In this document: positions 1 to 64,000 of the stretch, one piece after another | Layout: each line of letters opens with the position of its first letter | Numbering within the stretch: position 1 is the stretch's first letter | Assembly (NCBI GenBank): GCA_946965045.2 | Contig: OX337233.1 | Location: forward strand, 558,001-622,000 | DNA length: 64,000 nucleotides | Direction: 5' to 3' | DNA from: Epithemia pelagica | Taxonomy: Eukaryota > Protista > Bacillariophyta | Notes under the pieces: model-generated | Seen by the model: the letters and a program-made list of their open reading frames with translations, nothing else | Told to the model about the DNA's origin: nothing | Databases searched by the model: none | Made by a program: the position numbers and the translations under genes

Positions 1-135
1 GTCGTCATTGGCAAAAGGATCTCCACCTGGTATCACTAGTGTCGTTGTCGTTGTCGTCGTCGTCGACGAGGGAGAATGCGGCGGTACCGAGGTTTTGGGG
101 TCTTGTCGTCGTCGTTGTTCCTATTCTGGATACAA
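1..135 (-). pseudogene. Fragment of the minus-strand coiled-coil/RRPWWKVW family gene (truncated by window edge)
   Basis: 1-135 matches 12413-12545 and the corresponding part of the fuller copies at 41750-41900 and 52500-52620; (GTC)n tracts encode Thr/Asp runs on the minus strand. Confidence 0.6.
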
Positions 136-161
136 AATTGTTCTTGTTGGCTTTGGCAGCG

Positions 162-290
162 ATACGATCCAAACTGTCTGGTTTTCAAGCATGCGCGTGC
201 GAGAAATTGTGTCTTGACGTCATGTACATGTTGGCGGGTCTCCGCAATTTCTCGCAGACATGCTTGAAACCCAGACAGTTTGGATCGTAT
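162..290. repeat. Long foldback (about 48-bp imperfect arms, 35-nt loop); MITE-like or hairpin-RNA source
   Basis: atacgatccaaactgtctggttttcaagcatg (162-193) pairs with 259-290 with one mismatch; tgcgagaaattg (198-209) pairs with caatttctcgca (245-256). Confidence 0.8.
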
Positions 291-822
291 GGAAAGATGC
301 GCACACACAAACAGAACGAAAAAACATGGCTGGGTGAGCTGGGGATCCGTTGGTCAAGGGATATTTCGGCCCCATTCACTACCGTGATCTAGAAAGACTT
401 TGGGTTTTAAACGTTTGGCTTTGGCTGCTGCTGATACGTTGTTTGGGGAAAGACGGCACTTTTGTCTCGTCAGGCAAAGAACTGACGATCGTGCCCAATA
501 CGACAGAAAGAAGGAGGAATAGCAACACAAAGGTTGAGTTCATGAATACTGTCATCGTTGTCGTTGATGCGATTCCAAGGATTGCGAGAGAGGGATGCTA
601 CGAGGCACTCTCGTTTTCTCGCTATGATCCAATCGAACCATCTCTCGTTTCGGGGCGGGATGATCGAGATGAAGCCAACGAGACGCTTTTGGATCCTCTC
701 TCATCGTTCGTTTTCTCTCTCCGAAAAAGATCTTCCCTTAAAGCGATCTAGACGCGACTCGTGGCTTCCCACAAATCCAGCAGACGGACAGACGGAAGAT
801 CCAAATCATCATCCATCACGAC

Positions 823-985
823 TGTTGAAATTGTGGCCTATATTTGGCAATGAACGACAAATGTGTCTGAGCTACCACGGCTATGTGGCCGAATTCGGTG
901 AGAGCTGTGTACGACTCCCACCTGTAAACCAAGGTAGCTTTATCGATAATGAACGTATAATCTTTCTGATAGCGAACTTTTAGCA
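823..985 (+). repeat. 5' LTR (163 bp)
   Basis: tgttgaaattgtggcc...cgaacttttagca, identical to 7291-7453. Confidence 0.97.
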
Positions 986-999
986 GTTTATCAGACCCA
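986..999 (+). other. Putative primer-binding site, complementary to a tRNA anticodon arm
   Basis: GTTTATCAGACCCA directly after the LTR; reverse complement TGGGT-CTGATAA-AC resembles tRNA positions 27-40. Confidence 0.5.
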
Positions 1000-1032
1000 T
1001 TCGTTCCGATTTTTCGTGTGAACTACATCACC

Positions 1033-2637
1033 ATGGTACTAACTGCAGCCCAAACGACGTCTTTCTTTCAAGATGCCGATCAAATGGGCATTCCCCAGCC
1101 GACGGTAGCTCAACTTCAAGTTGAAGGAATCGCGACGATTCCTGACCTAGCTGACTTTGACAAGGAGACTCTTCAACAGGTTGCTGACAACCTACGGAAA
1201 CCAGGTGGACGAGTTCAAGATCCCAACCCTGGGGCAGCTGTTGGTGCAACAATTCCGACACCGCCGTTCGTATTTGGAGCCAAGTCACAACATCGTCTAA
1301 CTGTGGCGTGTGACCTAGTGCGGTACTATAACACCGTTGGTCGTGACCTAACCCAACCTAATATGAGATGGAATCATGTGATGAAGAACTTTGAAGTTCA
1401 ATGGAAGGCGTTGAAGGCTCGAAAGGACTCAGACGACCCAGATGTCCCGAAGATCAGCAAGGCACTACCAATTATCAAATGGACCGAAGCGTTCCAAGAT
1501 TACCTCCACAGGATCATTGGTGTCAGGACTATCCCATTGGCATATGTGATTCGGCAAGAAGTCGATGTGCCGGTTGTTCCTCCTCCACAAGCCACTAATA
1601 AGCCGCATTCTACAGAATACGGATCGATTGAAGTGGAATTGGTAGCCCGTGCATCACACGATCACGAGTTATACAGAGAAGACAATGGATCAGTATACTA
1701 CCACCTGGAGGAAGCAACTAGAGGGACGACGTATGCAGCATCTATTAAACCTTATCAACGTAATAAAGATGGAAGAGGCGCATGGTTGGCCCTTACCAGC
1801 CAATATGCGGGTCAAGATAAGTGGGAGGCCGAGATCAAGCGTCAGGATGATCTGCTCCACACACGTGTCTGGAAAGGCCAAAACAGTTTCCCACTGGAAG
1901 GGTTTATTGCACAACATAGAAACGCATATGTTTCCATGCAACAATGTGCAGAACATGTTGCTTACCAGTTACCCAATGAACACACGCGTGTCGGGTACTT
2001 GCTTGATGGAATCCAATGTGCCGATGCAGGACTCCAAGCCGCCATGGCCAGTGTTCGGACTGACACCGACCCTGATGGCATGCGCAACAGGTTTGAAAAG
2101 GCTGCTGCCCACTTACTGCCGTATGACCCTGTTGCAAAGAAACGGGCAGCTGCAACAAACAACAAGCGCAACGCTGCGCAAATCTCATCCATTGAAGTCG
2201 ATGACACTCCTGGGATGGCTGAGGCGAGTTCAACTGCCGTGGCCAAGAAACAAAGCATTGGCAAAACGGGTGTCCACCTTCGGTATCACACTCCCAGTGA
2301 GTATGACAAGCTAACCGATGAGCAGAAAGATGAATTGCGTGAATGGCGTAAGGCCAATCCTTCGAAGAAGAAGAACAATCCGAATGACAAGAAAGGAGGG
2401 CGCTCCAAGTCTGTCAAACGACAATTGGCCTCGGTTGTAGCAAAAGAACTCAAGAAGTTTGCCAAGAATGAAACCGAGGAAGAAAAGGAAACGGTTGATC
2501 TCCAAGCGCAGATTGCTAGTATGGTTCAAAATGCTGTCAAGGAACAGCTGGCCTTGCCTCCGGTACCACCCGCCGCTGCCCCCAAGAAACCATCCACCCT
2601 CCAGTCCATCCTCAAGCAGGCGAAATTCTCGTCCTGA
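1033..2637 (+). CDS. gag: Gag polyprotein of the copia element
   Basis: Long ORF right after LTR/PBS (first ATG 1033); helical core and basic C-terminus (LRYHTPSEYDKLTDEQKDELREWRK); no clear CCHC knuckle. Confidence 0.88.
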   Translation: MVLTAAQTTSFFQDADQMGIPQPTVAQLQVEGIATIPDLADFDKETLQQVADNLRKPGGRVQDPNPGAAVGATIPTPPFVFGAKSQHRLTVACDLVRYYNTVGRDLTQPNMRWNHVMKNFEVQWKALKARKDSDDPDVPKISKALPIIKWTEAFQDYLHRIIGVRTIPLAYVIRQEVDVPVVPPPQATNKPHSTEYGSIEVELVARASHDHELYREDNGSVYYHLEEATRGTTYAASIKPYQRNKDGRGAWLALTSQYAGQDKWEAEIKRQDDLLHTRVWKGQNSFPLEGFIAQHRNAYVSMQQCAEHVAYQLPNEHTRVGYLLDGIQCADAGLQAAMASVRTDTDPDGMRNRFEKAAAHLLPYDPVAKKRAAATNNKRNAAQISSIEVDDTPGMAEASSTAVAKKQSIGKTGVHLRYHTPSEYDKLTDEQKDELREWRKANPSKKKNNPNDKKGGRSKSVKRQLASVVAKELKKFAKNETEEEKETVDLQAQIASMVQNAVKEQLALPPVPPAAAPKKPSTLQSILKQAKFSS

Positions 2638-2649
2638 AGGCGTCCGGCC

Positions 2650-5600
2650 ATGTCCTCATCCTTGAGAGGAGGGATATTGCAGCCGGACAACAACAAGCCA
2701 TGGGACCCAGGAGAAGAACATGAGTGCTGCCAGCAATGTCAAAAGTCCGTTGTTCCGAATCGATGTTTTGCGGTTGTTGCCGCTGCATCATTGGACAATG
2801 ATGAGGAAATGCAGGACATGGATGGAGAGCACCGGACGGAATTGGACAGTCATGCCAATATGCCCGTCGTCGGACGACACAGCTATATCATCAACAAGTC
2901 GGGCAAGAAGGTCGACGTCAGCCCTTTCACACCCCAATATAAGTCGATGCAGGCAGAATTGGTGGATGCCATCGTCCGATATGACTGCCCATACGCAGGC
3001 AAGCCGTATCTCCTCGTCATTCAGAACGCTCTCTGGGTTGAAGCAATGGAGAATAATCTGGTGCCGCCGTTCATCCTGAGAGAGAGTGGAATAAAAGTCA
3101 ATGAACGAGCGAAAATCCACACTGATGACCCAACGGTGGATGACCATGCCATCACCTTCCCGGCCACAGGCTTCCGCATCCCCTTGAGCCTTTGGGGGGT
3201 CTTCTCTTACTTCCCATCAGTGAGACCAACGGAGGACGACCTGGTTGCTGGGCATGACGTATACGTTTTGACACCAAGTCGGTGGAACCCACACTCAGAT
3301 GCCTATGAGGCAAATGAGGCCAGTATGTTGGACTGGGAAGGTAACATCAAGGAGAGAAAGGACCAGCTGCGGATTGTGGTCGATGACATCCCGGATCCAG
3401 AGAATGGAGAAGATTATCGCGTGTCATCAGCGGAGGCCCATGTAATTGACCGGACATGTGCAGCATGTCATCATTGGCAAAATTACATGGCCGAAAACAG
3501 GAAGTCGTCATCAATTGAGGCGCATGATGAGGTTGGACGTCACCTTTCGTCCGTATCATCGGTGTTGGTTGAGTCAATGATGGCCTTGCAACTGGAAGAC
3601 AGAATGGTACAAGGAAAGGAATTCGTATCCATCGGTGCTACTGTCGCAACCGAGGAAGATGAGGAAAATGATGACGGCAGTTCGGTGGAAGACGAGGAGC
3701 ACGGCGATGCGATGGACCTTGATCTGGATGCCTTGGACGATGTCGATCTTGATGACTTCTTTGTGTCAAGTGTAAATGCCGGTAAGCCAAATGGAATTGG
3801 AGCCGAGCATCTTGCCAAGGTATGGCGAATAAGCCACGACGATGCCAAAAGGACTCTGGCTGTAACATCTCAGCGCAGCAAAAGACCAGAAGATCCGACC
3901 TTGTCACAGAACTATGGAACCAACGACCGGATGCTCCGGTATCGACGGATTGAAGAATATTTTTACATGGACACCTTCTTTGCGACGAAGAAAGGAGGAA
4001 AGTCGTCTCGTGGTAACACATGCTGCCAACTGTTTGTCACTGACAAAGGCTTTATGCATGTGGTACCAATGAAGAGAAAGTCCGAAGTTTTGATGGCTGT
4101 GAAAATCTTTGCCAAAGAAATTGGTGCACCTGATGCACTGATTTGTGATATGTCCAAGGAACAGACGAGTTCGGACATGAAGATATTCCTCAACGAGATT
4201 GGGACGACCCTACGTGCGTTAGAAGAAGGTACACCCTGGGCCAACAAAGCTGAGTTGTACATCAAACTCATGAAGGAAGCGGTTCGCAAAGATATGCGCG
4301 AAGCGAACTCCCCACTCCCGTTTTGGGACTATTGCCTTGAGCGGCGAGTTCGAATCGATAACCTGACGGCTCGAGATTATATCACCGTCCGCGGAACGAA
4401 CCCATATACTGCAACGCTGGGAATTGAGGGCGATATTTCCAGTCTTGGCCAGTACAAGTGGTATGAATGGTGCTACTTTCGAGAGCACACGGCCAAGTTT
4501 CCCCACAACCAAGAGGTTCTAGGTCGTATCCTTGGCCCAGCTAAAGGTGAAGGGAACGAGATGGCACAATGGGTCCTAAAAGCCAATGGAAATGTGGTAC
4601 CACGACGGTCCACCCGACCACTACAGGAATCCGAAATCCACAGTGCCAGTGAGCAATCAAAGCGTTCGGCCTTCAACGCATTGATTGAGAGGAGGCATGG
4701 CACCTCCATACAACCACCACCACCTATCTCCAACGACGACGAAAAATTTTATGATCCGTATGAGGACGACGAACAACCCCAATATACGAAACCGGACATA
4801 GAAGACACGGTCGACAACGTTGGGAGACTTCTGAATCAATGCCCGGCCTATGACAGGATGATCAATGCCGAAGTGCAAATGCAAATTGGCGATGAGATGA
4901 GTAAGGGGGTAGTCAAGAGAAGAGCCCTGGGGGCTGATGGGAAAACGTCTGGGAAGTACCATGACGATCCATACAGCAATTCAATCCTCTACGAAGTCGA
5001 ATTCACGGACGGCCAAGTCAAGGAATATGCTGCAAACATCATAGCGGAGAGCATGTTGGCCGAGGTGGACACGGACGGCAACCATCTACGACTGATGGAA
5101 GGGATAGTGGAATGGAAGAAAGATGAATCCCTGGCCGTACCCAAACGCGACAAATATGTCTATGACAGGCATGGTAGACGAAGGGCGAGGAAGACGACGC
5201 GTGGATGGTGGCTGCTTGTCAAGTGGAAGGACGGATCGGAATCTTGGCAACGATTGGCGGACATGAAAGAGTCGTACCCGATTGAAACAGCTGAATTTGC
5301 TGTTGCACGAGGCTTGGACGATGAACCTGCTTTCCAATGGTGGGCCAAGTCGACGTTGAGGCGGAGGGACGCCATCATATCGGCGCTGAAAACGCGTGCA
5401 CGACAAATAAAGCACAAGTATGGTATAGAGATACCTACAAGTGTGGAGCACGCAAAGGAATTGGACAAGAAAAACGGAAATGATTATTGGATGAAGGCCT
5501 TAGCGAAGGAGATGTTCAACGTTGGAGTAGCCTTTGAAATCCTAGCAGAAGGGGAAAAGGCGCCCTATGGTTGGCATCTGGTTACTGGACATCTAGTGTG

Positions 5601-7149
5601 GGACGTCAAAATGGACTTCACCAGGAAGGCCAGGTGGGTTCTTGACGGCCATAAAACACCGGATCCAGAGGGATCGACGTTCGCCGGTGTGGTGTCCAGG
5701 GAGAGTGTGCGTATCGCTTTCACGTACGCTGCCCTGAATGGACTCGATGTCTTTGCCGCCGACATTCGGAACGCCTACCTTCAGGCACCGTCGTCGAGAA
5801 AGGACTACATCATATGTGGTCCTGAGTTTGGCATTGAAAATGTGGGAAAGATTGCACTCGTGCATCGTGCTCTTTATGGAGGAAAGACGGCCGGAAAAGA
5901 CTTCCGAAATCACCTCCGATCTTGCATGAGCCATCTCGGCTTTAAGTCTTGCCCGGCAGATCCTGATGTGTGGATGCGACCCGCTGAGAAGTCAGATGGG
6001 ACGACCTACTACGAGTATGTATTGCTCTATGTAGATGATGCCCTGGCAATTGGAGAAAACGCCGAGAAAATTCTACGAGAGGAGATCGGTCGATACTTTG
6101 AGCTTAAGGAGGAGTCAGTGGGCCCTCCCAGCTTATACCTTGGTGGAAGAGTCCGCAAGGTCGTACTCGAGAATGGAGCAGAAGCGTGGGCCTTCAGTTC
6201 CTCACAGTATGTTCAGGCCGCTGTGAAGAATGTCGAGGACTACTTGGCAAAGGATGAGAACAAGAGATGGTCCCTGCCAAGTAAAGCTGATACGCCAATG
6301 AAGTCAAACTATCGGGCTGAGTTGGATGTCTCGGCTGAACTTTCACCAGGAGACGCATCCTATTACCAGTCCCTGATTGGAGTATTACGGTGGATTGTCG
6401 AATTGGGCAGAGTGGACATCTGCCTTGAGGTGTCCATACTGTCGTCCCACCTTGCCCTACCGAGGGAAGGGCATATGCAACAAGTCCTGCAGGTCTTCTC
6501 ATACCTCAGGAAATACCACAACGCAGAACTTGTCTATGACCCAAGTGATCCCGTCATCAACGTGGCGGATTTTGAGAGGAGAGATTGGACTGCCTCTGAG
6601 TTTGGTCATATCGACGGAAAGGAAGAACTTCCACCCAATATGCCGGAGCCTCGTGGAATGGGCTTCACAATTCGGGCAAAGGTCGACGCAGACCATGCCT
6701 CAGATACCGTATCACGACGATCACGAACAGGGTTTCTCGTGTATCTAAATTCCGCCCTCACATATTGGTGGAGTAAGAAGCAAACATCGATCGAGTCATC
6801 ATCTTTCGGATCAGAATTCATAGCTATGAAGCAATGCTGTGAGTATCTACGGGGGTTACGGTACAAGCTAAGAATGATGGGCATCCCGTGCGATGGCCCA
6901 AGTCTCATCTACGGGGACAATCAATCAGTGTTGGCGAACACAACAATACCGGACTCGGCTCTCAAGAAGAAGAGTCAGTCCATCGCATACCACTTTGTAC
7001 GAGAAGGTGTGGCAAGGGACGAATGGAGAACAACCTACATCAACACCCATGCAAACGAAGCAGACCTATTGACGAAAGTTCTGCCTAATGGGGAGAAGAG
7101 ACGAGGTTTCGTTCGAAATTTGCTCCATCACATCTTCGGTACAGAGTGA
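2650..7149 (+). CDS. pol: Pol polyprotein: aspartic protease, integrase, chromo-like segment, reverse transcriptase, RNase H
   Basis: Protease LDSHAN; integrase YMDTFF...ICDMSKEQ...NKAELYIK; RT KARWVLDGHK, YVDD; RNase H DADHASD, YGDNQSV, NEADLLTK. Integrase precedes RT (copia order). Confidence 0.96.
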   Translation: MSSSLRGGILQPDNNKPWDPGEEHECCQQCQKSVVPNRCFAVVAAASLDNDEEMQDMDGEHRTELDSHANMPVVGRHSYIINKSGKKVDVSPFTPQYKSMQAELVDAIVRYDCPYAGKPYLLVIQNALWVEAMENNLVPPFILRESGIKVNERAKIHTDDPTVDDHAITFPATGFRIPLSLWGVFSYFPSVRPTEDDLVAGHDVYVLTPSRWNPHSDAYEANEASMLDWEGNIKERKDQLRIVVDDIPDPENGEDYRVSSAEAHVIDRTCAACHHWQNYMAENRKSSSIEAHDEVGRHLSSVSSVLVESMMALQLEDRMVQGKEFVSIGATVATEEDEENDDGSSVEDEEHGDAMDLDLDALDDVDLDDFFVSSVNAGKPNGIGAEHLAKVWRISHDDAKRTLAVTSQRSKRPEDPTLSQNYGTNDRMLRYRRIEEYFYMDTFFATKKGGKSSRGNTCCQLFVTDKGFMHVVPMKRKSEVLMAVKIFAKEIGAPDALICDMSKEQTSSDMKIFLNEIGTTLRALEEGTPWANKAELYIKLMKEAVRKDMREANSPLPFWDYCLERRVRIDNLTARDYITVRGTNPYTATLGIEGDISSLGQYKWYEWCYFREHTAKFPHNQEVLGRILGPAKGEGNEMAQWVLKANGNVVPRRSTRPLQESEIHSASEQSKRSAFNALIERRHGTSIQPPPPISNDDEKFYDPYEDDEQPQYTKPDIEDTVDNVGRLLNQCPAYDRMINAEVQMQIGDEMSKGVVKRRALGADGKTSGKYHDDPYSNSILYEVEFTDGQVKEYAANIIAESMLAEVDTDGNHLRLMEGIVEWKKDESLAVPKRDKYVYDRHGRRRARKTTRGWWLLVKWKDGSESWQRLADMKESYPIETAEFAVARGLDDEPAFQWWAKSTLRRRDAIISALKTRARQIKHKYGIEIPTSVEHAKELDKKNGNDYWMKALAKEMFNVGVAFEILAEGEKAPYGWHLVTGHLVWDVKMDFTRKARWVLDGHKTPDPEGSTFAGVVSRESVRIAFTYAALNGLDVFAADIRNAYLQAPSSRKDYIICGPEFGIENVGKIALVHRALYGGKTAGKDFRNHLRSCMSHLGFKSCPADPDVWMRPAEKSDGTTYYEYVLLYVDDALAIGENAEKILREEIGRYFELKEESVGPPSLYLGGRVRKVVLENGAEAWAFSSSQYVQAAVKNVEDYLAKDENKRWSLPSKADTPMKSNYRAELDVSAELSPGDASYYQSLIGVLRWIVELGRVDICLEVSILSSHLALPREGHMQQVLQVFSYLRKYHNAELVYDPSDPVINVADFERRDWTASEFGHIDGKEELPPNMPEPRGMGFTIRAKVDADHASDTVSRRSRTGFLVYLNSALTYWWSKKQTSIESSSFGSEFIAMKQCCEYLRGLRYKLRMMGIPCDGPSLIYGDNQSVLANTTIPDSALKKKSQSIAYHFVREGVARDEWRTTYINTHANEADLLTKVLPNGEKRRGFVRNLLHHIFGTE

Positions 7150-7282
7150 GTGTTAAGTGGAGTACACAGGAGTGGAACCACTTGGGTGAATGGAGGTGGA
7201 TGTAGCATGACGTGAACCACCTAGGACGAACGACAAGCCACAAGAGTTGCAAACCAACATTGCAATGGTGCAAGGTTGATTT

Positions 7283-7290
7283 GAGAGGAG
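7283..7290 (+). other. Polypurine tract
   Basis: GAGAGGAG immediately before the 3' LTR. Confidence 0.8.
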
Positions 7291-7453
7291 TGTTGAAATT
7301 GTGGCCTATATTTGGCAATGAACGACAAATGTGTCTGAGCTACCACGGCTATGTGGCCGAATTCGGTGAGAGCTGTGTACGACTCCCACCTGTAAACCAA
7401 GGTAGCTTTATCGATAATGAACGTATAATCTTTCTGATAGCGAACTTTTAGCA
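7291..7453 (+). repeat. 3' LTR (163 bp)
   Basis: Identical to 823-985. Confidence 0.97.
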
Positions 7454-7528
7454 CGACCATGACCAAAAGTGGTTGATCAAACTGAGAAAGATCCTTTTCT
7501 TCGTTTTGTCTTTGTGCAAGAGATAACC

Positions 7529-8920
7529 ATGTCACTCTGAACGCGCGTCGTCGTCTTCAACGCCATCGCATTCACGACGACTCGTATGGTAGGGTGATAT
7601 TCTAAAGGAATCATCCACACCATCCTTTCAGAGTTTTGGCCATGACAAAAACAACGATTATTACAAGGCAAAGACGACAGCGAAAACCAGCAGCAACAGC
7701 AACAGTAAGACCAACAAGAAAACGTCGCAAACGCAAATCGAGCCATCGTCCTCCAATACAACAACGACCTCAAGACAACGATTGCGTCGCTTGACTCAAA
7801 CTAATTCGTTGCCATCGTCGTCCTTGTGGTGGGTACGCTATCTCATGTTACTGGCTCAATATCGTGCAACAAAAATACTGACATGGTGCAACATGGATTG
7901 GATGCGGCCTACAGTCGGTTGTCTTGCGAACCTGGGATGCCGACTTGGCAATTTCAAACCTCTCGTTTTGTAGATATGCAAGGGTGGTTTTTGGAGTATT
8001 GTCGCCACGGTCCTGGCACCACCTCTGGCCCTAATCATGTGTTGTGAATGGTATGATTCGGATCAAACCTTGCTGGAATTGCGCAAGAAATGCGGCAACA
8101 AGGGACCCTCATCACACAACACCAAACCTCGGAACAACATGACTTGTTCTGTAAAGAACGATTTGGAATTCTGGTCTAGGAACAATTGCAAACCGGCTTT
8201 GAGTATATTGTCCATGGCGAACCTCGTTCAGTCCCAATCACAGTCATTATAACACCCAGAACAACAATAAGCTATCCTCATGGGTTTCGCGACCCTCCCC
8301 CATGTTTCTCCAACGACAAGAACAACCAATGGTGGTTCCAATTTCAGCTTGGTGGATACCTTGAATTCACAGTTCTTGAGGATTGTGGTGACCAATCAAA
8401 CCACTGTGAACCTTTCGAACGAACGTGGTGGAACCAGCTCAAATTGTTACATCAATCTTGCTGCCCCTCTTGCCGTCGGTGGGTGTCACCGCCTTTTTGA
8501 CACCCACTCTGTCTTCTTTGTGCTTGATTCAACCATTGGTCTAGACGGGGTTGTTGGATACAATGAACAATCTCGAAGCGGGCTTTGTGACACTTTTGGT
8601 GCCGACCAATCAGGCCTTTGAAGTCTTGAATGTCAATAGCTTGACGTTGACTTGTGTCTTGGACCCAATGTGTATCGTGGCGGTACCTTGTTTCGAGAGA
8701 GCATTACCAGTTTCATGGCCGGCAACCAAGGCAATCCCATTCAACTTACCAGTGATTCGGCTACCGATTGGATCTTTTCCGCGACACAATTTCCGCAATC
8801 TCTCGGCCGTGGACCGGACCGAACCGGATTTGCCTCTCACCTGCGCCAATTTCGTCAATACCCAAGTCGTCGCCCTTCGAGGGGTCATTCACTGGGATCG
8901 ATGCCGTCTTGTTTCCATAA
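7529..8920 (+). pseudogene. FAS1 (fasciclin)-domain gene copy F1, frameshifted
   Basis: FAS1 H1-like VTLLVPTNQAF (about 8590) and H2-like GVIHW...DAVL (about 8880) lie in broken frames; paralogue of 13318-14352. Confidence 0.75.
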
Positions 8921-9152
8921 TAATACACACATTACTCTGTGGAAGAACGATATGGGATTCCGTTGGTGCACAGTGGGAATCGGAAGCAAATCATTTCTTC
9001 GAAAGCCCACCCACTTTGGAACTGTCTCATATCGAAATCAAGGCGCTTTTGTCCTCGAATTGCATGGTATGGTGGAATATATGGACACAACAGGTACAGT
9101 CGAGAAGATGCAAAGTCTCTCTACTACCTACAGAAAGAACACTCATACTCTC

Positions 9153-9190
9153 GTCATGTAGCGTCATGTAGCGTCATGTAGCGTCATGTC
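9153..9190. repeat. 10-bp tandem repeat (GTCATGTAGC) x3 plus partial
   Basis: Read directly. Confidence 0.85.
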
Positions 9191-9561
9191 ATGTCGTTCA
9201 ACTGGAACTTCACTACCATTGTTAGTGTTGCCGATGACTGCCGGTCCGATCCATGAAGCACATACACAATTCCACGATTCTGGCGCGTGACGAGATGCTG
9301 GTCCTCTCATAATATATGTGGGGCGTGTGACCAACTCCGAACCGAGTAACAGTCGATGGTTGATATAGATACAAGAACGCAGCGGCGGGCAATGATCATA
9401 TACATGTGGGATGCAAAACGTTGGTGCATATAAACACTATGTCAACGTTGCTTCACATCAAAAGATGACATGCTGAGCACAGTGTTTTACATCAAAAGCT
9501 GAGCTATCAAAAGCGCTTCCTTCCACAAACATTATTGTGTTCCAAATTATATCAAAGGACC

Positions 9562-11453
9562 ATGCAGGAAGAAGCGAGATTGTCAAATCTTGTCTCTGCT
9601 GACGCGGAGAAAGATGGATTGCCGCAATGGAAGTCCGACTCGTGGCCTCCGCTTTTGGGTGGATCGCGCTGTTCTCATGCATCGGTTATTGTGAATGGCG
9701 AGAACAAGGAACAACAGACAATCGTAGTCATTGGAGGAGAAACAGCAAAGGCCGAAACAAATTCGGTGTTGTTGATGGATTTGGACAAGGACAAGAAGGA
9801 ATGGAGGGAAGGTCAAAGCCTGAATCAAAATCGACTTGATCACGCAGCAGTTGTTTGTAATGGCTCTGTGTACGCAATTGGGGGAGGCTGTAATGGTAAA
9901 CGTCTGGATTCAATCGAGCGGATTGATCTTTTGCATTTGTGGAAATCACCATGTGCTACCAACAACAAGACGCATTGGAAGAAATTGACTTGTATATTGT
10001 CCAATACAAGAGACTATTGTCAAGCTGCTGTGGTACACAATCGTTTTATTGTGGTCGTCGGTGGACAAGACGATTGCGACTCCTTCTCGTCGACTGATAT
10101 CATTGATACGGCAGTGCAAACTCAACACAGTGTCATTCCAGGACCTTCCATGACGGTTCCTCGATCTTGCTGTGGAATGGCCGTGGTTGGAAATCGCATC
10201 TTTGTCATTGGTGGGCACAATCAATATGACTATTCCGATCTTAACTCCGTCGAATATTTGGATTTCTTTGATACTTATGAAGAGATCCATGAGGATATGA
10301 GTTCTGTCTTTCCTTCATCGTCGAAATGGAAAGTGCACAAGGATTTGGTCCTTTCTGTCCCTCGGAAGAAACCTGCTGTTGCAAAAGTCGGGACCTGTCT
10401 GATTGTGACTGGAGGTAGAAAAATGAAAACTTTGAAGTCAGTAGAAGTATTGGACACAAAGCGCAACATCGTGTTCAACATACCTGATATTACCGTGAGG
10501 CGGGACGGTCCTAGTCTGGTATCATTCTTTGAAAGGATCGATGTCATTGGAGGGTTTTGTCAGGTACGTATGAGACACTCGCACTGAGTGATACACCGGA
10601 ACACCCCCAGGTGTGGCGTTTCTTGCAGTAAGAATTGGCTTTGATATCGCAAGGGAGTGGAGAAATAACTGTTTCAAATATTGTTGTTCTGTTCTCTTAC
10701 GACGCTTTGGTGCTCTTCTTTTCAAAGAGATCTCAAAACATGTATTCGTGTCGTGCTGAGCTCGACATGGAACTTGAAAAAATGAAGAGTAAGATTCAAC
10801 TTGCAAATAGGGATCGTAGCAATGTGAAGGCGCTGCAAGAGGCCATTGATGCGGAATGCTTGCTACCGGTGATGGAAAATCTTCGAGATGAGGATGACAA
10901 GTTCCGCTCTGTACATGATCTTCAAGAAACTATTGACGAACTGAAAGGGAAGCTGCAGGATATGGACAGTTTAGCGGGGTGTCTTCCAATTGCTCGCAAG
11001 ATTGAAGAGCTACAAAAGCTTGTCGACTTGAATGGCAGGTATGGAGATGAAAAGCGCCTTGCTGGTCTGAAAACAGATGTTGAGGCTGAATCCGGTTCGG
11101 TGACCGGAAAGGAAACACTGCCCGTGTCGGAACGTACAACTCTTGAGCTTGTCGACTTGAATGTAAGTGTTGGAGATGAAACGAACCTTGCTGGTCAGAA
11201 AGCAAAGAATGAAAAGAACCTTGCTGGTCAGAAAGCAAAGGATGAGTTTGAATTCGTGTCGGTGACCGGAAACAAAACACTACCAGTGTCCGGCCGTTCT
11301 ACTGATGAACTCTCGAATGCTTGTTATAATCCCGAAGAACGACTTAGGAAACTGGAAGATATGATGATTGAACAAAGAAACATGATGGCTCAACTTGAAG
11401 ATATGATTGTTCAACTTTCTGATCGGGTTGGTGTGCTTGAGAAGACGAACTAG
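9562..11453 (+). CDS. Kelch-repeat (6 blades) + coiled-coil protein K1; exons 9562-10563 and 10728-11453
   Basis: GG-containing Kelch blades (VIGG, AIGG, VVGG, VIGG, VTGG, VIGG with W/Y anchors); cag|GTACGT donor and ttcaaAG| acceptor join in frame. Confidence 0.8.
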
Positions 11454-11786
11454 GTCCCTTTGCCATATTCAGACGGCGAACCAGGTCCATTGCCATGTTG
11501 GATCTATGACGCCTTTCAACGACAAATCGCTTCTCCCTAGTTAAAACGCCGAATGTCCAGTACTTACCTCGTTCCAAATTATCACATTTTGATTGCTGTT
11601 TCGTGTTTACCTGGATTCCATATCGAGGGAATGGAGGTGGAACAATAGACAAAGGGCGAACACCTCGTCTCGAATCCGATCCTATTTCTGTGTGTTGGTT
11701 GTTCTCTGTGATATTCCAGAGAGCAGGAGAGAGACATTGTCGCTTGCAGTGCGTCATTGGTTGGTGGATTGACCACATCCATCAGC

Positions 11787-12452
11787 CATCGTTTACCATA
11801 GTTTCCACCACGGACGGCGGCTCGGCTCCTCCTTGTCGTCGTTGGCCTTGTTCTTGTCGTTGGTGAGATAAGAAGGTGATGGTTCCGTGTGATTCCTCGG
11901 CTTTTGGTTTGGAACGGGTCGTCGTTGTTGCTGTTGCCTTGGGTTTTTGGACACGGATTGTTGTTGTTGCAGCCTTGACTCATTCGTCGTCTTGGTATTT
12001 TTATGATTGGACTAGGTCCTGCTGTCGTCCTTGTCATTGTCTTCTTTAGTTTTAGGGGGGTGCTGCTGGTCGTGGGAGGAGACCGACTCATTCGAAGAGG
12101 ACCTGAGCGCTGGTGACAACGGGTTATTGTTCCTACTGTCTTGGATCATGGTTTTCACGCGATCCGTGCCATGCTTCCACACAAGTCTTGGATCCACCCG
12201 GAGGGTTGTGTGCCTTGTTCTTGTTTTGCGGTTTCTTTTTTTCGATGGCGTTACTTGACTATCGTTCGGCCTTGGCGACGAGCCATGGATCGCATTCTTC
12301 GAGGGCTTGTGGTTGTTGTTGTTGTTGTTGTTCCTCCACTGGTGGGAATGGCCATGGACGTTGTATTTGGGTTGTTGTACTATACTGCTAGGAGTAATAG
12401 TCCTGCTATGTGGTCGTCATTGGCAAAAGGATCTCCACCTGGTATCACTAGT

Positions 12453-12486
<34 letters not shown>

Positions 12487-12545
12487 ACGAGGGAGAATGC
12501 GGCGGTACCGAGGTTTTGGGGTCTTGTCGTCGTCGTTGTTCCTAT
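11787..12545 (-). pseudogene. Coiled-coil/RRPWWKVW family remnant P1 (3' half)
   Basis: Homologous to 41156-41900 (cgatcgcgttcctcaagggcttg-type coiled-coil segment); multiple frameshifts. Confidence 0.7.
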
Positions 12546-12582
12546 TCTGGATACAAAGTTGTTCTTGTTTGCTTGGGCATCG

Positions 12583-12709
12583 ATACGATCCAAACTGTCT
12601 GGTTTTCAAGCATGCGTGCGAGAAATTGTGTCTTGACGTCATGTACATGTTTGCGGGTCTCCGCAATTTCTCGCAGACATGCTTGAAACCCAGACAGTTT
12701 GGATCGTAT
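12583..12709. repeat. Second copy of the long foldback element
   Basis: Same inverted arms as 162-290; outer gcatc/gatgc extension visible. Confidence 0.8.
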
Positions 12710-13317
12710 GGAAAGATGCGCACACACAAACAGAACGAAAAAACATGGCTGGGTGAGCTGGGGATCCGTTGGTCAAGGGGTATTTCGGTCCCGTTCCCTA
12801 CCGTGATCTAGAAAGACTTTGGGTTTTCAACGTTTGGCTTTGGCTGCTGCTGATACGTTGTTTGGGGAAAGACGGCACTTTTGTCTCGTCAGGCAAAGAA
12901 CTGACGATCGTGCCCAATACGACAGAGAGAAGGAGGAATAGCAACACAAAGGTTGAGCTCATGAATACTGTCGCCGTTGTCGTTGATGCGATTCCAAGGA
13001 TTGCGAGAGGGGGATGCTACGAGGCACTCTCTCGTTTTCTCGCTGTGATCCAATCGAACCATTTCTCCTTTCGGAGCTCCGGATGATCCATGAAGCCAAC
13101 AACGACGACTTTGGATCTTCTCTCTCATCTCTCGTTCTTTGGCTTTTCAAATAAGATCTACCTTTGAAGCGATCTAGACGCGACTCAAGGCTTCAAAGCC
13201 AGCAGATGGACAGACGGAAGATCCAAACCATCCATCACGACCATGACCTAAAGTCGTGGTTCGTTCCATATATATATGATCACAATGAGAGAGATCCTGT
13301 GTGCAGAAGAGACAAGC

Positions 13318-14352
13318 ATGTCACTGGGAACGGTGTCCTCGCCACCCTCGCATGAACGACGACTCGTAGCAGGGTTATTCGAAAGGAATCCTCCATTTTT
13401 GGTCATGACAACAACAACGAATATTACAAGGCATTGGTGATTCACAACGAGACACAACAGCGAAAATCAGCAGCCAGAGCAACACCAAGACCAGCAAGAA
13501 ATATTGCAACGAAAAAAGCTGACTTGTTACGCTGCAGTCGGTTGCAATGGGTCCGTTACACCGCTCGTTCCAGATATGCGATGGTGCTTTTGGAGTCCTG
13601 ACATCAAGTTTGGCCCTAATCTTTTGTCTTGTGAATGGTACGGTCGTCGCCACATGCAAGCCTACGAATCGCATCGAGCCTTGCTGGAACTGGTCAACCA
13701 AGGGTCCTTGACACAACACCAAAGCTTGGAACAACAACATGACTTGTTTCGTCAAGAACGATTTGGAATTCCTGTCCTTGTATACGACAAGATTCAACTC
13801 GAAATTCTTGAGGAATGTGGTGACCAATGAAGCCACTGGTATATACTAAACCAGACGAATACTGAGTTGACTGTGTTGGTGCAAGGCAATCCCTTTTGTA
13901 CAAGCTCGGTGGAACCAGCTCCAATTGTTAGTACCATGAATAATCTCGAAATGGATACTGTGACACTCTTGGTACCGACCAATGAGGCCTTTCAAGCCTT
14001 GAATGTCAATAGCTTGGACGACTTGTTGAACGAACAACAAGACGGCGACTTTTTGTTGACGCGGGTCTTGGAAACCCACGTGTATCGGGATTTGGCCTTG
14101 TATCGCGAAAGCATTACCAGTTTCGTGGCTGGCAATCAAGGCACCCCCATTCAATTGACGAGTGAGTCGGGGACTGATTGGATCTTGTCCGTGACGCAGT
14201 TTCCGCAATCTGTCCAAGACACGGCCGAAGTGGCGGTGGAAACGGTCCGGACCGAACCGGGCTTGCCCATCACCCGTGCCAATTTTATTGACACCCAAGT
14301 CATGGCCTTTCGGGGCGTCATTCATTGGATTGATGCCGTCTTGCTGCCATGA
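13318..14352 (+). pseudogene. FAS1-domain gene copy F2 (FAS1 segment 13867-14352 open; upstream stops)
   Basis: TLLVPTNEAF and GVIHWIDAVLLP are the FAS1 H1/H2 motifs; upstream in-frame segment CEWYGR...QERFG ends at TGA 13828-13830. Confidence 0.8.
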
Positions 14353-14753
14353 GACTACACACAGGATTCTGTGGAAGAATGATGTGGGAAGCCGTTCTTG
14401 CGGCCAAGCCACTAGTATGGGACTGACTCATTGAAATTCCTGGGCTCTGGTCCTCGAATCACGTGTCATGGTGGACTATCGTATATGGACTAATGCCAAA
14501 CAACGAACAAGGGTCACAGAGAGTTTGCCATGAAACAAATGGAGATTGTTGACGGACTCAGTCTTGTTATACCATGTCGTTCATCTGGTACCACCGTTTC
14601 CGATTGCACGAAACTTCGGAGTGTTCTATGTTTCCGATGAATTCCACGACAGACTTGAATTAAGAATTCTGGCTGTGACCGCACGTAACGAGATACGGAT
14701 GTGCAGGATCATAATATGTGTGATGTGTGACCAACACCGAAGCGATCAACAGA

Positions 14754-14980
14754 CACGCTGCGTGGATCGTTGATACATGCAAAAGCATTGTGGGAGAATG
14801 ACTATGTGGGACCCAAAACGTGTGTCCAAGCAGCGCATAACAATAACCATGTGGAATCCAAAAAAATGAAGGTGGATCTATGAACAAGGTGCCAACGAAG
14901 CTCCACGGTTCGTGGAGTGACTAAACGCTGGGATGAGAGCTTCGCATCCAAAACTGATATGCTTAGCATCAAAAGATGAT
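14754..14980 (+). promoter_or_regulatory. Representative Kelch upstream region with CACG-N3-CGTG palindromes and repeated CATCAAAAGYTGA motifs
   Basis: CACGctgCGTG at 14754-14764 and CTCCACGgttCGTGGAG at 14901-14917; similar motifs recur upstream of most Kelch copies. Function not shown. Confidence 0.4.
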
Positions 14981-15015
14981 CATTTTCTTCACACACTTTA
15001 TTATATCCAAAGACC

Positions 15016-16614
15016 ATGCAAGAACAAGCGAGATTGTCCAATCTTCTCTTTCCTGACACAAACAAAGATGAAATACCACAATGGAAATCCGACTCATGGC
15101 CGCCGCTTATGGGCGGATATTCTTGGTTTCCTGCATCGGTTGTTGTGAATGGCAACAAAAAAGAAGAACAGACAGTGGTTGTCATTGGAGGACATACCGG
15201 AAAGGATGGTACAAATTCGGTGTTGTTGATGGATTTGGACAAGGACATGAAGCAGTGGAGAAAAGGCCCAAGCCTGAATCAAAACCGTTGTGGACATGGA
15301 GCAGTGGTCTGTAATGGCTTTGTGTACACAATGGGAGGATACTGTAATTATCAGCGTTTGGATTCCATAGAGCGGATTGATCTTTTGGATTTGTTGAAGT
15401 CACCGTGTACTGTCAACGAGAATATGTATTGGACGCCATTGAAATGTACATTGTCCACTCCAAGAGCAGCATGCCAAGCTGCTGTGGTACACAATCGTTT
15501 CATTGTGGTCGTTGGTGGATACTACTTGTTGGCCGTCGCATCTTTGTCGTTGGTGGCTACAATGAAAGTTCCTATCTAAACTCAGTTGAATACTTGGAAT
15601 TCATGGAATTATCTCCTGAGACCAATCAGGATTTGAGTTGTATCTTTCCTTCATCGTTGAAATGGAAAGTCCACAAGGATCTGGTCCTTTCTTTTCCTCA
15701 CTTTTCACATGGTGTTGCGAAAGTCGGGACTTGTCTGATTGTGACTGGAAGTTGTCTCCGTAAACGGTCGAAAGAAGTAGAGATATTGGACACGAAGCGC
15801 AACGTGGTATTCAATCTACCTGATGTGACCGTGTGGCGGCACAATCCTATTGTCGTTTCATTCCGGGAAGGAATTGCCGTCATTGGAGGCCAAAAGGAGG
15901 GTACATGTGAGACACTCGCATTGATCGACATTGAGGAACACACCAAGGTACGGTGTTTGTCGCCCTATGACTATGACTTGATATCGCAGGGGACTGGAGG
16001 TTTGGTTAGAAAGATTATTGTACTCTTCTCACGTTTTGGTGTCTCTCTTTTGACAGAATCTCCAGACCATGTATTCTTGCCGTGCTGAGCTAGACATGGA
16101 ACTTGCAAAACTCAAAGATAAGATTCAACTTGCAAATAGGGATCGCAGCAAATTAAAGCCACTACAAGAGGCCATTGAGGCAGAAACCTTGCTGCCTCTG
16201 ATGGAATGGCTTCGTGATCACAATGACAAATTCCGCTCTGTACAGGAGCTTCAAGAAACGATTGAGGAACTGAAAGGGAAGTTGCAGGGTATTGCCGGTT
16301 TTGTGGGGTGTCTTCCAATCGCACGCAAGATTGAAGAGTTAGAACAACTTCTCGCGTTGAATGGTAGTTATGGTAATGAAAAGATCCTTGTTGGTCAGAA
16401 AGCAGAGGATGAGGCTGAATTCGGATCGTTGACCGGAAACGAGACACTACCAGTGTCCATCTGTACCACAAATGAACTCTCTAATGTTTACGGTGGCTCC
16501 GAAGAGCGACTTGTGAAAGTGGAAGATATGATGATTGAACAAAGAAATATGATGGTTCAACTTTCTGATCGAGTTCGTTTGCTTGAGAAGAAAAGAACTA
16601 GGTCCATTTCGTGA
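15016..16614 (+). pseudogene. Kelch + coiled-coil copy K2 with a frameshifting deletion removing most of blade 4
   Basis: GGY at about 15520 joins directly to VGRRIFVVGG in another frame; intron 15948-16056. Confidence 0.8.
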
Positions 16615-16989
16615 AGAACTACCAAGGTGTCTCGGTCCATTTCGTGATGCTGTTACGATCACAAATTATTTACCCTTCTATATAGTCAAGTCAAAAGTCA
16701 AATCTATAGGTTGTTCGTATCTACGTGTTTGAAGCGCGTAAAGAGGACCCACGAACGTCAATCATGCTTGCTCGGGTGGTGGGTCTAAAGCAGCATGGAC
16801 CATGTGCCCTGGTGGCAATGTCGAGACATGAGTTTGTGAGAGATGATTCTCGAGAGGAACCAAGGTCGACCGTTTCGGGTCTTTTACTATGACTCGTGTG
16901 TCATGTGTCCAAAGAGAAGCTTTTGGGGCTCCATCATATCAACGTTTTCTACACTCTCGTGGTTTTCCTCGAACGGTTGTGTATCTCAA

Positions 16990-17260
16990 TGGTCCCAAAC
17001 AAAAAATGTGCCGGGGTCTCGCACCACGATTCGAAAAGTATACAGCGTGACTGTTTTCTGTTTACCTCCTCCGGCGTTTTGCACGGCTCAATGTGCTTCC
17101 ACGCGCTGTGTTCGTGCCAGACGGCGCCATGCACGCCGGGCATAGCGTATGATCACTCGCAGCTCAACGTGACAGGTTACAGGCCATCACGTGACGAATT
17201 GCGACCGACACCGAACCGAGGATCAAAAGCGTCGGACAATGAACATGTGGGATCCCAAAC
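16990..17260. repeat. Conserved block normally 5' of the minus-strand type-B Kelch gene (other copies about 27465-27689, 62065-62288; partial 49222-49330, 57790-57860)
   Basis: Shared ccagacggcgccatgcacgccgggcatagcgtatgatcactcgcagctcaacg sequence. Confidence 0.75.
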
Positions 17261-17558
17261 GTTGGTGGATACATGAAACACACTAAGTCTCAACGAAGCT
17301 CAACGGTTCGTGGAGTTACTGCGTAGGCGATTGTGAATGAGTGCTTCACGTCAAAAGTTGACGAGATGCCTAGGTAGCATCAAAAAATGAGCTTATCCAA
17401 ATCGCGTTCTTCGAATGTGGGATCCAAAAAATGTAGGTGGATATTTGACACGGTTAGCGGAGACACTACGCCGGAATGAGAGCTTCGCATCAAAAGCTGA
17501 TATGCCTAGCAGATTCCTTTTTGTCAAACTTTCTTTTGTTTCCGATTATCAAAGGACG

Positions 17559-19271
17559 ATGCAAGAACAAGCGAGATTGTCCAATCTTGCCTTTCCTGAC
17601 ACCAACAAAGATGAAATGCCACAATGGAAGTCCGACTCATGGCCGCCGCTTATGGGTGGGTGGCGTCAGTATCATGCATCGGTTGTTGTGAATGAAGAGA
17701 AAAAGGGACAACAGACAGTCGTTGTCATTGGAGGAGATACAGCAAAGGGCCGCACCAACTCGGTGTTGTTGATGGATTTGGAAAAGGACACGAAGCAATG
17801 GAGGGAAGGTCCAAGTCTGAATCAAAATCGTGAATGTCATGCAGCAGTGGTTTGTAATGGCTCTGTGTACGCAATGGGGGGAGGAAGCGATGGCCAACGT
17901 TTGGATTCAATCGAGCGGATTGATATCACAGATTTGATGAAATCAACATATTCTTCCAAACACAAGACACATTGGACGGTATTGAATTGTACATTGTCCA
18001 CTCCAAGAGGCGGGTGTCAAGCTGCTGCGGTAAACAACCGTTTTATTGTGATCGTCGGAGGATACAATGGAAGCTTCTTGTCGTCGACAGATATTCTTGA
18101 TACGGCAGTGCAAACTCAACACATTGTCATTGAAGGCCCTTCCATGACGATTCCTCGATCTTCCTGTGGAATGGCCGTTGTTGGTAATCGCATCTTTGTC
18201 ATTGGTGGGTTCAATGAATATTCATATTCCGTTCTTAACTCCGTCGAATATTTGGATTTCTTCGATACTTATGAAGAGACCCATGAGGATATAAGTTCTG
18301 TCTTTCTTTCATCGTCAAAATGGAAAGTGCACAAGGATCTGGTCCTTTCTTTCCCTCGGAAGAAACATGCTGTTGCAAAAGTCGGGACCTCTCTGATCGT
18401 GACAGGAGGTGATACCGCTATTAAAGCTTTGAAGTCGGTAGAAGTATTGGATACAAAGCGCAACGTCGTGTTCGACATACCTGATATGACCGTGAGGCGG
18501 AAAGGTTGTAGTCTGGTATCATTGTCTGACAAGATAGGTGTCATTGGAGGGTTTGGTCAGGATACGTGTGAGACGCTCGCACTGAGTGACAACCAGGTAC
18601 GGCGTTTGTTGCAGTAAGAATTGGTTGTGATATCGCAAGGGACTGGAGAAATAACTGTTTCAAATATTGTTGTTCTGTTCTCTTACGACTGTTTGGTGCT
18701 CTTCTTTTCAAAGACATCTCAGAACACGTATTCGTGTCGTGCTCAGCTCGACATGGAACTTGAAAAACTGAAGAGTAAGATTCAACTTGCAAATAGGGAT
18801 CGTAGCAATGTCAAGGCGCTGCAAGAAGCCATTGAGGCAGAATCCTTGCTACCTGTGATGGAAAATCTTCGAGATCAGGATGATAAGTTCCGCTCGGTAA
18901 TGGAGCTTCAAGAAACTATTGACGAATTGAAAGGGAAGCTGCAGGATATGCACAGCTTGGCAGAGTGTCTTCCAATTGCTCGCAAGATTGAAGAGCTACA
19001 AGAGCTTGTCGACTTGAATGGCAGTTATGTTTATGAAAAGCACCTTGCTGGTCGGAAAGCAGATGTTGAGGTTGAATCCGGTTCGGTGACCGGAAACGAA
19101 ACATTACCAGTGTCCATCCGTGTGACAGATGAACTCTCGAATACTTGTGATGACCCCGAAGATCGATTTCAGAGACTGGAAGATATGATGACTGAACAAA
19201 GAAATGTGATAGTTCAACTTTCTGATCGGGTTCGTTTGCTTGAGAAGAAACGAGGAAGGTCCATTTCGTAA
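17559..19271 (+). CDS. Kelch + coiled-coil protein K3; exons 17559-18596 and 18714-19271
   Basis: Six intact blades; 117-nt GT-AG intron containing an in-frame TAA; exons join in frame. Confidence 0.85.
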
Positions 19272-19699
19272 GGGGGTGGTTTGGTCCGTTTTGTGATGTT
19301 TGATGTATCTGTATAACGATCACAAATTCTAGAGTAAAGTAAATGTCAAATTCCAACAAAGTTCATCCACAGCTTCTTTTGTCGACAGGTACCGCCACAA
19401 CACGTCGCCAAGGTGCAGTCCGTTGTTCTTTCGACCATTGACTATCCATCGCGCATCACGAACATATTCGACCACCAATCTCACTTTTGTAACAACTAGC
19501 ACCTTTACGAACATGTACCAATCTTGCGTTTCCGGGGCCAAATCAGAAGATCCTTTCCATCGCACACAAACTGCAACATTTCCCAATCTTTTGTTGGTGA
19601 TTCAGTGGCCAGTTTCTAGAGACTGTTTTCTTGCCGGAACGACGCCCATTCCGTCCTATGTGGTTGCTGATGTTGATTACAATTTCAGAGTGTACTGTT

Positions 19700-20400
19700 C
19701 ACCTCGAGGACAAACCAAACGTGTCCGTAGGAATACTCGTACCGATTTTCCATGCATGGATTCGTCCAAGGGATGCATACTGATGAATGTAAAACAAAAA
19801 AGGAAATTCACGGCAAAAGGAACGATCGTAGTCTTCGGAATCCTCCTTCCAAATTCGTCGCGCATCTACCTTGTTGTGAATGAAACAGAACCTTCATTCT
19901 CACAGCGTGCTGGAATGACCACCACTGCACACAAACAGATACCTGACGATATGAGGATGGTTGTCGAAGCAGTAACCGTTGAAAGACGGCTGTATTCTTG
20001 TCGAGTACGGTCAAAGTGGTCACACAAATGTTCATACCATCCCGACAAACACAAAATCCCAGCCGCTCCACCACCATTGGAAGAAGACAACGACGAACAC
20101 GAAAGAACCACCATGCCATGTTGACACCGCCACACTGTCATGCCTGGTAGTTTCCAAACCAGGTAACGTTTGGTATCCAAGACGTGGACACACTCGGACA
20201 TGACACTGGGACGACCCTGACATCCTCCCGAAACAATCAGACAGGATCCCACTCGAACAATGGCACGACCGCAACGACGGTGCGTCGGATGACGAGGAAT
20301 CTACAATATTCGTTGTAGTAGTATCTTCTTCCTGCGAATCTTTCCAAAACTCGTTGAATCCCCAATACTCGACAGAATCCAACATGCTGTCCAACATGCT
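19700..20400 (-). pseudogene. Type-B Kelch remnant KB0 (blades 5-6 and tail)
   Basis: GSCLIVSGG...VLDTKRYLVWKLPGMTVWRCQHGMV and LDSVEYW match Kelch blades of both A and B types. Confidence 0.7.
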
Positions 20401-21064
20401 GTCCTGCTTCACATCAAAAGCTGACATGTGTTATAAATTATCCACGTCGCATTCTCCATCACGCTTTATTTTCTTCGCAATGATCCTTTGATAATTGAGA
20501 ACAAAATAAAGCGTGTTGAAGAAAGCGAGAATATACAGATTGAAAAGCATGACAGAGGAGTCGGTCAAGGGATATTTTGGCCCCATTCTCTACCGTGATC
20601 AAGAAAGGTTTTGGGTTTTCAACGTTTGGCGTGTCTCCTGCTGATAAATTGCTTTGGGAAAGACGGCACTTGTTGTCTCGTCAGGCAAAGAACTGACGAT
20701 CGTGCCCAATAGCAACACAAAGGTTGAGCTCATGAATACTGTCATCGTTGTCGTTGATGCGATTCCAAGGATTGCGAGAGGGGGATGCAACGAGACACTC
20801 TCGTTTTCTCGCTATGATCCAATCGAACCATCTGTCGTTTCGGGGCGGGATGATCGAGATGAAGCCAACGACGCTTTTGGATCTTTTTTTGCCAAAAAGA
20901 TCTTTCCTTGGAGCGATCTATACGCGACTCGAGGACAATATTGCCATCAGACGGACAGACGGAAGATCCAAACCATCATCCATCACGACCATGACCAAAA
21001 GTCACTGAGAAAGATCCATTTCTCTTTTTTTTGTTTTTGTGCCAGGGAGATAACAAAGATAACC

Positions 21065-22178
21065 ATGTCACTCGGAACGCACGTCGTCGTCTTCACCGCC
21101 ATCGCATGAACGACGACTCGTATGGTTGGGTGCTATTCGAAAGGAATCATCCAAACCATGCTTTCAGAGTTTTGGCCATGACAGCAACAACGAATATTAC
21201 AAGGCATTGGCGATTCACAACGACGACAGCCAAAAAGCAGCACCAGCAACAACAACAAGACCAGCAAGAAACATCGCAACGAAAAAACTGACATGGTGCA
21301 ACGAGGACTGGATGCGGCCTACAGTCGGTTGCAATGGGCCCGATAGCCCGTCTTGCGAACCTGAGATACCGACTTGGCAATGACAAACCGCTCGTTACAG
21401 ATTTTGCGATGGTGGCTTTGGAATCTTGTGTCCACGGTCCTGACATCAACTGACCCTCGTCATGTGGTGTGAATGGTACGGTCGTCCCTTGATGCAAGCC
21501 TACGAATCGATCGAGCCTTGCTCCAATTGCGAGAATTGGTCCACAAGGGTCCTTGACACAATACCAAGCCTTGGAACAACATGCAAGGTTCAATTCGCAA
21601 TTCTTGAGGATTGTGGTGACCAATGAAACCACTGGTATACTAAACGAGACAAATACTGAGTTGACCGTGTTGGTGCAAGGCAATCCCTTTTGTACGAGCT
21701 CGGTGGAACCAGCTCCAATTGTTTCATAAAACTTGAAGCCCCACTTGCCTGTGTGTGTCACTGCCTTTTGGACGCCCGCTCTGTCTTCTTTGTGGGTGAT
21801 TCATGCCTTGGATAGGGTTTGTGACACTCTTGGTACCAACCAATGAGGCCATTTAAGCCTTGAATGTCAATGCTTGAGCGACTTGCTGGACGAACAAGAC
21901 GATGACTTTTGGTTGGCCCGTATGTCGGGATGGTGCCTTGTTTCACTCTCGTGGCTGACAATCAAAGCAACCCCATTCAACTGACCAATGATTTGGGTAC
22001 TGATTGGATCTTGTCCGTGACACAATTTCCGAAATCGCTCCACGACACGGCCGAACTGGCCGTGCAAACTATCCGGACTGAACCGTGATTGCCTATCACC
22101 CGCGCCAATTTCGTCAACACCCAAGTCGTCGCCCTTTGTGGGGCCATTCATTGGATGGATGCCGTTTTGTTGCCATAA
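21065..22178 (+). pseudogene. FAS1-domain gene copy F3, degenerate
   Basis: Collinear with F1/F2 from atgtcactc to gccgttttgttgccataa; many indels. Confidence 0.75.
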
Positions 22179-22792
22179 GAATACACACATGATTCTGTGG
22201 AAGAAAGATCTGGAACGCCGTTGTTTTGCGCAGGGGGAATCGAAAGCAAATCGTTTCATCGAAAGCCTTGCGACTTTGGAACTGTCTCATTGAAAGTAGG
22301 GCGCTTGTCCTTGAATTGCAGGTTGTGGTGGACAACGGGTGCAGTCGAGAAGATTATTGACGGAAACAAGTCTCTCTATTACCTCGAGAGAGATGTCATG
22401 TCGTTCATCTGCAACTTTACATCCACCGATTGTTAGAAACTTTGGAGTGTTGCCCCATTGCTGCTGGTCCGATCCATGACGGACTTACACGCTCACAATT
22501 CCACGCCTGTGGGCCGTGACGAGATGGTGGTCCTCTAAAAATATATATGTGTGACGTGTGTCCAACATTAAAACAACTAACAGACACGATGCGTGGATGG
22601 TTGATACAGATAGAAGAACGCAGCGGCGGACAACATGTGAGATCCGAAACATTGGTGCTAGCTCAACGGTTCGTGGAGTGACTGCAGGCGATCTTGGATG
22701 AGTGCTTCACAACGAAAGCTGACATACCTAGCACAGATTTTTGTCGCCTTTTTCAACACACTTTACTGCGTTGACAATAATATCAAAAGACC

Positions 22793-24487
22793 ATGCATGA
22801 ACAAGCAAGATTGTCCAATCTTGTCTTTCCTGACACGAGCAAAGATGAAGTACCACAATGGAATTCTGGTTCGTGGCCGCCACTTTTGGGTGGGTGGCGC
22901 TGTTCTCATGCATCGGTTATTGTGAATGGCGAGAAAAAGGAACAACAGACAATCGTAGTCATAGGAGGAGCTACAGCCAAAGGTGCCACAAATTCGGTGT
23001 TGTTGATGGCTTTGGACAAGGACACGAAGCAATGGAGAGATGGTCCATGTCTGAATCATAATCGTGCATGTCATGCAGCAGTGGTTTGTAATGGCTCTGT
23101 GTACGCAATGGGGGGAGGCTCTAAAGAACATCGTCTGGATTCCATAGAGCGGATTGATCTCGTAGCTTTGTTGAAGTCACCATGTACTACCAACAACACG
23201 AACCCTTGGAGGACATTGACTTGTACATTGTCCACTCCAAGAGGCGGATGTCAAGCTGCTGCGGTAAACAACCGTTTTATTGTGATTGTCGGTGGATACA
23301 ATGGAAGCTTCTTGTCGTCGACAGATATTCTTGATACGGCAGTGCAAACTCAACACATTGTCACTCCAGGCCCCTCCTTGACGATTCCTCGATCTTCATG
23401 TGGAATGGCTGTTGTTGGTAATCGCATCATTGTCATTGGTGGGCACAATGAAAGTCGTGCACTTAATTCCGTCGAATATTTGGACTTTATCGATACTTCT
23501 CAAGAGACCAATGAGGATGTGGGTTTCATCTTTCCTTCATCATCGAAATGGAAAGTGCACAAGGATCTGGTCCTTTCTGTCCCTCGAACGCAACATGCTG
23601 TTGGGAAAGTCGGGAGCTGTTTGATTGTGACTGGAGGCAAAACCAAGAAAGCTTTGAAGTTGGTAGAAGTATTGGACACGAAGCGCAACGCCGTGTTCAA
23701 CATACCTGATATGACCACGAGGCGGAACGGTCCTAGTCTGGTATCATTGTCTGACATGATCGCTGTCATTGGAGGGTTTCGTCAGGATACGTGTGAGACG
23801 CTCGCACTGAGTGACACACTTGAACACACCCAGGTACGGCGTTTGTTGCAGAAAGAATTGGTTGTGATATCGCAAGGGACTGGAGAAATTATTGTTTCAA
23901 ATATTGTTGCTCTGTTCTCTTACGACACTTTGGTGCTCTTCTTTTCAAAGACATCTCAGAACATGTATTCGTGTCGCGCTGAGCTCGACATGGAACTTGA
24001 AAAACTGAAGAGTAAGATTCAACTTGCAAATAGGGATCGTATCAATGTCAAGGCGCTGCAAGAGGCAATTGAGGCGGAATCCTTGCTGTCTTTGTTGGAA
24101 GGTCTTCGAGATCAGGATGACAAGTTCCGCTCTGTACATGAGCTTCAAGAAACTATTGACGAACTGAAAGGGAAGCTGCAGAATATGGACAGTTTGGCGG
24201 GGTGTCTTCCAATTGCTCGCAAGATTGAAGAGCTACAACGTCTTGTCGACTTGAATGGCAGTTATGGAGATGGAAAGAACGTTGCTGGTCAGAAAGCAAA
24301 GGATGAGTTTGAATTTGTATCGGTGACCGGAAACGAAATCCTACCAGTGTCCGGCCGTTCTTCTGATGAAGACTCGAATGCTTGTTTTAACTTGGAAGAA
24401 CGACTCATGAAACTGGAAGACATGATGGTTCAACTCTCTGATCGGGTTGGTTTGCTTGAGAATCCAATGCTCTCGAAGAAGACCTAG
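22793..24487 (+). CDS. Kelch + coiled-coil protein K4; probable intron 23834-23950 (117 nt, stop-free)
   Basis: Continuous 564-aa ORF; intron position inferred from paralogues. Confidence 0.88.
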   Translation: MHEQARLSNLVFPDTSKDEVPQWNSGSWPPLLGGWRCSHASVIVNGEKKEQQTIVVIGGATAKGATNSVLLMALDKDTKQWRDGPCLNHNRACHAAVVCNGSVYAMGGGSKEHRLDSIERIDLVALLKSPCTTNNTNPWRTLTCTLSTPRGGCQAAAVNNRFIVIVGGYNGSFLSSTDILDTAVQTQHIVTPGPSLTIPRSSCGMAVVGNRIIVIGGHNESRALNSVEYLDFIDTSQETNEDVGFIFPSSSKWKVHKDLVLSVPRTQHAVGKVGSCLIVTGGKTKKALKLVEVLDTKRNAVFNIPDMTTRRNGPSLVSLSDMIAVIGGFRQDTCETLALSDTLEHTQVRRLLQKELVVISQGTGEIIVSNIVALFSYDTLVLFFSKTSQNMYSCRAELDMELEKLKSKIQLANRDRINVKALQEAIEAESLLSLLEGLRDQDDKFRSVHELQETIDELKGKLQNMDSLAGCLPIARKIEELQRLVDLNGSYGDGKNVAGQKAKDEFEFVSVTGNEILPVSGRSSDEDSNACFNLEERLMKLEDMMVQLSDRVGLLENPMLSKKT

Positions 24488-24919
24488 GTCCATGTGCCAT
24501 TTTGAGACGGCGAACGAGGTCCATTCTGTCACGTTTGTGATCTTTTCGCATTACGACCACATATTACGCCTTCCCAGTATAAAATGAAATGTCCAACTCT
24601 TGCGTGTTGTTTGAAATAACGACAATGATTGCTGTGTCGTATTTTCCTCAATTCCTTGAAGGTAATGAAGGTGAAACACTATATAAGGTACAGAGTCGGA
24701 ACACCTCTCGTCTCCGTGGGCGGATCTCGATCACAAGGTGGAACAAGGAACAATATATGACACAGAGCTGGAACACCTCGTCTCTCGTGGGCGAAATCGA
24801 TCAATAGGTGTGTGTTGGTGCTGGTTCTCGGTGACACTTTATAGAGAAAGAGAAAGCCAGCTGTCGTTTCCCGTGAGGCGCCGTTGGTTGGAGGATTGAC
24901 AAGAGCCAACAGAGATCGT

Positions 24920-25270
24920 TTACCACACTTTCCACCACGGACGACGATGCGGTGGGTCGTTGGTAGTATTCTGGTTGTTCGAATCGGGTTTCGTTTGTGT
25001 CATTATCGTCGGTACTTTGTCGATGTTTTCATCCTTGTCCTTGTTATCGGGACGATCCGTGGTATCGTCATCATCCTTTTGGTGGTGCTTGTCCGTGATG
25101 CTGCTGCTGCTGTTGCGGGCTTGTAGTGCTTCGCGGGTGGAAAGTGGCGTTGTCACGGTCGACGTCGTCGTCGTGTGGTTACTGCTACCATACTCTTGGT
25201 TCTTTTTCTCCTCTTTCACGGGCGAGGAAGAGGACGATAACAAGGACCCAAGAATGGAGGACAGAGTTGG
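24920..25270 (-). pseudogene. RRPWWKVW family 3' remnant P2, fused to a Kelch tail fragment
   Basis: Ends PPHRRPWWKVW* at 24920; abrupt switch to Kelch exon-2 sequence at about 25273. Confidence 0.75.
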
Positions 25271-25272
25271 TA

Positions 25273-25719
25273 AAGGCGCTGCAAGAGACAGTTGAGGCGG
25301 AATCCTTATTGCCTTTGATGGAATGGCTTCGTGATCATGACGACAAGTTCCGCTCTGTACAGGAGCTTCAAGAAACGATTGACGAACTGAAAGGGAAGTT
25401 GCAGGATATGGACAGATTAGCGGAGTGTCTTCCAATTGCTCGCAAGATTGAAGAGTTAAAAAATCTTGTCAATTTGAATGTCAGTTTTAGTGATGAAGAG
25501 ATCCTTGTTGGTCAGAAAGCGGAGATTGAGGTTGAATCCGGATCAGTCACTGGAAACGAAACACTACCAGTTTCCATCCGTGTGACAGATGATCTCTCGA
25601 ATGGTTACGCTGGTCATACGAAACTGGAAGATATGATGATGGAACAAAGGAACATGATTGTTGAACTTTCTGATCGTGTTCGTTTGCTGGAGAAGAAAAG
25701 AACTTGGTCCATTTTGTGA
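25273..25719 (+). pseudogene. Kelch-gene exon-2 (coiled-coil tail) fragment K5
   Basis: KALQE...LLEKKRTWSIL, closest to the K10 tail; no Kelch exon upstream. Confidence 0.8.
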
Positions 25720-26405
25720 CGGAGAACTAGTTGTCTTGGTCCATTTTGTGATGTTCGATGTATGGGCATAAAACAATCACAAATTAATTTATGTCAAATT
25801 TCTACTTGTTTGATGCGGTTGGGCCCAAATGCCAAGTCGTCACTTTCGTGTAGAGCCGGATTCCATTAGGTGAAAATCAGACCCTTGTAAGGAGTGATTC
25901 TTTTGAGTCATCGATCGTTTCTTCTTTTGCTTTTGCAGCTACGAGTGAAATTCATTCCTGCACAGCTTCTTGTCGAGGCACAGTGCCACAACAGTCAGCC
26001 AAACGTGTGCACTTAAGCCCATTGACTATCCCCCATCACAAACATATAGCGACAACCACTCATTCTATCTCTATTATGTCATCCAGCATGTCTACGAATA
26101 TAACCAAGATCTTGTGTTGCGTGGATCTAATGAAAAGATCCTTCAAATGTGGTGCTATGGTGATTCAATGACCACTCTTTATTACCCGTCGCCAATGCAA
26201 GACGACTGTATTCTTGTCTTAACTACATCCATTCCCTCCTTTGTTGTAGTAGTGTGGTAGTTAAATACATTGAAGAGTACCACGGGTCCACCGTTTCTCA
26301 TACCAAACGACATGTACAGACTCGTTGATGGAAAACATACTACTGATGAATGTGAACCCATCAAGGAAAATCCTGCCAGAATGTTTCGTATTCAAAATTA
26401 TTTCT

Positions 26406-27374
26406 CTACCTGTGTGGTGGATGAAACAGAGTGGTCATTTTCATGGGGCGCTGTGGAATCACCGCCACTCGACACAAACAGAGAACAAAGCGGACGATCC
26501 AATGGTGATGGTAGTTCGTGTGGTCCGTGTTGTTGCCTTTTTGAAACCGAAAATCGGTGTCGTCAAAGTCCCAATGCCCGATGGACTGCAACAAGCTGTC
26601 GTCCGTCGGTGCGAGACTCCGTCTTCCACCGACAGCATAGAGATGCGACCCCACAACGGCGAGTCCTAATTGATGCCGACGTACGGTAAGGGGTGGACCT
26701 TGCAACACCCTCCCGTGAACAATATCTAGAATTTCCACGGACGACACGAGTCCTCCCGATTTCTGACGTCCCCCCACGACCACCATATATCGATCGTGCA
26801 CCGTGGTCGCAGCGCATCCGTACCGGGCCTCCATCAAGCGACACTGCATCGTTTCCCAGGTGGTCGTCTTGTTGCTTGGGACGTATTTGTTTGGATCTGA
26901 TGAAAGCGTAGTAGTTATTGTTGTTGTTGCCCATAGCATCAAGTCGGCAATGGAAATGCGTTCAATGGTATCCCATGTGATAAATCCAAGAGAAATGCCT
27001 CCCAGAGCGTAGACGTGACCACGACAGACGACGGCCGCCAGTTCTCGTCTTGCGACAGTCATGTTGGGTCCCTGTTTCCATTCGTGTCGAGTACTAGTCT
27101 TCCAACAAGGCAACAGTATGACCGTATTGGTGGCATAGTCATTGGCGTGTTTGCCGCCCATGAGCACCACCAGCTGGTCGTGTTGAGGATTGTACGGCGC
27201 CTGAACAACAACCGATACATGGCCATAGCGCCGTCCACCTGCCAGGGGAGGCCATTGATTGGGATCAGTCTGCCATTGCGCTTGTGATTGTTGTTGTTGT
27301 GATGATGAAGATGAGCCCAGAAAGGCAAGGCCCGACAATTCCGCTTGCTGGTGATGATAATTCTCCTCATTCAT
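26406..27374 (-). CDS. Type-B Kelch protein KB1 (4 blades; about 400-bp deletion of blades 5-6 versus KB2)
   Basis: QQAELSGLAF...QW...WPPLAGGRRYGHVSVVV is homologous to the type-A N-terminus; blades VLMGG, YALGG, VVGG, YAVGG. May be a pseudogene. Confidence 0.65.
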   Translation of the reverse strand: MNEENYHHQQAELSGLAFLGSSSSSQQQQSQAQWQTDPNQWPPLAGGRRYGHVSVVVQAPYNPQHDQLVVLMGGKHANDYATNTVILLPCWKTSTRHEWKQGPNMTVARRELAAVVCRGHVYALGGISLGFITWDTIERISIADLMLWATTTITTTLSSDPNKYVPSNKTTTWETMQCRLMEARYGCAATTVHDRYMVVVGGRQKSGGLVSSVEILDIVHGRVLQGPPLTVRRHQLGLAVVGSHLYAVGGRRSLAPTDDSLLQSIGHWDFDDTDFRFQKGNNTDHTNYHHHWIVRFVLCLCRVAVIPQRPMKMTTLFHPPHR

Positions 27375-27689
27375 GGCATGATATCCTTTGAAGCGTCCTG
27401 TGCTGGCCATTGGGATCGCTGTGGGAGGCCAATTCCCAGAAACTATTCCTTCCAAAATGTGGCGGTGTCTCGCTCCACGATTCGAAAAGTATAAGGCGTG
27501 ACTGTTTTCTGTTCACCTCGTCCGGCGTTCTGCACAGCTCAATATGCTGTGTTCGCAGTGCCAGACGGCGCCATGCACGCCGGGCATGGCGTATGATCAC
27601 TCGCAGGTCAACGGCTGTACGCGTGCCGAGATGTTGCAGGCCATCACTGTGACGTGACGAATTGCGACCGGCACCGAACCGAGAGCGTA

Positions 27690-27710
27690 CACTGCAAGTC
27701 ATTTCTAGAC
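27690..27710 (+). repeat. Left TIR
   Basis: cactgcaagtcatttctagac; first 16 nt perfect with the right end, 19/21 overall. Confidence 0.93.
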
Positions 27711-27968
27711 TGAGTAACTATTCTGTTAACCGAATATTAATTAATCGATCCAGCCCTAACCGATTAAGGCGAACGACACTTCCCTCCATTTTTATCCAGT
27801 TACAACGACCGAACATTTCCAATTCGATTTATTGCTAACCGAATACCAAATAAACAAAATTTCAAACCGAATAATTTATAAATCGGTCGATACTAACTGC
27901 TTGAAAGTTAAGTCCGTTCACATCTAACCGTTTAATCGTCTTCGTTATATTTTTATCCTTTTGTGGTT

Positions 27969-29288
27969 TTATTTTCTCTCGTCACATCGTCGACGTTTAC
28001 CATCGTCAGAAGCATCAGCAACACTACTTTCCTTTTTATCATTTTTCTCGGCATTCTCTTTTTCCGCATCATTGTTAAGATGTAGTCGTCGCTTGAGTGG
28101 TTTTTCACTGATCGATCCACCAACAGGGATAGAACGCACTCCCGATGACGAACTCGCATGTTTTCCGAAAAGGGAATTGAGATACAACAAGTCTTCATGT
28201 TTCTCAAAACTCAGAATCCCTCCATGGCAGGACATAACAAGACTCTGACGAGATACAACCGAATTAGCCACTGTATGGATATATTGAATGCATTCATTCG
28301 GAAAATAATACCCAACCTTCAACGACACTTCTCGTTGAGTAGAAGTAGTTGATAGACCGCCCAGTTTGTTCAATTCCTTGTCCATTTTTTTTTGTAGATT
28401 GTATAATCCAATCCAAATACTACGATGTAGACATCGTCTTGGAACCACAAGATTCGATGGATGGTCATACCCAGGATGTGTATTTGGGAAACCCATAGTA
28501 ACCGTAGGTGGGAGTTCCTCGAGGCGATGTCTTGTAGGCTTCACATAAGAATTGATCGTGTTATGCCAAAATCTGACGACATACACGTTGCACATTCCTT
28601 CTGCCCATGCATTACCACTTCTCTCCAACTCACGTAGAGTAAAAACAAAAACCCGAAATAGCAACTTTACTTTGTAGTCTGGTTTTTCCCCATCAATCCA
28701 CAGAACTTCTCTTGATTCGTAAACTTCATCGTTCTTAGATCCACACCCGTTCTGTATCTTGTTGCGCGTGTGTGATGGAAGATTTGGATACCACTTCAAG
28801 CGATTACTGCGAAACAATGGAAGAAACAGCCGGATTCTGATAGTGGTTTTTTCTGAATCTGGATCATCATCTTCATCTTTCACCCGTTCCTCCAACCGCG
28901 CGATAGTTATTTCCTTCGAATCCTCGTCGTCCTCTCGCAATTGAATGGCCATAAACGAGCCAATCCGGATATTATCCATTAATGTCCAATCGAAATACGG
29001 GACGTCGTTCACATAAACGGTATTTCCATACCCTGGCGACGAAGACGAAGACGAAGACGAAGACGACGAGGACGACACAGACATATTTTTGGATTTCTGC
29101 TCACCACACAGTTTTACACCTACACATCCTTTATATATACCATGTGTGTGGTCCTCTCTCTCTATAACCCGCGTTCTCATGCTCATCCGGCGTGCATATA
29201 TCGTTAGTCTGCAATATTGTATGATATTCCAAACCACTGACATCCAATGATTGTTTTGATTTTGTCTATGTATTTTACTAACAGACAT
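27969..29288 (-). CDS. BAH (bromo-adjacent homology) domain protein, transposon cargo
   Basis: IRIGSFMAI / ITIARLEE / IRIRLFL / DEVYESREVLWID / RVFVFT..E / NVYVVRFWHN follow the order and spacing of BAH strands. True start uncertain (29288 or a downstream ATG). Confidence 0.72.
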   Translation of the reverse strand: MSVSKIHRQNQNNHWMSVVWNIIQYCRLTIYARRMSMRTRVIEREDHTHGIYKGCVGVKLCGEQKSKNMSVSSSSSSSSSSSSSPGYGNTVYVNDVPYFDWTLMDNIRIGSFMAIQLREDDEDSKEITIARLEERVKDEDDDPDSEKTTIRIRLFLPLFRSNRLKWYPNLPSHTRNKIQNGCGSKNDEVYESREVLWIDGEKPDYKVKLLFRVFVFTLRELERSGNAWAEGMCNVYVVRFWHNTINSYVKPTRHRLEELPPTVTMGFPNTHPGYDHPSNLVVPRRCLHRSIWIGLYNLQKKMDKELNKLGGLSTTSTQREVSLKVGYYFPNECIQYIHTVANSVVSRQSLVMSCHGGILSFEKHEDLLYLNSLFGKHASSSSGVRSIPVGGSISEKPLKRRLHLNNDAEKENAEKNDKKESSVADASDDGKRRRCDERK

Positions 29289-29877
29289 GCGTATGGTCTA
29301 AGTTGACTCATACGCCTGACAACACATGTCCTAAGAAACACAATAATACTTATATATCGTTTCAAACCATGGGGTTATATATATATCAATATTCAACTCT
29401 TTCAATGACCCTTATGTAATTTTACACCATACACCCATATTCCCCTATACGATAGGCCAGTTATGCAATATTTGTATAATATTCATATTCATACTCCTTC
29501 GTTTGAAACGATTTTACGTAGAGCAGTTTTCATGCTCCCACTCAAATCAAATAACACAACTTCTAGGTAGTAAGACGAATATTGTTAAATTAAATCAGTA
29601 TAACAAATATTACAAAAGAAGTCATTCACGGTTTTGAACTCATTTGGTCTTGCAACAACAATCAAAAGTAAGCCGACCCTTCTTTCCTTTCGTGCATATT
29701 TCGCCTCACTTTTTTCAAGGACCTCGTCTCGTCTCTCTCATCTCTCTCTCGTTTCCTTTTTTTCACATGCTTATTTTTAAGATCACATTCTGTATCGTTT
29801 GTTTCAAGTTATATCCTTTTCTTCTACTAAACAGTCGTTGAAGCATTCCATTCAACAGTCATACAACAGTCCATCTA

Positions 29878-31323
29878 ATGGCGGACGATTTTGCAAATAA
29901 CTGGGGTGCGTCGTATGTTCTACCCGATTTACGCCGGCAGTCAACGAAACGTAAAGCAGTTGATTCGTATATATCATCCGACAAGAGATCAGAGATCGAA
30001 CTTCGTGCGATTATCAAGAACACTACACATGGATATTTCAATTTAGAGAAACTTACTCCCAATGGATCGGACGCCAATTTGTTCGCTATTACAAGCTTAT
30101 GCAATGGGGACACTCATGGTGTCCTCATTGGCTGTGGAAGTTATGTCGCTGGAGATTTGGGTCCTTTACAACCCTGGTCTACCGCCGACTTCCGCGTCAA
30201 TGAAGGCCCATCTTACATTCATGAACCCACAAGCAATGATATCTCTGTCTCAGCACGGTCGAGGACCATCGCCCTACCCTACTGCATTGAAGGTGTCATG
30301 GGAGAACGAGGACAAATTTCCTACGAGGATTTATGTCTCCAAGGTCTTCACAAGAGATGTATTTACCAAGAAGCAATCGGCCAGCGCGTGACTGTTCTTT
30401 TCCTCGAGCTACTGTTGGCCTCGAATGGTTGCACATTGAGCAATCGATTTCTAAAAAGAGTCGGTCTGTTGTCGAAGCATCATGATTTCCATATCATCGT
30501 TGATGAAATACTCACCGGTGCTCGAATGGACACAATGCTTTTAACAATGAATGGACCAAAGGAATTTATTGACCGCGTGGCTTTCGTCACACTCGGTAAA
30601 TGGTGTAAATGCGGTGTGGTTTTGTCTGGATATCACTATGACTCACATCTACAATCGTCTAAAAACCGGATGGACCCACGTGGAGTAACAACAGGTCTCA
30701 ATTGCTCTAATCCCTTGCCTTATTTTCGCAAAGTCCAGGAACTTCTTCCAACAATTCCAGATCGACGAACAAGATGCATCTCTAAGTTTACGTCCATGAG
30801 CTCCCATGAAACCTGGGGCATTGGTCTTATCATCTTCATCCCTCGCTGTTGCCTCGGTACCAGAGCTGGAACGAAAAACAGGTTGCTACCATTACTGAAT
30901 AACACGCCGCCAGATAACATCAAGTCGATACCGGAACCAACATGGAGCAGAGCTAGTGTAAGTCGCCGCACTCTTTCTTGTGTACTAAAATGGACAAATC
31001 AAGTCTCGTTCATTTCAAGTAACTTCTCTCTGGATTCAAAGATACTGTGTCTTTATCACATGATTTGCTTTCTTGTTGAGCACCATGTACCTGGTGGTTG
31101 GATCACATCGTCTGAATTACACGAGCAAGTGACAAAGGCAAGTGACGAACATGAACAAGAAAGTCTACGATTCACAACCTCTATCCTCCGTGCTATCGAG
31201 AGATGTGGGTATCTCAGGAAACAAATGAAAACCCACCGTCGACTACATGGATGGTCCATTATATCTGACCGTCTCAACTATCCATGGCAAGTTACTCCCA
31301 TTGAACATTCCCCGAACGAATGA
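29878..31323 (+). CDS. Class-III PLP-dependent aminotransferase-fold protein with putative C-terminal winged helix, transposon cargo
   Basis: NGSDANLFAI, VLFLELLLASNG, HIIVDEILTGAR, VTLGK (putative PLP Lys at 30598-30600), TWGIGLII; tail ITSSELHEQV...ILRAIERCGYLRK...GWSI. Confidence 0.75.
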   Translation: MADDFANNWGASYVLPDLRRQSTKRKAVDSYISSDKRSEIELRAIIKNTTHGYFNLEKLTPNGSDANLFAITSLCNGDTHGVLIGCGSYVAGDLGPLQPWSTADFRVNEGPSYIHEPTSNDISVSARSRTIALPYCIEGVMGERGQISYEDLCLQGLHKRCIYQEAIGQRVTVLFLELLLASNGCTLSNRFLKRVGLLSKHHDFHIIVDEILTGARMDTMLLTMNGPKEFIDRVAFVTLGKWCKCGVVLSGYHYDSHLQSSKNRMDPRGVTTGLNCSNPLPYFRKVQELLPTIPDRRTRCISKFTSMSSHETWGIGLIIFIPRCCLGTRAGTKNRLLPLLNNTPPDNIKSIPEPTWSRASVSRRTLSCVLKWTNQVSFISSNFSLDSKILCLYHMICFLVEHHVPGGWITSSELHEQVTKASDEHEQESLRFTTSILRAIERCGYLRKQMKTHRRLHGWSIISDRLNYPWQVTPIEHSPNE

Positions 31324-31385
31324 TTCTCGCAACGTCTCCATACGAAGTATATATATCTATAGTAATATATAAAAGCCAATATAGT

Positions 31386-34300
31386 TCAACTATAGTCCAC
31401 ATTATTCGTGATAGCTTCGATGGGGACCAGTCGATATGATCCATCATTCCACCTTTCTCTCCATAGATTCCCAACGGTGTAGTATGAGTTAATAAAATTC
31501 CCAGTCGTTGACGATGTCAGTGGTATAAGGAGCAATACTTCTTGCACAAAATCCTTCTTCATCTCAGCAACAGACTGGAATAGACGTGTTTCGCTTGTCC
31601 CCAACACCGGTGCCACCCAACACATTGTTTGTGTCCATTCTCCTATTTCATCTTGGAAGCGTAATCGGCACAATTTTACCAGGCGCCTGGTATTACCAGT
31701 TTCTTCACCAATGGGTCTATATGCTATGTAAGCATTGTTATCACGGCCAAGTACACCACAAAGAATACCATTCTCGGATAAATGGTCCTCCATTTCGGAA
31801 CGGCTTTTGAAGATCCTTATCATCGAATCACTTTCCCTATTCATTCGAGACTTCTCCTTTGATGCATCTGCTTGGTTCAGCATCCACTGTAGTGTGTCGT
31901 ATTGGTATAGTTTTCGCATTGTTATGGTGGTCCAATCAGCTGTGCTCCTCTTAATGGATAACAATGGTTTGACTTGTTGAATCTTTCTCTCGCCCTCCCA
32001 CCCCCCTTCCCAGTGTAGTATTGCTGGACCCATCTCGGAATGAGCTGTAGCGCACGATAGGATACCCAAAGAATTGGACTTGGTAAAATTGGGATTTTTC
32101 TTCTGTCGATCAGACTCGAAGAGAATGAGATCTACCTCCGCCATATGATCCATATACAAGTGGATATAATCTTCCAAGTTACCGATGGTCTTGCAATTTG
32201 TCATTATCCGTCCCAAGCACATGGCCATGCTGGTTATAAAGCGGCTAAGTGAGCGCCATTCGTCCTTGTACCCTGGAGTGCGGAACCATCGACTGTCACA
32301 TATACTTGGAAGCGACATCAGAAACCTCCAAATTCTTGCACCGAGTAAATAATTCTCGGACACCCAAACTCCAGTACCCCAAGAGGACGTGGATAGTGGC
32401 TGCGCACAAAAGAACTTCGTCGCCCGCAGCGACCTGATGCCCTCCAGCACTTTGTTCACTTGCTTACCAAAAGGAGCAAGACGATTGTATTTCCCAAGCC
32501 ATTTCGACACCATCTCCAAATTACTTTTCGCGTGGCCCAAAAAGAGCATGTGCATTGGAGCGAAATGGCATTTGGCCAGTGCTCCAATCTCCTTCCAACT
32601 TGTTGGGAAGCATATATCTCCTTCGGAAGTCGTGCATTGTTGGTATATTGACTCTATCATGCGGTTTGTAAGTGCGCAAGTCTTTAAGAACGCATTGAAA
32701 TTTCCTTTCGTCCAGAATTTTTTCCTCGAACCATCGCTCTGTATTGTCTGATGGGTCACGTTGTGACATGCGAACAGAACAGCTTGTTTGAGCCAACTAA
32801 CCGTAAGCTTAACGGATCGAAGAAGGATTCTTTTGGTCGGTTTCTTTCTTGACTTCTTCCGACGTTTCTTTCGAACCTGGCCAACGACGTCATTGCTGCT
32901 ATCCACCACGGTAACAACATCATCGGTCACCTCGGAAGAAGGATCTGTCTCGCTCACTGGTATGTCCTCGATACGGTGCCACAAATCGCGGAGAATTGGG
33001 GGCTTAGGAGCATTTGGCGATTGATCATAGACCTGCGGGTAATCGGCTGGTGCTACGAAAACGAAGTTCGGGTCTTCGATTCTCCAGTCAGAGCATGACT
33101 CGCATATATCACGAGCCGTGTTATCAACTTGGAATCCACATTGCAGACGCTGGAGTCGTCTTTTCTTACACTCTGTACACGATGGTAAATGGTTTATTTG
33201 GCAAGTACCATCTACATTGGTAGCATACCCCCAAAAAGCCGAATACGAACCATTGTGGTCTCCGATACGGAATATAGTTGTCCGTTCAGGTCGATCGACA
33301 GAGATCAACAGCTTCCCCACCATAACATGGATAACTTTTTTCAATCCTCCATGATATAGTCGGAGACCTGTCGACGATAATGTATCCAATTCTTCGATCA
33401 TTATCTCTTCAATCTTGTTGTGGTCTTCTCCTTTACTCGATAGACCAATGTAGTAAGTTGTTGATCCACGCACATTCGTTGATTGATGAGGAGGACATAG
33501 TGTATACGTATTACACCAAACTTGATTCCGCGATGATTTCGTGTTGTTTGGATCGAAATCATCGCGCCATTCGCGAAGCCATAGATACAATGTAAATTGA
33601 TCTGAACCGTTACCACTTCTTTTTTGTTCTTCTTTCATGGAGAACAACAGTGACTTGGCACATTGTGTGCTAGAAACACTCGGAACAGCGTTGTCTGGAG
33701 CAATTTGCAATTTTGCCATGAAATCAAAATCATCGTACTCGGTAGCTTTACCTATCTCGTTGGCCAATAAATCGTACAGAGAAACATATGAGTGACTGCC
33801 ATCCGGCGTCGTTTTGGGAATTGGGTGTGGCAGATTGGGAAGAATCGCATTCTTTCCTGTTAAAAAGAACCGATCAAAATCTTCATTTGTTGATGGAAGT
33901 CTGATGTTTTGGAAAATGGATAACTGGCTATGGCCACTATTTCCTGCAGTGGTCAAAATTTCAGCAAATATCTTCTTCTGTTGTTCTGTTAGTTGTACCA
34001 ACAGAGACGAAATCTTTAGACAAAATATTGATTCCTCTGTAGAAACTTGTGCGGAACTCAGACCAAAAGCATTGGCAGTCAACCAGCGTATACCACTGCC
34101 TTTCTCTTTTGCTTCTTGAATGAGATACTTTGGCGTAGTCGATTTTCGGTCAAACCCCATTTGGAATAGTTCCATTTCAGTCGGAATTTGGTCTGTTGCA
34201 TCCAGTATCGGTTGTGGAGATGAAATTTGACTCATTTGGTCGGAATCAAAACAGTCTAAGCCATTTTGGTCATCAACAGGCGGTGAAGATTGATGAATAG

Positions 34301-34601
34301 ACTCTTGCTCCACCTTCTTTTGATGGAATGACGTCTGTGAGTGTCGTTGGACGTATTTCCACTGGGCAATGTACCCCGAAGACTTCCCAGTCCTCTCTTG
34401 ACTTTGGATACAAAGTCGACAACAAAAGAAATTGGTCGACGAAACCCGGCAATTGGCAATGGAATTGGAACAAGAACCTTCATAAAGATATGTCTCCATA
34501 CCGGGAGGAGATGTTTTGACTGGGAGACAGACAACTTCCATGGAGCATTCCCTACAAAGAACGGTGATCGATCGGCTTTCATTGGGTTGGTCATTACTCA
34601 T
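31386..34601 (-). CDS. EnSpm/CACTA-type (Transposase_21/Tnp2-like) DDE transposase, about 1071 aa
   Basis: WRDDFDP...QVW, ELDTLSSTGLRLY, LLISVDRPE, HNG, PMHMLFLG, GPAILHWEGGWEGERK; N-terminal CxxC...H...H zinc-finger-like segment. First ATG 34601 (ORF track starts at TTG 34664). Confidence 0.85.
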   Translation of the reverse strand: MSNDQPNESRSITVLCRECSMEVVCLPVKTSPPGMETYLYEGSCSNSIANCRVSSTNFFCCRLCIQSQERTGKSSGYIAQWKYVQRHSQTSFHQKKVEQESIHQSSPPVDDQNGLDCFDSDQMSQISSPQPILDATDQIPTEMELFQMGFDRKSTTPKYLIQEAKEKGSGIRWLTANAFGLSSAQVSTEESIFCLKISSLLVQLTEQQKKIFAEILTTAGNSGHSQLSIFQNIRLPSTNEDFDRFFLTGKNAILPNLPHPIPKTTPDGSHSYVSLYDLLANEIGKATEYDDFDFMAKLQIAPDNAVPSVSSTQCAKSLLFSMKEEQKRSGNGSDQFTLYLWLREWRDDFDPNNTKSSRNQVWCNTYTLCPPHQSTNVRGSTTYYIGLSSKGEDHNKIEEIMIEELDTLSSTGLRLYHGGLKKVIHVMVGKLLISVDRPERTTIFRIGDHNGSYSAFWGYATNVDGTCQINHLPSCTECKKRRLQRLQCGFQVDNTARDICESCSDWRIEDPNFVFVAPADYPQVYDQSPNAPKPPILRDLWHRIEDIPVSETDPSSEVTDDVVTVVDSSNDVVGQVRKKRRKKSRKKPTKRILLRSVKLTVSWLKQAVLFACHNVTHQTIQSDGSRKKFWTKGNFNAFLKTCALTNRMIESIYQQCTTSEGDICFPTSWKEIGALAKCHFAPMHMLFLGHAKSNLEMVSKWLGKYNRLAPFGKQVNKVLEGIRSLRATKFFCAQPLSTSSWGTGVWVSENYLLGARIWRFLMSLPSICDSRWFRTPGYKDEWRSLSRFITSMAMCLGRIMTNCKTIGNLEDYIHLYMDHMAEVDLILFESDRQKKNPNFTKSNSLGILSCATAHSEMGPAILHWEGGWEGERKIQQVKPLLSIKRSTADWTTITMRKLYQYDTLQWMLNQADASKEKSRMNRESDSMIRIFKSRSEMEDHLSENGILCGVLGRDNNAYIAYRPIGEETGNTRRLVKLCRLRFQDEIGEWTQTMCWVAPVLGTSETRLFQSVAEMKKDFVQEVLLLIPLTSSTTGNFINSYYTVGNLWRERWNDGSYRLVPIEAITNNVDYS

Positions 34602-35201
34602 TGCACTATAGCGATGGAACAGGGTGGGGACAAAGGAAATCCTGCAATGGCGAATCACTGTCAATGAATGTACTTCTGAGATCTTTTGGATGTCTCGTCG
34701 TTCATTGTCGGTATTATGAGTTTAATATCTCGGAACCACAATCCCCCACACGACGCGATGACTCTCATCCCCCAAAACGATATGTGACATGATTGATACT
34801 TATTACTTTCATCTCACGGTATCCAAAATCATGTCTGATAGGTACTCAAAATTTGAAAATACATAGGCATATGGCTTAGTTCATTAACAGACGGTACTCT
34901 GATTCAGGATACGGTAATCGACCAATTAACTAAAGTGACATACTTTAGTCTCGTGAAACAATGGTACTTAGACAGCCAAGTACCGTTCGTGACTCTGAGA
35001 AACCGTTGCTCGTTCTTTGTTTCGAATGAAAATCAAACACGATGGTATGTGGTTCTCGTCCTTTTTTCTGTGCGGCATGTGTGATGTTCTTGATTCTTTG
35101 GCAACACCCTTTTTTCAACTTCGTCTCATTGCCATGGACGTATCGCTTTGATTCGAAATATACCATCCGCATTACAAAAGCTAGGTTTGCCAATTGATAG
35201 T

Positions 35202-38075
35202 ATGGTAAGTTGGATGCATATCCTTAGGTTATAGTGGTATTGTCGAAAGACTCAACGAATGTTTCTGTATTTTCTGTGCAGTCTCTTATTTCTCATATCA
35301 ATGGAGGTGTGTCATCTCTTAATCGTCAGACAGAGGCAACGAGTATTCCATTGAATAACGCCATACCACAAGACAGTACCGGCAATCAACTTGGTAATCA
35401 AGAAGCAAGACAAACTGAACCTAATCCTATTCGCAATATGGAGACTCCGAATGTCCAAGATTCACACACGTCGACAGGATCAACTTCCCCACGTGTATTG
35501 TTGGAATATCCAAGAAATTTTTTCCATCAGGAGACAGGTGTGGGTCCATCAACTTCGGAAGAAGCAGCACTGTTGTGGATATACAGGAAAGGAAGGCGAA
35601 CTGACGGATTGGCCGATACTGAACCTCCAGATGGAAACTTAATGCTGCAAGAAATAAAAGAAATCAGAGACAGTCTCCGTGCGCATATACAGAGAACTTA
35701 TGAAAATGGTCTTCGTGATCGTGCAAAAGAGTTGGATATCCAGATGCCCGGAAAAGCAGCTTTTCCGGTGCACTTGTCTGATTTCCGCAAAATTCTAAAT
35801 GAACTTCCATGTACTTTGGCTAATCAACGAATGGTTTTTGAGTTGGTACTGCAGTTTCACAAGGATCGACATTGGTTGGCCCATGCTATTGATCGGTGGT
35901 TTGACAAAGAAGGAATGACATTGGCCCCGCTGCATAAGCCAAAGTTTGTGAACGGAAAAAGAACCCGCATCTGCCCAACGGATAGAGGTGGCTTCTCGGC
36001 GGTTGCAAGATCTGCAAAATCTGCCATTGTTGGAGGGCTTATGGCTCCAATGTTGCGTAATGCTGGATGGAGTGTTTCCTTGACGAAAAATCAAGGAAAG
36101 AAGCACAATTATGAGACAAAGGTACAATACAACCAGTCGCAGTCGTTCTACGTGGTCACCCAAGAAAAAAAGGTACGTCGTCAGAATTGGGATTCTATAC
36201 GTTATTCCAAGAATGCTATGCCTAATTTGTTGTATGTCTGTCAAGGAAACAAACACGGACTCGAATGTAATCGAAGTCGATAGTGCTACGCCCGATTTTG
36301 AACGGGCCAGTCAAATTTTTACGGAAACGATTGGAGTACGAATTGACGAAGCGTGCGTTAGAAAGTTGTGGGCGAGTTGCTTTGTCCCGAAGCAACTGAA
36401 TGCTATCAAAGTAAATATGACGGGCAAAGAGTTAGTCGTTCAACGTAATCCGGCCGAAATATCGGATCTTACTGAAAAAGGAAACGAAGAATCAGGGGAT
36501 GTATCCCGCATTCCAGTACGGCATCCAATTCAAGATGATCGAGCAACGAGGGTAATCAGGAGTGAGAATGTCAATAAGGAAACACAACTTATTGAAATGG
36601 CTCGTAAAAATTCGACGCCAGAGGAGATAAGTCCTTCGAATGGCGGGGCGATTTCAACAAACGCAGCGATTTCAACAAACGCATCAGTTCCATTGGGTGT
36701 GGCTGCCTGTGAGATAGAGGAAAATCACAATGAGGAGATAGCCGAGCACGAGTCAATTGATTCAGAGAGTATAGATGTGTCACAACCTTTGTTCGAAGAC
36801 GTAGCAAATGCAATCAACAGAGATAACACAGTTGCCATGCAGAAGATGTCGGAAACACGTAAGGACTTTGAGCAAGAATCAGATGATTCGATTGTTATGG
36901 CAATGGGAACGACAGATGGTCATGCCGGTAAAGACAGAGAGAGGAATTCTGATACACAAGATAATACAAATCTTTCGAAGACAGCTCGATCTAATGGTAA
37001 AAATGTACAAGATCAAGAATCGTTGGTTACGCAGGTACAGGAGAGCGGGGATTGTGCTCTAACGACACAAAACAGAAACAGCCAGGGGCAAACAACACTC
37101 CTTTCGAAAGAAGTACAGGAGAGCGGGGGTTGTGCTCTAACGACACAAAACAGAAACAGCCAGGGGCAAACAACACTCCTTTCGAAAGAGAGTGCCCATA
37201 GACAGGATTCACTGGATACGCAGAAGAATGAGAGCAGTGACGTTGCTCTACGGAATAAAAAGGAAAAAAATCAGGTACTGGCCATGCTCGTGGATGGGCA
37301 ATCTCAGTTAGATGAAAGATTGAACACTGTTCTTCCGTTGGAACATGAAAATGTCCAGGAACAAACAAGAACCGAGAATACTCGCGACTCGTCGAAAGGT
37401 GCAAGAGAGGTAGACGTGGGCAAGGTGCGTATATTGTGACAAGGTTTTCTTTGTTTGTGAACAATCGTGGTGAACTGATCTTTGGTGTGTTTGGTAGCAG
37501 GGCAAAAGTTCCCCTCCAAAAAAGAGAAAGGTACGGTTGTATTTTTGTCTTTGTTGAGAGAATGAATCAGTTCTCTCATTATAGTTTCTTCTTTGTGTGA
37601 AAACTTCTGAGTACAGGGTACGGATTGTGAACAGAGAAAACGACAGTCCACTAAACGACCCTCCCCACCGAAACGAGTCTCCCCACGGAAACAAGCCAAG
37701 AAGCATCAGTGTGCAGGAAGTCCGAAAGAGGGAGAGCAATGTGTACAATGTCCAAAAGAAAATCATGATCTGGGCCTTCTGATTCGGCAAGACACGTCGA
37801 CATATTTCAAAGAAGACTATTACAATCGAAATACAAATTGGCCGTCGACATGTGTAAAATGTAACCAAAGGTTCGGAGGCCTTGGTAAAAAGGTAAATCA
37901 AACAAATCCGGTAATGGCTTGCAAAAACGCATGTGTGACGGGTCATCCATGTAAACATGCATATTGTAACGAATGTTACGTGAATTTGATGAGAGAGAAA
38001 ATGAAACAAGACGACATGGAAGCAGGAGCAGGTACGAGATCAATGAGGACACGTAATAAATCAAGAGTGGTATGA
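35202..38075 (+). CDS. Multi-exon transposon gene ending in a PHD/ADD-like Cys/His zinc finger
   Basis: Phase-0 GT-AG introns 36173-36245, 37425-37500 and 37531-37616 join the frames; last exon 37617-38075 encodes CVQC...H...CVKC...CKNAC...HPCKHAYCNEC. The 5' end is uncertain (ATG 35202 plus intron 35205-35281, or ATG 35438). Confidence 0.72.
37035..37190 (+). repeat. 78-bp (26-aa) in-frame tandem duplication
   Basis: VQESG(D/G)CALTTQNRNSQGQTTLLSKE x2, starting at 37035 and 37113. Confidence 0.9.
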
Positions 38076-38586
38076 GGAAAAAGGTGTGGCGTGATGGTAT
38101 AAAGAGATATATGAGAGTTGGTACTACCAAATATAAATTTGTAATAGTTCTTTCGTCAACCTCTCCTCTTTGTGGTGTGTCTGTCTCTATGTATAAATAT
38201 ATAGATCTCGTCTCTCTCTCCATCTCTCATGTCCCGCGACGATCCATATCACACAAAAACGATGTGGTAACTGAATAGTTTAACAGAATAAAGAGTTCAA
38301 TATAATCGGTTGATTGCTTCGATTAATATTAACCGGTTAGATGATGCCTCTGATGACTGACTAATAATGAGAGGTGACAGATTAAATATCTTATCGACTG
38401 AATAGCTTGAGCAGTTAGGCGTTCCGGGTTAACTGATTATATTTTACTTACCGATTATTAACTGGATTGGTGATTTTCTGTCAGAATAAGAGAATATGGT
38501 TAACCGAATGAGGTTTGGGGGGCTGGTTTTTATAAAGAGTTTTAAACTGTCACTATTGACTGTATAAGTTAAACTGTTGGTAAACG

Positions 38587-38607
38587 GTTTGGAAATGACT
38601 TGCAGTG
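38587..38607 (-). repeat. Right TIR
   Basis: gtttggaaatgacttgcagtg, reverse complement of the left end. Confidence 0.93.
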
Positions 38608-38970
38608 TAACCGAAGAGACACGGTGCGAGGATCAAAAGCGTCGGACGATGAACATGTGGGATCCCAAACGTTGGTGGATACATGAAACACACTGTGTCT
38701 CAACGAAGCTCAACGGTTCGTGGAGTTACTGCGTAGGCGATTGTGAATGAGTGCTTCACGTCAAAAGTTGACGAGATGGCTAGGTAGCAATGTTGCGTTC
38801 TTCGAATGTGGGATCCAAAAAATGTAGGTGGATATTTGACACGGTTCGTGGAGACACTACGCCGGAATGAGAGCTTTGCATCAAAAGCTGATATGCCAAA
38901 GCAATGTTTCACATCACAGCAGATCATTTTCTTCGACACACTTTCTTTTGTTTCCGATCATCAAAGGAAG

Positions 38971-40746
38971 ATGCAAGAACAAGCAAGATTGTCCAATCTT
39001 GCCTTTCCTGACACCAACAAAGATGAAATGCCACAATGGAAGTCCGACTCATGGCCGCCGCTTTTGGGTGGATGGCGTCGGTATCATGCATCGGTTGTTG
39101 TGAATGAAGAGAAAAAGGGACAACAGACAGTCGTTGTCATTGGAGGACAAAAAGCAGAGTTGCTCGTCACAAATTCGGTGTTGTTGATGGATTTGGAAAG
39201 GTGGCGAAAAGGTCCAAGCTTGAATCAACATCGTGGTGGACTTGCAGCAGTGGTTTGTAATGGCTCTGTGTACGCAATGGGGGGACGCTGCGATGGCCAA
39301 CTTCTGGATTCAATCGAGCGGATTGATCTTTTGGATTTGTTGAAATCACCATGTGCTACCAACAACAAGACGCATTGGAAGACATTGACTTGTACATTGT
39401 CCACTCCAAGAGACGGATCTCAAGCTGCTGTGGTACATAATCGTTTTATTGTGGTCGTCGGTGGAGATAATTACAGCTTCCTGTCGTCGACTGATATTAT
39501 TGATACCACAGGACAAAATCAACACATTGTCATTCCAGGCCCTTCCATGACGGTTCCTCGATATTTGTGTGGAATGGCTGTTGTTGACCATCGCATCTTT
39601 GTCATTGGTGGGATGAAGCAAGGTTCCAAATTAAACTCTGTCGAATACCTAGACTTCAGTGAAGTTTCTCATGACAACAATGAGGATGTGCATTTCAGCT
39701 TTCCCTCATCGTTTCAATGGAATGTCCACAAGGATCTGGTCCTTTCTGTTCCTCGGTATGCACACGCTGTTGCGAAAGTCGGGACGTGTCTCATTGTGAC
39801 AGGAGGTGATTCCGAGAAAACTTTGAAGTCAGTTGAAGTATTGGACACGAAGCGCAACGTGGTGTTCAACTTACCTGATATGATCGTGGAGCGGAAGGCT
39901 CATAGTGCGGTTTCATTTTTGGACCGAATTGTGGTCATTGGAGGCACGAAGAAGACATGTGAGTCGCTTGCATCGATTGACATGAAGGAAAACACCAAGG
40001 TACGATCTTGTTATCACAAGCCACTGAAGGAACCGCTTTCCTACATTCTCACAACCGTTTCGTGCTGTTTCTTCGCGCAGAGTCTCCAGAACAGGTATTC
40101 GTGTCGTGCTGAGCTCGACATGGAACTTGAAAAAATGAAGAGTAAGATTCAACTTGCAAATAGGCATCGCAGCAATGTCAAGGCGCTGCAAGAGGCCATT
40201 GAGGCGGAATCCTTGCTGCCTCTGATGGAATGGCTTCGTAACCACGACGACAAGTTCCGCTCTGTACATGAACTTCGAGCAGGTATTGACGAACTGAAAG
40301 GGAAATTGAGAGATATAGATAGTTTTATGGGGTGCCTACCAATTGCACGCAAGATTGAAAAACTACGACAGCTTGTCGACTGGAATGAGAGTTTTGGTGA
40401 TCAAAAGAACCTTACTGAACAAGAAGCAGAGCTTGAGGTTGAAGCCGGTTCAGTGACAGGAAAGGAAACACTGCTGGTGTCGGAACGTACCACTCGTGAG
40501 TTTGTCGACTTGAATGTCAGTTTTGGTGATGAAAAGAACCTTGCTGGTCAGAAAGCAGAAGATGAGTTCGAATTCGTATCGGTGACCGGAAACGAAACAC
40601 TACAAGTGTCCCGTCATTCGACTGATGATCTCTCGAATGTTTCTTATAACCCGGAAGAACGACTGATGAAACTGGAAGACATGATGGTTCAACTTTCTGA
40701 TCGGTTCGGTGTGCTTGAGAATCTAGTGCTCTCGAAGAAGAACTAG
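38971..40746 (+). CDS. Kelch + coiled-coil protein K6; probable intron 40000-40080 (81 nt, stop-free)
   Basis: Continuous ORF, six blades, two 43-aa tail repeats. Confidence 0.88.
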   Translation: MQEQARLSNLAFPDTNKDEMPQWKSDSWPPLLGGWRRYHASVVVNEEKKGQQTVVVIGGQKAELLVTNSVLLMDLERWRKGPSLNQHRGGLAAVVCNGSVYAMGGRCDGQLLDSIERIDLLDLLKSPCATNNKTHWKTLTCTLSTPRDGSQAAVVHNRFIVVVGGDNYSFLSSTDIIDTTGQNQHIVIPGPSMTVPRYLCGMAVVDHRIFVIGGMKQGSKLNSVEYLDFSEVSHDNNEDVHFSFPSSFQWNVHKDLVLSVPRYAHAVAKVGTCLIVTGGDSEKTLKSVEVLDTKRNVVFNLPDMIVERKAHSAVSFLDRIVVIGGTKKTCESLASIDMKENTKVRSCYHKPLKEPLSYILTTVSCCFFAQSLQNRYSCRAELDMELEKMKSKIQLANRHRSNVKALQEAIEAESLLPLMEWLRNHDDKFRSVHELRAGIDELKGKLRDIDSFMGCLPIARKIEKLRQLVDWNESFGDQKNLTEQEAELEVEAGSVTGKETLLVSERTTREFVDLNVSFGDEKNLAGQKAEDEFEFVSVTGNETLQVSRHSTDDLSNVSYNPEERLMKLEDMMVQLSDRFGVLENLVLSKKN

Positions 40747-41155
40747 ATCCATTTGCCATTTCGTGACGGCGAACCAGGTCCATTGTGTCATGTTTGTGAT
40801 CATTTAGCATTACGACCACATATTACGTCTTCCTAGTATAAAGTGATGAAATGTCCAACTCTTGTGTGTTGTTTGAAATAACAACAAGGATTGCTGTGTC
40901 GTATTTACCTCAAAATGGAGGTGGAGTACTTTAAGATACAGAGTCGGAACACCTCTCGTCTCCGTGGCCGGATTTCGATCATTATGTGTGTGTTGGTGGT
41001 TCTCCGGTGGAACAATAGAAGGTACAGAGTTGCAACACCTCGTCTCACGTGGGCGGTATTCGATGATATAGGTGTGTGTTGGTGGTGGTTCTCTCGGATA
41101 CTTCATAGAGAAACATCAACGTTTTCAGTGTGTGGCCGTTAGCAACAAAGATCGT

Positions 41156-42731
41156 TTACCACACTTTCCACCACGGACGGCTATATGCGGTGTGTCGTTG
41201 GTAGTATTGTTGTTGTTCGAAACAGGTGTTGTTGCTGTCGTCGTCGTCGTCGTCGTTACTTTGTCGATGGTTTCATCCTGGTCCTTGCTCTCAAGACGAT
41301 TCGTGCCGTCATCGTCCTTTTGGTGGTGGTTGTCCGTGGAGTGGGTGCTGCTGCTGCTACTACTGCGGGGTTGTAGTGCTTCGCCGGTGGAAGATGGCGT
41401 TGGCATGGTCGTCGTCGTCGTCAGGTTACTGCTCTTTTTCTCGTCCTCCTCCATGGGCGAGGAGGAAAGTGATAGGGACCCAAGAATGGAGGACAGCGTT
41501 GTTTGGTCTTCAGGTATCATGGATTGAAGACGACTCTTGCCTTGCTTCCACATGTCTTGCATCCACCCGGAGGGTTGTGTGCCTTGTTCTTGTTCCAATT
41601 GTTTCTTTTTTTCGTTCACGATACTTGACTTGTTCGGCCTTGGCAAGGCCAGGAGCCATTGATCGCGTTCCTCAAGGGCTTGTTGTTGTTCTTCCACTTG
41701 ACCCCCTCCAGTGGTGGGAATGACCATGGGTGTATTTGTATTGGTGGTTGTATTTGCACTCCGAATAGGAGTACTTCGATTATGGTCGTCGTCGGCAAAC
41801 GGATCTCCACCTGGTATCACTTGTGTCGTTGTTGTCGTTGAGGATGGAGAATGTGGTTGTGGCGAGGTTTGTGGATGTTGTCGTCGTTGTCGTTGTTCTT
41901 GATGGGCCAATCGTTCTTCCAAGGCTTGAATGCGTTGCAACAAGACGGACAGGGAAGGAGATAGGTGGAGTGCGTCGTCCTGATTCTTGTCGTCGTCGTC
42001 TGGAGGTGCCGTTGCTGCGGGTGGTGATTGGTTGGAATTGGGTGTGCTTGTAGGAACAGTAGTAGTGGATGCATCGTGGTTGGATGTTGTTGTTGTTGCC
42101 GCAAGGCCTGGTGGCTGTTGAAGTTGCGCTGGTTGTGGATTCTTCTCCTCATTGGGTTCTTCATCTCGTTGGAGAAACATGGGGGAAGGTCCTGCAAACA
42201 AAAACGATGTGTTGCTGCTCTTGTTCTTGTTGTGATTGGGATCCAACGAGGCTGGAAATCGTGCCATGGACCATAAATTCATACAGTTCGCGAACCGCCG
42301 TTTCCAATTGCTGCCACAGGGAAAGTCCAAATCGCTCTTGACAAAACAAGTCGTGTTGTTCCAAGGCGTGTTCTTGTGTGAGGGAGCCTTGTTGGACCAT
42401 CTCTTGCAATTCGAGCAAGGCGCAATCCTCAAAATGGATTGACGGACCCATTGCATCCGACTGTAAGCCGTATCCAATCTTTGTTGGACCATGCCAGATT
42501 TTTCTCTCGCACGATATTGGCCTTGCAACATGAGATTGCGCACCCACCACGATGAGGACAAGGAATTCGCAATCGTTGTCGAGATGTTTCATGCTTGCCT
42601 CGGTCGTTGTCTTATTGTTGCTGCTGCTGGTGGTACATGACGTTGGCTTAGACGATTACTTTGGCATAACCAACGAGTCTTCGTTCATGTGATGGTGGCA
42701 AGGACGACGACGACATCGTCCAGAGTGACAT
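41156..42731 (-). pseudogene. Near-complete RRPWWKVW family gene P3 (shared N-terminal domain, Q/T-rich region, coiled coils), frameshifted
   Basis: Start atgtcactctggacg at 42731; QGSLTQEHALEQHDLFCQERFG; LLQRIQALEERLAHQEQ; final exon shifted one base before PWWKVW. Confidence 0.75.
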
Positions 42732-43043
42732 GGTTATCCCAAAGAAGAGAAAGGATCATTGAAACGACGACTTTTGGTCAATCGCACCATGGTATAAGTG
42801 TGATGGATGATGGATTGTGATCTTGGATCTTCCGTCTGTCCATCTGTCGCACTTTTGGTCATGATGATAGAGAGGATCTTCCGTCTGTCCATCTGTCTAC
42901 TGATTAGTCGCGTTGAGGTCGCTTCAAGGGAAGATACCAAGAGCGAAGCGATCCAAAATCATATATGTCGAAACAGAGAGAGAAATGAGAGAGATGGAAC
43001 GATTGTTAATCAAGACAAGAAGTGTGCGTGTCTCTGGTTTGTC

Positions 43044-43118
43044 GAGAGAGAGAGAGAGAGATTCCAGCATGAGAGAGGGAGAGAGAAGGAGAGAGAGAGA
43101 GAGAGAGAGGGAGAAGAG
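43044..43118. repeat. (GA)n-rich microsatellite
   Basis: Read directly; lies between divergently oriented genes. Confidence 0.9.
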
Positions 43119-43249
43119 AAAGTCGGAGCAGAATAGTAGCCGAAGCATGCTCCATGCTCACCCGAATCTACACGTCGCTCGTCATCATGGTACTATTGGT
43201 AGCAGTACAACTACCAAATGTCTTGCCCATATAGTTTCACAGTACACTG

Positions 43250-43950
43250 ACATGGCATCCCCCTTTTGCACGAGTCCCAACAGCATACATTCCCAACGAC
43301 ACGACGTTCTTAGAATCCCAACGACGACGACGACGACCATAATGAGCTCGACGTTTATGTTGCCATGCTCCAATACAAGCTTCGTCTCCTGTCGACAACA
43401 ACAATACGTTAGAGGAGGATGAAAATGCATGTGATTATATTCTTCAATGGAGGGGGATGAAAATCAATGTCATTATATTCTTCAACAACACAAGCACCAG
43501 CATGTTCCTCCACAGCACTGTCCAAAGAAATGTATGCATGGCGGCATAACGTGCTGTCTAGATTCTCAACACCAAAAGTGGGACGTTCCATCCGGCGGTG
43601 AAACCAATCATGTGCGTGTTATTCCGCAGATGTGGGCCCATGGACAGTGGGAGGCTCTGGATCCATAATATGATACACCTCAGAAGCACGGTATATATAG
43701 TATGGCATCCAAAACAAAAGGTTCCTCCTCTCTCTCGTTTCCCTCGAGACGCCAAACAAAACAAATGCAGTCCGCTTGGCGTCACAGAGAGTTTGTCTTT
43801 GGAACAGGTGGAGATTGTTGGCAGACCCCTTGTCTCTCAACTATACCTTTATATAATAGATGGACAACACGCATACTATCTGAACTTGGGAGTATGGATA
43901 GCAAGCATTGGATACTGAGCACGTGGGATCCCAAAAATTGGGGAATCTAT
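43250..43950 (+). pseudogene. Degenerate gene of unknown function, 5' part paralogous to 48310-48560
   Basis: Shared ctacacgtcgctcgtcat, cgacgttt.tgttgccat.ctcc and tcctgtcgacaacaa blocks; only fragmented ORFs. Confidence 0.4.
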
Positions 43951-44119
43951 AACCAATGAATGTGTCAACGAAGCTAAACGGGTCGTGAAATGGCTGTGCT
44001 GGCGATCTTAGAAAAAGTGCTTCTCATCAAAAGCTGACATGCGGAGCAATGTTTCACATCAAAAACTGAATTATCCACACCATTGGCTTTGACATCTTGT
44101 GTTCCCATATCCAAGGACC

Positions 44120-45831
44120 ATGCAAGAACAAGCGAGACTTTCCAAACTTGTCTTTCCTGACACGAACAAAGATGAAATGCCACAATGGAAATCCGACTCA
44201 TGGCCACCGCTTTTGGGTGGATGGCGTAATTTTCATGCATCGGTTATTGTGAATGGCGAGAAAAAGGAACAACAGACAGTCGTTGTCATTGGAGGAGATA
44301 CAGCAAAGGACCCCACAAATTCGGTGTTATTGTTGGATTTGGACAAGGACACGAAGGAGTGGAGGGTAGGTCCAAGCCTGACTAAGAAACGTCGTGGACA
44401 TGCAGCAGTGGTTTGTAATGGCTCCGTTTACGCATTGGGAGGATATTGTACTAAACGTTTTCTGAATTCGATAGAGCGGATTGATCTTGTTGATTTGTTG
44501 AAGTCACCTTGAACTACCAACGACAAGAAGCATTGGATGACATTGGAATGTACATTGTCCACACCAAGAAGTGCTTGTCAAGCTGCTGTAGTACATGATC
44601 GATTTGTTGTGGTCGTTGGTGGATACAATGGAGAATGCTTGTCATCTACTGATATCATTGATACGGCAGAACAAACTCAACACACTGTGATTGCAGGCCC
44701 TTCCATGACGACTCCTCGATCTTTGATTGGAATGGCCGTTGTTGGCCATCGTATCTTTGTCATTGGTGGGTACACTGGAAGTTCCAGATTAAACTCTGTC
44801 GAATACTTGGACTTCATCGAAGCTTCTAAAGAGACCAATGAGGATTTGAGTTTTATCTTTCGTTCATCGTTGAAATGGAAAGTCCACAGGGATCTGGTCC
44901 TTTCTGCCCCTCGGTATTCACATGCTGTGGCAAAAGTCGGGACCTGTCTGATTGTGACTGGAGGTAGTACCGATGAAATCGTAAAGTCAGTAGAAGTATT
45001 GGACACAAAGCGCAACGTGGTGTTCAACATATCTGACATGATCGTGGAGCGGAAGACGCATAGCGTGGTTTCATTGCCAGACGGAATTGCTGTCATTGGA
45101 GGGCTTCGTGAAGAGAGCTGCGACACGCTCTCAGTGATGGACATGAGCGAACACACCAAGGTACGGTGTGGCTGTTGCAGTATGAATTGGTTTTGATATC
45201 GCAAGGGACTTGAGAAACTGATTCGACAGATTGGCATAGAGATCCCTTACGACGATTTCGTGATATGTTCTTTTTTCACAGAATCTCCAGACCAGGTATT
45301 CGTGTCGTGCTGAGCTCGACATGGAACTTAAAAAAACTCAACAGCAAGATTCAACTTGCAAATAGGGACCGTAGCAATATCAAGGCGCTTCAAGAAGCCA
45401 TTGAGGCGGAATCCTTGCTACCCGTCGTGGAAAATCTTCAAGATCAGGATGACAAGTTCCGCTCTGTACATGAGCTTGAAGAAACGATTGACGAGCTGAA
45501 ATGGAAGCTGCAGGATATGCACAGTTTGGCAGTGTGTCTTCCAATTGCTCGCAAGATCAAAGAGCTGAAAAACCTTGTCGACTTGAATGTCAGTTTCGGT
45601 GCTGGTTCGAAAGCAGATGTTGAGGATGAATCACGATCATTGACCGGAAACGAGACACTACCAGTGTCCAACTGTGCTACAGATGAACTCTCGAATGCTT
45701 GCGATGATCCCGAAGAGCGATTTATGAAACTGGAAGATATGATGATTGAACAAAGGAACATGATGGTTCAACTTTCCGATCGGGTTGGTCAACTTTCTGA
45801 TCGGGTTGGTGTGCTTGAGAAGAAGAACTAG
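44120..45831 (+). pseudogene. Kelch + coiled-coil copy K7 (nonsense at 44510-44512, +1 frameshift in exon 2)
   Basis: KSP*TTNDKK where paralogues have KSPC/S; extra A in atggaacttaaaaaaactc. Confidence 0.85.
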
Positions 45832-46185
45832 GTCCATTCTTAGTTTGAGATGGTGAAGTAGTTGCATTCTTTTTTTTTGAGATGGAGAACCGCAGGTCCA
45901 TTCTGTCATGTTTGCGATCTTTTAGCATTACGACCACATATTACTTCTTACTAGTCCAACTCTTGTGTGTTGTTTGAAATAGCGACAATGATTGCTGTGT
46001 CATAATGTGACCTCAATTCCTTTAAGAATAGAGGTGGATCAATATACAAAGTTTGAACACCTCGTCTCACGTGGGCGGAATTCGATCATATACGAGTGTG
46101 TTGGTGGTGGTTCTCTGGCATACTTTATAGAGACAGAGTAAGACATTGTCGTTTTCAGGGTGTGGCCGTTAGCAGAAAAGATCGT

Positions 46186-47884
46186 TTACCACACTTTCCA
46201 CCATGGACGATGATGCGGTGGGTCGTTGGTAGTATTGTTGTTGTTCGAAACGGGTTTTGTCGTCTTCGTTAGCGTGTCGTTGTCGTCGCCGTTATTGTCC
46301 TCCTTGTCGCGACGATTCGTGGTGTCGTCGTACTTTTGGTGGTGGTTGTCCGTGAAGTGGGTGCTGCTACTGCTACTTCTGCTGTTCGGAGGTTGTGGTG
46401 GTTCACGGGTGGAGGGAGGAAGTGACGTTGGGACGGTCGTCGTCGTGGTGGTGGGGTGACTAACACCATCCTCTTGGTTCTTTTTGTCCTCCTCCTCCAT
46501 GGGCGAGGATGACCACAACCCAAAAATGGAGGGCAGAGATATTTGGTCTGGAAGAATGCTTTTCACGTGATTCGCACTTTGGCTCCACAGCTCTTCCATC
46601 CAGGATGGTTCCTTGTCCAGTTGTTCTTGTTCCAATTGTTTCTTTTTCGTTCGCGATACTTGACTTGTTCGGCCTTGGCGAGGGCGAGGAGCCATTGATC
46701 GCGTTCCTCGAGAGCTTGTTGTTGTTCTTCCACTTGACCACCTCCCGTGGTGGGAATGACCATGGGCGTATTTGTATTGGTGGTTGTATTTACAGTCCGA
46801 ATAGGAGTACTTCGACTATGGTCGTCGTCGGCAAAGGGATCGCTGCCACCACCGGTGGGTACAATCGTCGTTGAGGATGGTGCTGCTGGTAATGGTTGGT
46901 GACGTTGTTCTTGATGGGCCAATCGTTCTTCCAAGGCTTGAATGCGTTGCAGCAAGACGGACAGGGAAGGAGATAGGTGGAGTGCGTCGTCCTTATTTTT
47001 GTCGTCGTCGTCTGGAGGTGTCGTTGTGGCGGGTAGTGATTGGTTGGAGTTTAATGTGCTTCTAGTAGTAGTGGATGCATCGTGGTTGGATGTTGTTGTT
47101 GTTGTTGCCGCCACAGGGGTAGCTGTTGGTGGCTGTTGAAGTTGTGCTGGTTGTGGATTCTTCTCCTCCTCATTGGGTTCATCATCTCGTTGGAGAAACA
47201 GGGGGGAAGCTTCACCAAACAAAAAGGATGTGTTGCTCTTGTTCTTGTTGTGATTGGGATCCAACGAGGCTGGTATCGTGCCATGGACCATAAATTCATA
47301 GAGTTCGCGACACGCCGTGTCCAATTGCTGCCAGAGGGGCAGTCCAAATCGTTCTTGACAAAACACGTCGTGTTGTTCCAAGGCTTGTTCTTGCGTCAGC
47401 GAGCCTTGTTGAACCATTTCTTGCAATTCGAGCAAGACGCGATCCGATTCGTAGGCTTCCAGTTGCGGACGACCGTACCATTCGCAAAACAAAATGATAC
47501 CGGCCGTCGGTGCCAAGACGGTCGCGACGATATTCCAAAACTACCATCGTTCGTCCATGACGAGCGGTTTGTAATGCGTTGACCCGTTTGTATATAATCG
47601 GAGTCCCACGTTCGCACAATGGATTGACGGACCCATTGCACCATGCGAGCCTTTTCCGTGGCACGATATTGGCCCTGCAACATTAGATTGCAGACCCACC
47701 ACGAGGAGGACAAGGAATTTCTTATCGTTGTCGAGGCGTTTCATGCTTGCCTCGGCCGTTGTCTTTTTGTTGCTGCTGGTGGTGGTATCCGCGGTCGTCT
47801 GACTCGCTGTCGTGGTCGTCGTCATGAATCGTCAGTGCCGCTTGTGCCTGGTTATTCCTGAAGAATCGAATCCTAAAGTGACAT
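46186..47884 (-). pseudogene. RRPWWKVW family gene P4 (A-run frameshift about 46640; 5' frames broken)
   Basis: ORFs 46563-47516 (CEWYGRPQLEAYESDRVLLEL...) and 46186-46695 (...HHRPWWKVW) overlap in different frames. Confidence 0.75.
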
Positions 47885-48128
47885 GGTGGTTGTTATCTTG
47901 CACAAACATAAAGACTCATCATGGAAACGACGACGACCTTTTCTTTTTTGTGTCATGGTGAATCACAGTGATGGATTTTTTTGTTTGGATTTTGGATCTT
48001 CCATCTGTCCGTCTGTCCAGACACAGTCGTGGTTAGGTCGCTTAAAGCGAAAAGATCTTTGGAATGCAACGACGAGAAGTTCGAAAATCTTTTTGTATCT
48101 CTTGTTGACAAGAGAGAAATAGAAGGAA

Positions 48129-48152
48129 AGAGAGAGAGAGAGAGAGAGAGAG
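48129..48152. repeat. (GA)n microsatellite
   Basis: Read directly; same position relative to P4 as 43044 is to P3. Confidence 0.9.
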
Positions 48153-48309
48153 TCGTCGTCGTTTGTTACCGGTTGTGGTTCAGATTTGCGGAGCAGCCAA
48201 AGCATCAGCAGCATCACCCGAATCGGCTCAGTCCAGCACCGTCCCTACACGTCGCTCGTCATGGTAGAGTTGGTACTATAGCAAGCGTATTACGACTCAT
48301 GCCTGGAAC

Positions 48310-48860
48310 TATATACTGATGTGAAATCCCTCAGGCGGAGCCACACACAACAGTGGGCCCAACGAAGACCACAAGGACCAGAATGAGGAATACGACGTTT
48401 GTGTTGCCATTCTCCTCGTTCTCTTTTACTGGGCACACAATTGCCATTGTCTCCACACAAGACCACAAAACTCCTATACTATGAGCATTTCTCCCTCCTG
48501 TCGACAACAAAAACACATTGGAAGAGGATGAAACAAAGGCAGGAAGCGAAAACAATTCCAGAAGGACACAGTGACTCCAAAAGATGAAGCGAGAGATATC
48601 TTTGATGGAAAGAAAAGAAACAAACGGATCTTTGCTTGGATATCCTTTTCTTCGTCGTTGTTTGTGGACACAAGAGCACCACAAGAGATTTTTGTCATGG
48701 TTCAACAAGGGCCATATACGGCCTACAGTCGGTTGCAAGGGGCCCATCAATCCGTCTTGTGAACCTGGGATTTCGATTGTCAAGTGGATTTGCAAAATGG
48801 TCAACGTATTCTGGATCGTCAAAACGTGGCACCAAATAATGACAAACCGCACATCAACGA
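48310..48860 (+). pseudogene. Degenerate gene carrying the shared RPTVGCxG domain
   Basis: WFNKGHIRPTVGCKGPINPSCEPGISIVKWICKMV matches the FAS1/P family N-terminal domain. Confidence 0.55.
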
Positions 48861-48907
48861 TGGTGGATGTCGTCTTACTGTTCACCTCATCCGGCGTTCT
48901 GCACGGG

Positions 48908-49222
48908 TCATAAGGCAAGTAGTTAGGGCTATGAAACTTAGGTACTCAGATTTTTAGTGTACTCCTAGTTTCTAAAGAAGTTTAGTTGAAACTTAGGTTT
49001 TGAAGTTTAGGTAGTTTAGGTAGTTATGAAATCCCTCAACAACCTACAATACATGGAAATCATTGGACGTAAACACCAACTTGAATAGACAGGATTCAAT
49101 AAAAATATTTAGAGGGCCTCCCTGCAGCGCCATGAAACTTTGGATCAACTTAGGAACCGAAGCTTAGGACAAGAAACTTCGACGATGAAACTTGATATCT
49201 ACTAGTAGTTAGTAGATGCCTC
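48908..49222. mobile_element. AT-rich about 315-bp insertion with GAAACTT/AGTTTAGG micro-repeats; possible TE-end remnant
   Basis: Interrupts the conserved type-B upstream block; AGTAGTTAG at 48918-48926 and 49204-49212; no TIR found. Confidence 0.4.
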
Positions 49223-49728
49223 CACGCCGGGCATGACGTATGATCACTCGCAGCTTAACGGTTGTACGCATCACGAGATGCAACACGCCACTGACGCGAC
49301 GATTTGTGACCACACCGAACACCGAAACGATCAACACAAACACGGCGCGTAAATCGTTGTGATACATACAAGACAAAACAACATGTGGGATCCCAAACGT
49401 TGTGGTGGATACATGAAACACGCTGTGTCTCAATGAAGCTCAACGGTTCGTGGAGTTACTGCGTAGGCGAATGTGAATGAGTGCTTCACGTCAAAAGTTG
49501 ACGAGATGCCTAGGTAGCAATGTTTCACATCAAAAAATGAGCTATCAAAATCGCTTTCTTCGAATGTGGGATCCAAAAAATGTAGGTGGATATTTGACAC
49601 GGTTCGTGGAGACACTACGCCGGAATGAGAGCTTCGCATCAAAAGCTGATATGCCAAAGCAATGTTTCACATCACAGCAGATCATTTTCTTCGACACACT
49701 TTCTTTTGTTTCCGATTATCAAAGGAAG

Positions 49729-51406
49729 ATGCAAGAACAAGCGAGATTGTCCAATCTTGCCTTTCCTGACACCAACAAAGATGAAATGCCACAATGGAAG
49801 TCCGACTCATGGCCGCCGCTTTTGGGTGGATGGCGTCGGTATCATGCATCGGTTGTTGTGAATGAAGAGAAAAAGGGACAACAGACAGTCGTTGTCATTG
49901 GAGGACAAAAAGCAGAGTTGCTCGTCACAAATTCGGTGTTATTGATGGATTTGGAAAAGGACACGAAGCAATGGAGGGAAGGTCCAGGTCTGAATCAAAA
50001 TCGTGCATTTCATGCAGCAGTGGTTTGTAATGGCTCTGTGTACGCAATTGGGGGCGGCTGTGATGGCCAACGTCTGGATTCAATCGAGCGGATTGATCTT
50101 TTGGATTTGTGGAAATCACCATGTGCTACCAACAACAAGACGCATTGGAAGAAATTGACTTGTACATTGTCCACTCCAAGAGGCGGATGTCAAGCTGCTG
50201 CGGTAAACAACCGTTTTATTGTGATCGTCGGTGGATACAATGGAAGCTTCTTGTCGTCGACAGATATTCTTGATACGGCAGTAAAAACTCAACACATTGT
50301 CACTCCAGGCCCTTCCTTGACGATTCCTGAATGGCTGCTGTTTGTCACCGCATCTTTGCGATTGGAGGGTCCAATGGAAGCTCCGATCTTAACTCCGTAG
50401 AATATTTGGATTTCATTGAAGCTTCTCAAGAGACCAATGAGGATGTGGGTTTCATCATTCCTTTATCATCGAAATGGAAAGTGCACAAGGATCTGGTCCT
50501 TTCTGTCCCTCGAACGCAACATGCTGTTGGGAAAGTCGGGACCTCACTGATCGTGGCAGGAGGTGGTACCGTCAAAGCTTTGAAGTCGGTAGAAGTATTG
50601 GATACAAAGCGCAACGTCGTGTTCAACATACCTGATATGACTGTGTGGCGGAAGGGTTGAAGTCTGGTATCATTGTCTAACAAGATAGGTGTCATTGGAG
50701 GGTTTGGTCAGGATAAGTGTGAGACGCTCGCACTGAGTGACACCCAGGTACGGCGTTTGTTGCAGAAAGAATGGGTTGTGATATACCACAAGCGAATGGA
50801 GCAAGAATTGTTTCAAATATTGTTGTTCTGTTCTCTTACGACGCTTTGGTGCTCTTCTTTTCAAAGAACAACTTTCAGAACATGTATTCGTGTCGTGCTG
50901 AGCTCGACATGGAACTTGAAAAACTCAATAATAAGATACAACTTGCAAATAGGGATCGTAGCAATGTCAAGGCGCTGCAAGAGGCCATTGAAGCGGAATC
51001 CTTGCTGCCTTTGTTGGAAGGTCTTCGAGATCACGACGACAAGTTCCGCTCTGTACATGACCTTGAAGCAGGTATTGACGAACTGAAAGGGAAGTTGCAG
51101 GATATGGAGAGTTTAGCGGGGTGTCTTCCAATCGCTCGCAAGATTGAAGGGTTACAACATCTTGTCGAGTTGAATGGAAGTTATGATGATGAAAAGCACC
51201 TTGCTGGTCAGAAAGCCAAGGATGAGTTTGAATTTGTATCGGTCACCGGAAACGAAACACTACCAATGTCCGGTCGTTCTACTGATGAAGACTCGAATGC
51301 TTGTTTTAACCCGGAAGAACGACTTATGAAACTGGAAGACATGATGGTTCAACTTTCTGATCGGTTTGGTGTACTTGAGAATCTAGTGCTCTCGAAGAAG
51401 AACTAG
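49729..51406 (+). pseudogene. Kelch + coiled-coil copy K8 (about 13-nt deletion near 50328, TGA at 50658-50660)
   Basis: attcct|gaatggct lacks cgatcttcatgtg of the paralogues; WRKG*SLV versus RRKGCSLV. Confidence 0.85.
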
Positions 51407-51855
51407 AGGTCCATTTGCCATTTCGAGACGGCGGACCAGGTCCATTCTGTCATGTTTGTGATCTTAGCATTACGACCACATATTACGTCTTCCTAGTATA
51501 AAGTGATGAAATGTCCAACTCTTGCGTGTTGTTTGAAATAACGACAATGATTGCTGTGTCGTATTTACCTCAATTCCTTGAAGGGAATGGAGGTGGAGCA
51601 CTATAAGATACAGGGTCGGAACTCCTCTTGTCGTTTCCGTGGGCGGATTTCGATTATATATGTGTGTGTTGGTGGTTCTCCGGTGGAACAATAGAGGGTG
51701 GAACAATAGAAGGTACAGCGTTCCAACAGCTCGTCTCACGTGGGCGGAATTTGATCATAAAGGTGTGTGATGGTGGTGGTTCTGTGGGGCACTTTATAGA
51801 GAAAGAGAAAGACATTTGTCGTTTTCAGTGTTTGGCCGTTAGCAAGAAAGATCGT

Positions 51856-53048
51856 TTACCACACTTTCCCCCACGGACGGCGATGCGGTGGGTCGTTGGT
51901 AGTATTGTTGTTCTTCGAAACAGGTTTTGTTGCTGTCGTCGTCGTCGTTACTTTGTCGATGGTTTCATCCTGGTCCTTGCTATCGAGACGATTCGTGCCG
52001 TCGTCGTACTTTTGGTGGTGGTTGTCCGGGAAGTGGGTGCTGTTGCTGCTTCTGCTACTGTGGGATTGTAGTGGCTCGCGGGTGGAGGCATGAGGTGTCG
52101 TTGCCACGGTCGTCGTCGTCGTCGTCGTGGGGTGACTACCATCATCCTCTTGGTTCTTTTTCTTCTCCTCCTCCTCCTCCTCCATGGGCGAGGAGGAAAG
52201 TGATAAGGACCCAAGAATGGAGGACAGAGTTGGGTCTTGACGAATCATGGTTTTCACGTGATTCGTGCCTTGCTCCCAATAGTCTTGCATCCACCTGGAG
52301 GGCTTTGTGCCTTGTTCTTGTTCCAATAGTTTCTTTTTTCGTTCACGATACTTGACTTATTGTTCTGCCTTGGCCAGGGCGAGGAGCCATTGATCGCGTT
52401 CCTCGAGGGCTTGTTGTTGTTCTTCCACTTGACCGCCTCCAGTGGTGGGAATCACCACGTGCGTTGTATAATTTTGGAAGCCGAAGTACGAATGGGAGTA
52501 TACTTCCACTATGATCGTCGTCGGCAAAGCGATCGCCGCCTGGTCTGACTTGTGTCGTTGTCGTCGTTGAGGATGGAGAATGAAGTGGTGGTGCCGAGGT
52601 TTGTGGGTGTTGTCGTTGTTCTTTTTCATCTTGGGCCAATCGTTCTTCCAAGGCATGAATGCGTTGTAACGAGGCAGACAGGGAAGGAGATAGGTGGAGG
52701 GCTTCGTCGTTATTGTCGTCTAGGGTGTCGTTCTGGTTGGAATCCAGTGTGTTTGGAGATGTCTACTTTGATTAGTGGAGGATGCATCCGATTACGATTC
52801 GTTTGTGGTTGCCGCCGACGACGCAAGGGCTGGTGCTGCTGTTGGTTGTTGCTGTCGTCGAACCGGACGACATTCGTTGTTGTGAATCGTTCTTGCCATG
52901 TAGTACTATACTGACGCCAATGAATTTGATGAAAGCGGTCAAGTCTCCTCATGCTTGGATGATTGCTTTGGAACAACCCTACACGTACGACGAGTCATCG
53001 TGCATCCAATGGTGTCGAGGACGACGACGACCTGGTCCAGAGTGACAA
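51856..53048 (-). pseudogene. RRPWWKVW family copy P5, degenerate
   Basis: 3' ORF 51856-52326 ends RRPWGKVW; start codon mutated; internal deletions. Confidence 0.7.
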
Positions 53049-53179
53049 GGAAAAAATTGGATCATTGTCACGAAATGTCTGTGAATTGGATCTTCCGTCT
53101 GTCCATCTGTCAAGATACGACTCGCGTTTAGGTCGCTTGCTTCAAGGAAAGATACCTTTTTTGTGTGCAAAGATGAAAG

Positions 53180-53450
53180 ATCCAAACGAAAGCAATAAAA
53201 GAGATGTCATGAAGATGCGATGGTGTTTTGATTATAGTCGCCACTTTCCTGGCACCGGCTGTCGCCATATTCTTGTGTTGCGAATGGTACGGTCGTCCCC
53301 TCATGCAAGCCTGATACGACTCCGATTGAGCCTCGCTCGCATTGCAAGAATGCGTCCAACGACATCTCTCACACAACACGAAGAGTTGTAGATTGTCACA
53401 AGGCCTATATTGTGTGGCGACCATGGCAACACGTTTCTTGAGGAAACCAC
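53180..53450 (+). pseudogene. Remnant of the shared CEWYGR domain (FAS1-family 5' part)
   Basis: gaatggtacggtcgtcccctcatgcaagcc at about 53282 matches 21474-21500 and 13634. Confidence 0.55.
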
Positions 53451-54130
53451 CATCTTTACCATCTCAGTGGTCCATATCGTTCTGTCTTGTGCGATGCGAG
53501 AATACCCAATCCTCCATCCAAGAAGAAGGCCACAGTACCCTTCTCTCCTTCCACAAGTACTAAAACCAAGAAAATCCATCTCTGGGTGAAGCGACATCCG
53601 TTCCTTGCAAGACGCGTTGGATCGATGCATGTGCCGTTTTGGGTCGCTCCACGATCGAACATCCATTCACGATCCATACCTCCACTGTGAAATGTTGCCT
53701 TGTGTATGACTGATCGCTCAGTGCCAGCCAGTTCGATCCATTCCACGCTGGTCCGATGCACACTTGCAACAGTTCCACGGCTGTGGTAAAGCGCGTGACG
53801 AGATGCCACACGCCATTTCAGCAAGAGAGATGAGGTGATGCTTGGCGACCATAACCATCAAACCGATCCAACAAACACGATGCGTGGATCATTGATGAAG
53901 AGAAACGAAAGCAGCGGACACAGGTGGGATCCAAAGCATTGGTGCAACGCATCACTGTGTATCAAAAAACATCACCGTCCATAAATGAAGCTCCACGCTT
54001 CGTGGAGAGCCTACGGAGGCGATTTCGTTTGGGTGTTTCGCATCGAAAGCAATAATTCACATCAAAAACCAGCTATCCACATCGCTTCCTTTGACCCACT
54101 TTTTCTTGTGTTGCCACATATCAAAGGATC

Positions 54131-56190
54131 ATGCAAGAAGAAGCGCGATTGTCCAATCTTGTCTTTTCTGACACGGGCAAAGATGAAACGCCGCAATGGA
54201 AGTCCAACTCATGGCCGCCGCTTTTGGGTGGATATCGTTATTTCCCTGCATCCGTTGTTGTGAATGGCGAGACAAACGAAAAAGAGACAGTCGTTGTCAT
54301 TGGAGGATATACTTTAAACGGCGCCACAAATTCGGTGTTGCTGATGGATTTGGAAAAGGAGACAAAGGAGTGGAGGGAAGGTCCAACCCTGAAACAACCT
54401 CGTGGTGGACTTGCAGCTGTGGTTTGTAATGGCTTTGTTTACGCATTGAAAGGCTATTGTAAGGGTCGTTTTCTGAATTCAATAGAGCGGATTGATCTTG
54501 AAGATTTGTTGAAGTCACCATCTACTACAAATGACAAGAAGCATTGGACTACATTGAACTGTCAAGTATCCACATCAAGATGCGGATGCCAAGCTGCTGT
54601 GGTACACAATCGTTTTATTGTGGTCGTTGGTGGATACAATGGAAGTCACTTGTCGTCGACTGATATTATTGATACGGCAGAGCACACTCAACACATTGTC
54701 GTTGCAGGCCCTCCCATGACGGTTCCTCGATTTGTCGGTGGATTGGCGGTTGTCGGTCATCGCATCTTTGTCATTGGTGGCAACGATGGAACTTCCGCTC
54801 TCAAGTCTGTTGAATATCTGGAATTCATGGAATCATCTTCTGAGACCAATGATGACGATTTGAGTTCTGTCTTTCCTTCATCGTCAAAGTGGAAAGTTCA
54901 CAAGGATCTCGTCCTTTCTGTCCCTCGCATGGAACATGCTGTTGCCAAAGTAGGGACTTGTCTGATTGTGACTGGAGGTAAACCCTTTAATTCTTCACAA
55001 TCAGTAGAAGTATTGGACACAAAGCGCAACGTGGTGTTCCACATACCTGTTATGAACCAGGAGCGGTCTGCTCATTGTGCGGTTTCATTCACGCACGGAA
55101 TTGTTGTCATCGGAGGGAAGTATACGAAAACCTGTGAAACGCTCTCATTGATTAACGTGCAGCAACTTTTCAAGGTACGGTTTTGTGTCATCGCAAAAGG
55201 GACAACTTTTGTTTTAAAGATTGTTGTATTGTTCTCATACGACAATTTCGTGATTTTTTTTCAAAGACATTCCAGAACATGTTTTCGTGTCGTGCCAAGC
55301 TCAACATGGAAGTAGAGAAACTCAACGGTAAGATTCAACGTGCAAATAGGGATCGCAGCAATGTCAGAGTGCTGCAAGAGGCCATTGAGGCCGAATCCTT
55401 GCTGCCTTTGATGGAATGGCTTCGTGATCACGACGACAAGGTCCGCTCTATCCAGGAGCTTCACGAAGTTATTAATGAAATGAAAGGAAAGTTACAGGAT
55501 ATGGATAGTTTGTCGGGGTGTCTTCCATTTGTTCGCAAGATTGAAGAGCTACAACGGCTTGTCGACTGGAATGAGAGTTTTGTTGATGAAAAGAAGCTTG
55601 TTGGTCCGAAAGCAGATGTTGAGACTCAGTCCGGTTCGGTGAGCGGAAAGGAAGCACTACCGTTGTCGGAACGTACCACTCGTGAGCTTGTCAATTTGGA
55701 TGAGAGTTTTGTTGATGAAAAGAAGCTTGTTGGTCAGAAAGCAGACATTGAGACTGAGTCCTGTTCAGTGAGCGGAAAGGAAATACTGCCGGTGTCGGAA
55801 CGTTCCACTATTGAGCTTGTCGACTCAAATGAAAGTTTCGTTGATGAAAAGAACCTTGCTGCTCCGAAAGCAGATGTCAAGACTGAGTCCTGCTCGGTGA
55901 GCGGAAAGGAAACACTACCGGTGTCGGAACGTACCACTCTTGAGCTTGTCGACTTGAATGGGAGTTTTGTTGATGAAAAGAACCTTGCTGGTCGGGAAGC
56001 AGAAGATGAGTTTGAATTCGTATCGGTGACCAGGAATGAAACACCACCAGTGTCCGGCTGTTCTACTGATGAACTTTCGAATGCTTGTGATAACCCGGAA
56101 GAACGAGTTATGAAACTGGAGGACATGATGGTTCAACTTTTGGATAGGGTTGGTGTGCTTGAGAATCTTATGCTCTCAAAGAAGAACTAG
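54131..56190 (+). CDS. Kelch + coiled-coil protein K9 with four 43-aa tail repeats; exons 54131-55174 and 55267-56190
   Basis: Six blades; 92-nt GT-AG intron restores frame. Confidence 0.87.
55558..56073 (+). repeat. Four tandem 129-bp (43-aa) coding repeats
   Basis: cttgtc starts at 55558, 55687, 55816 and 55945. Confidence 0.93.
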
Positions 56191-56618
56191 GTCCATTTGC
56201 CATTTCGAGACGGCGAACCAGGTCCATTCTGTCACGTTTGTGATCTTTTCGCATTCCGACCACAGATTACGCCTTCCTAGTATAAAGTGATGAAATGTCA
56301 AACTCTTGTGTGTGGTTTGAAATAACGACAATGATTGCTTTGTCGTATCTTCCTCAATTCCTTTAAGGGAATGGAGGTGAAACACTTCTTGAAGGTACAG
56401 AGCCGGAACACCTCGTCTTCGATCATATAAATGTGTTGGTGGTCTCACGTGGAACCATATATGGTACAGCGCTGGAACACGTCGTCTCCAGTGGGCGGAA
56501 TTCGATTAAAAGGTGTGTGTTGGTGTTGGTTCGCTATGAGACGCCAGAGAGAGGTATTTGTCGTTTCCCGTGTGTGAGTGTTGTTGTTCGTGGATTGACA
56601 AGAGCCAACAGAGATCGT

Positions 56619-57655
56619 TTACCACACTTTCCACCACGGACGACGATGTGGTGGATCGTTGGTAGTATTGTTGTTGTTCGAGACGGGTTTTGTTGGTGTC
56701 GTCGTCGTCGTTGGCGTGTCGTTCGCGTCGCCGTTTTTGTCCTTGTTGTCGAGACGATTCGTTGTGACGTCGTCGTCCTTTGGGGGGCGGGGCTTGTCCA
56801 TGAAGTGGGTGCTACTTCTGCTGCTGTTGCGGGGTTGTAGTGCTTCACGGGTAGAAGGTGGCGATGGCACGGTCGTCGTCGTCGTAGTGGGGTGATAAGG
56901 ACCCAAGAATGGAAGACAGAGTTTTTGGGTCTTTAGGAATCATGGTTTTCATGTGATTCGTGCCTTGCTGCCACAAGTCGTGCATCTACCCGGAGGGTTG
57001 CTTCCTTGTTCGTGTTCCAATTGTCTCTTTTTTCGTTTGTGATACTTGACTTGTTCGGCCTTGTCCAGGGCGAGGAGCCATTGATCGCGTTCCTCGAGGG
57101 TCTGTTGTTGTTCTTCGACTTGACCGCCTCCAGTGGTGGGAATGACCATGGGCATATTTGTATTGGTGGTTGTATTTGAAATACTTGGAGTACTCTTGCT
57201 ATGGTCATCGTCGGCAAAGATGAGATCGCCACTCGTCATGACTTGTATCGATGAGGATGGAGAATTAAGTGGTGCCGAAGTTTGTCGTTGTTCTTATTTT
57301 TGATGGGCCAATCGCGTTGAAGTAAGACGGACAGAGAAGAAGATAGGTGCAGTGCACCGACGAGCGATTTGTAGTTGGGTGCGATTTTTTGTGTATCGAG
57401 AATGCGATGCCCGTTTGTATATCGACTTGATAATCTGCATCCTACGTCCTCAAAATGGGTTGACGGACCCATTGGAAGCGACTGTAAGCCGTATCCAATC
57501 TTTGTTGGACCATGCCAGCCGTTGTCCCTGTAGCATTGAATTGCACACATGCCGTTTTGGCTTAGACGATTACTTTGGCATAACCCTACAGGTACAAAGA
57601 GTCGTCGTTCATGTGATGGTGGCAAGGACGACGACGGCATCGTCCAGAGTGACAT
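56619..57655 (-). pseudogene. RRPWWKVW family copy P6, internally deleted
   Basis: MSLWTMPSSSLPPSHERRL start at 57655; ends HHRPWWKVW at 56619; several frames. Confidence 0.7.
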
Positions 57656-58196
57656 GGTTATCCCAAAGAAGAGAAAGGATCATTGAAACGACGGTCATGG
57701 TGATCTGATGGATCTTTCGTCTGTCCATCTATCAACCGCTTAGTCGCGTAGCGGTCTCTTCAAGACGAAATGCTTCCACATTCCGCAGTGCCAGCCGGCA
57801 CCATGCACGCCGGGCATGGCGCATGATCACTCGCAGCTCAACGGTTGTACTTGTCACTTTTTGTGACCGACAGCGAACTGAGCAACAGACAATGAACACA
57901 TAATATATGTCTGGGATCCCAAACGTTGGTGGATACATGAAACAAACGGTGTCTCAATGAAGCTCAACGGTTCGTGGAGTCGGTTTTGGATTATTGCGGA
58001 AGCAATGTTTCACATCAAAAACTGAGCTCCAAATCGCTTTCTTCGATGGCACCCAAAAGGTCAACGAAGCTCCACGGTTCGTGGACCGGAATGAGAGCTT
58101 CACATCAAAAGCTGACATGAGCAATGTTTCACTTCCAAACATGATCATTTTCTTCGACACACTTTATTATTGTGTTGCCAGCTCTATCAAACGACC

Positions 58197-59865
58197 ATGC
58201 AAGAATTCTATCAAAGGATGATGCAAGAAAAAGCGAGATTATCCAATCTTGCCTTTCCTGAGACGAACTACGATCAAATGCCACAATGGAAGTCCGACAC
58301 ATGGCCGACGCTTTCGGGTGGATTGCTCCGGGTTCATGCATCGGTCGTTGTGAATGAAGAGAAAAAGGGACAACAGACAGTCGTTGTTATTGGAGGACAT
58401 AAAGCAAAGGGTGCCACAAATTCGGTGATGTTGATGGATTTGGAAAGGTGGCGAAAAGGTCCAAGCTTGAATCAACATCGTGGTGGACTTGCAGCAGTGG
58501 TTTGTAATGGCTCTGTGTACGCAATGGGGGGACGCTGCGATGGCCAACTTCTGGATTCAATCGAGCGGATTGATCTTTTGGATTTGTTGAAATCACCATG
58601 TGCTACCAACAACAAGATGCATTGGAAGGCATTGACTTGTACATTGTCCACTCCAAGGGACGGATGTCAAGCTGCTGTGGTACATAATCGTTTTATTGTG
58701 GTCGTCGGTGGATATAATTTCAGCTTGTTGTCGTCGACTGATATTATTGATACGGCAGGACAAAATCAACACATTGTCATTACAGGCCCTTCCATGACGG
58801 TTCCTCGATATTTGTGTGGAATAGCTGTTGTTGACCATCGCATCTTTGTCATTGGTGGGATGACGGAAGGTTCCAAATTAAACTCTGTCGAATACCTGGA
58901 CTTCAGTGAAGTTTCTCATGGCAACAATGAGGATGTGAATTTCAGCTTTCCCTCATCGTTTCAATGGAAGGTCCACAAGGATCTGGTCCTTTCTGTTCCT
59001 CGGTATGCACACGCTGTTGCGAAAGTCGGGACGTGTCTGATTGTAACAGGAGGTGATTCCGACAAAACTTTGAAGTCAGTTGAAGTATTGGACACGAAGC
59101 GCAACGTGGTGTTCAACTTACCTGATTTGACCGTGGAGCGCGAAGCTCATAGTGCGGTTTCATTTTTGGACAGAATTGTTGTCATTGGAGGCTCGAAGAA
59201 GACATGTGAGTCGCTTGCATCGATTGACATACAGGAAAACACCAAGGTACGATCTTGTTATCACAAGCGACTGGAGGAAGCGCTTTCAAACATTCTCACA
59301 ACCCTGTTTCTTCTCGCAGAGTCTCCAGAACAGGTATTCGTGTCGTGCTGAGCTCGATATAGAACTTGAAAAAATGAAGGGTAAGATTCAACTTGCAAAC
59401 AAGGATCGCAGCAATGTCAAGGCACTTCGAGAGGCCATTGAGGCGGAATCCTTGCTGTCTCTGATGGAATGGCTTCGTAATCACGACGACAAGTTCCGCT
59501 CTGTACAGGAACTTCGAGCAGGTATTGACGAACTGAAAGGGAAGTTGCAGGATATGGACAGTTTGGCGGGGTGTCTTCCATTTGCTCGCAAGATTGAAGA
59601 GTTAAAAAACCTTGTCAATTTGAATGTCAGTTTTAGTGATGAAGAGATCCTTGTTGGTCAGAAAGCAGAGTTTGAGGTTGAATCCGTATCAGTCACCGGA
59701 AACGAAACACTACCAGTGTCCATCCGTACCACAGATGATCTGTCGAATGCTTACGCTGGTGATACGAAACTGGAAGATATGATAATGGAACAAAGGAACA
59801 TGATTGTTGAACTTTCTGATCGGGTTCGTTTGCTTGAGAAGAAAAGAACTTGGTCCATTTTGTGA
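58197..59865 (+). CDS. Kelch + coiled-coil protein K10; exons 58197-59246 and 59320-59865
   Basis: Six blades; 73-nt GT-AG intron restores frame; start region duplicated (ATG 58197/58218/58221). Confidence 0.86.
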
Positions 59866-62289
59866 CGGAGAACTAGTTGTCTTGGTCCATTTTGTGATGT
59901 TCGATGTATAGGCATAATACGATCACAAATTAATTTATGTCAAATTTCTACTTGTTTGATGCGGTTGGGCCCAAATCCCAAGTCGTCACTTTCGTGTAGA
60001 GCCGGATGCCATTAGGTGATCTTGAAGTCATCGATGGTTTCTTCTTTTGCTTTTGCAGCTACGTGTGAAATTCATACCTGCACAGATTCTTGTCGAGGCA
60101 CAGTGCCACAACAGTCAGCCAACGTGTGCACTTAAGCCCATTGACTATCCCCCATCACAAACTTAGACTCATATTCGACAACCACTCATTCTATCTCTAT
60201 TGTGTCATCCAGCATCCAGCATGTCTACGAATATAACCAAGATCTTGTGTTGCGTGGATCTAATGAGAAGATCCTTCAAGTGTGGTGCTATGGTGATTCA
60301 ATGACCACTCTTTATTACCCGTCGCCAATGCAAGACGACTGTATTCTTGTCTTAACTACATCCATTCCCTCCTTTGTTGTAGTAGTGTGGTAGTTAAATA
60401 CATTGAAGAGTACCACGGGTCCACCGTTTCTCATACCAAACGACATGTACAGACTCGTTGATGGAAAACATACTACTGATGAATGTGAACCCATCAAGGA
60501 AAATCTCGCCAGAATGTTTCGTATTCAAAATTATTTCTCTACCTGTGTGGTGGATGAAACAGAGTGGTCATTGTCGCGGGGTGCTGTGGAATCACCGCCA
60601 CTCGACACAAACAGAGAACGAAGCGGACGATGCAATGATGGTAGTTGTTGTTGAAGTAACCGTTGAAAGACGGCCGTATTCTTGTCGGTCAAGGGCAAGT
60701 ACTCACTCAAATCTTGACCCCAACCCGAAAGACACAAAATACCACCTTGGCCACCACTACTGTTGGAACAACAAGAAGATGAAGAAAGGATGACCATGTC
60801 ATGTTGGGATCACCCACATGTCAAACTGGGTCCAGTCCATACCGTGTGGCGTTAACGGAGCGTGATTCCCAAACTCGCCAATCCTGACATCCTTCCGAGA
60901 CAAGGAGACAAGATCCCACTTTTACCACAGCATGATTGTATCGAGGTTGGGTCAAGGCTAGCTTTGGGTGGATCCTCCAACTGTCCGAGAAGGAGGATTC
61001 ATTCGCTTTTGTAGTAGTAGTCGAAGGAGTCTCCTGGAGGTGTGTGTTGTCCTTGTTATTGCCTTTTTGAAACCCAAACGCGCTGTCGTCAAAGTCCCAA
61101 TACTCGATGGACTGCAACAAGCTGTCGTCCGTCGGTGCGAGACTCCGTCTTCCACCGACAGCATAGAGACGCGACCCCACAACGGCGAGTCCCAATTGAT
61201 GCCGACGTACGGTAAGGGGTGGACCTTGCAACACCCTCCCGTGAACAGTATCTAGAATTTCCACGGACGACACGAGTCCTCCCGATTTCTGACGTCCCCC
61301 CACGACCACAATATATCGATCGTGCACCGTGGCCGCAGCGCATCCGTACCGGGCCTCCACCAAGCGACACTGCATCGTTTCCCAGGTGGTCGTCTTGTTG
61401 CTTGGGTCGTATTTGTTTGGTTCTGCCGGAAGGGTAGTAGTTATTGTTGTTGTTGCCCATATTATCAAGTCGGCAATGGTAATGCGTTCAATGGTATTCC
61501 ATGTGATAAATCCAAGAGAAATGCCTCCCAGAATGACATGTTTGTCATAGACCAATTCCTTGGTGGAAATATTGGTAATGCCGTGACTGGATTTTTCGCC
61601 ATTGGGCAATTTCAAGAGAGGATCAAAGTCCAGCCAATTCTCGTCTTGCGACATTCATGTTTGGTCCCTGCATCCATTCGTTTCGAGTTCTAGTCTTCCA
61701 ACAAGGCAACAGTATCACTGTATTGGTGGCATAGTCATTGGCGTGTTTGCCGCCCATGAGCACCACCAGCTGGTCGTGTTGAGGATTGTATGGTTCCTGA
61801 ACAACAACCGATGCATGGCCATAGCGCCGTCCACCTGCCAGGGGAGGCCATTGATTGGGATCAGCCTGCCATTGCGCTTGTGATTGTTGTTGTTGTTGTG
61901 ATGATGAAGATGAGCCCAGAAAGGCAAGGCCCGACAATTCCGCTTGCTGATGATGATAATTCTCCTCATTCATGGCATGATATCCTTTGAAGCGTGCTGT
62001 GCTGGCCATTGGGATCGCTGTGGGAGGCCAATTCCCAGAAACTATTCCTTCCAAAATGTGGCGGTGTCTCGCTCCACGATTCGAAAAGTATAAGGCGTGA
62101 CTGTTTTCTGTTCACCTCGTCCGGCGTTCTGCACGGCTCAATATGCTGTGTTCGCAGTGCCAGACGGCGCCATGCACGCCGGGCATAGCGTATGATCACT
62201 CGCAGCTCAACGGCTGTACGCGTGCCGAGATGTTGCAGGCCATCACTGTGACGTGACGAATTGCGACCGGCACCGAACCGAGAGCGTAA
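59419..62289. repeat. Segmental duplicate of 25273-27689 (continues as 62289-62890 versus 38608-39200)
   Basis: Collinear Kelch tail, spacer, type-B Kelch and upstream block; contains the empty TA site of the DNA transposon. Confidence 0.9.
60531..61973 (-). pseudogene. Type-B Kelch copy KB2 (disrupted by a replaced segment at about 61531-61632 and later frameshifts)
   Basis: ORFs 61623-62054 and 60821-61654 are two halves of the KB1-like protein. Confidence 0.72.
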
Positions 62290-62649
62290 CCGAAGAGACA
62301 CGGTGCGAGGATCAAAAGCGTCGGACAATGAACATGTGGGATCCCAAACGTTGGTGGATACATGAAACACACTGTGTCTCAACGAAGCTCAACGGTTCGT
62401 GGAGTTACTGCGTAGGCGATTGTGAATGAGTGCTTCACGTCAAAAGTTGACGAGATGCCTAGGTAGCAATGTTGCGTTCTTCGAATGTGGGATCCAAAAA
62501 ATGTAGGTGGATATTTGACACGGTTCGTGGAGACACTACGCCGGAATGAGAGCTTTGCATCAAAAGCTGATATGCCAAAGCAATGTTTCACATCACAGCA
62601 GATCACTTTCTTCGACACACTCTCTTTTCTTTCCGATTATCAAAGGAAG

Positions 62650-64000
62650 ATGCAAGAACAAGCAAGATTGTCCAATCTTGCCTTTCCTGACACCAACAAA
62701 GATGAAATGCCACAATGGAAGTCCGACTCATGGCCGCCGCTTTTGGGTGGATGGCGTCGGTATCATGCATCGGTTGTTGTGAATGAAGAGAAAAAGGGAC
62801 AACAGACAGTCGTTGTCATTGGAGGACAAAAAGCAGAGTTGCTCGTCACAAATTCGGTGTTGTTGATGGATTTGGAAAAGGACACGAAGCAATGGAGGGA
62901 AGGTCCAAGTCTGAATCAAAATCGTGCATTTCATGCAGCAGTGGTTTGTAATGGCTCTGTGTACGCAATTGGGGGAGGCTGTAATGGTAAACGTCTGGAT
63001 TCAATCGAGCGGATTGATCTTTTGCATTTGTGGAAATCACCATGTGCTACCAACAACAAGACGCATTGGAAGAAATTGACTTGTACATTGTCCACTCCAA
63101 GAGGCGGATGTCAAGCTGCTGTAGTACATGATCGATTTGTTGTGGTCGTTGGTGGATACAATAGAGAATGCTTGTCGTCGACTGATATCATTGATACGGC
63201 AGAACAAACTCAACACACTGTGATTGCAGGCCCTTCCATGACGACTCCTCGATCTTTGAGTGGAATGGCGGTTGTCGGTCATCGTATCTTTGTCATTGGA
63301 GGGTCCAATGGAAGCTCCGATCTTAACTCCGTAGAATATTTGGATTTCATTGAAGCTTCTCAAGAGACCAATGAGGATGTGGGTTTCATCATTCCTTTAT
63401 CATCGAAATGGAAAGTGCACAAGGATCTGGTCCTTTCTGTCCCCCGAACGCAACATGCTGTTGGGAAAGTCGGGACCTCACTGATCGTGGCAGGAGGTGG
63501 TACCGTCAAAGCTTTGAAGTCGGTAGAAGTATTGGATACAAAGCGCAACGTCGTGTTCAACATACCTGATATGACCACGAGGCGGAACGGTCCTAGTCTG
63601 GTATCATTGTCTGACATGATCGCTGTCATTGGAGGGTTTCGTCAGGATACGTGTGAGACGCTCGCACTGAGTGACACACTTGAACACACCCAGGTACGGC
63701 GTTTGTTGCAGAAAGAATTGGTTGTGATATACCAAGCGACTGGAGAAATAATTGTTTCAAATATTGTTGTTCTGTTCTCTTACGACACTTTGGTGCTCTT
63801 CTTTTCAAAGACATCTCAGAACATGTATTCGTGTCGCGCTGAGCTCGACATGGAACTTGAAAAACTGAAGAGTAAGATTCAACTTGCAAATAGGGATCGT
63901 ATCAATGTCAAGGCGCTGCAAGAGGCAATTGAGGCGGAATCCTTGCTGTCTTTGTTGGAAGGTCTTCGAGATCAGGATGACAAGTTCCGCTCTGTACATG
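62650..64000 (+). CDS. Kelch + coiled-coil protein K11, runs off the window; probable intron 63694-63810
   Basis: ATG 62650 is in frame with the cag|gtacgg donor; absent from the ORF track because it has no stop within the window. Confidence 0.85.
   Translation, partial: MQEQARLSNLAFPDTNKDEMPQWKSDSWPPLLGGWRRYHASVVVNEEKKGQQTVVVIGGQKAELLVTNSVLLMDLEKDTKQWREGPSLNQNRAFHAAVVCNGSVYAIGGGCNGKRLDSIERIDLLHLWKSPCATNNKTHWKKLTCTLSTPRGGCQAAVVHDRFVVVVGGYNRECLSSTDIIDTAEQTQHTVIAGPSMTTPRSLSGMAVVGHRIFVIGGSNGSSDLNSVEYLDFIEASQETNEDVGFIIPLSSKWKVHKDLVLSVPRTQHAVGKVGTSLIVAGGGTVKALKSVEVLDTKRNVVFNIPDMTTRRNGPSLVSLSDMIAVIGGFRQDTCETLALSDTLEHTQVRRLLQKELVVIYQATGEIIVSNIVVLFSYDTLVLFFSKTSQNMYSCRAELDMELEKLKSKIQLANRDRINVKALQEAIEAESLLSLLEGLRDQDDKFRSVH

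Follow-up and report, generated by a model that had tools for sequence, protein, structure and literature searches.

What does the 10.9-kb element at positions 27690-38607 of the Epithemia pelagica stretch (the window, 64,000 nucleotides of contig OX337233.1) encode, and do the genes that accompany its transposase serve the element, or do they play no part in its life cycle, being host genes captured passively (Pack-type) or cargo that benefits the host? The original prediction placed here a CACTA/EnSpm-like transposon with four genes, two of them described as chromatin readers.

Element boundaries and recent movement

The element is inserted between two Kelch genes and is delimited by perfect 16-bp terminal inverted repeats (TIRs), the left one being CACTGCAAGTCATTTC and the right one its exact reverse complement (Table 1). 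The CACTG-type TIRs, the TA target-site duplication (TSD) and the empty paralogous site at 62287-62288, all part of the original prediction, were reconfirmed. The paralogous Kelch unit reads uninterrupted ...GAGAGCG-TA-ACCGAAG..., with a single TA and without the element. The left flank (27037-27689) matches 61633-62288 at 96.6%, and the right flank (38604-39917) matches 62283-63608 at 89%. The surrounding host genes had been thought to decay, which was not borne out for the immediate neighbours; both retain long ORFs with strong Kelch matches. Seven of the nine TAACCG copies of the element are located at most 400 bp from its ends, where about 0.4 would be expected by a rough estimate.

Elsewhere in the assembly there is a second copy with different flanks, identical at 99.1% over 10,795 nt, and thus the element has transposed recently. 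The sequencing runs containing element sequence are DNA assemblies only. The genes are arranged as two divergent pairs, in the order A(-), B(+), T(-) and C(+). Four long intact genes had been expected in this layout; the layout stands and A, B and T are ORFs without interruption, but gene C requires splicing. It is thus intact and probably autonomous, a DNA transposon that moves by cut-and-paste and belongs to the CMCT clade (EnSpm/CACTA-Mirage-Chapaev-Transib-Plavaka).

Table 1. Features of the element and its target site, in window coordinates
Feature	Position	Strand	Basis
Left TSD, TA	27688..27689		Empty paralogous site with single TA
Left TIR, CACTGCAAGTCATTTC	27690..27705	+	CACTGCA terminus common to L002-L005, L012, L008/L009
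Left subterminal region, AT-rich, TAACCG(A/T) repeats	27706..28020		Repeat count
Gene A, predicted BAH-domain protein; BAH fold ~28572-28970	27969..29084 (likely Met start 29084; ORF open from 29288)	-	Structure prediction
Gene B, class-III aminotransferase fold ~29980-31002; winged-helix-like C-terminal domain ~31033-31260	29878..31323	+	Profiles and model
Gene T, putative 1071-aa DDE transposase, CMCT (EnSpm/Plavaka-like) type	31386..34601	-	Atlas neighbours and invariant motifs
Gene C exon 1, conserved C1 domain	35438..36172	+	184 clusters at 50% identity (protein library)
Gene C intron 1, 73 nt, GT..AG, phase 0	36173..36245	+	Conserved donor
Gene C exon 2, conserved start, then variable acidic low-complexity region	36246..37436 (3' end approximate)	+	
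Gene C C-terminal exon, Cys/His zinc module	37611..38075 (open frame; 5' boundary approximate)	+	Invariant ligands
Right subterminal region, TAACCG-type repeats	38280..38591		Repeat count
Right TIR	38592..38607	-	Reverse complement of left end
Right TSD, TA	38608..38609		Empty paralogous site with single TA
Empty paralogous target site, one TA, other Kelch unit of the tandem array	62287..62288		

Transposase and clade placement

The nearest Atlas clusters of T are Plavaka/Transposase_21 (0.96). The invariant motifs of the protein are WxDDFDP, VDRPER-GDH, C475-x2-C478, H679-x4-H684 and HWEGG..GERK, and its signature, D..D..C(2)C..H(4)H..E, is that of the EnSpm/Plavaka (CMCT) clade; this matches the published description of CMCT-clade transposases, C(2)C and H(3-4)H (PMC12730594). 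Pfam transposase models gave zero matches among the 25 family transposases, T included, so the clade was assigned from motifs, the type of termini, the length of the TSD and language-model/structure neighbours. On these features T is assigned to the CMCT-clade (CACTA/EnSpm-related) transposases, which upholds the proposed CACTA/EnSpm relationship; the TIR, the TSD and the empty site establish the element as a transposon. Membership of a plant TnpA family was ruled out; neither Transposase_21 (PF02992) nor any other Pfam family was matched.

Short TIRs and the TA duplication of the present copy would also fit another superfamily with 2-bp or TA duplications (Tc1/mariner or PHIS/ISL2EU-type). 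Such a placement is extremely improbable, since sibling elements also duplicate TG, CA and CG (the family TSDs are TA, TA, TG, CA, CG and TG, and hence not TA-specific), T has 1071 residues with the CMCT motif set and Plavaka/Transposase_21 neighbours, and Tc1, mariner and DDE_Tnp_4 matches were absent in the Pfam search. The element belongs to a lineage, of which no description was found, that is marked by CACTGCA.. termini, duplicates 2 bp of target and has subterminal repeats of the TAACCG type.

Genes accompanying the transposase

The protein of gene B has the fold of a class-III aminotransferase, its PLP site complete, and at the C-terminus a fused, predicted winged helix. The profile search matched class-III aminotransferases (E ~5e-5), and the top fold matches of the structure model (pLDDT 85.8, pTM 0.89) all belong to this class, the nearest being omega-aminotransferases (e.g., acetylornithine, GABA and lysine-epsilon aminotransferases). 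The residues G63-S64, D209-E210, K241, T272 and R335 are invariant in 25 family members. Invariance of the catalytic (Schiff-base) lysine, which lies in TLGK, agrees with the PLP-enzyme fold recognized originally. The C-terminal domain is described as winged-helix-like on the basis of model topology and weak profile matches to MarR and Fur winged helices (E ~0.01).

The fold of B is typical of a common metabolic enzyme, and host gene capture by DNA transposons does occur, as the capture reading would have it. Against capture stand the family-specific, invariant N-terminus MxDDxANxWG and the winged-helix fusion, not seen among the cellular aminotransferases matched. Moreover, no close cellular homologue was found; a single match came from 185,579 prokaryotic species genomes, and the 3.4-kb MAG contig carrying it has probably been mis-binned.

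Gene C (35438-38075, + strand) is predicted to encode a protein in which an acidic, variable linker joins a domain of about 225 residues (C1) to a Cys/His zinc module. Pfam, PDB and Atlas searches gave no match for C1. The position of the intron 1 donor, AAG|GTACG, is kept in W, L002, L003, L004, L010 and L011, and is followed by an unalignable stretch and then by conserved exon 2, which contains an 18-bp tandem duplication (36648-36683) and a 78-bp repeat present twice (37035-37189). The conserved part of the C-terminal exon has no upstream in-frame ATG, therefore this exon must be spliced. The invariant residues of the zinc module are C47, H52, C81, C84, C104, H112, C114, C119 and C122, giving the ligand pattern C-x4-H ... 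C-x2-C ... C-x7-H-x-C-x4-C-x2-C. C1 and the zinc module remain linked in distant relatives. The PHD/ADD-like label given to C was rejected, as the searches returned no PHD or ADD match, just sub-threshold RING and A20-like ones.

For gene A, sequence searches gave neither a Pfam nor a PDB match. The AF2 model is of modest confidence (pLDDT 59.6); its top 50 PDB matches in Foldseek are all BAH domains, AFDB-SwissProt agrees, and the VIA Z values against BAH are 7-8.7, a range rated middling by the tool. Atlas features also indicate BAH. Structure prediction thus supports A as a BAH-fold protein, as originally called, and with PHD/ADD withdrawn from C the proposal of two chromatin readers is reduced to this one BAH domain.

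Conservation of the gene set

At least six diverged sibling elements, with 38-62% transposase identity, have a common layout and CACTGCA ends. L002, L003, L004, L005 and, in a second genome assembly, L012 agree with the element in gene order, in their CACTGCA termini and in having TSDs of 2 bp. In environmental contigs gene B adjoins T (L006-L008, L017, L024, L025, L035 and L037) or C1 (L015, L018, L020, L022 and L029). In the metagenome scan B was found beside T or C1 in 10 of 16 informative loci; at the other six, neither T nor C could be detected next to B.

Passive capture from the host, or carriage for the host's benefit, is very unlikely as an explanation of the extra genes. It can draw on L004, which has lost B and kept intact ends and a TSD, which indicates that B is dispensable in cis. 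On the other side, the linkage of B and C with T persists even at 35-40% transposase identity, across two genome assemblies and environmental contigs, and the trees of T and B agree, with an identical well-supported topology. Between L010 and L011 the dN/dS is 0.088 for T, 0.086 for B, 0.055 for C1 and 0.11 for C3; T, B and C are under strong purifying selection (0.05-0.11), B and C to the same degree as T and not neutral. Together with the shared gene order of the siblings, these data sustain the earlier view that the cargo genes are kept by the element and were not captured once. The family core consists of T, B and C, which move and diverge jointly.

Gene A is the least conserved part of the gene set, being confined to some subfamilies of the E. 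pelagica genome and absent in several siblings and in every distant relative. The fourth gene slot differs among subfamilies and is here occupied by A.

Comparison with known systems

No element with the T, B, C and A gene set was found in the published literature, as had been supposed. From red algae, however, EnSpm/Plavaka elements with several genes, including accessory ones of chromatin type, are on record (10.1101/2025.02.11.637652). These Plavaka (EnSpm-superfamily) giants fall in the same broad transposase clade and carry three long-conserved accessory genes (PAG1-3). At least some of these have domains directed at chromatin or DNA, with a putative part for DNA binding beside repeats, and the set was proposed to help proliferation. 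However, PAG2 encodes a DNA methylase and a SET domain, and PAG3 a ParB-like domain and a 2OG oxygenase, whereas the diatom genes (aminotransferase-winged helix, C1-zinc module and BAH) are unrelated. The diatom elements are of 10-11 kb and low copy; the red-algal ones measure 17-19 kb and make up a third of the genome.

In fungi, DNA transposons of several superfamilies, including EnSpm and Plavaka, carry TET/JBP (PMC12730594). Those of the EnSpm, PlavakaB, KDZ and other groups share with the diatom family C(2)C and H(3-4)H in a CMCT transposase, CA..TG-type termini, 2-3-bp TSDs and an enzyme gene that moves with the transposase. The fungal enzyme is a dioxygenase of the Fe/2OG type whose DNA substrate is known (5mC), in contrast to the predicted PLP enzyme B, and Plavaka elements of fungi have TGT..ACA or CATCA..TGATG termini instead of CACTGCA.

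Plant En/Spm (CACTA; TnpD and TnpA) resembles the diatom element in CACT(A/G) termini, short TIRs, short subterminal repeats, and a large transposase with a second protein presumed to bind these repeats. In contrast, its TSDs are 3 bp long (2 bp in the diatom family), and it is one alternatively spliced unit, while the diatom element has separate divergent transcription units and additional genes of other kinds.

Bacterial MocR/GabR proteins join a PLP-binding aminotransferase fold, with the lysine retained, to a winged-helix DNA-binding domain, as B is predicted to do, a likeness that suggests ligand-controlled DNA binding. In MocR an N-terminal GntR-type winged helix precedes a class-I fold, whereas in B a class-III fold is followed by a putative MarR-like winged helix at the C-terminus; the sequences are unrelated, and B is eukaryotic and transposon-borne. 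Finally, the Arabidopsis VANDAL elements encode VANC, which recognises repeats of the element itself and acts against silencing; this accessory protein may serve as a model for the diatom accessory set. VANDAL belongs to the Mutator superfamily, and VANC lacks BAH, PLP and zinc-module domains; its anti-silencing activity is experimentally established, while for the diatom set it is conjecture.

Proposed function of the element

In the proposed mechanism, T would cut at the CACTG ends and integrate via a 2-bp staggered cut. One or both of the presumed DNA-binding parts, the winged helix of B and the zinc module or C1 domain of C, may bind the subterminal repeats, by analogy with TnpA of En/Spm; A may tether the complex to nucleosomes, and the PLP domain of B would act on the DNA or chromatin of the element itself, or on its regulation. 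For B, a ligand-gated regulator following MocR/GabR logic is tentatively put first, with a true enzyme that the winged helix delivers to the element as a slightly less probable candidate; other roles take the remaining share.

An anti-silencing module, in which BAH would read a histone mark and the winged-helix-tethered PLP enzyme would chemically modify a base in DNA or a side chain of a histone (e.g., by omega-amine transamination) and so block or erase silencing, is unlikely; it would be a PLP counterpart to TET/JBP of fungal transposons. The BAH fold of A is consistent with it, as are the omega-aminotransferases nearest to B, the catalytic set of B, kept in full in 25 of 25 members down to R335, the arginine for the substrate carboxylate, and the precedent of DNA transposons, CMCT and others, that carry enzymes directed at DNA or chromatin (PMC12730594; 10.1101/2025.02.11.637652). 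Conversely, known PLP enzymes include none acting on chromatin or eukaryotic DNA, and BAH is missing from most of the family, so that it is not essential to the role of B. The locus is, with high probability, best explained as a CMCT-clade transposon with a T/B/C core, whose accessory proteins serve the element.

Element boundaries and target site

The 10.9-kb element at 27690-38607 is bounded by perfect terminal inverted repeats (TIRs) of 16 bp, which the repeat finder returned as the second-longest inverted pair of the region, and is enclosed by a TA target-site duplication (TSD). These ends, the duplication and an empty paralogous site had all been proposed in the original prediction and are borne out here. 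The empty site consists of a single TA at 62287-62288 with uninterrupted flanks, located in another unit of the Kelch array. The left flank of the element (27037-27689) matches 61633-62288 at 96.6% and the right flank (38604-39917) matches 62283-63608 at 89%, which is a clean filled-versus-empty comparison. An insertion polymorphism with a true empty allele was also considered and rejected, because the “empty” junction contig found in public runs carries the diagnostic base of the paralogue. The insertion lies between two divergent Kelch genes, both of which still give strong Kelch matches. Short subterminal repeats of the type TAACCG(A/T) are present, seven of the nine TAACCG copies being located within the terminal 400 bp of the element.

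The whole window (1-64000) is made up of some ten Kelch-repeat gene units in tandem, which have diverged to 75-93% identity, and three of the copies examined (the window element, L001 and L002) are located inside Kelch arrays. This placement could reflect local hopping, target preference or the mere abundance of such arrays.

Coordinates of the element, its genes and its relatives
Feature	Locus	Position	Strand	Details
Left end	window	27688-27705		TA, then CACTGCAAGTCATTTC
Right end	window	38592-38609		GAAATGACTTGCAGTG, then TA
Left Kelch gene	window	26406-27455	-	
Right Kelch gene	window	38806-40743	+	
Gene A	window	27969-29084	-	predicted BAH fold
Gene B	window	29878-31323	+	aminotransferase fold, predicted winged helix
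Gene T	window	31386-34601	-	transposase, 1071 aa
Gene C	window	35438-38075	+	spliced
Gene C, exon 1	window	35438-36172	+	C1 domain
Gene C, intron 1	window	36173-36245	+	phase 0
Gene C, 18-bp repeat	window	36648-36683		exact tandem duplication
Gene C, 78-bp repeat	window	37035-37189		two copies
Gene C, last conserved block	window	37719-38075	+	frame open from 37611
Sibling element	L002	6118-16717		10,600 bp, TSD TG
Sibling element	L003	6084-16718		10,635 bp, TSD TA
Sibling element	L004	5876-15519		9,644 bp, TSD CA, without B
Sibling element	L005	6316-16390		10,075 bp, TSD CG
Second-genome element	L012	8299-18697		10,399 bp, TSD TG
Fourth-slot gene (A')	L005	15375-15962		
Fourth-slot gene (A')	L010	8463-9200		
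Fourth-slot gene (A')	L011	8499-9341		
Kelch array parts	L001	4708-6024, 18988-20148		
Kelch array parts	L002	1-3, 18555-19523		
Other mobile elements	L001	23095-23171		
Other mobile elements	L010	1-7153		
Other mobile elements	L004	1-2424		
Different ORF beside B	L033	992-3503		ORF 326 aa
Different ORF beside B	L038	2-2281		ORF 326 aa
Different ORF beside B	L016	2530-5561		ORF 509 aa

Family members and recent movement

The transposase ORF (gene T) matched 66 relatives, and a second copy as well as sibling elements were recovered from their contigs; the protein clusters to which the relatives belong carry no annotation in their names. The second copy, L001, is 99.1% identical to the window element over 10,795 nt and has a different flank; one of its ends (TA|CACTG) is intact, and the other is truncated by 130 bp. 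The window element is one member of a recently moved family. It is intact, possesses all family-invariant transposase residues and precise ends, and has recently been duplicated to a new site.

Besides the four siblings listed in the table, two further diverged ones (L010 and L011) have been identified in the same assembly. L004 has intact CACTGCAAATC ends and carries T, A and C with no trace of the aminotransferase gene B, and is thereby a natural B-less variant. In a second genome (assembly ERZ25042306), L012 possesses a perfect 20-bp TIR beginning with CACTGCAA; its transposase is degraded to six or more ORF fragments, whereas B and the C1 domain of gene C are nearly intact. The family reaches high copy number in that genome, with 41 (B) and 204 (T) members in protein clusters at 90% identity. 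The environmental contigs L006-L009 encode the same genes and display CACTGCAA termini wherever ends are present. Siblings and distant relatives alike have kept the CACTGCA terminus, and the TSD is 2 bp long in six elements: TA, TA, TG, CA, CG and TG.

Other mobile elements are abundant around the sibling copies; these are a DDE_Tnp_4 (Harbinger-type) gene and copia-type RVT_2/RVT_1 polyproteins. Three public runs with element sequence represent DNA assemblies (contigs up to 509 kb, no joints), and a search restricted to RNA libraries listed no run with the element.

The transposase and its classification

In the alignment of 25 T sequences the following residues are invariant or nearly so: D347/D350, D436, C475-x2-C478, H679-x4-H684 and E865/E871, together with the motifs W-x-D-D-F-D-P, V-D-R-P-E-R followed by G-D-H, C500/C503 and H-W-E-G-G..G-E-R-K; catalytic residues are assigned by motif, not by structure. 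Neither Pfam, even at E<=1, nor a PDB profile search places the protein: T and 24 relatives gave no Pfam match, Transposase_21 (PF02992) and Plavaka (PF18759) included, and the PDB matches were spurious. The language-model search of the Atlas linked T to a Plavaka (PF18759)-bearing cluster (0.96, 203 shared features), and T adjoins clusters with both PF18759 and PF02992. The structural neighbours of its best Atlas match are plant and animal TNP2/Transposase_21 transposases.

Canonical EnSpm and plant CACTA elements generate a 3-bp TSD. The CMCT clade, which unites EnSpm/CACTA and Plavaka, is marked by CA..TG termini and duplications of 2-5 bp (PMC12730594). The 2-bp TSD of the present family lies within this range but departs from the canonical plant length, and the T alignment contains the transposase motifs described for the clade (PMC12730594). 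Three features of the DNA itself point the same way: (i) CACTG-type termini (5'-CAC..GTG-3'); (ii) a short TIR; (iii) the subterminal TAACCG(A/T) repeats. Based on motifs, termini, TSD and language-model and structural neighbours, T is therefore placed in the CMCT clade as a lineage of its own. It stands apart from canonical plant CACTA elements because of its 2-bp duplication and the missing PF02992 match, and from fungal Plavaka A and B because of its different termini. The TA duplication of the window copy had raised Tc1/mariner or PHIS as candidates; both were rejected, because the 2-bp duplication of the family can have any sequence and T possesses the CMCT motif set.

Gene B: an aminotransferase fold with a predicted winged helix

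The PLP-fold gene of the original prediction can now be specified: through model, profile and an invariant lysine, B has been identified as a class III aminotransferase fold. In total 33 relatives were found, several with a precomputed PF00202 match; the window protein itself scores 12.4 bits, below the gathering cut-off of 30.5. The 25 aligned members share invariant G63-S64 (phosphate loop), D209-E210 (VDEI[LM]TG), K241 (TLGK), T272 and R335 (GTKNRLLP), which correspond by alignment to the canonical class III PLP-site motifs; an N-terminal MxDDxANxWG, likewise invariant, is specific to this family. The family profile matches taurine and GABA aminotransferases with an E value of about 5e-5. 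The AF2 model (pLDDT 85.8, pTM 0.89) retrieves class III enzymes as the top matches in the PDB, the AFDB clusters and the ESM Atlas, the closest in shape being acetylornithine and ornithine aminotransferases (TM by target 0.63-0.66 over about 303 residues). No NCBIfam equivalog came near its cut-off, the weak best match being a daptide RiPP aminotransferase. B is a very divergent member of the class III fold and not an orthologue of a known enzyme.

The C-terminal residues 386-461 adopt a helix-helix-helix-strand-strand arrangement in the AF2 model, and none of the matched cellular aminotransferases covers this tail. Its profile weakly matches the recognition-helix/wing motif of MarR and Fur winged helices (E 0.011-0.09).

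The source of B was also considered. Its near absence from prokaryotic genomes speaks against a prokaryotic origin: among 185,579 prokaryotic species genomes a single match occurred, on a 3.4-kb contig labelled “MAG: bacterium”, which probably represents eukaryotic DNA. IMG/VR contained no relatives of B or T, so a viral origin is without support. GenBank lists relatives of T and B as hypothetical proteins of “MAG: bacterium” or “Planctomyces sp.” on 3-4-kb contigs (the P0066 cluster; L040); these contigs most likely consist of eukaryotic transposon DNA that was mis-binned into bacterial MAGs.

Gene C: a spliced gene with a zinc module

Exon 1 of gene C encodes the C1 domain of about 225 aa, which has at least 184 cluster representatives at 50% identity and no match in Pfam, PDB profiles or the Atlas. 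Its donor, AAG|GTACG, occupies the same position in six elements and is followed by an unalignable stretch of 70-100 nt and then by a conserved exon. The last conserved block has no ATG upstream of its conserved part and must therefore be spliced on; in distant relatives, too, it accompanies C1 and has the same orientation.

The block encodes a zinc module with the invariant ligands C47, H52, C81, C84, C104, H112, C114, C119 and C122, arranged as C-x4-H / C-x2-C / C-x7-H-x-C / C-x2-C. The “PHD/ADD-like” label first applied to this gene has to be withdrawn, since four orthologues gave no PHD or ADD match at E<=10 and the ligands do not follow the C4HC3 cross-brace pattern. The only similarities are sub-threshold, to a partial RING (E 0.006-0.04) and to an A20 finger (E 0.08).

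The variable exon contains two short repeats (see table). In contigs of all three public runs one 18-bp unit is missing; these contigs probably derive from the sister copy, and the difference suggests that the linker of C changes by repeat slippage.

Gene A and the exchangeable fourth slot

Gene A had been read as a BAH gene; structure prediction upholds the fold, whereas no sequence profile does (eight members, no BAH match in Pfam at E<=10 and no PDB match by profile). Only six homologues were found, all in the same assembly as the window. The model, built on a nine-sequence alignment, is of moderate confidence (pLDDT 59.6 overall, 60-74 over residues 21-157), with the BAH fold at model residues 23-155 (residues 107-239 of A). 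All of the best 50 PDB fold matches are BAH domains (E 5e-4 to 0.04), those of polybromo, DIM2, BAHCC1, EBS/SHL, DNMT1, TNRC18, ORC1, Sir3 and ZMET2 among them, and AFDB-SwissProt models align to A on their BAH domains. VIA comparison of A with BAH gave Z 6-8.7 and rmsd 3.2-3.9 A over 110-130 residues, and the language-model search also indicated BAH. Judged by its predicted structure, A is a BAH-fold protein, and it is specific to a lineage.

A is present in the window element, L001 and L002-L004, and absent from L005, L010, L011, L012 and all environmental relatives. In L005, L010 and L011 its slot is filled by a different conserved gene of 195-280 aa (33% identity between L005 and L010, E 5e-36), which lacks a Pfam match and is unrelated to A by profile. 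The presence of another conserved gene in the BAH-less subfamilies indicates that the fourth slot is exchangeable.

Selection and co-divergence of the accessory genes

Maintenance of the additional genes by the element, as originally suggested, was examined through dN/dS, tree topology and linkage. The L010/L011 pair indicates purifying selection, with NG86 ratios of 0.088 for T, 0.086 for B (dS 0.63), 0.055 for C1 and 0.11 for the zinc module; the estimates come from this pair only, most sibling pairs being saturated at synonymous sites (pS 0.75-0.9). All pairs of A are likewise saturated, yet pN is just 0.26-0.32, and the two synonymous and five non-synonymous changes between two 99% copies are too few to tell. 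Maximum-likelihood trees of T and B from eight elements share an identical supported topology, ((L006,L007),L008,(L005,(L010,L003,(W,L002)))), where W is the window element; the C1 tree is poorly resolved but compatible with it.

All four genes co-occur in part of the family: T, B and C lie between CACTG-type ends in L002, L003 and L005, A is missing from several siblings and B from L004. In the metagenome scan with the B profile, T or C1 stood beside B in 10 of the 16 loci with enough flank, in the order C(-)B(+)T(-) or B(+)T(-)..C(+); in the other six the neighbours were not recognised as T or C1. Purifying selection together with co-divergence with the transposase establishes that the extra genes belong to the element.

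In some environmental contigs (L033, L038 and L016) the B homologue precedes another conserved ORF, encoded on the opposite strand, that resembles neither T nor any Pfam family. B may be mobilised with an additional, so far unrecognised partner as well.

Possible mode of action

T would excise and integrate the element with a 2-bp stagger. The subterminal TAACCG repeats may be bound by an element-encoded protein, the winged helix of B and the zinc module or C1 domain of C being candidates, in a role like that of TnpA in En/Spm. The predicted BAH domain of A could contact nucleosomes. To judge from sequence, B appears to bind a small amino-acid-like ligand, since its catalytic set, the substrate-carboxylate arginine included, is completely conserved. 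The natural variant L004 indicates that B is dispensable in cis.

Two functions may be considered for the PLP domain, and the conservation of the catalytic set fits both alike. It may act as a ligand-gated regulator. MocR/GabR proteins consist of an N-terminal GntR winged helix and a C-terminal class I aminotransferase fold; in contrast, B shows the reversed domain order, a class III fold and a weakly MarR/Fur-like winged helix, so that the likeness is an analogy of design only. Alternatively, B may be an enzyme delivered to the element. In one specific form of this second option, which we regard as rather improbable, the winged helix and the zinc-module protein (in this lineage also the BAH protein) would bring B to the repeats, where an amine-bearing group on a histone tail or modified base would be transaminated or otherwise converted, allowing escape from silencing. 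B would then be the first epigenetic “eraser” to rely on PLP, functionally analogous to the TET/JBP proteins of fungal transposons.

Relation to known elements and significance

Multi-gene “giant” transposons of the CACTA/Plavaka/KDZ type that carry accessory genes are now emerging in fungi, red algae and brown algae. To our knowledge, those accessory genes whose function is recognisable have so far encoded DNA or chromatin enzymes such as TET/JBP, SET, methyltransferases and 2OG oxygenases. CMCT transposons equipped with a set of conserved accessory genes directed at DNA or chromatin are, as a concept, already published. Fungal DNA transposons bear TET/JBP genes, and fungal Plavaka termini are TGT..ACA (A) or CATCA..TGATG (B) (PMC12730594), unlike the CACTGCA..TGCAGTG of this family. 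Red-algal CMCT-clade elements carry the accessory genes PAG1-3, of which PAG2 combines a DNA methylase with SET and PAG3 a ParB-like domain with a 2OG oxygenase (10.1101/2025.02.11.637652). Compared with this cassette by description only, A, B and C contain no PAG-type Pfam domains. Giant EnSpm and KDZ elements with unknown accessory genes have been reported from Ectocarpus (PMC12477816). In the full-text literature searched, no relevant aminotransferase-bearing eukaryotic transposon or diatom EnSpm/Plavaka element was found. What is unusual here is the PLP enzyme with a winged helix; in addition, the family defines C1, a domain without annotation, as an accessory module of transposons.

The family thus adds a different chemistry: a PLP aminotransferase-fold protein with intact active-site residues, fused to a putative DNA-binding domain, retained in two or more genomes as well as in environmental DNA, and selected as strongly as the transposase itself, across transposases diverged to 35-40% identity. 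It also assigns C1, a widespread domain, to transposons. The B-less element and the fourth slot, with BAH or another gene, provide natural variants for tests of each gene. Action of B on DNA or chromatin would amount to an epigenetic activity of a new kind, and a role as ligand sensor would tie transposition to metabolism in ecologically important algae.

Follow-up and report, generated by a model that had tools for sequence, protein, structure and literature searches.

What would a protein with the predicted fold of a chromatin reader do for a DNA transposon? The question is raised by a minus-strand gene in the window (the whole 64-kb stretch of DNA analysed here), for which a preliminary description had proposed a stand-alone BAH domain encoded by a DNA transposon. 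The answer that we favour, and that seems to us reasonably probable, is that the gene encodes a core accessory protein of about 371 aa of a Plavaka/EnSpm-type transposon, acting as a BAH-fold cofactor that couples transposition to chromatin.

The gene and its reading frame

The six motifs on which the BAH assignment had been based (IGSFMAI, IARLEE, IRIRLF, EVYESREVLWID, VFVFT..E and VYVVRFWHN) are real, and all of them lie in one intact minus-strand ORF of 439 aa at 27969-29288. The gene and the parts of its predicted product are as follows:

27969-29084, minus strand: BAH-like accessory gene, 371 codons plus stop, in a frame open to 29288
28515-29009, minus strand: predicted divergent BAH-fold domain, residues 26-190 (AF2 model, pLDDT mostly >90)
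28170-28430, minus strand: predicted second compact alpha/beta domain, residues ~219-305 (secondary structure and pLDDT of the AF2 model)
27972-28157, minus strand: predicted disordered Lys/Arg/Glu-rich tail, residues 310-371 (pLDDT < 50)

Five paralogues can be aligned with the ORF from 'YxxTVYVNxVPYFDW' onwards and have nothing in common with its first 68 codons, so the start is likely the Met at 29084 (371 aa), from which residues are numbered here. Directly after the proposed start, about 15 successive codons specify serine (29035-29081, minus strand); this stretch, a repeat rich in GAC/GAA when read on the plus strand, is missing in the paralogues. At base 28654, the window has C and all three runs X1-X3 (DNA contigs, from one study) have G, which changes Arg144 to Pro; proline is the family consensus at residue 144 (LLFPxFVF in the paralogues), and the C in the window is due to a variant or to an error in the assembly.

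The gene lies in a 10.9-kb cut-and-paste transposon

A 10,918-bp element contains the BAH-like gene as its last gene and has the following further features:

27690-38607: cut-and-paste transposon, 10,918 bp, with ends CACTGCAAGTCATTTC / GAAATGACTTGCAGTG
27727-27845: left subterminal repeats TAACYGRWTA, 4 copies (motif count in the window)
29878-31323, plus strand: aminotransferase-like accessory gene, divergent from the BAH-like gene
31386-34664, minus strand: transposase, 1092 aa, Plavaka/EnSpm-like by language-model features, syntenic in copies L001, L003, L004 and L011
38268-38439: right subterminal repeats TAACYGRWTA (motif count in the window)

A TA target duplication flanks the element on both sides (27688-27689 and 38608-38609), and three other copies with the same ends have perfect 2-bp target site duplications (TSDs), namely TA in L003, AC in L004 and TT in L001. 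The ends CACTGCAAG...CTTGCAGTG, with CACTG termini, and the 2-bp TSDs (TA, TA, AC, TT) are thus found in 4/4 copies. All eight occurrences of TAACYGRWTA in the 64-kb window fall within the two subterminal regions, with an expected count of 0.4. The putative assignment of the transposase to Plavaka comes from language-model features: Plavaka (PF18759) clusters scored 0.96 with 203 shared features, Transposase_21 scored 0.93, and Plavaka made up 16 of the 30 best language-model matches; a Pfam search of the 1092-aa protein gave no match, the Plavaka model included. CACT(A/G) termini, a TSD of 2-3 bp and subterminal repeats, by which EnSpm/CACTA elements are recognized, are all present in the 10.9-kb element; this is consistent with a Plavaka-lineage member of the EnSpm/CACTA superfamily.

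In contigs of runs X1-X3, position 27689 is followed immediately by 38610 with a single TA, and the filled junction is found in these contigs as well; since empty-site and filled alleles are both present, the 10.9-kb insertion is polymorphic or hemizygous. RNA runs were also sought, and none turned up. The terminal inverted repeats (TIRs), the 2-bp TSDs in 4/4 copies, the subterminal repeats, the Plavaka-like features of the transposase and the empty-site allele together bear out the proposal that the protein is encoded by a DNA transposon.

The gene order of transposase, aminotransferase-like gene and BAH-like gene is repeated in L001, L003 and L004. The aminotransferase-like gene is present in 5/6 related copies and missing from L011 (5957-10972), in which the transposase frame is in pieces and the BAH-like ORF is intact. 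In L005, the aminotransferase-like and BAH-like genes are kept beside a Copia insertion; a Copia-type (RVT_2) retroelement at L005:1228-9172 occupies the expected place of the transposase. Six intact, diverged copies of the BAH-like gene have saturated synonymous sites (pS 0.70-0.83, pN 0.22-0.33), with dN/dS of 0.12-0.17 in the pairs for which it could be calculated, and the gene is under strong purifying selection in these six copies. The same pS and pN values, together with 39 relatives (see below), argue that the ORF is a real gene and no chance ORF.

Relatives and sequence searches

A word-index search retrieved only five paralogues, every one from assembly ERZ21939226, and a second word-index search with a profile added only three further proteins; 39 relatives were collected by an exhaustive profile search. 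A scan of prokaryotic genome contigs found none. Many of the 39 relatives are long forms of 500-590 aa with extra C-terminal domains that are absent from the window copy; these domains were also looked for elsewhere in the 10.9-kb element and are not encoded there.

Sequence profiles did not place the window protein in the BAH family (PF01426): the Pfam search returned 0 matches at E<=10, for the close paralogues likewise. When Pfam was run on 33 full-length relatives and 36 isolated domains, the outcome was a single sub-threshold BAH match and nothing else. This match (17.6 bits, E 0.0016-0.0036, below the PF01426 gathering score of 30.8 bits) belongs to P0029, the only one of 36 relatives to hit the profile, a 198-aa metagenomic fragment that itself matched the family profile at E 1.4e-13. 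It covers profile positions 2-118 of 121 and corresponds exactly to the stretch first called BAH. The PDB was also searched by sequence, using the single protein, the profiles A2, A3 and A5, and the relative P0029 as queries, with 0 BAH matches. By language-model features, every neighbour of the window protein is a BAH cluster (score 0.86), which we treat as a lead only.

Predicted structure of the protein

AlphaFold with a 6-sequence alignment gave an unusable model (pLDDT 42.6); with a 45-sequence alignment, pLDDT rose to 80.6 and pTM was 0.77, with 217 residues at >=90. The model consists of an all-beta domain (26-190), a compact alpha/beta domain (~219-305) and a tail that is disordered from residue 310. 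In a Foldseek search of the PDB, the best 50 matches are BAH domains or BAH-containing proteins, with E down to 4e-5, and include PBRM1 BAH1, SHL, EBS, DIM2, Rsc2, BAHCC1, AIPP3, DNMT1, ORC1, Sir3 and MTA1. The top VIA-align matches are also all BAH, and the alignment to EBS has Z 9.9 and an rmsd of 3.4 A over 124 residues within the model range 26-190. When 48,161 representative PDB chains were scanned independently of Foldseek, BAH domains took the first 19 places (Z 9.6-5.8); the first non-BAH chain came next at Z 4.3, and Tudor, PWWP and Spindlin barrels reached Z 3.6-4.0. An atlas shape search placed BAH clusters in its top two rows, with a TM-score of 0.62 to a 153-aa BAH cluster; TM-scores to BAH structures are moderate overall, about 0.45-0.62. 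The predicted structure has the distorted beta-barrel core of BAH and covers the whole domain. At the level of prediction, it is established that residues 26-190 adopt a divergent BAH fold, in which a conserved loop peculiar to this family (residues ~90-118) separates strands beta3 and beta4.

The span 28550-28980, first noted as BAH, encodes residues 36-179 and lies within the modelled domain. The claim that its strand pattern matches BAH end to end holds for the predicted structure, for which all best matches in Foldseek, VIA-align and the Foldseek-independent search are BAH, but not for the Pfam and PDB sequence tools, with their 0 BAH matches.

The second region and charged tail that had been described downstream reappear in the model as a folded part at ~219-305 and a disordered, charged part at 310-371. 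The structural matches of the second domain in the 48,161-chain scan (WhiA LAGLIDADG, Crp wHTH, ArgR-C) are at noise level, Z <= 4.3. The description of the BAH domain as stand-alone is only partly accurate: no further known domain was recognized, yet the BAH fold is followed by another compact domain. The tail contains the basic clusters KRR and KRRR and, at 28053-28061 (minus strand), a KEN tripeptide, which is kept in 5/6 close paralogues although the disordered tail is otherwise variable; K342 and E343 are invariant among the close paralogues. This KEN could be a degron-type motif.

The methyl-lysine-reading BAH domains (ORC1, EBS/SHL, BAHCC1, AIPP3, TNRC18) hold the ligand in an aromatic cage made of a Tyr in beta2 and a Trp and a Tyr in beta3. 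In the sequence register, the beta2 segment 'TIARLEE' of the window protein has a family-conserved Thr (T60) at what we take to be the position of the cage Tyr, and the beta3 segment 'IRIRLFLPLF' has no Trp. With Thr in place of Tyr and no beta3 Trp, a canonical methyl-lysine cage is doubtful, and it does not look conserved in this family. Other aromatic residues are conserved (F/Y87, F91 and W160) and, judging from the alignment, could form another pocket. To our knowledge, PBRM1 BAH1, Rsc2, MTA1 and DIM2, which are among the best structural matches, are not methyl-lysine readers.

Long-form relatives in a two-gene element

At five loci (L002, L006, L007, L008 and L012), long-form relatives are arranged tail-to-tail with a large protein of 1,017-1,179 aa. 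The large proteins of these two-gene elements are 34-61% identical to one another. The boundaries of one such element could be defined:

L006:9667-15760, L010:9667-15824 and L009:9667-end: two-gene TIR element, 6.1 kb, with a perfect 18-bp TIR, CAATACCAACACCCCTGG

The L006, L009 and L010 copies are ~99% identical over 6.1 kb, and there are at least three such copies. The element contains just two genes, so that a long-form member of the BAH-like family, homologous to the window protein, is the only partner of the large protein. No clear target duplication was found at the 6.1-kb element: in the two copies that are complete, the flanks agree by no more than one base per side.

Homology between the large two-gene protein and the window transposase was sought with BLASTP and hhalign, and neither detected any. 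A C-terminal 'HW...GWEGE' motif occurs in both the window transposase (residues 882-892; 31998-32030, minus strand) and the L002 protein (1128-1145). A profile search against PDB sequences returned no RAG1 or Transib match for the large two-gene protein.

A maximum-likelihood tree of 29 members of the family, rooted by metagenomic long-form sequences, unites the six genes of the 10.9-kb element type in a single clade (support 100/99). The sister of this clade is P0007/P0008, with P0009 and P0006 branching off successively deeper; all of these come from two-gene elements, and the metagenomic long forms fall outside the clade and its two-gene relatives. With this root, and since the long architecture occurs on both sides, the most parsimonious scenario is that the gene was captured once and then lost C-terminal domains; in this scenario, the ancestral long form had further C-terminal domains without counterpart in the window copy. 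The tree thus suggests a single capture of the BAH-like gene by a Plavaka-like element; the direction of transfer depends on the root, since a root on the stem of the 10.9-kb clade would make the two groups sisters.

Possible role in transposition

That this partner has been kept by two large transposon proteins unrelated to each other speaks for a portable module with a role in transposition itself. The roles of BAH domains elsewhere, combined with this shared partnership, lead us to hypothesize a chromatin cofactor. The protein may enter the nucleus, as the basic clusters of its tail resemble a nuclear localisation signal; its BAH fold, by analogy with other BAH domains, would bind nucleosomes or a histone tail, and the cofactor would thereby link the element or its transposition machinery to chromatin, for instance during target choice or the assembly of the transpososome on chromatin.

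A bolder proposal, which we put forward tentatively, is that of a portable chromatin-targeting cofactor able to work with unrelated transposases, which originated as an obligatory partner in a two-gene element (a RAG2 analogue, if the large protein is RAG1-like) and was captured once by a Plavaka/EnSpm element; with a non-canonical pocket it would recognize a specific nucleosome state and direct insertion.

Alternatively, the protein may bind the element ends or recruit the transposase, comparable to Spm TnpA or the Harbinger Myb-like protein, with the BAH fold as a scaffold for protein or DNA contacts and no chromatin reading. That the two-gene element contains no other partner gene, and that the canonical cage residues do not appear conserved, would suit this role. 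The subterminal TAACYGRWTA repeats of the 10.9-kb element likewise need a binding protein, but the neighbouring aminotransferase-like gene is another candidate for that task; the second domain weakly resembles the DNA-binding WhiA LAGLIDADG and Crp wHTH (Z 3.5-4.1), but such matches are at noise level. We know of no BAH domain that is a sequence-specific DNA binder, which counts against this reading, and on balance we judge it unlikely.

The protein may instead act as an anti-silencing factor that, in a VANC-like manner, occupies repressive chromatin on the element and guards it against heterochromatin or DNA methylation, independently of the transposition chemistry. Precedents have been reported: Plavaka and other transposons carry chromatin-modifying accessory genes, and VANDAL encodes an anti-silencer (10.1101/2025.02.11.637652, PMC12730594). 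Moreover, the BAH domains of EBS, SHL, AIPP3 and BAHCC1 bind H3K27me3, according to the titles of their PDB entries; however, the cage is not evidently conserved here, no catalytic or effector domain is attached, and the status of only partner in the two-gene element is better explained by a core role in transposition, which makes an anti-silencing factor quite improbable.

That the gene is a captured host fragment without function, or that a generic beta-barrel was over-called as BAH, would agree with the empty Pfam and PDB sequence searches and the moderate TM-scores (about 0.45-0.62), but is very improbable and largely refuted by dN/dS (<= 0.17, in six copies that stayed intact despite saturated synonymous divergence) and by the 48,161-chain scan, with its clean gap between BAH (Z >= 5.8) and the rest (<= 4.3), the gene also being kept where the transposase is broken (L011).

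Comparison with known systems

The closest structural counterparts of the favoured chromatin-coupling cofactor are the BAH domains themselves (PF01426; EBS/SHL, ORC1, PBRM1 BAH1, Rsc2, DNMT1, DIM2, Sir3), with which the window protein shares the predicted fold over ~125-140 residues (Z 8-9.9), and one relative (P0029) reproduces the profile boundaries end to end. An 'E-[LV]-Y-x-S' strand resembles the 'ELFxS' motif of BAH alignments. Unlike those domains, the window protein remains under every sequence threshold, has a conserved loop of ~30 residues (HP..P.H....I..G.GS.N) in place of the 'RPEE' region and, in the sequence register, carries Thr for the cage Tyr and lacks the cage Trp; its gene is transposon-borne and does not encode a host chromatin factor.

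Plavaka/EnSpm elements with accessory cassettes (red-algal PAG1-3, fungal TET/JBP) resemble the 10.9-kb element in their CACTG termini, short TSD and subterminal repeats and, by language-model features, in the kind of transposase. Their chromatin-related accessory genes are reported to move between transposon families (10.1101/2025.02.11.637652; PMC12730594), and the Plavaka accessory genes reported so far are SET/N6-MTase and ParB-2OG oxygenase (10.1101/2025.02.11.637652) and TET/JBP (PMC12730594). These products are enzymes or ParB-like (SET, N6-MTase, 2OG oxygenase, TET/JBP), in contrast to the BAH-fold protein of the window; a BAH-fold accessory gene is not named in the accessible part of the red-algal Plavaka study (10.1101/2025.02.11.637652), and a search for the term 'BAH' returned neither this source nor PMC12730594.

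Capture of reader domains by transposable elements has mainly involved Chromo and PHD domains (10.1101/2021.11.30.470311). The chromodomains of chromoviruses and the PHD/Chromo fusions likewise place a histone-reader fold in a mobile element, and the tethering or targeting role proposed for them is the same (10.1101/2021.11.30.470311). They are mostly fused to the transposase or integrase, whereas the BAH fold here is encoded by a separate gene, whose family is common to two unrelated transposon types. Transposons are known to take up chromatin readers (chromo, PHD) and chromatin enzymes; no description of a DNA-transposon accessory gene with a BAH fold was found in the literature searched. 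Within one genome, two unrelated types of transposon use the same helper family, and the helper is under strong selection in an element whose insertion is still polymorphic or hemizygous, which makes it a tractable case for target choice via chromatin or for escape from silencing.

The two-gene element also invites comparison with RAG1-RAG2 (ProtoRAG layout), in that the long forms likewise stand tail-to-tail with a large protein in a two-gene TIR element. RAG2 combines a Kelch propeller with a PHD finger; RAG2 and the BAH-like partner both carry a module of chromatin-reader type. The window protein differs in that it is unrelated to RAG2 and that the window copy travels with a Plavaka-like transposase; if the large partner in the two-gene element has a RAG1 fold, the pair would offer a natural counterpart to RAG1 and RAG2.

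Follow-up and report, generated by a model that had tools for sequence, protein, structure and literature searches.

The window, by which we mean the whole 64,000-nucleotide stretch of Epithemia pelagica contig OX337233.1 that was analysed, carries a CACTG...CAGTG element at 27690-38607, and this element contains an intact 481-aa ORF at 29878-31323 on the plus strand. The product of this gene, here termed AT-wH, is predicted to combine an aminotransferase fold with a C-terminal winged helix. How well defined is the element itself? The left terminal inverted repeat (27690-27710) begins CACTGCAAGTCATTTC and the right one (38587-38607) ends ...GAAATGACTTGCAGTG; both are perfect 16-nt termini, identical at 16/16 bases. 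They are bordered by a TA target-site duplication (27688-27689 on the left, 38608-38609 on the right), represented by a single TA at an uninterrupted paralogous insertion site at 62159-62430 that is ~99% identical to both flanks. The junction-spanning part of this empty site (62278-62303) lies in a ~99%-identical duplicate of a Kelch-array unit and, being uninterrupted, shows that 10,918 bp and a second copy of TA were added by the insertion. The paralogous site proves the boundaries of the element and the TA duplication, and the insertion is younger than the duplication of the Kelch-array unit. With these termini, duplication and empty site, the transposon setting proposed by the initial annotation is firmly established. 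Loose read ends in three DNA runs were also considered as an allelic empty site, that is, as a polymorphic insertion; this reading was rejected because the paralogue at 62278-62303 has exactly the variant that the reads show. The runs inspected were genomic DNA assemblies, with contigs of up to 509 kb.

Subterminal repeats of the TAACCGAWT type occupy 27727-27870 at the left end, with a matching cluster at about 38300-38510 on the right, so that motifs of this type cluster within the terminal 300 bp of both ends. The 64 kb hold four exact TAACCGAWT matches, all of them subterminal. The shorter TAACCGA occurs four times in the 600 bp of the ends, not at all in the 10.3-kb interior and five times in the 53 kb outside the element. 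Convergent with the AT-wH gene across a 62-bp gap is a transposase-like ORF on the minus strand (31386-34664; 1092 aa from a TTG). A third lineage-conserved gene, a 349-aa ORF on the plus strand at 35234-36283, has homologues in the related loci L001, L002, L007, L013 and L016; it has no Pfam match, and its atlas matches were too weak for use. The 439-aa gene beside it is present in close copies only.

The transposase-like ORF resembles clusters containing Plavaka or Transposase_21 members (language-model feature score 0.96, 205 shared), and by eye it has a CxxC at about residue 496 and an Hx4H at about residue 700, although these two motifs are not strictly kept in the transposases of L002 and L003. 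Pfam scans of four transposases, the copy in the window included, gave no match to any transposase family. The CMCT clade, which includes the TA-duplicating ESTA lineage, has CA..TG termini, duplications of 2-5 bp and the CxxC and Hx4H motifs (Kojima, PMC12730594). Our element has the terminal features of this clade, namely 5'-CA..TG-3' inverted repeats and a 2-bp target duplication. It shares with ESTA, Mirage and Plavaka the CA..TG termini and the 2-bp TA duplication, and the CxxC and Hx4H read by eye in its putative transposase would lie, as they do there, between what are presumed to be the second Asp and the Glu; it differs from them in that this transposase lacks any Pfam match. The element represents an uncatalogued lineage of cut-and-paste transposons, marked by CACTG...CAGTG ends, duplication of TA and a putative transposase similar to those of EnSpm/Plavaka. 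An inverted-repeat search for CAC...GTG ends in L001, L002, L013 and L016 gave nothing convincing.

The AT-wH gene is complete at 481 aa, requires no intron and has full-length homologues. It opens at its first ATG, and the start at 29878 is credible because homologues begin with the same M-x-D-D-x-A-N-x-W-G; the M-x-D-D start is shared by 15 of 24. In the window this N-terminal motif reads M-A-D-D-F-A-N-N-W-G (29878-29907, plus strand), and its N7, W9 and G10 are conserved at 94-95% or more; placed by conservation and hhalign, it has low pLDDT in the monomer AF2 model. The class-III aminotransferase core of fold-type I (residues 35-355, 29980-30942) is followed by a linker helix, residues 356-383 (30943-31026), which was delimited from the AF2 model and conservation and contains a 99%-conserved Trp372, and then by the winged-helix domain, residues 384-465 (31027-31272), all on the plus strand. 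Every class-III motif listed in the initial annotation is present where it had been placed: NGSDAN forms residues 62-67, LFLELLLASNG contains Glu177, IVDEILTG spans residues 207-214 (nt 30496-30519), WGIGL contains Trp313, and the lysine of TLGK, the predicted Schiff-base residue, is Lys241 (codon at 30598-30600, plus strand). In the sequence, a KRK-type basic patch (residues 23-26) resembles a nuclear localisation signal. Compared with the 69%-identical copy L001, for which synonymous sites are saturated (pS ~0.8), pN/pS is 0.20/0.78 over the whole gene; taken separately, the core gives 0.17/0.82 and the linker with the winged helix 0.27/0.78. Both domains are under purifying selection.

Is the core truly a class-III aminotransferase fold? 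The window protein scores only 12.4 bits against Pfam PF00202, below the gathering cut-off of 30.5, while 17 of 24 family members match PF00202 at E<=0.01 (best E 3.4e-9). When the family profile was compared with the PDB, class-III enzymes made up all matches; a single-sequence PDB search with AT-wH had returned noise only (MRPL35, E 0.19) and was set aside. The AF2 model of the full-length protein (pLDDT 83.9, pTM 0.87) adopts a fold-type I, class III core by its three-dimensional fold, and the 50 best Foldseek matches are class-III enzymes without exception. Alignment by hhalign of a 146-member family profile with E. coli GabT, BioA, ArgD and HemL gave Prob 98.5 and E 1.7e-14, family residues 1-370 corresponding to GabT 42-426. 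Model, fold search, hhalign and profile matches thus agree with the class-III fold first proposed from motifs, and the modelled core is a class-III aminotransferase fold that starts about 40 residues into the canonical one. The AlphaFold and Foldseek comparison that had been suggested at the outset recovers both this fold and the winged helix. AFDB clusters and the ESM atlas yielded generic class-III proteins only, at no more than 17% identity. Neither contained a close annotated relative, and the AFDB clusters gave no close relative outside transposons.

The hhalign comparison also allows cofactor site and substrate pocket to be read separately. In the cofactor site, the phosphate-binding loop Gly63-Ser64, the stacking Tyr89 and Glu177 align with GabT Gly111-Ser112, Tyr138 and Glu206, and Asp209 (the Asp at the pyridine N1), Arg216, Lys241 and Thr271 with Asp239, Arg247, Lys268 and Thr297. 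Conservation among the 146 members is 100% for Lys241, Asp209, Glu210, Glu177, Gly184, Arg216 and Trp313 and reaches 99% for Tyr89, Gly63 and Gly87; Ser64 and the Ser/Thr at 271-272 vary more than the other cofactor-site residues. As judged from this alignment, the family keeps the whole PLP cofactor site. It appears competent to bind PLP, and we consider it very likely that AT-wH does so. The residues of substrate recognition are exchanged: GabT Arg141 is replaced by Gly92, Glu211 by Asn183 and Arg398 by the invariant Trp313. In GabT, Arg398 is the residue that binds the substrate alpha-carboxylate, together with a Glu gate (Glu211) and a second Arg (Arg141). GabT Gln242 corresponds to Leu212, a position occupied by Leu or Met throughout the family, and the N-terminal motif aligns with the active-site strand of GabT at 44-51, with Trp9 opposite Ile50. 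Because the cofactor residues are kept but those for the carboxylate are exchanged, canonical recognition of amino or keto acids is predicted to be impossible for this family. The altered pocket is itself conserved: 41 positions are at least 90% conserved, among them the pocket residues Trp9, Asn183 and Trp313. Compared with class-III enzymes (PF00202; E. coli GabT, M. tuberculosis lysine epsilon-aminotransferase PDB 2cin), then, AT-wH lacks the first ~40 canonical residues, has Gly, Asn and an invariant Trp in place of GabT Arg141, Glu211 and Arg398, gains a winged helix and the linker helix before it, has its gene on a transposon and falls under the Pfam threshold. The most consistent NCBIfam match, found in 20 of 24 members but far under its cut-off, is to a daptide-type aminotransferase that acts on a peptide.

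The putative C-terminal winged helix of the initial annotation is borne out by modelling. In the full AF2 model, residues 384-465 are arranged as H-(S)-H-H-S-wing-S, and a separate C-terminal model built from a 56-sequence alignment gave the same topology (pLDDT 85.5), with H3 at 430-442 and strands at 446-450 and 457-461, which is the H1-(S1)-H2-H3-S2-wing-S3 order of the fold. A structure search with this domain returned winged helices for 50 of the 50 best matches. More than 90% of family members retain the domain. Its wing is basic (K451-T-H-R-R455; family consensus K-G/T-K-K-R), Arg455 is kept in 127 of 146 members, and H3 and wing together carry a mean net charge of +5.7, with a positive value in 97% of the family; H3 varies between members at its exposed positions. 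The conserved basic wing favours nucleic-acid binding, short of proof, and on the model this domain probably does bind nucleic acid. Z-alpha domains, which bind Z-DNA, rank among the best-fitting winged helices, but this identification was dropped because the Asn and Tyr in H3 that we take to be the Z-alpha signature are not conserved in the family. A Pfam match to an SCO4226-like domain at residues 398-438 (E 0.0016) was likewise dismissed, as it is below threshold and occurs in one of 24 members. Some members continue into a tandem Tudor/Agenet-like C-terminal extension, for which there are weak Pfam matches only.

An exhaustive profile search of genome and metagenome assemblies identified 592 clusters (50% identity) at E<=1e-3, of which 269 reach E<=1e-30; the representatives are mostly 440-500 aa long, and a word-indexed search gave 33 relatives. 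With this many matching clusters, the observation of AT-wH lies far beyond chance. Where does the gene come from? A prokaryotic or viral origin had been raised on the grounds that the ORF is intronless. The absence of introns says little, because host genes nearby, the Kelch ORFs for example, are likewise read as single ORFs. The 185,579 prokaryotic species genomes searched contain one match, which lies in a stream MAG on a contig of 3.4 kb; no viral contig with the family was found in IMG/VR. A prokaryotic or viral reservoir is therefore not supported.

AT-wH and the transposase co-occur in all eight independent loci fetched, whichever gene served as seed. The loci reached through AT-wH (L001, L002, L003 and L007) all have a homologous transposase, fragmented in L007, and those reached through the transposase (L013/L014, L015 and L016, the loci for which DNA was at hand) all have AT-wH, either complete or truncated at an end, and mostly in tail-to-tail orientation to the transposase gene. 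Between loci, the identities of the two genes co-vary pair by pair down to ~35% (r=0.86, a value partly driven by one close pair). Since the two genes are found together in every locus and have diverged together, AT-wH is almost certainly a core accessory gene of this transposon lineage and not occasional cargo.

Several known systems offer partial parallels. MocR, GabR and PdxR are bacterial regulators in which a GntR-type wHTH is fused to an AAT-like PLP domain. AT-wH follows the same design, a fold-type I PLP domain with its lysine kept plus a winged helix; it differs in the class of its PLP domain (III, against AAT-like), in having the winged helix at the C-terminal instead of the N-terminal end, and in being encoded by a eukaryotic transposon and not by a bacterial operon. 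Is this homology? The family profile against E. coli YdcR, a MocR protein, gave Prob 0.9% and E 0.064, and the winged-helix profile Prob 0.5%, while single GabT, HemL, BioA and ArgD sequences gave Prob 93-96%, which rules out AT-wH as a MocR homologue. The MocR/GabR-like design read into the protein by the initial annotation therefore holds for the combination of PLP fold and winged helix and fails as to descent, the core being class III and the order reversed; it is an analogy only.

On the side of mobile elements, CACTA and Harbinger transposons encode, besides their transposase, a separate DNA-binding protein (TnpA of En/Spm; a Myb-like protein in Harbinger). Like these, AT-wH is a second element protein beside the transposase, in an element with subterminal repeats of the kind that such proteins bind, and an AT-wH dimer could bridge both element ends; neither TnpA nor the Harbinger protein has an enzyme-like domain. 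A closer parallel for an enzyme fold comes from fungi, where transposons of the CMCT clade (and KDZ) carry TET/JBP genes, for which escape from methylation silencing has been proposed (PMC12730594). As in the AT-wH element, an enzyme-fold gene there accompanies an EnSpm/Plavaka-like transposase, CA..TG termini and 2-3 bp duplications. TET/JBP proteins are Fe/2-oxoglutarate enzymes and sporadic in their elements, whereas AT-wH has a PLP fold and is universal in its lineage.

What, then, would AT-wH do for its element? Our leading proposal, to which we assign a probability of roughly 40%, is a PLP enzyme that is tethered to DNA or chromatin and whose substrate is not an amino acid. AT-wH would load PLP and dimerise as class-III enzymes do, and the dimer would thereby turn two winged helices towards DNA. 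Their target would probably be either chromatin or the TAACCGAWT-type subterminal repeats of the element itself. PLP chemistry, transamination or related, would then proceed on an amine or carbonyl other than that of a free alpha-amino acid, and may aid transposition or escape from silencing, as suggested for TET/JBP on related transposons. We favour this proposal because the pocket is remodelled yet invariant, because TET/JBP genes provide a precedent, and because the weak Tudor/Agenet-like extensions and the weak daptide-type NCBIfam match point the same way. That AT-wH performs genuine catalysis on a substrate associated with DNA or chromatin is a tentative suggestion, for which the odds are somewhat below even. 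A more specific version, for which the chances seem slim, is a transposon-encoded chromatin- or DNA-modifying catalyst of the PLP transaminase type, brought to its place by the winged helix (and by Tudor-like readers in some members) and acting on a macromolecular amine or aldehyde. Candidate substrates would be histone lysine epsilon-amines or the oxidised methylcytosine/thymine aldehydes of the TET/JBP type, and the effect would be that silencing marks on the element are erased or blocked. Several observations temper the leading proposal: conservation of the PLP site is equally expected of a sensor like MocR; some winged helices serve in contacts between proteins, and the structure matches include cullin WHB and ESCRT-II domains; the window protein does not reach the PF00202 threshold; and the variable H3 fits an element-specific, TnpA-like recognition of DNA at least as well as a chromatin enzyme.

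Ranked nearly equal to the tethered enzyme, and possible though rather doubtful in our estimate, is a ligand-sensing regulator that binds the element ends in the manner of MocR/GabR or TnpA; a sensing regulator and an enzyme had both been offered in the initial annotation. As a dimer, the regulator would attach to the subterminal repeats through its two winged helices, either bringing the ends together in synapsis or controlling the promoters of the element. Aldimine formation between PLP and a small amine would act as the switch for DNA binding, with no turnover involved. MocR/GabR show that a sensor built from a PLP fold and a wHTH is workable, the clustered subterminal repeats offer binding sites on the element, and AT-wH and a neighbouring gene diverge from a common 590-bp intergenic region. 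A variable H3 beside a conserved wing would follow from co-evolution of H3 with repeats specific to each element, and CACTA and Harbinger set the general precedent of a transposase with a separate DNA-binding protein. Yet homology to MocR is lacking, no metabolite-gated regulator is known to us from a eukaryotic transposon, the 349-aa ORF could be the DNA-binding partner instead, and conservation of 41 positions at 90% or more, with Trp9, Asn183 and Trp313 among them, exceeds what binding a cofactor needs.

The same conservation bears on whether PLP chemistry matters at all. Class-III enzymes are obligate dimers, and an aminotransferase fold that merely holds together two winged helices with basic wings would make an architectural factor for which PLP is irrelevant; that Lys241, Asp209, Tyr89, the Gly-Ser loop and Glu177 are kept at 99-100% while identity drops to ~35% makes this unlikely. 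Least probable of all is that a captured host aminotransferase rides as metabolic cargo, of benefit to the host or just taken along, without a role in transposition. Transposons do capture host genes, and the fold belongs to a family of metabolic enzymes, but this explanation is at odds with the transposase linkage in every locus and the co-divergence of the two genes, with the loss of the carboxylate-binding arginines and the gain of a nucleic-acid-type domain, and with the NLS-like KRK patch at 23-26 and the lack of a close non-transposon relative in AFDB clusters.

Accessory proteins already known on cut-and-paste transposons are DNA-binding helpers and, in fungi, TET/JBP proteins thought to act against silencing. 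We found no description of a PLP-fold gene as a transposon component in the literature searched, and a PLP-enzyme fold as the obligatory partner of a transposase is, with respect to that literature, new. The AT-wH family is large and strongly constrained, and its substrate pocket is remodelled. Should AT-wH prove catalytic, mobile elements would count PLP chemistry among their means of acting on DNA or chromatin. Should it prove a sensor, eukaryotes would have a first counterpart of MocR/GabR, one that evolved independently, and transposition would be coupled to metabolism.

The element is bordered by Kelch-repeat genes on both sides, at window 26406-27455 on the reverse strand and at window 38806-40746 on the forward strand. 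A Kelch gene (L001 5184-6152) also adjoins the 69%-identical copy of the AT-wH gene, which encodes the aminotransferase-fold protein with a C-terminal winged helix. The transposon target site has an uninterrupted paralogue within a repeated Kelch-array unit, at window 62159-62430, which matches each flank at about 99% identity; from this we infer that the array unit was duplicated shortly before insertion at 27689/38610. Why does the element sit among such genes? Its Kelch neighbors could result from an insertion preference for Kelch arrays, or they may merely reflect how abundant these arrays are.

At locus L007 (ERZ25042306 ctg2243l) of another large assembly, the transposase next to AT-wH is in five or more ORF pieces, with Copia-type retrotransposon fragments all around it, which marks the locus as a decaying copy. 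The assembly containing this locus holds 41 members of the AT-wH cluster P0014, many of them fragmentary. A full-length AT-wH gene was also found on L017 (JAYSWT010000277.1), a contig binned into a bacterial metagenome-assembled genome from a stream metagenome. This contig, with a GC content of 0.43 and no transposase on its 3418 bp, is probably mis-binned eukaryotic DNA.

Sequencing-run contigs depart from the window copy of the AT-wH gene at five sites, three of them synonymous and the others giving S125P (window 30250, codon 125) and C324R (window 30847, codon 324) in the contigs. Since Arg is the family consensus at residue 324, Cys324 of the window copy is derived. When AT-wH and the transposase are considered together, 7 of the 12 differences from the run contigs are synonymous. 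The disordered N-terminal segment carries a KRK-type basic patch (KRKA, residues 23-26; window 29944-29955), which may be a nuclear localization signal; about half of the relatives in the alignment have such a patch too.

Several relatives (P0022, P0050, P0056, P0070, P0019 and the gene at L016 6077-8143) are long forms; the five proteins span 645-669 aa. Their C-terminal addition of about 190 residues comprises two repeats that, going by sub-threshold Pfam matches (PTM/DIR17 Tudor at 8.8e-5, Agenet and PWWP), look like tandem Tudor/Agenet barrels. Among the transposases of this lineage, P0244 likewise gives a weak match to PF21743.

Conservation throughout the transposon lineage extends to a third gene, for a protein of about 350 aa, found at window 35234-36283 on the forward strand, with homologues at L001 15317-16348, L002 102-1241, L013 7071-8417 and L016 8742-9779. 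The protein has no Pfam match; in the atlas it weakly matches integrase SAM-like, ALOG and QRICH1-type domains. This protein may be the transposase's true DNA-binding partner.

Follow-up and report, generated by a model that had tools for sequence, protein, structure and literature searches.

The Kelch gene array

The window, the whole 64-kb stretch of DNA analysed here (C6:558001-622000 in a genome of 60.5 Mb and 23 contigs), ends inside a Kelch gene that we call K11. BLAST comparison of the K11 region with the window identified ten head-to-tail relatives at 76-92% identity, named K1 to K10, and a whole-genome search placed further copies beyond both window ends, a second cluster on contig C11 and many more-distant copies. 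A protein search of the genome returned 909 first-look candidates in 60 Mb, and the 116 of these that were scored all had E < 1e-88; the Kelch-plus-coiled-coil family is therefore very large. It is also lineage-specific, and its members lie in head-to-tail arrays. Literature searches on diatom Kelch arrays and on Kelch gene conversion found no relevant paper.

At least 12 of the 20 array copies are intact, and under a two-exon gene model these include, besides three upstream copies, K11, K4, K3, K14, K6, K9, K10, K12 and K13. Another three copies upstream are broken, K2 carries a 109-bp deletion, and K1 is truncated: it has a 1-bp deletion close to the exon 1 terminus, with GTGT as its splice donor and CAA as its acceptor. 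K7 (in-frame stop and 1-bp insertion) and K8 (13-bp deletion and premature stop) are the pseudogenes that the preliminary description had taken them to be. The features discussed below are collected in Table 1.

Table 1. Features of K11 and of related copies in the array (window coordinates)
Feature	Position	Strand	Remarks
K11 exon 1	62650..63693	+	348 aa, six-bladed Kelch beta-propeller; start ATG aligned in all copies
K11 intron	63694..63810	+	117 nt, phase 0, GT..AG
K11 exon 2	63811..64347	+	Coiled-coil tail; stop at 64347 (L001:3248), beyond the window end at 64000
Tandem duplication, younger unit	62474-73171	+	K11-K12-K13; paralogous to 49553-59720 (K8-K9-K10)
Tract S2	62944..63085	+	Identical to K1 9853-9994; minimal core 62976-63025, 5 informative sites
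Tract S3	63106..63299	+	K14-type; minimal 63122-63294; blade 3 and first two strands of blade 4
Backbone S4	63300..63551	+	K8-type (one difference from K8 over 252 bp); remainder of blade 4, greater part of blade 5
Tract S5	63552..64184	+	K4-type (23692-24324); minimal 63576-64158; exact runs of 179, 321 and 92 bp
K8	49553..51793	+	K11 sister copy; ancestral sequence kept; disabled by 13-bp deletion and TGT>TGA premature stop
K1 part	9853..9994	+	Matches tract S2; K1 truncated
K4 donor-type part	23692..24324	+	Intact gene; matches tract S5
K6 5' end	38649..39199	+	Identical to K11 and K8
K7 part	44576..44726	+	Pseudogene; second-best match to S3, after intact K14
K14 S3-matching part	76766-76959 (window-equivalent)		Outside the window; intact

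Structure of K11 and its product

The K11 open reading frame of 620 amino acids (L001:1386-3248, window 62485-64347) crosses the window end. It reads through an intron that is open in frame by chance in K11 and K4, and upstream of the ATG at 62650 the in-frame alignment among copies is lost. The splice donor (AG/GTAC, 63693/63694), the pyrimidine tract and the acceptor AG are conserved in all copies, and the intron interior is rich in indels and stops. A corresponding GT..AG joint (L001 2594/2712, window 63693/63811), across which the reading frame is maintained between exon 1 and exon 2, was seen only in sequencing run X4. Depth in X4 is nil in intergenic bins and reaches 4555 within the gene, a pattern from which we infer that X4, whose run type is not on record, is RNA-like. 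Several copies, including a K8-type one, are represented in it by spliced products. K11 is an intact and apparently transcribed gene.

Exon 1 matches the Pfam families Kelch_1 (E 5.9e-35) and Kelch_6 (1.7e-19) and the KLHDC2/KLHL20 domain (1.6e-25), and its GG doublets and W/R residues are invariant across 55 relatives. An AlphaFold2 model of exon 1 (pLDDT 90.6, pTM 0.91) has six blades, and its best Foldseek matches are six-bladed Kelch domains, among them the designed SAKe Kelch proteins, KEAP1 and KLHL12. The protein searches were made with exon 1 or with the genomic read-through frame rather than with the joined exons.

KEAP1-type propellers form their ligand face from the B-C and D-A loops. 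K11 shares the six-bladed fold of KEAP1/KLHL-type Kelch domains (PDB 4n1b, 2vpj, 8rbh and others; TM 0.77-0.83 by target length, 21-25% identity), and the same loops are variable in the K11 family. Unlike the KLHL proteins, however, K11 has no BTB/BACK or F-box domain, Pfam detecting Kelch families only in the 620-residue read-through frame; a coiled coil comes after its propeller, and the N-terminal stretch ahead of blade 1 is only about 35 residues long. Given the absence of BTB/BACK, the coiled coil and the short N-terminus, K11 is not a KLHL-type Cullin-3 adaptor.

A presumed second haplotype and the K8/K11 duplication

The ENA assembly ERZ21939226 holds a contig, ctg1334l, that encodes the exact K11 protein, is 100% identical to the window over 21.9 kb and represents the same assembly rather than an independent one. 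Two further contigs, ctg1292l and ctg1300l, align with the array at 93-98%, and nowhere in the genome assembly is there a sequence identical to them; we regard them as this individual's other haplotype. Copies on this haplotype are marked by a prefixed a, and their order is aK1, aK2, aK3, then, after a contig break, a hybrid copy, aK4, a spacer, aX, aK12, aK13, aK14 and the array end. It lacks the transposon described below and the stretch from K6 to K10, and the copy number from K3 to the array end is about 6 against 12 in the genome assembly. The lesions in aX are an insertion of 3 bp and a deletion of 31 bp.

The block K11-K12-K13 arose from K8-K9-K10 by tandem duplication. The two blocks lie about 12.9 kb apart and align by megablast at 94-97% over 10.7 kb, with a background divergence of 0-3 mismatches per 100 bp that rises to peaks of 10-16 per 100 bp only within the K8/K11 gene body, at 63087-63287 and 63587-64182. 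Over 2358 columns of the downstream intergenic sequence, K11 and K8 differ by 0.76%, K11 and aX by 2.88%, and K8 and aX by 2.54%; aX is the odd one out at 55 informative sites, with 13 and 5 for the alternatives, giving the tree ((K8,K11),aX). K8 had been listed among the sources of K11, but its matches reflect descent, the two genes being twins of a segmental duplication. The S4 segment is part of this inherited backbone and has no amino-acid change relative to the K8/aX type.

The upstream flank of K11 (60026-62288) matches a spacer (25906-27689) that precedes K6, with a transposon (27690-38607) sitting between this spacer and K6. K6 itself is a hybrid, with a K8/K11-type 5' part, a K10/K13-type 3' part and the same upstream spacer as K11, and looks like a single-junction product of unequal crossover.

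K11 is a mosaic of array copies

In a 60-bp sliding comparison the nearest relative of K11 switches sharply along the gene. The preliminary description had read K11 as a mosaic of other copies, and exact-match runs bear this out, with the switches falling within about 10 bp of where it had placed them. The 5' part is indeed K8/K6-like, following K6 to about 62878 (K6 38649-39199 matches K11 62328-62878, with exact runs of 130, 147 and 240 bp) and K8 to about 62975 (K8 49556-50054 matches K11 62477-62975). The K1 match, first given as 62945-63084 (K1 9855-9994), is exact over the 142 bp of 62944-63085 (K1 9853-9994); the K8 match, first given as 63298-63574 (K8 50364-50641), joins 63295-63575 with K8 50361-50641; and the K4 match, first given as 63575 onward (from K4 23716), covers 63552-64184 (K4 23692-24324), K8-type sequence resuming from 64159. 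The patch that had been ascribed to K7 is real, in that K7 44576-44726 matches within 63106-63299, but K14 is closer there (2 versus 9 differences), and K7 was rejected as donor in favor of this intact gene.

A single tree for all segments is rejected by the PHI, run-length, triplet and approximately unbiased (AU) tests. The PHI test gave z = -25, a value that none of 1000 permutations attained, and the longest runs of concordant polymorphic sites exceeded their null maxima (in brackets) for K4 at 152 (52), K6 at 119 (39), K1 at 72 (47) and K14 at 37 (31); K7 also shows a run far above the permutation null. Triplet tests of K8 with K4 and of K8 with K14 each gave p <= 5e-5. In segment trees K11 groups in turn with K8/K6, K1, K14/K7, K8 and K4, with support of 98-100%. 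AU tests reject the other placements, for instance that of K11 with K8 in S3 (p 5e-34; tree support 100/100), but the test of K11 with K8 is only borderline in S5 (p 0.051), because K8, K4, K3 and K1 form one clade there; the segments were picked after inspection of the data, which makes these p-values generous. Mosaic signals at p < 0.05 occur in 43 of the 118 copy pairs across the array, and 5 of the 10 strongest involve K11. Mosaicism runs through the entire array, K11 being the freshest example.

Three tracts of foreign type

Together, S2, S3 and S5 account for about 125 of the roughly 135 nucleotide differences between K11 and K8. S2 spans the greater part of blade 2 with its B-C loop and differs from K1 at no position, from K8 at 5 and from aX at 6. 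S3 differs from K14 at 2 positions, from K7 at 9, from the other-haplotype copy aK14 at 11, from aX at 37 and from K8 at 47, and it replaced a K4-like ancestral sequence that is still present in K8 and aX. S5 extends from the final strand of blade 5 across blade 6 and the entire intron to about 370 bp into exon 2; here K11 differs from K4 at 6 positions, from the K4 allele at 9, from aX at 70 and from K8 at 74, and K8 and aX differ from each other at 6. In the alignment, S5 is interrupted within the intron by a K8-type island (63731-63770), which marks either a discontinuous tract, as expected of patchy heteroduplex repair, or two separate events.

The tract borders fall within stretches of 5-26 bp that are common to donor and recipient, as homologous repair predicts. 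K8-type sequence lies on both sides of each tract, and the 10 kb downstream are collinear with the K8 block; because K11 keeps its own flanks on either side of every tract, the tracts are non-crossover events. The sources lie 53 kb upstream (K1, the probable one for S2), 14 kb downstream (K14) and 40 kb upstream (K4), and contributed stretches of up to 142, about 190 and about 600 bp, respectively. Within the propeller the tracts end at residues 99, 146, 153, 217 and 302, mostly inside blades. The earlier picture of a blade-by-blade patchwork therefore does not hold: S2 corresponds roughly to blade 2, but the other borders lie within blades and S5 passes through the intron into the coiled-coil exon.

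Direction and timing of transfer

The direction of transfer had been thought unreadable from one haplotype, but it becomes readable with K8, the sister copy, and aX from the other haplotype, which are both unpatched in S3 and S5. The shared unpatched state of K8 and aX, together with the tree ((K8,K11),aX), makes K11 clearly the recipient of the K14-type and K4-type tracts by parsimony. No other copy is near the K8/aX type in S5, which means that K8 and aX were not themselves converted. The other haplotype lacks the patched form. K11 is nearer to the K14 and K4 of its own haplotype than to their alleles (2 versus 11 and 6 versus 9 differences); the donors of S3 and S5 share the haplotype of K11, and the duplication predates both events.

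For S2, transfer was probably from K1 to K11, a polarity that rests on five sites. This direction is favored because aK1, the allele of K1, is of the same sequence type and lies at an ordinary allelic distance (4 in 142), and because the K11-K8 distance in S2 is raised to four times background. The opposite direction, from K11 to K1, was considered and is disfavored by aK1.

The preliminary description had proposed a comparison of haplotypes, and this comparison showed both that the K11 patches are missing from the other haplotype and that alleles elsewhere in the array carry different mosaics. Allelic pairs there differ by patches that match other paralogues, and the same process therefore continues on a population time scale.

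Consequences for the protein

K11 differs from the K8/aX type by 31 amino-acid changes, of which 3 lie in S2, 19 in S3 and 9 in the exon 1 part of S5; the unconverted segments have none. Twelve of the 31 fall at the most variable positions of the family, in the ligand-face loops. These positions are the 5-7 residues that follow each GG doublet (the B-C loops) and the 3-4 residues that precede strand A (the D-A loops).

For this loop set, picked in part by its variability, dN/dS is 0.83, against 0.36 elsewhere. A value above 1 was looked for in the variable loops and was not found, which suggests relaxed or mixed selection; positive selection is not demonstrated by this ratio.

A rescue of a pseudogene by the tracts was also considered and rejected. 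The stop (TGT>TGA) and the 13-bp deletion of K8 are private to K8, and the lesions of aX are different; the ancestor was therefore probably intact.

Origin of the mosaic

We consider it very probable (roughly 85%) that K11 became a mosaic through a tandem duplication followed by three unprogrammed interlocus conversions, in which copies of the same array overwrote parts of it. The duplication, with about 10.7 kb of sequence matching between its units, yielded K11-K12-K13 from K8-K9-K10; later three stretches of K11, and of K11 alone, were replaced with sequence from non-allelic members of this array on its own chromosome, with truncated K1 as the putative donor of S2, K14 as donor of S3 and K4 as donor of the discontinuous S5. 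The likely mechanism is break repair on a paralogous template (synthesis-dependent strand annealing) with patchy mismatch correction, in the course of what would be ordinary, unprogrammed germline or mitotic recombination, and selection may retain useful new loop combinations. A preprint reports frequent mitotic recombination in diatoms (bioRxiv 10.1101/2020.11.08.373134).

Two explanations would dispense with conversion altogether. The array is highly repetitive, and a K11 that is truly K8-like could have acquired its letters from mis-mapped K1, K14 and K4 reads during assembly or polishing. The best run lacks about 27% of the 31-mers sampled from the K11 region, none of the four runs shows any of three K11-private letters (62622, 62629 and 64313), and the second public record of the locus, ctg1334l, is the same assembly. 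The read check drew on short Logan unitigs from four runs of one study, which drop rare variants; in them letters absent from unitigs are not evidence of absence and read-level support covers the S3 junctions only; the three private letters may reflect runs from another strain or small consensus errors. At eleven K11 places other letters were found, all of them the K8 letters, most simply explained by K8 unitigs placed on K11. Against an artefact, a 284-nt X4 unitig equals 63092-63375 with 0 differences and crosses both S3 junctions, the tracts are clean over 140-630 bp, the K11 frame is intact while the K8 and aX types are broken, and like mosaics distinguish alleles on separately assembled haplotigs; we judge such an error to be extremely unlikely. 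Scarcely more credible is the assembly of K11 from its neighbors by reciprocal unequal crossing-over alone. Crossing-over appears to have taken place in the array, to judge from the difference in copy number between the haplotypes (about 6 versus 12 from K3 to the array end) and from K6, which resembles a single-junction hybrid behind the spacer of K11. In K11, however, K8-type sequence borders every tract on either side, collinearity with the K8 block persists over the 10 kb downstream, and no exchange of flanking markers was seen at the tract borders. At least six precisely nested crossovers would be required, and the discontinuity of S5 is typical of heteroduplex repair.

Conversion could also have been programmed. 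Chicken immunoglobulin conversion, trypanosome VSG and Borrelia vlsE are systems of programmed cassette copying, and expressed Kelch genes might likewise receive copies of silent or pseudogene cassettes within the lifetime of a clone. The preliminary description leaned this way, seeing in the array a combinatorial library of the chicken immunoglobulin or VSG kind with pseudogenes as templates. The array does mix intact and broken copies, the probable donor of S2 is truncated, the converted stretches include hypervariable ligand-face loops, and K11 is prominent among the strongest pairwise signals. Pseudogene templating probably stands for K1, a truncated or pseudogene copy, but it is not the rule, as K14 and K4, two of the three donors, are intact and ordinary genes. 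Rather than one acceptor with silent donors, we find an array in which most copies are intact (at least 12 of 20) and several, including a K8-type copy, appear as spliced products in X4, with no single expression site. The tracts disregard blade borders, S5 continuing across the intron to end in the tail. Rather than clonal variation, the events appear to be haplotype differences fixed in the germline, with an age of roughly 1%. The library proposal therefore finds no support in that form, and programmed diversification seems to us a most improbable account of K11. A softer version, in which the array holds an evolving repertoire of binding surfaces reshuffled by conversion, is one that we hypothesize.

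Significance and comparison with known systems

The tandem duplication and interlocus conversions proposed for K11 make a clean, polarised and dated case of interlocus gene conversion in a diatom, with three tracts acquired within the time of 0.76% point-mutation divergence. New propeller surfaces in these arrays are made by recombination rather than by mutation, and within one cell line the haplotypes differ both in their mosaics and in copy number. The ligand of this huge family is the larger question, and we found no paper that addresses it. We raise, tentatively and as an unlikely reading, that the Kelch-plus-coiled-coil genes are a germline recognition repertoire, directed at viruses, parasites, bacteria or self/non-self, whose surfaces are renewed mainly by conversion and in which broken copies could act as a sequence reservoir. 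If true, this would be a propeller-based counterpart of plant NLR clusters.

Two observations touch this subject. Conversion is the source of every protein change in K11, which fits a repertoire. The ligand-face loops hold the most variable positions of the family, but their dN/dS does not exceed 1.

The chicken IgL/IgH, Trypanosoma VSG, Borrelia vlsE and Neisseria pilE/pilS systems share with K11 the pasting of sequence from an archive of related copies and the alteration of a variable surface. Unlike them, K11 has neither a single expression site nor exclusively silent donors, and gives no sign of somatic or clonal timing; no dedicated cis element was noticed in passing.

The conversion mechanism itself is textbook. 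Interlocus gene conversion in tandem clusters is familiar from plant NLR/R-gene, MHC, KIR, opsin and globin arrays. K11 has in common with these clusters the short non-crossover tracts between diverged tandem paralogues, the incongruence of trees and the haplotype-specific patches, as well as pseudogenes that serve as donors and recipients and the reshuffling of variable ligand-contact residues. It differs from the NLR, MHC and KIR clusters in its fold, which is a Kelch propeller with a coiled coil rather than an LRR or Ig domain, and in its host, a diatom; and in K11 the direction of transfer can be read from a sister duplicate and a second haplotype.

Haplotype Differences Within the Kelch Array

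The two haplotypes carry unequal numbers of Kelch copies, with about six on the other haplotype vs 12 on the assembled one when counted from K3 to the array end. Gene order on the other haplotype runs aK4, spacer, aX (the counterpart of K8 and K11), aK12, aK13, and aK14, and both a 10.9-kb CACTA transposon and the K6–K10 stretch are missing. As read from the sequence of the two haplotypes, the copy-number difference and these absences point to unequal crossover, with the CACTA transposon probably hemizygous.

Differences also extend to single copies and to inserted segments. On the assembled haplotype K2 has lost 109 bp, while the allele on the other haplotype lacks this deletion and retains an open exon 1 of 394 aa, making K2 a pseudogene that is polymorphic within a single individual. 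At the start of the window, a segment missing from the other haplotype (L047) contains a Copia-type (RVT_2) ORF of 1499 aa and an inverted partial copy of the K1 3′ half (97.9% to 10145-11360), and the other haplotype has a separate Copia-like insertion of its own.

Features of the array and of the other haplotype (positions are those of the window unless prefixed; C6, contig OX337233.1; L, local sequence stretches)
Feature	Position	Detail
Haplotype-specific segment	1-7451 and ~2.2 kb upstream (C6:555809-565451)	
RVT_2 ORF	2650-7149	within haplotype-specific segment
Copia-like insertion, other haplotype	L044:1015-5785	
K2	15004-16600	compared with L047:15869-17730 (other haplotype)
Haplotype comparison	27690-62288	compared with L039/L041/L043 (ENA ctg1292l)
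277-aa ORF	60821-61654	(-) strand; weak Kelch matches
Exon 2 insertion vs K11: K6, K13, one upstream copy		+129 bp each
Exon 2 insertion vs K11: K1		+162 bp
Exon 2 insertion vs K11: K9	exon 2, ~55557-56003	+387 bp
Exon 2 insertion vs K11: K12	exon 2, L017:3076-3837	+645 bp

Letters Private to K11 and Apparent Transcription of K8

Three letters (62622, 62629, and 64313) are unique to the mosaic gene K11 among all aligned copies. None was seen in the contigs of four public runs, where only the family-wide letter occurs at these positions. The cause could be a difference between strains, dropout of a haplotype, or an error in the consensus. Contigs of X4, the RNA-like run among the four, contain two further spliced joints with extra letters at 63677-63816 (L001 2578-2717). 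Both are consistent with copies having a 12-bp deletion ahead of the donor site, and in one the exon 2 letters are of K8 type. Transcripts of the K8 pseudogene are apparently made and spliced.

Spacer, Tail, and Family Size

A repeated spacer lies upstream of K11 and of K6, and 25270-27689 is a paralogous copy of it. The ORF within the K11/K6 spacer, which lies on the strand opposite to the array genes, is by its sequence a putative distinct and far more diverged Kelch-like gene inside the array.

Exon 2, which encodes the coiled-coil tail, is longer in several copies than in K11, by in-frame insertions of 129-645 bp, and the tail apparently grows and shrinks independently of the propeller. 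Sequence within the K12 insert repeats at a period of ~129 bp.

The same Kelch family is hugely expanded across the genome, with 909 first-look candidates, 116 of which were scored (E < 1e-88) and are mostly open. Hits are densest along ~0.7 Mb of contig C11 (2.37-3.04 Mb), and others fall at C6:0.07-0.39 Mb and on C9, C10, C13, C2, and C8.
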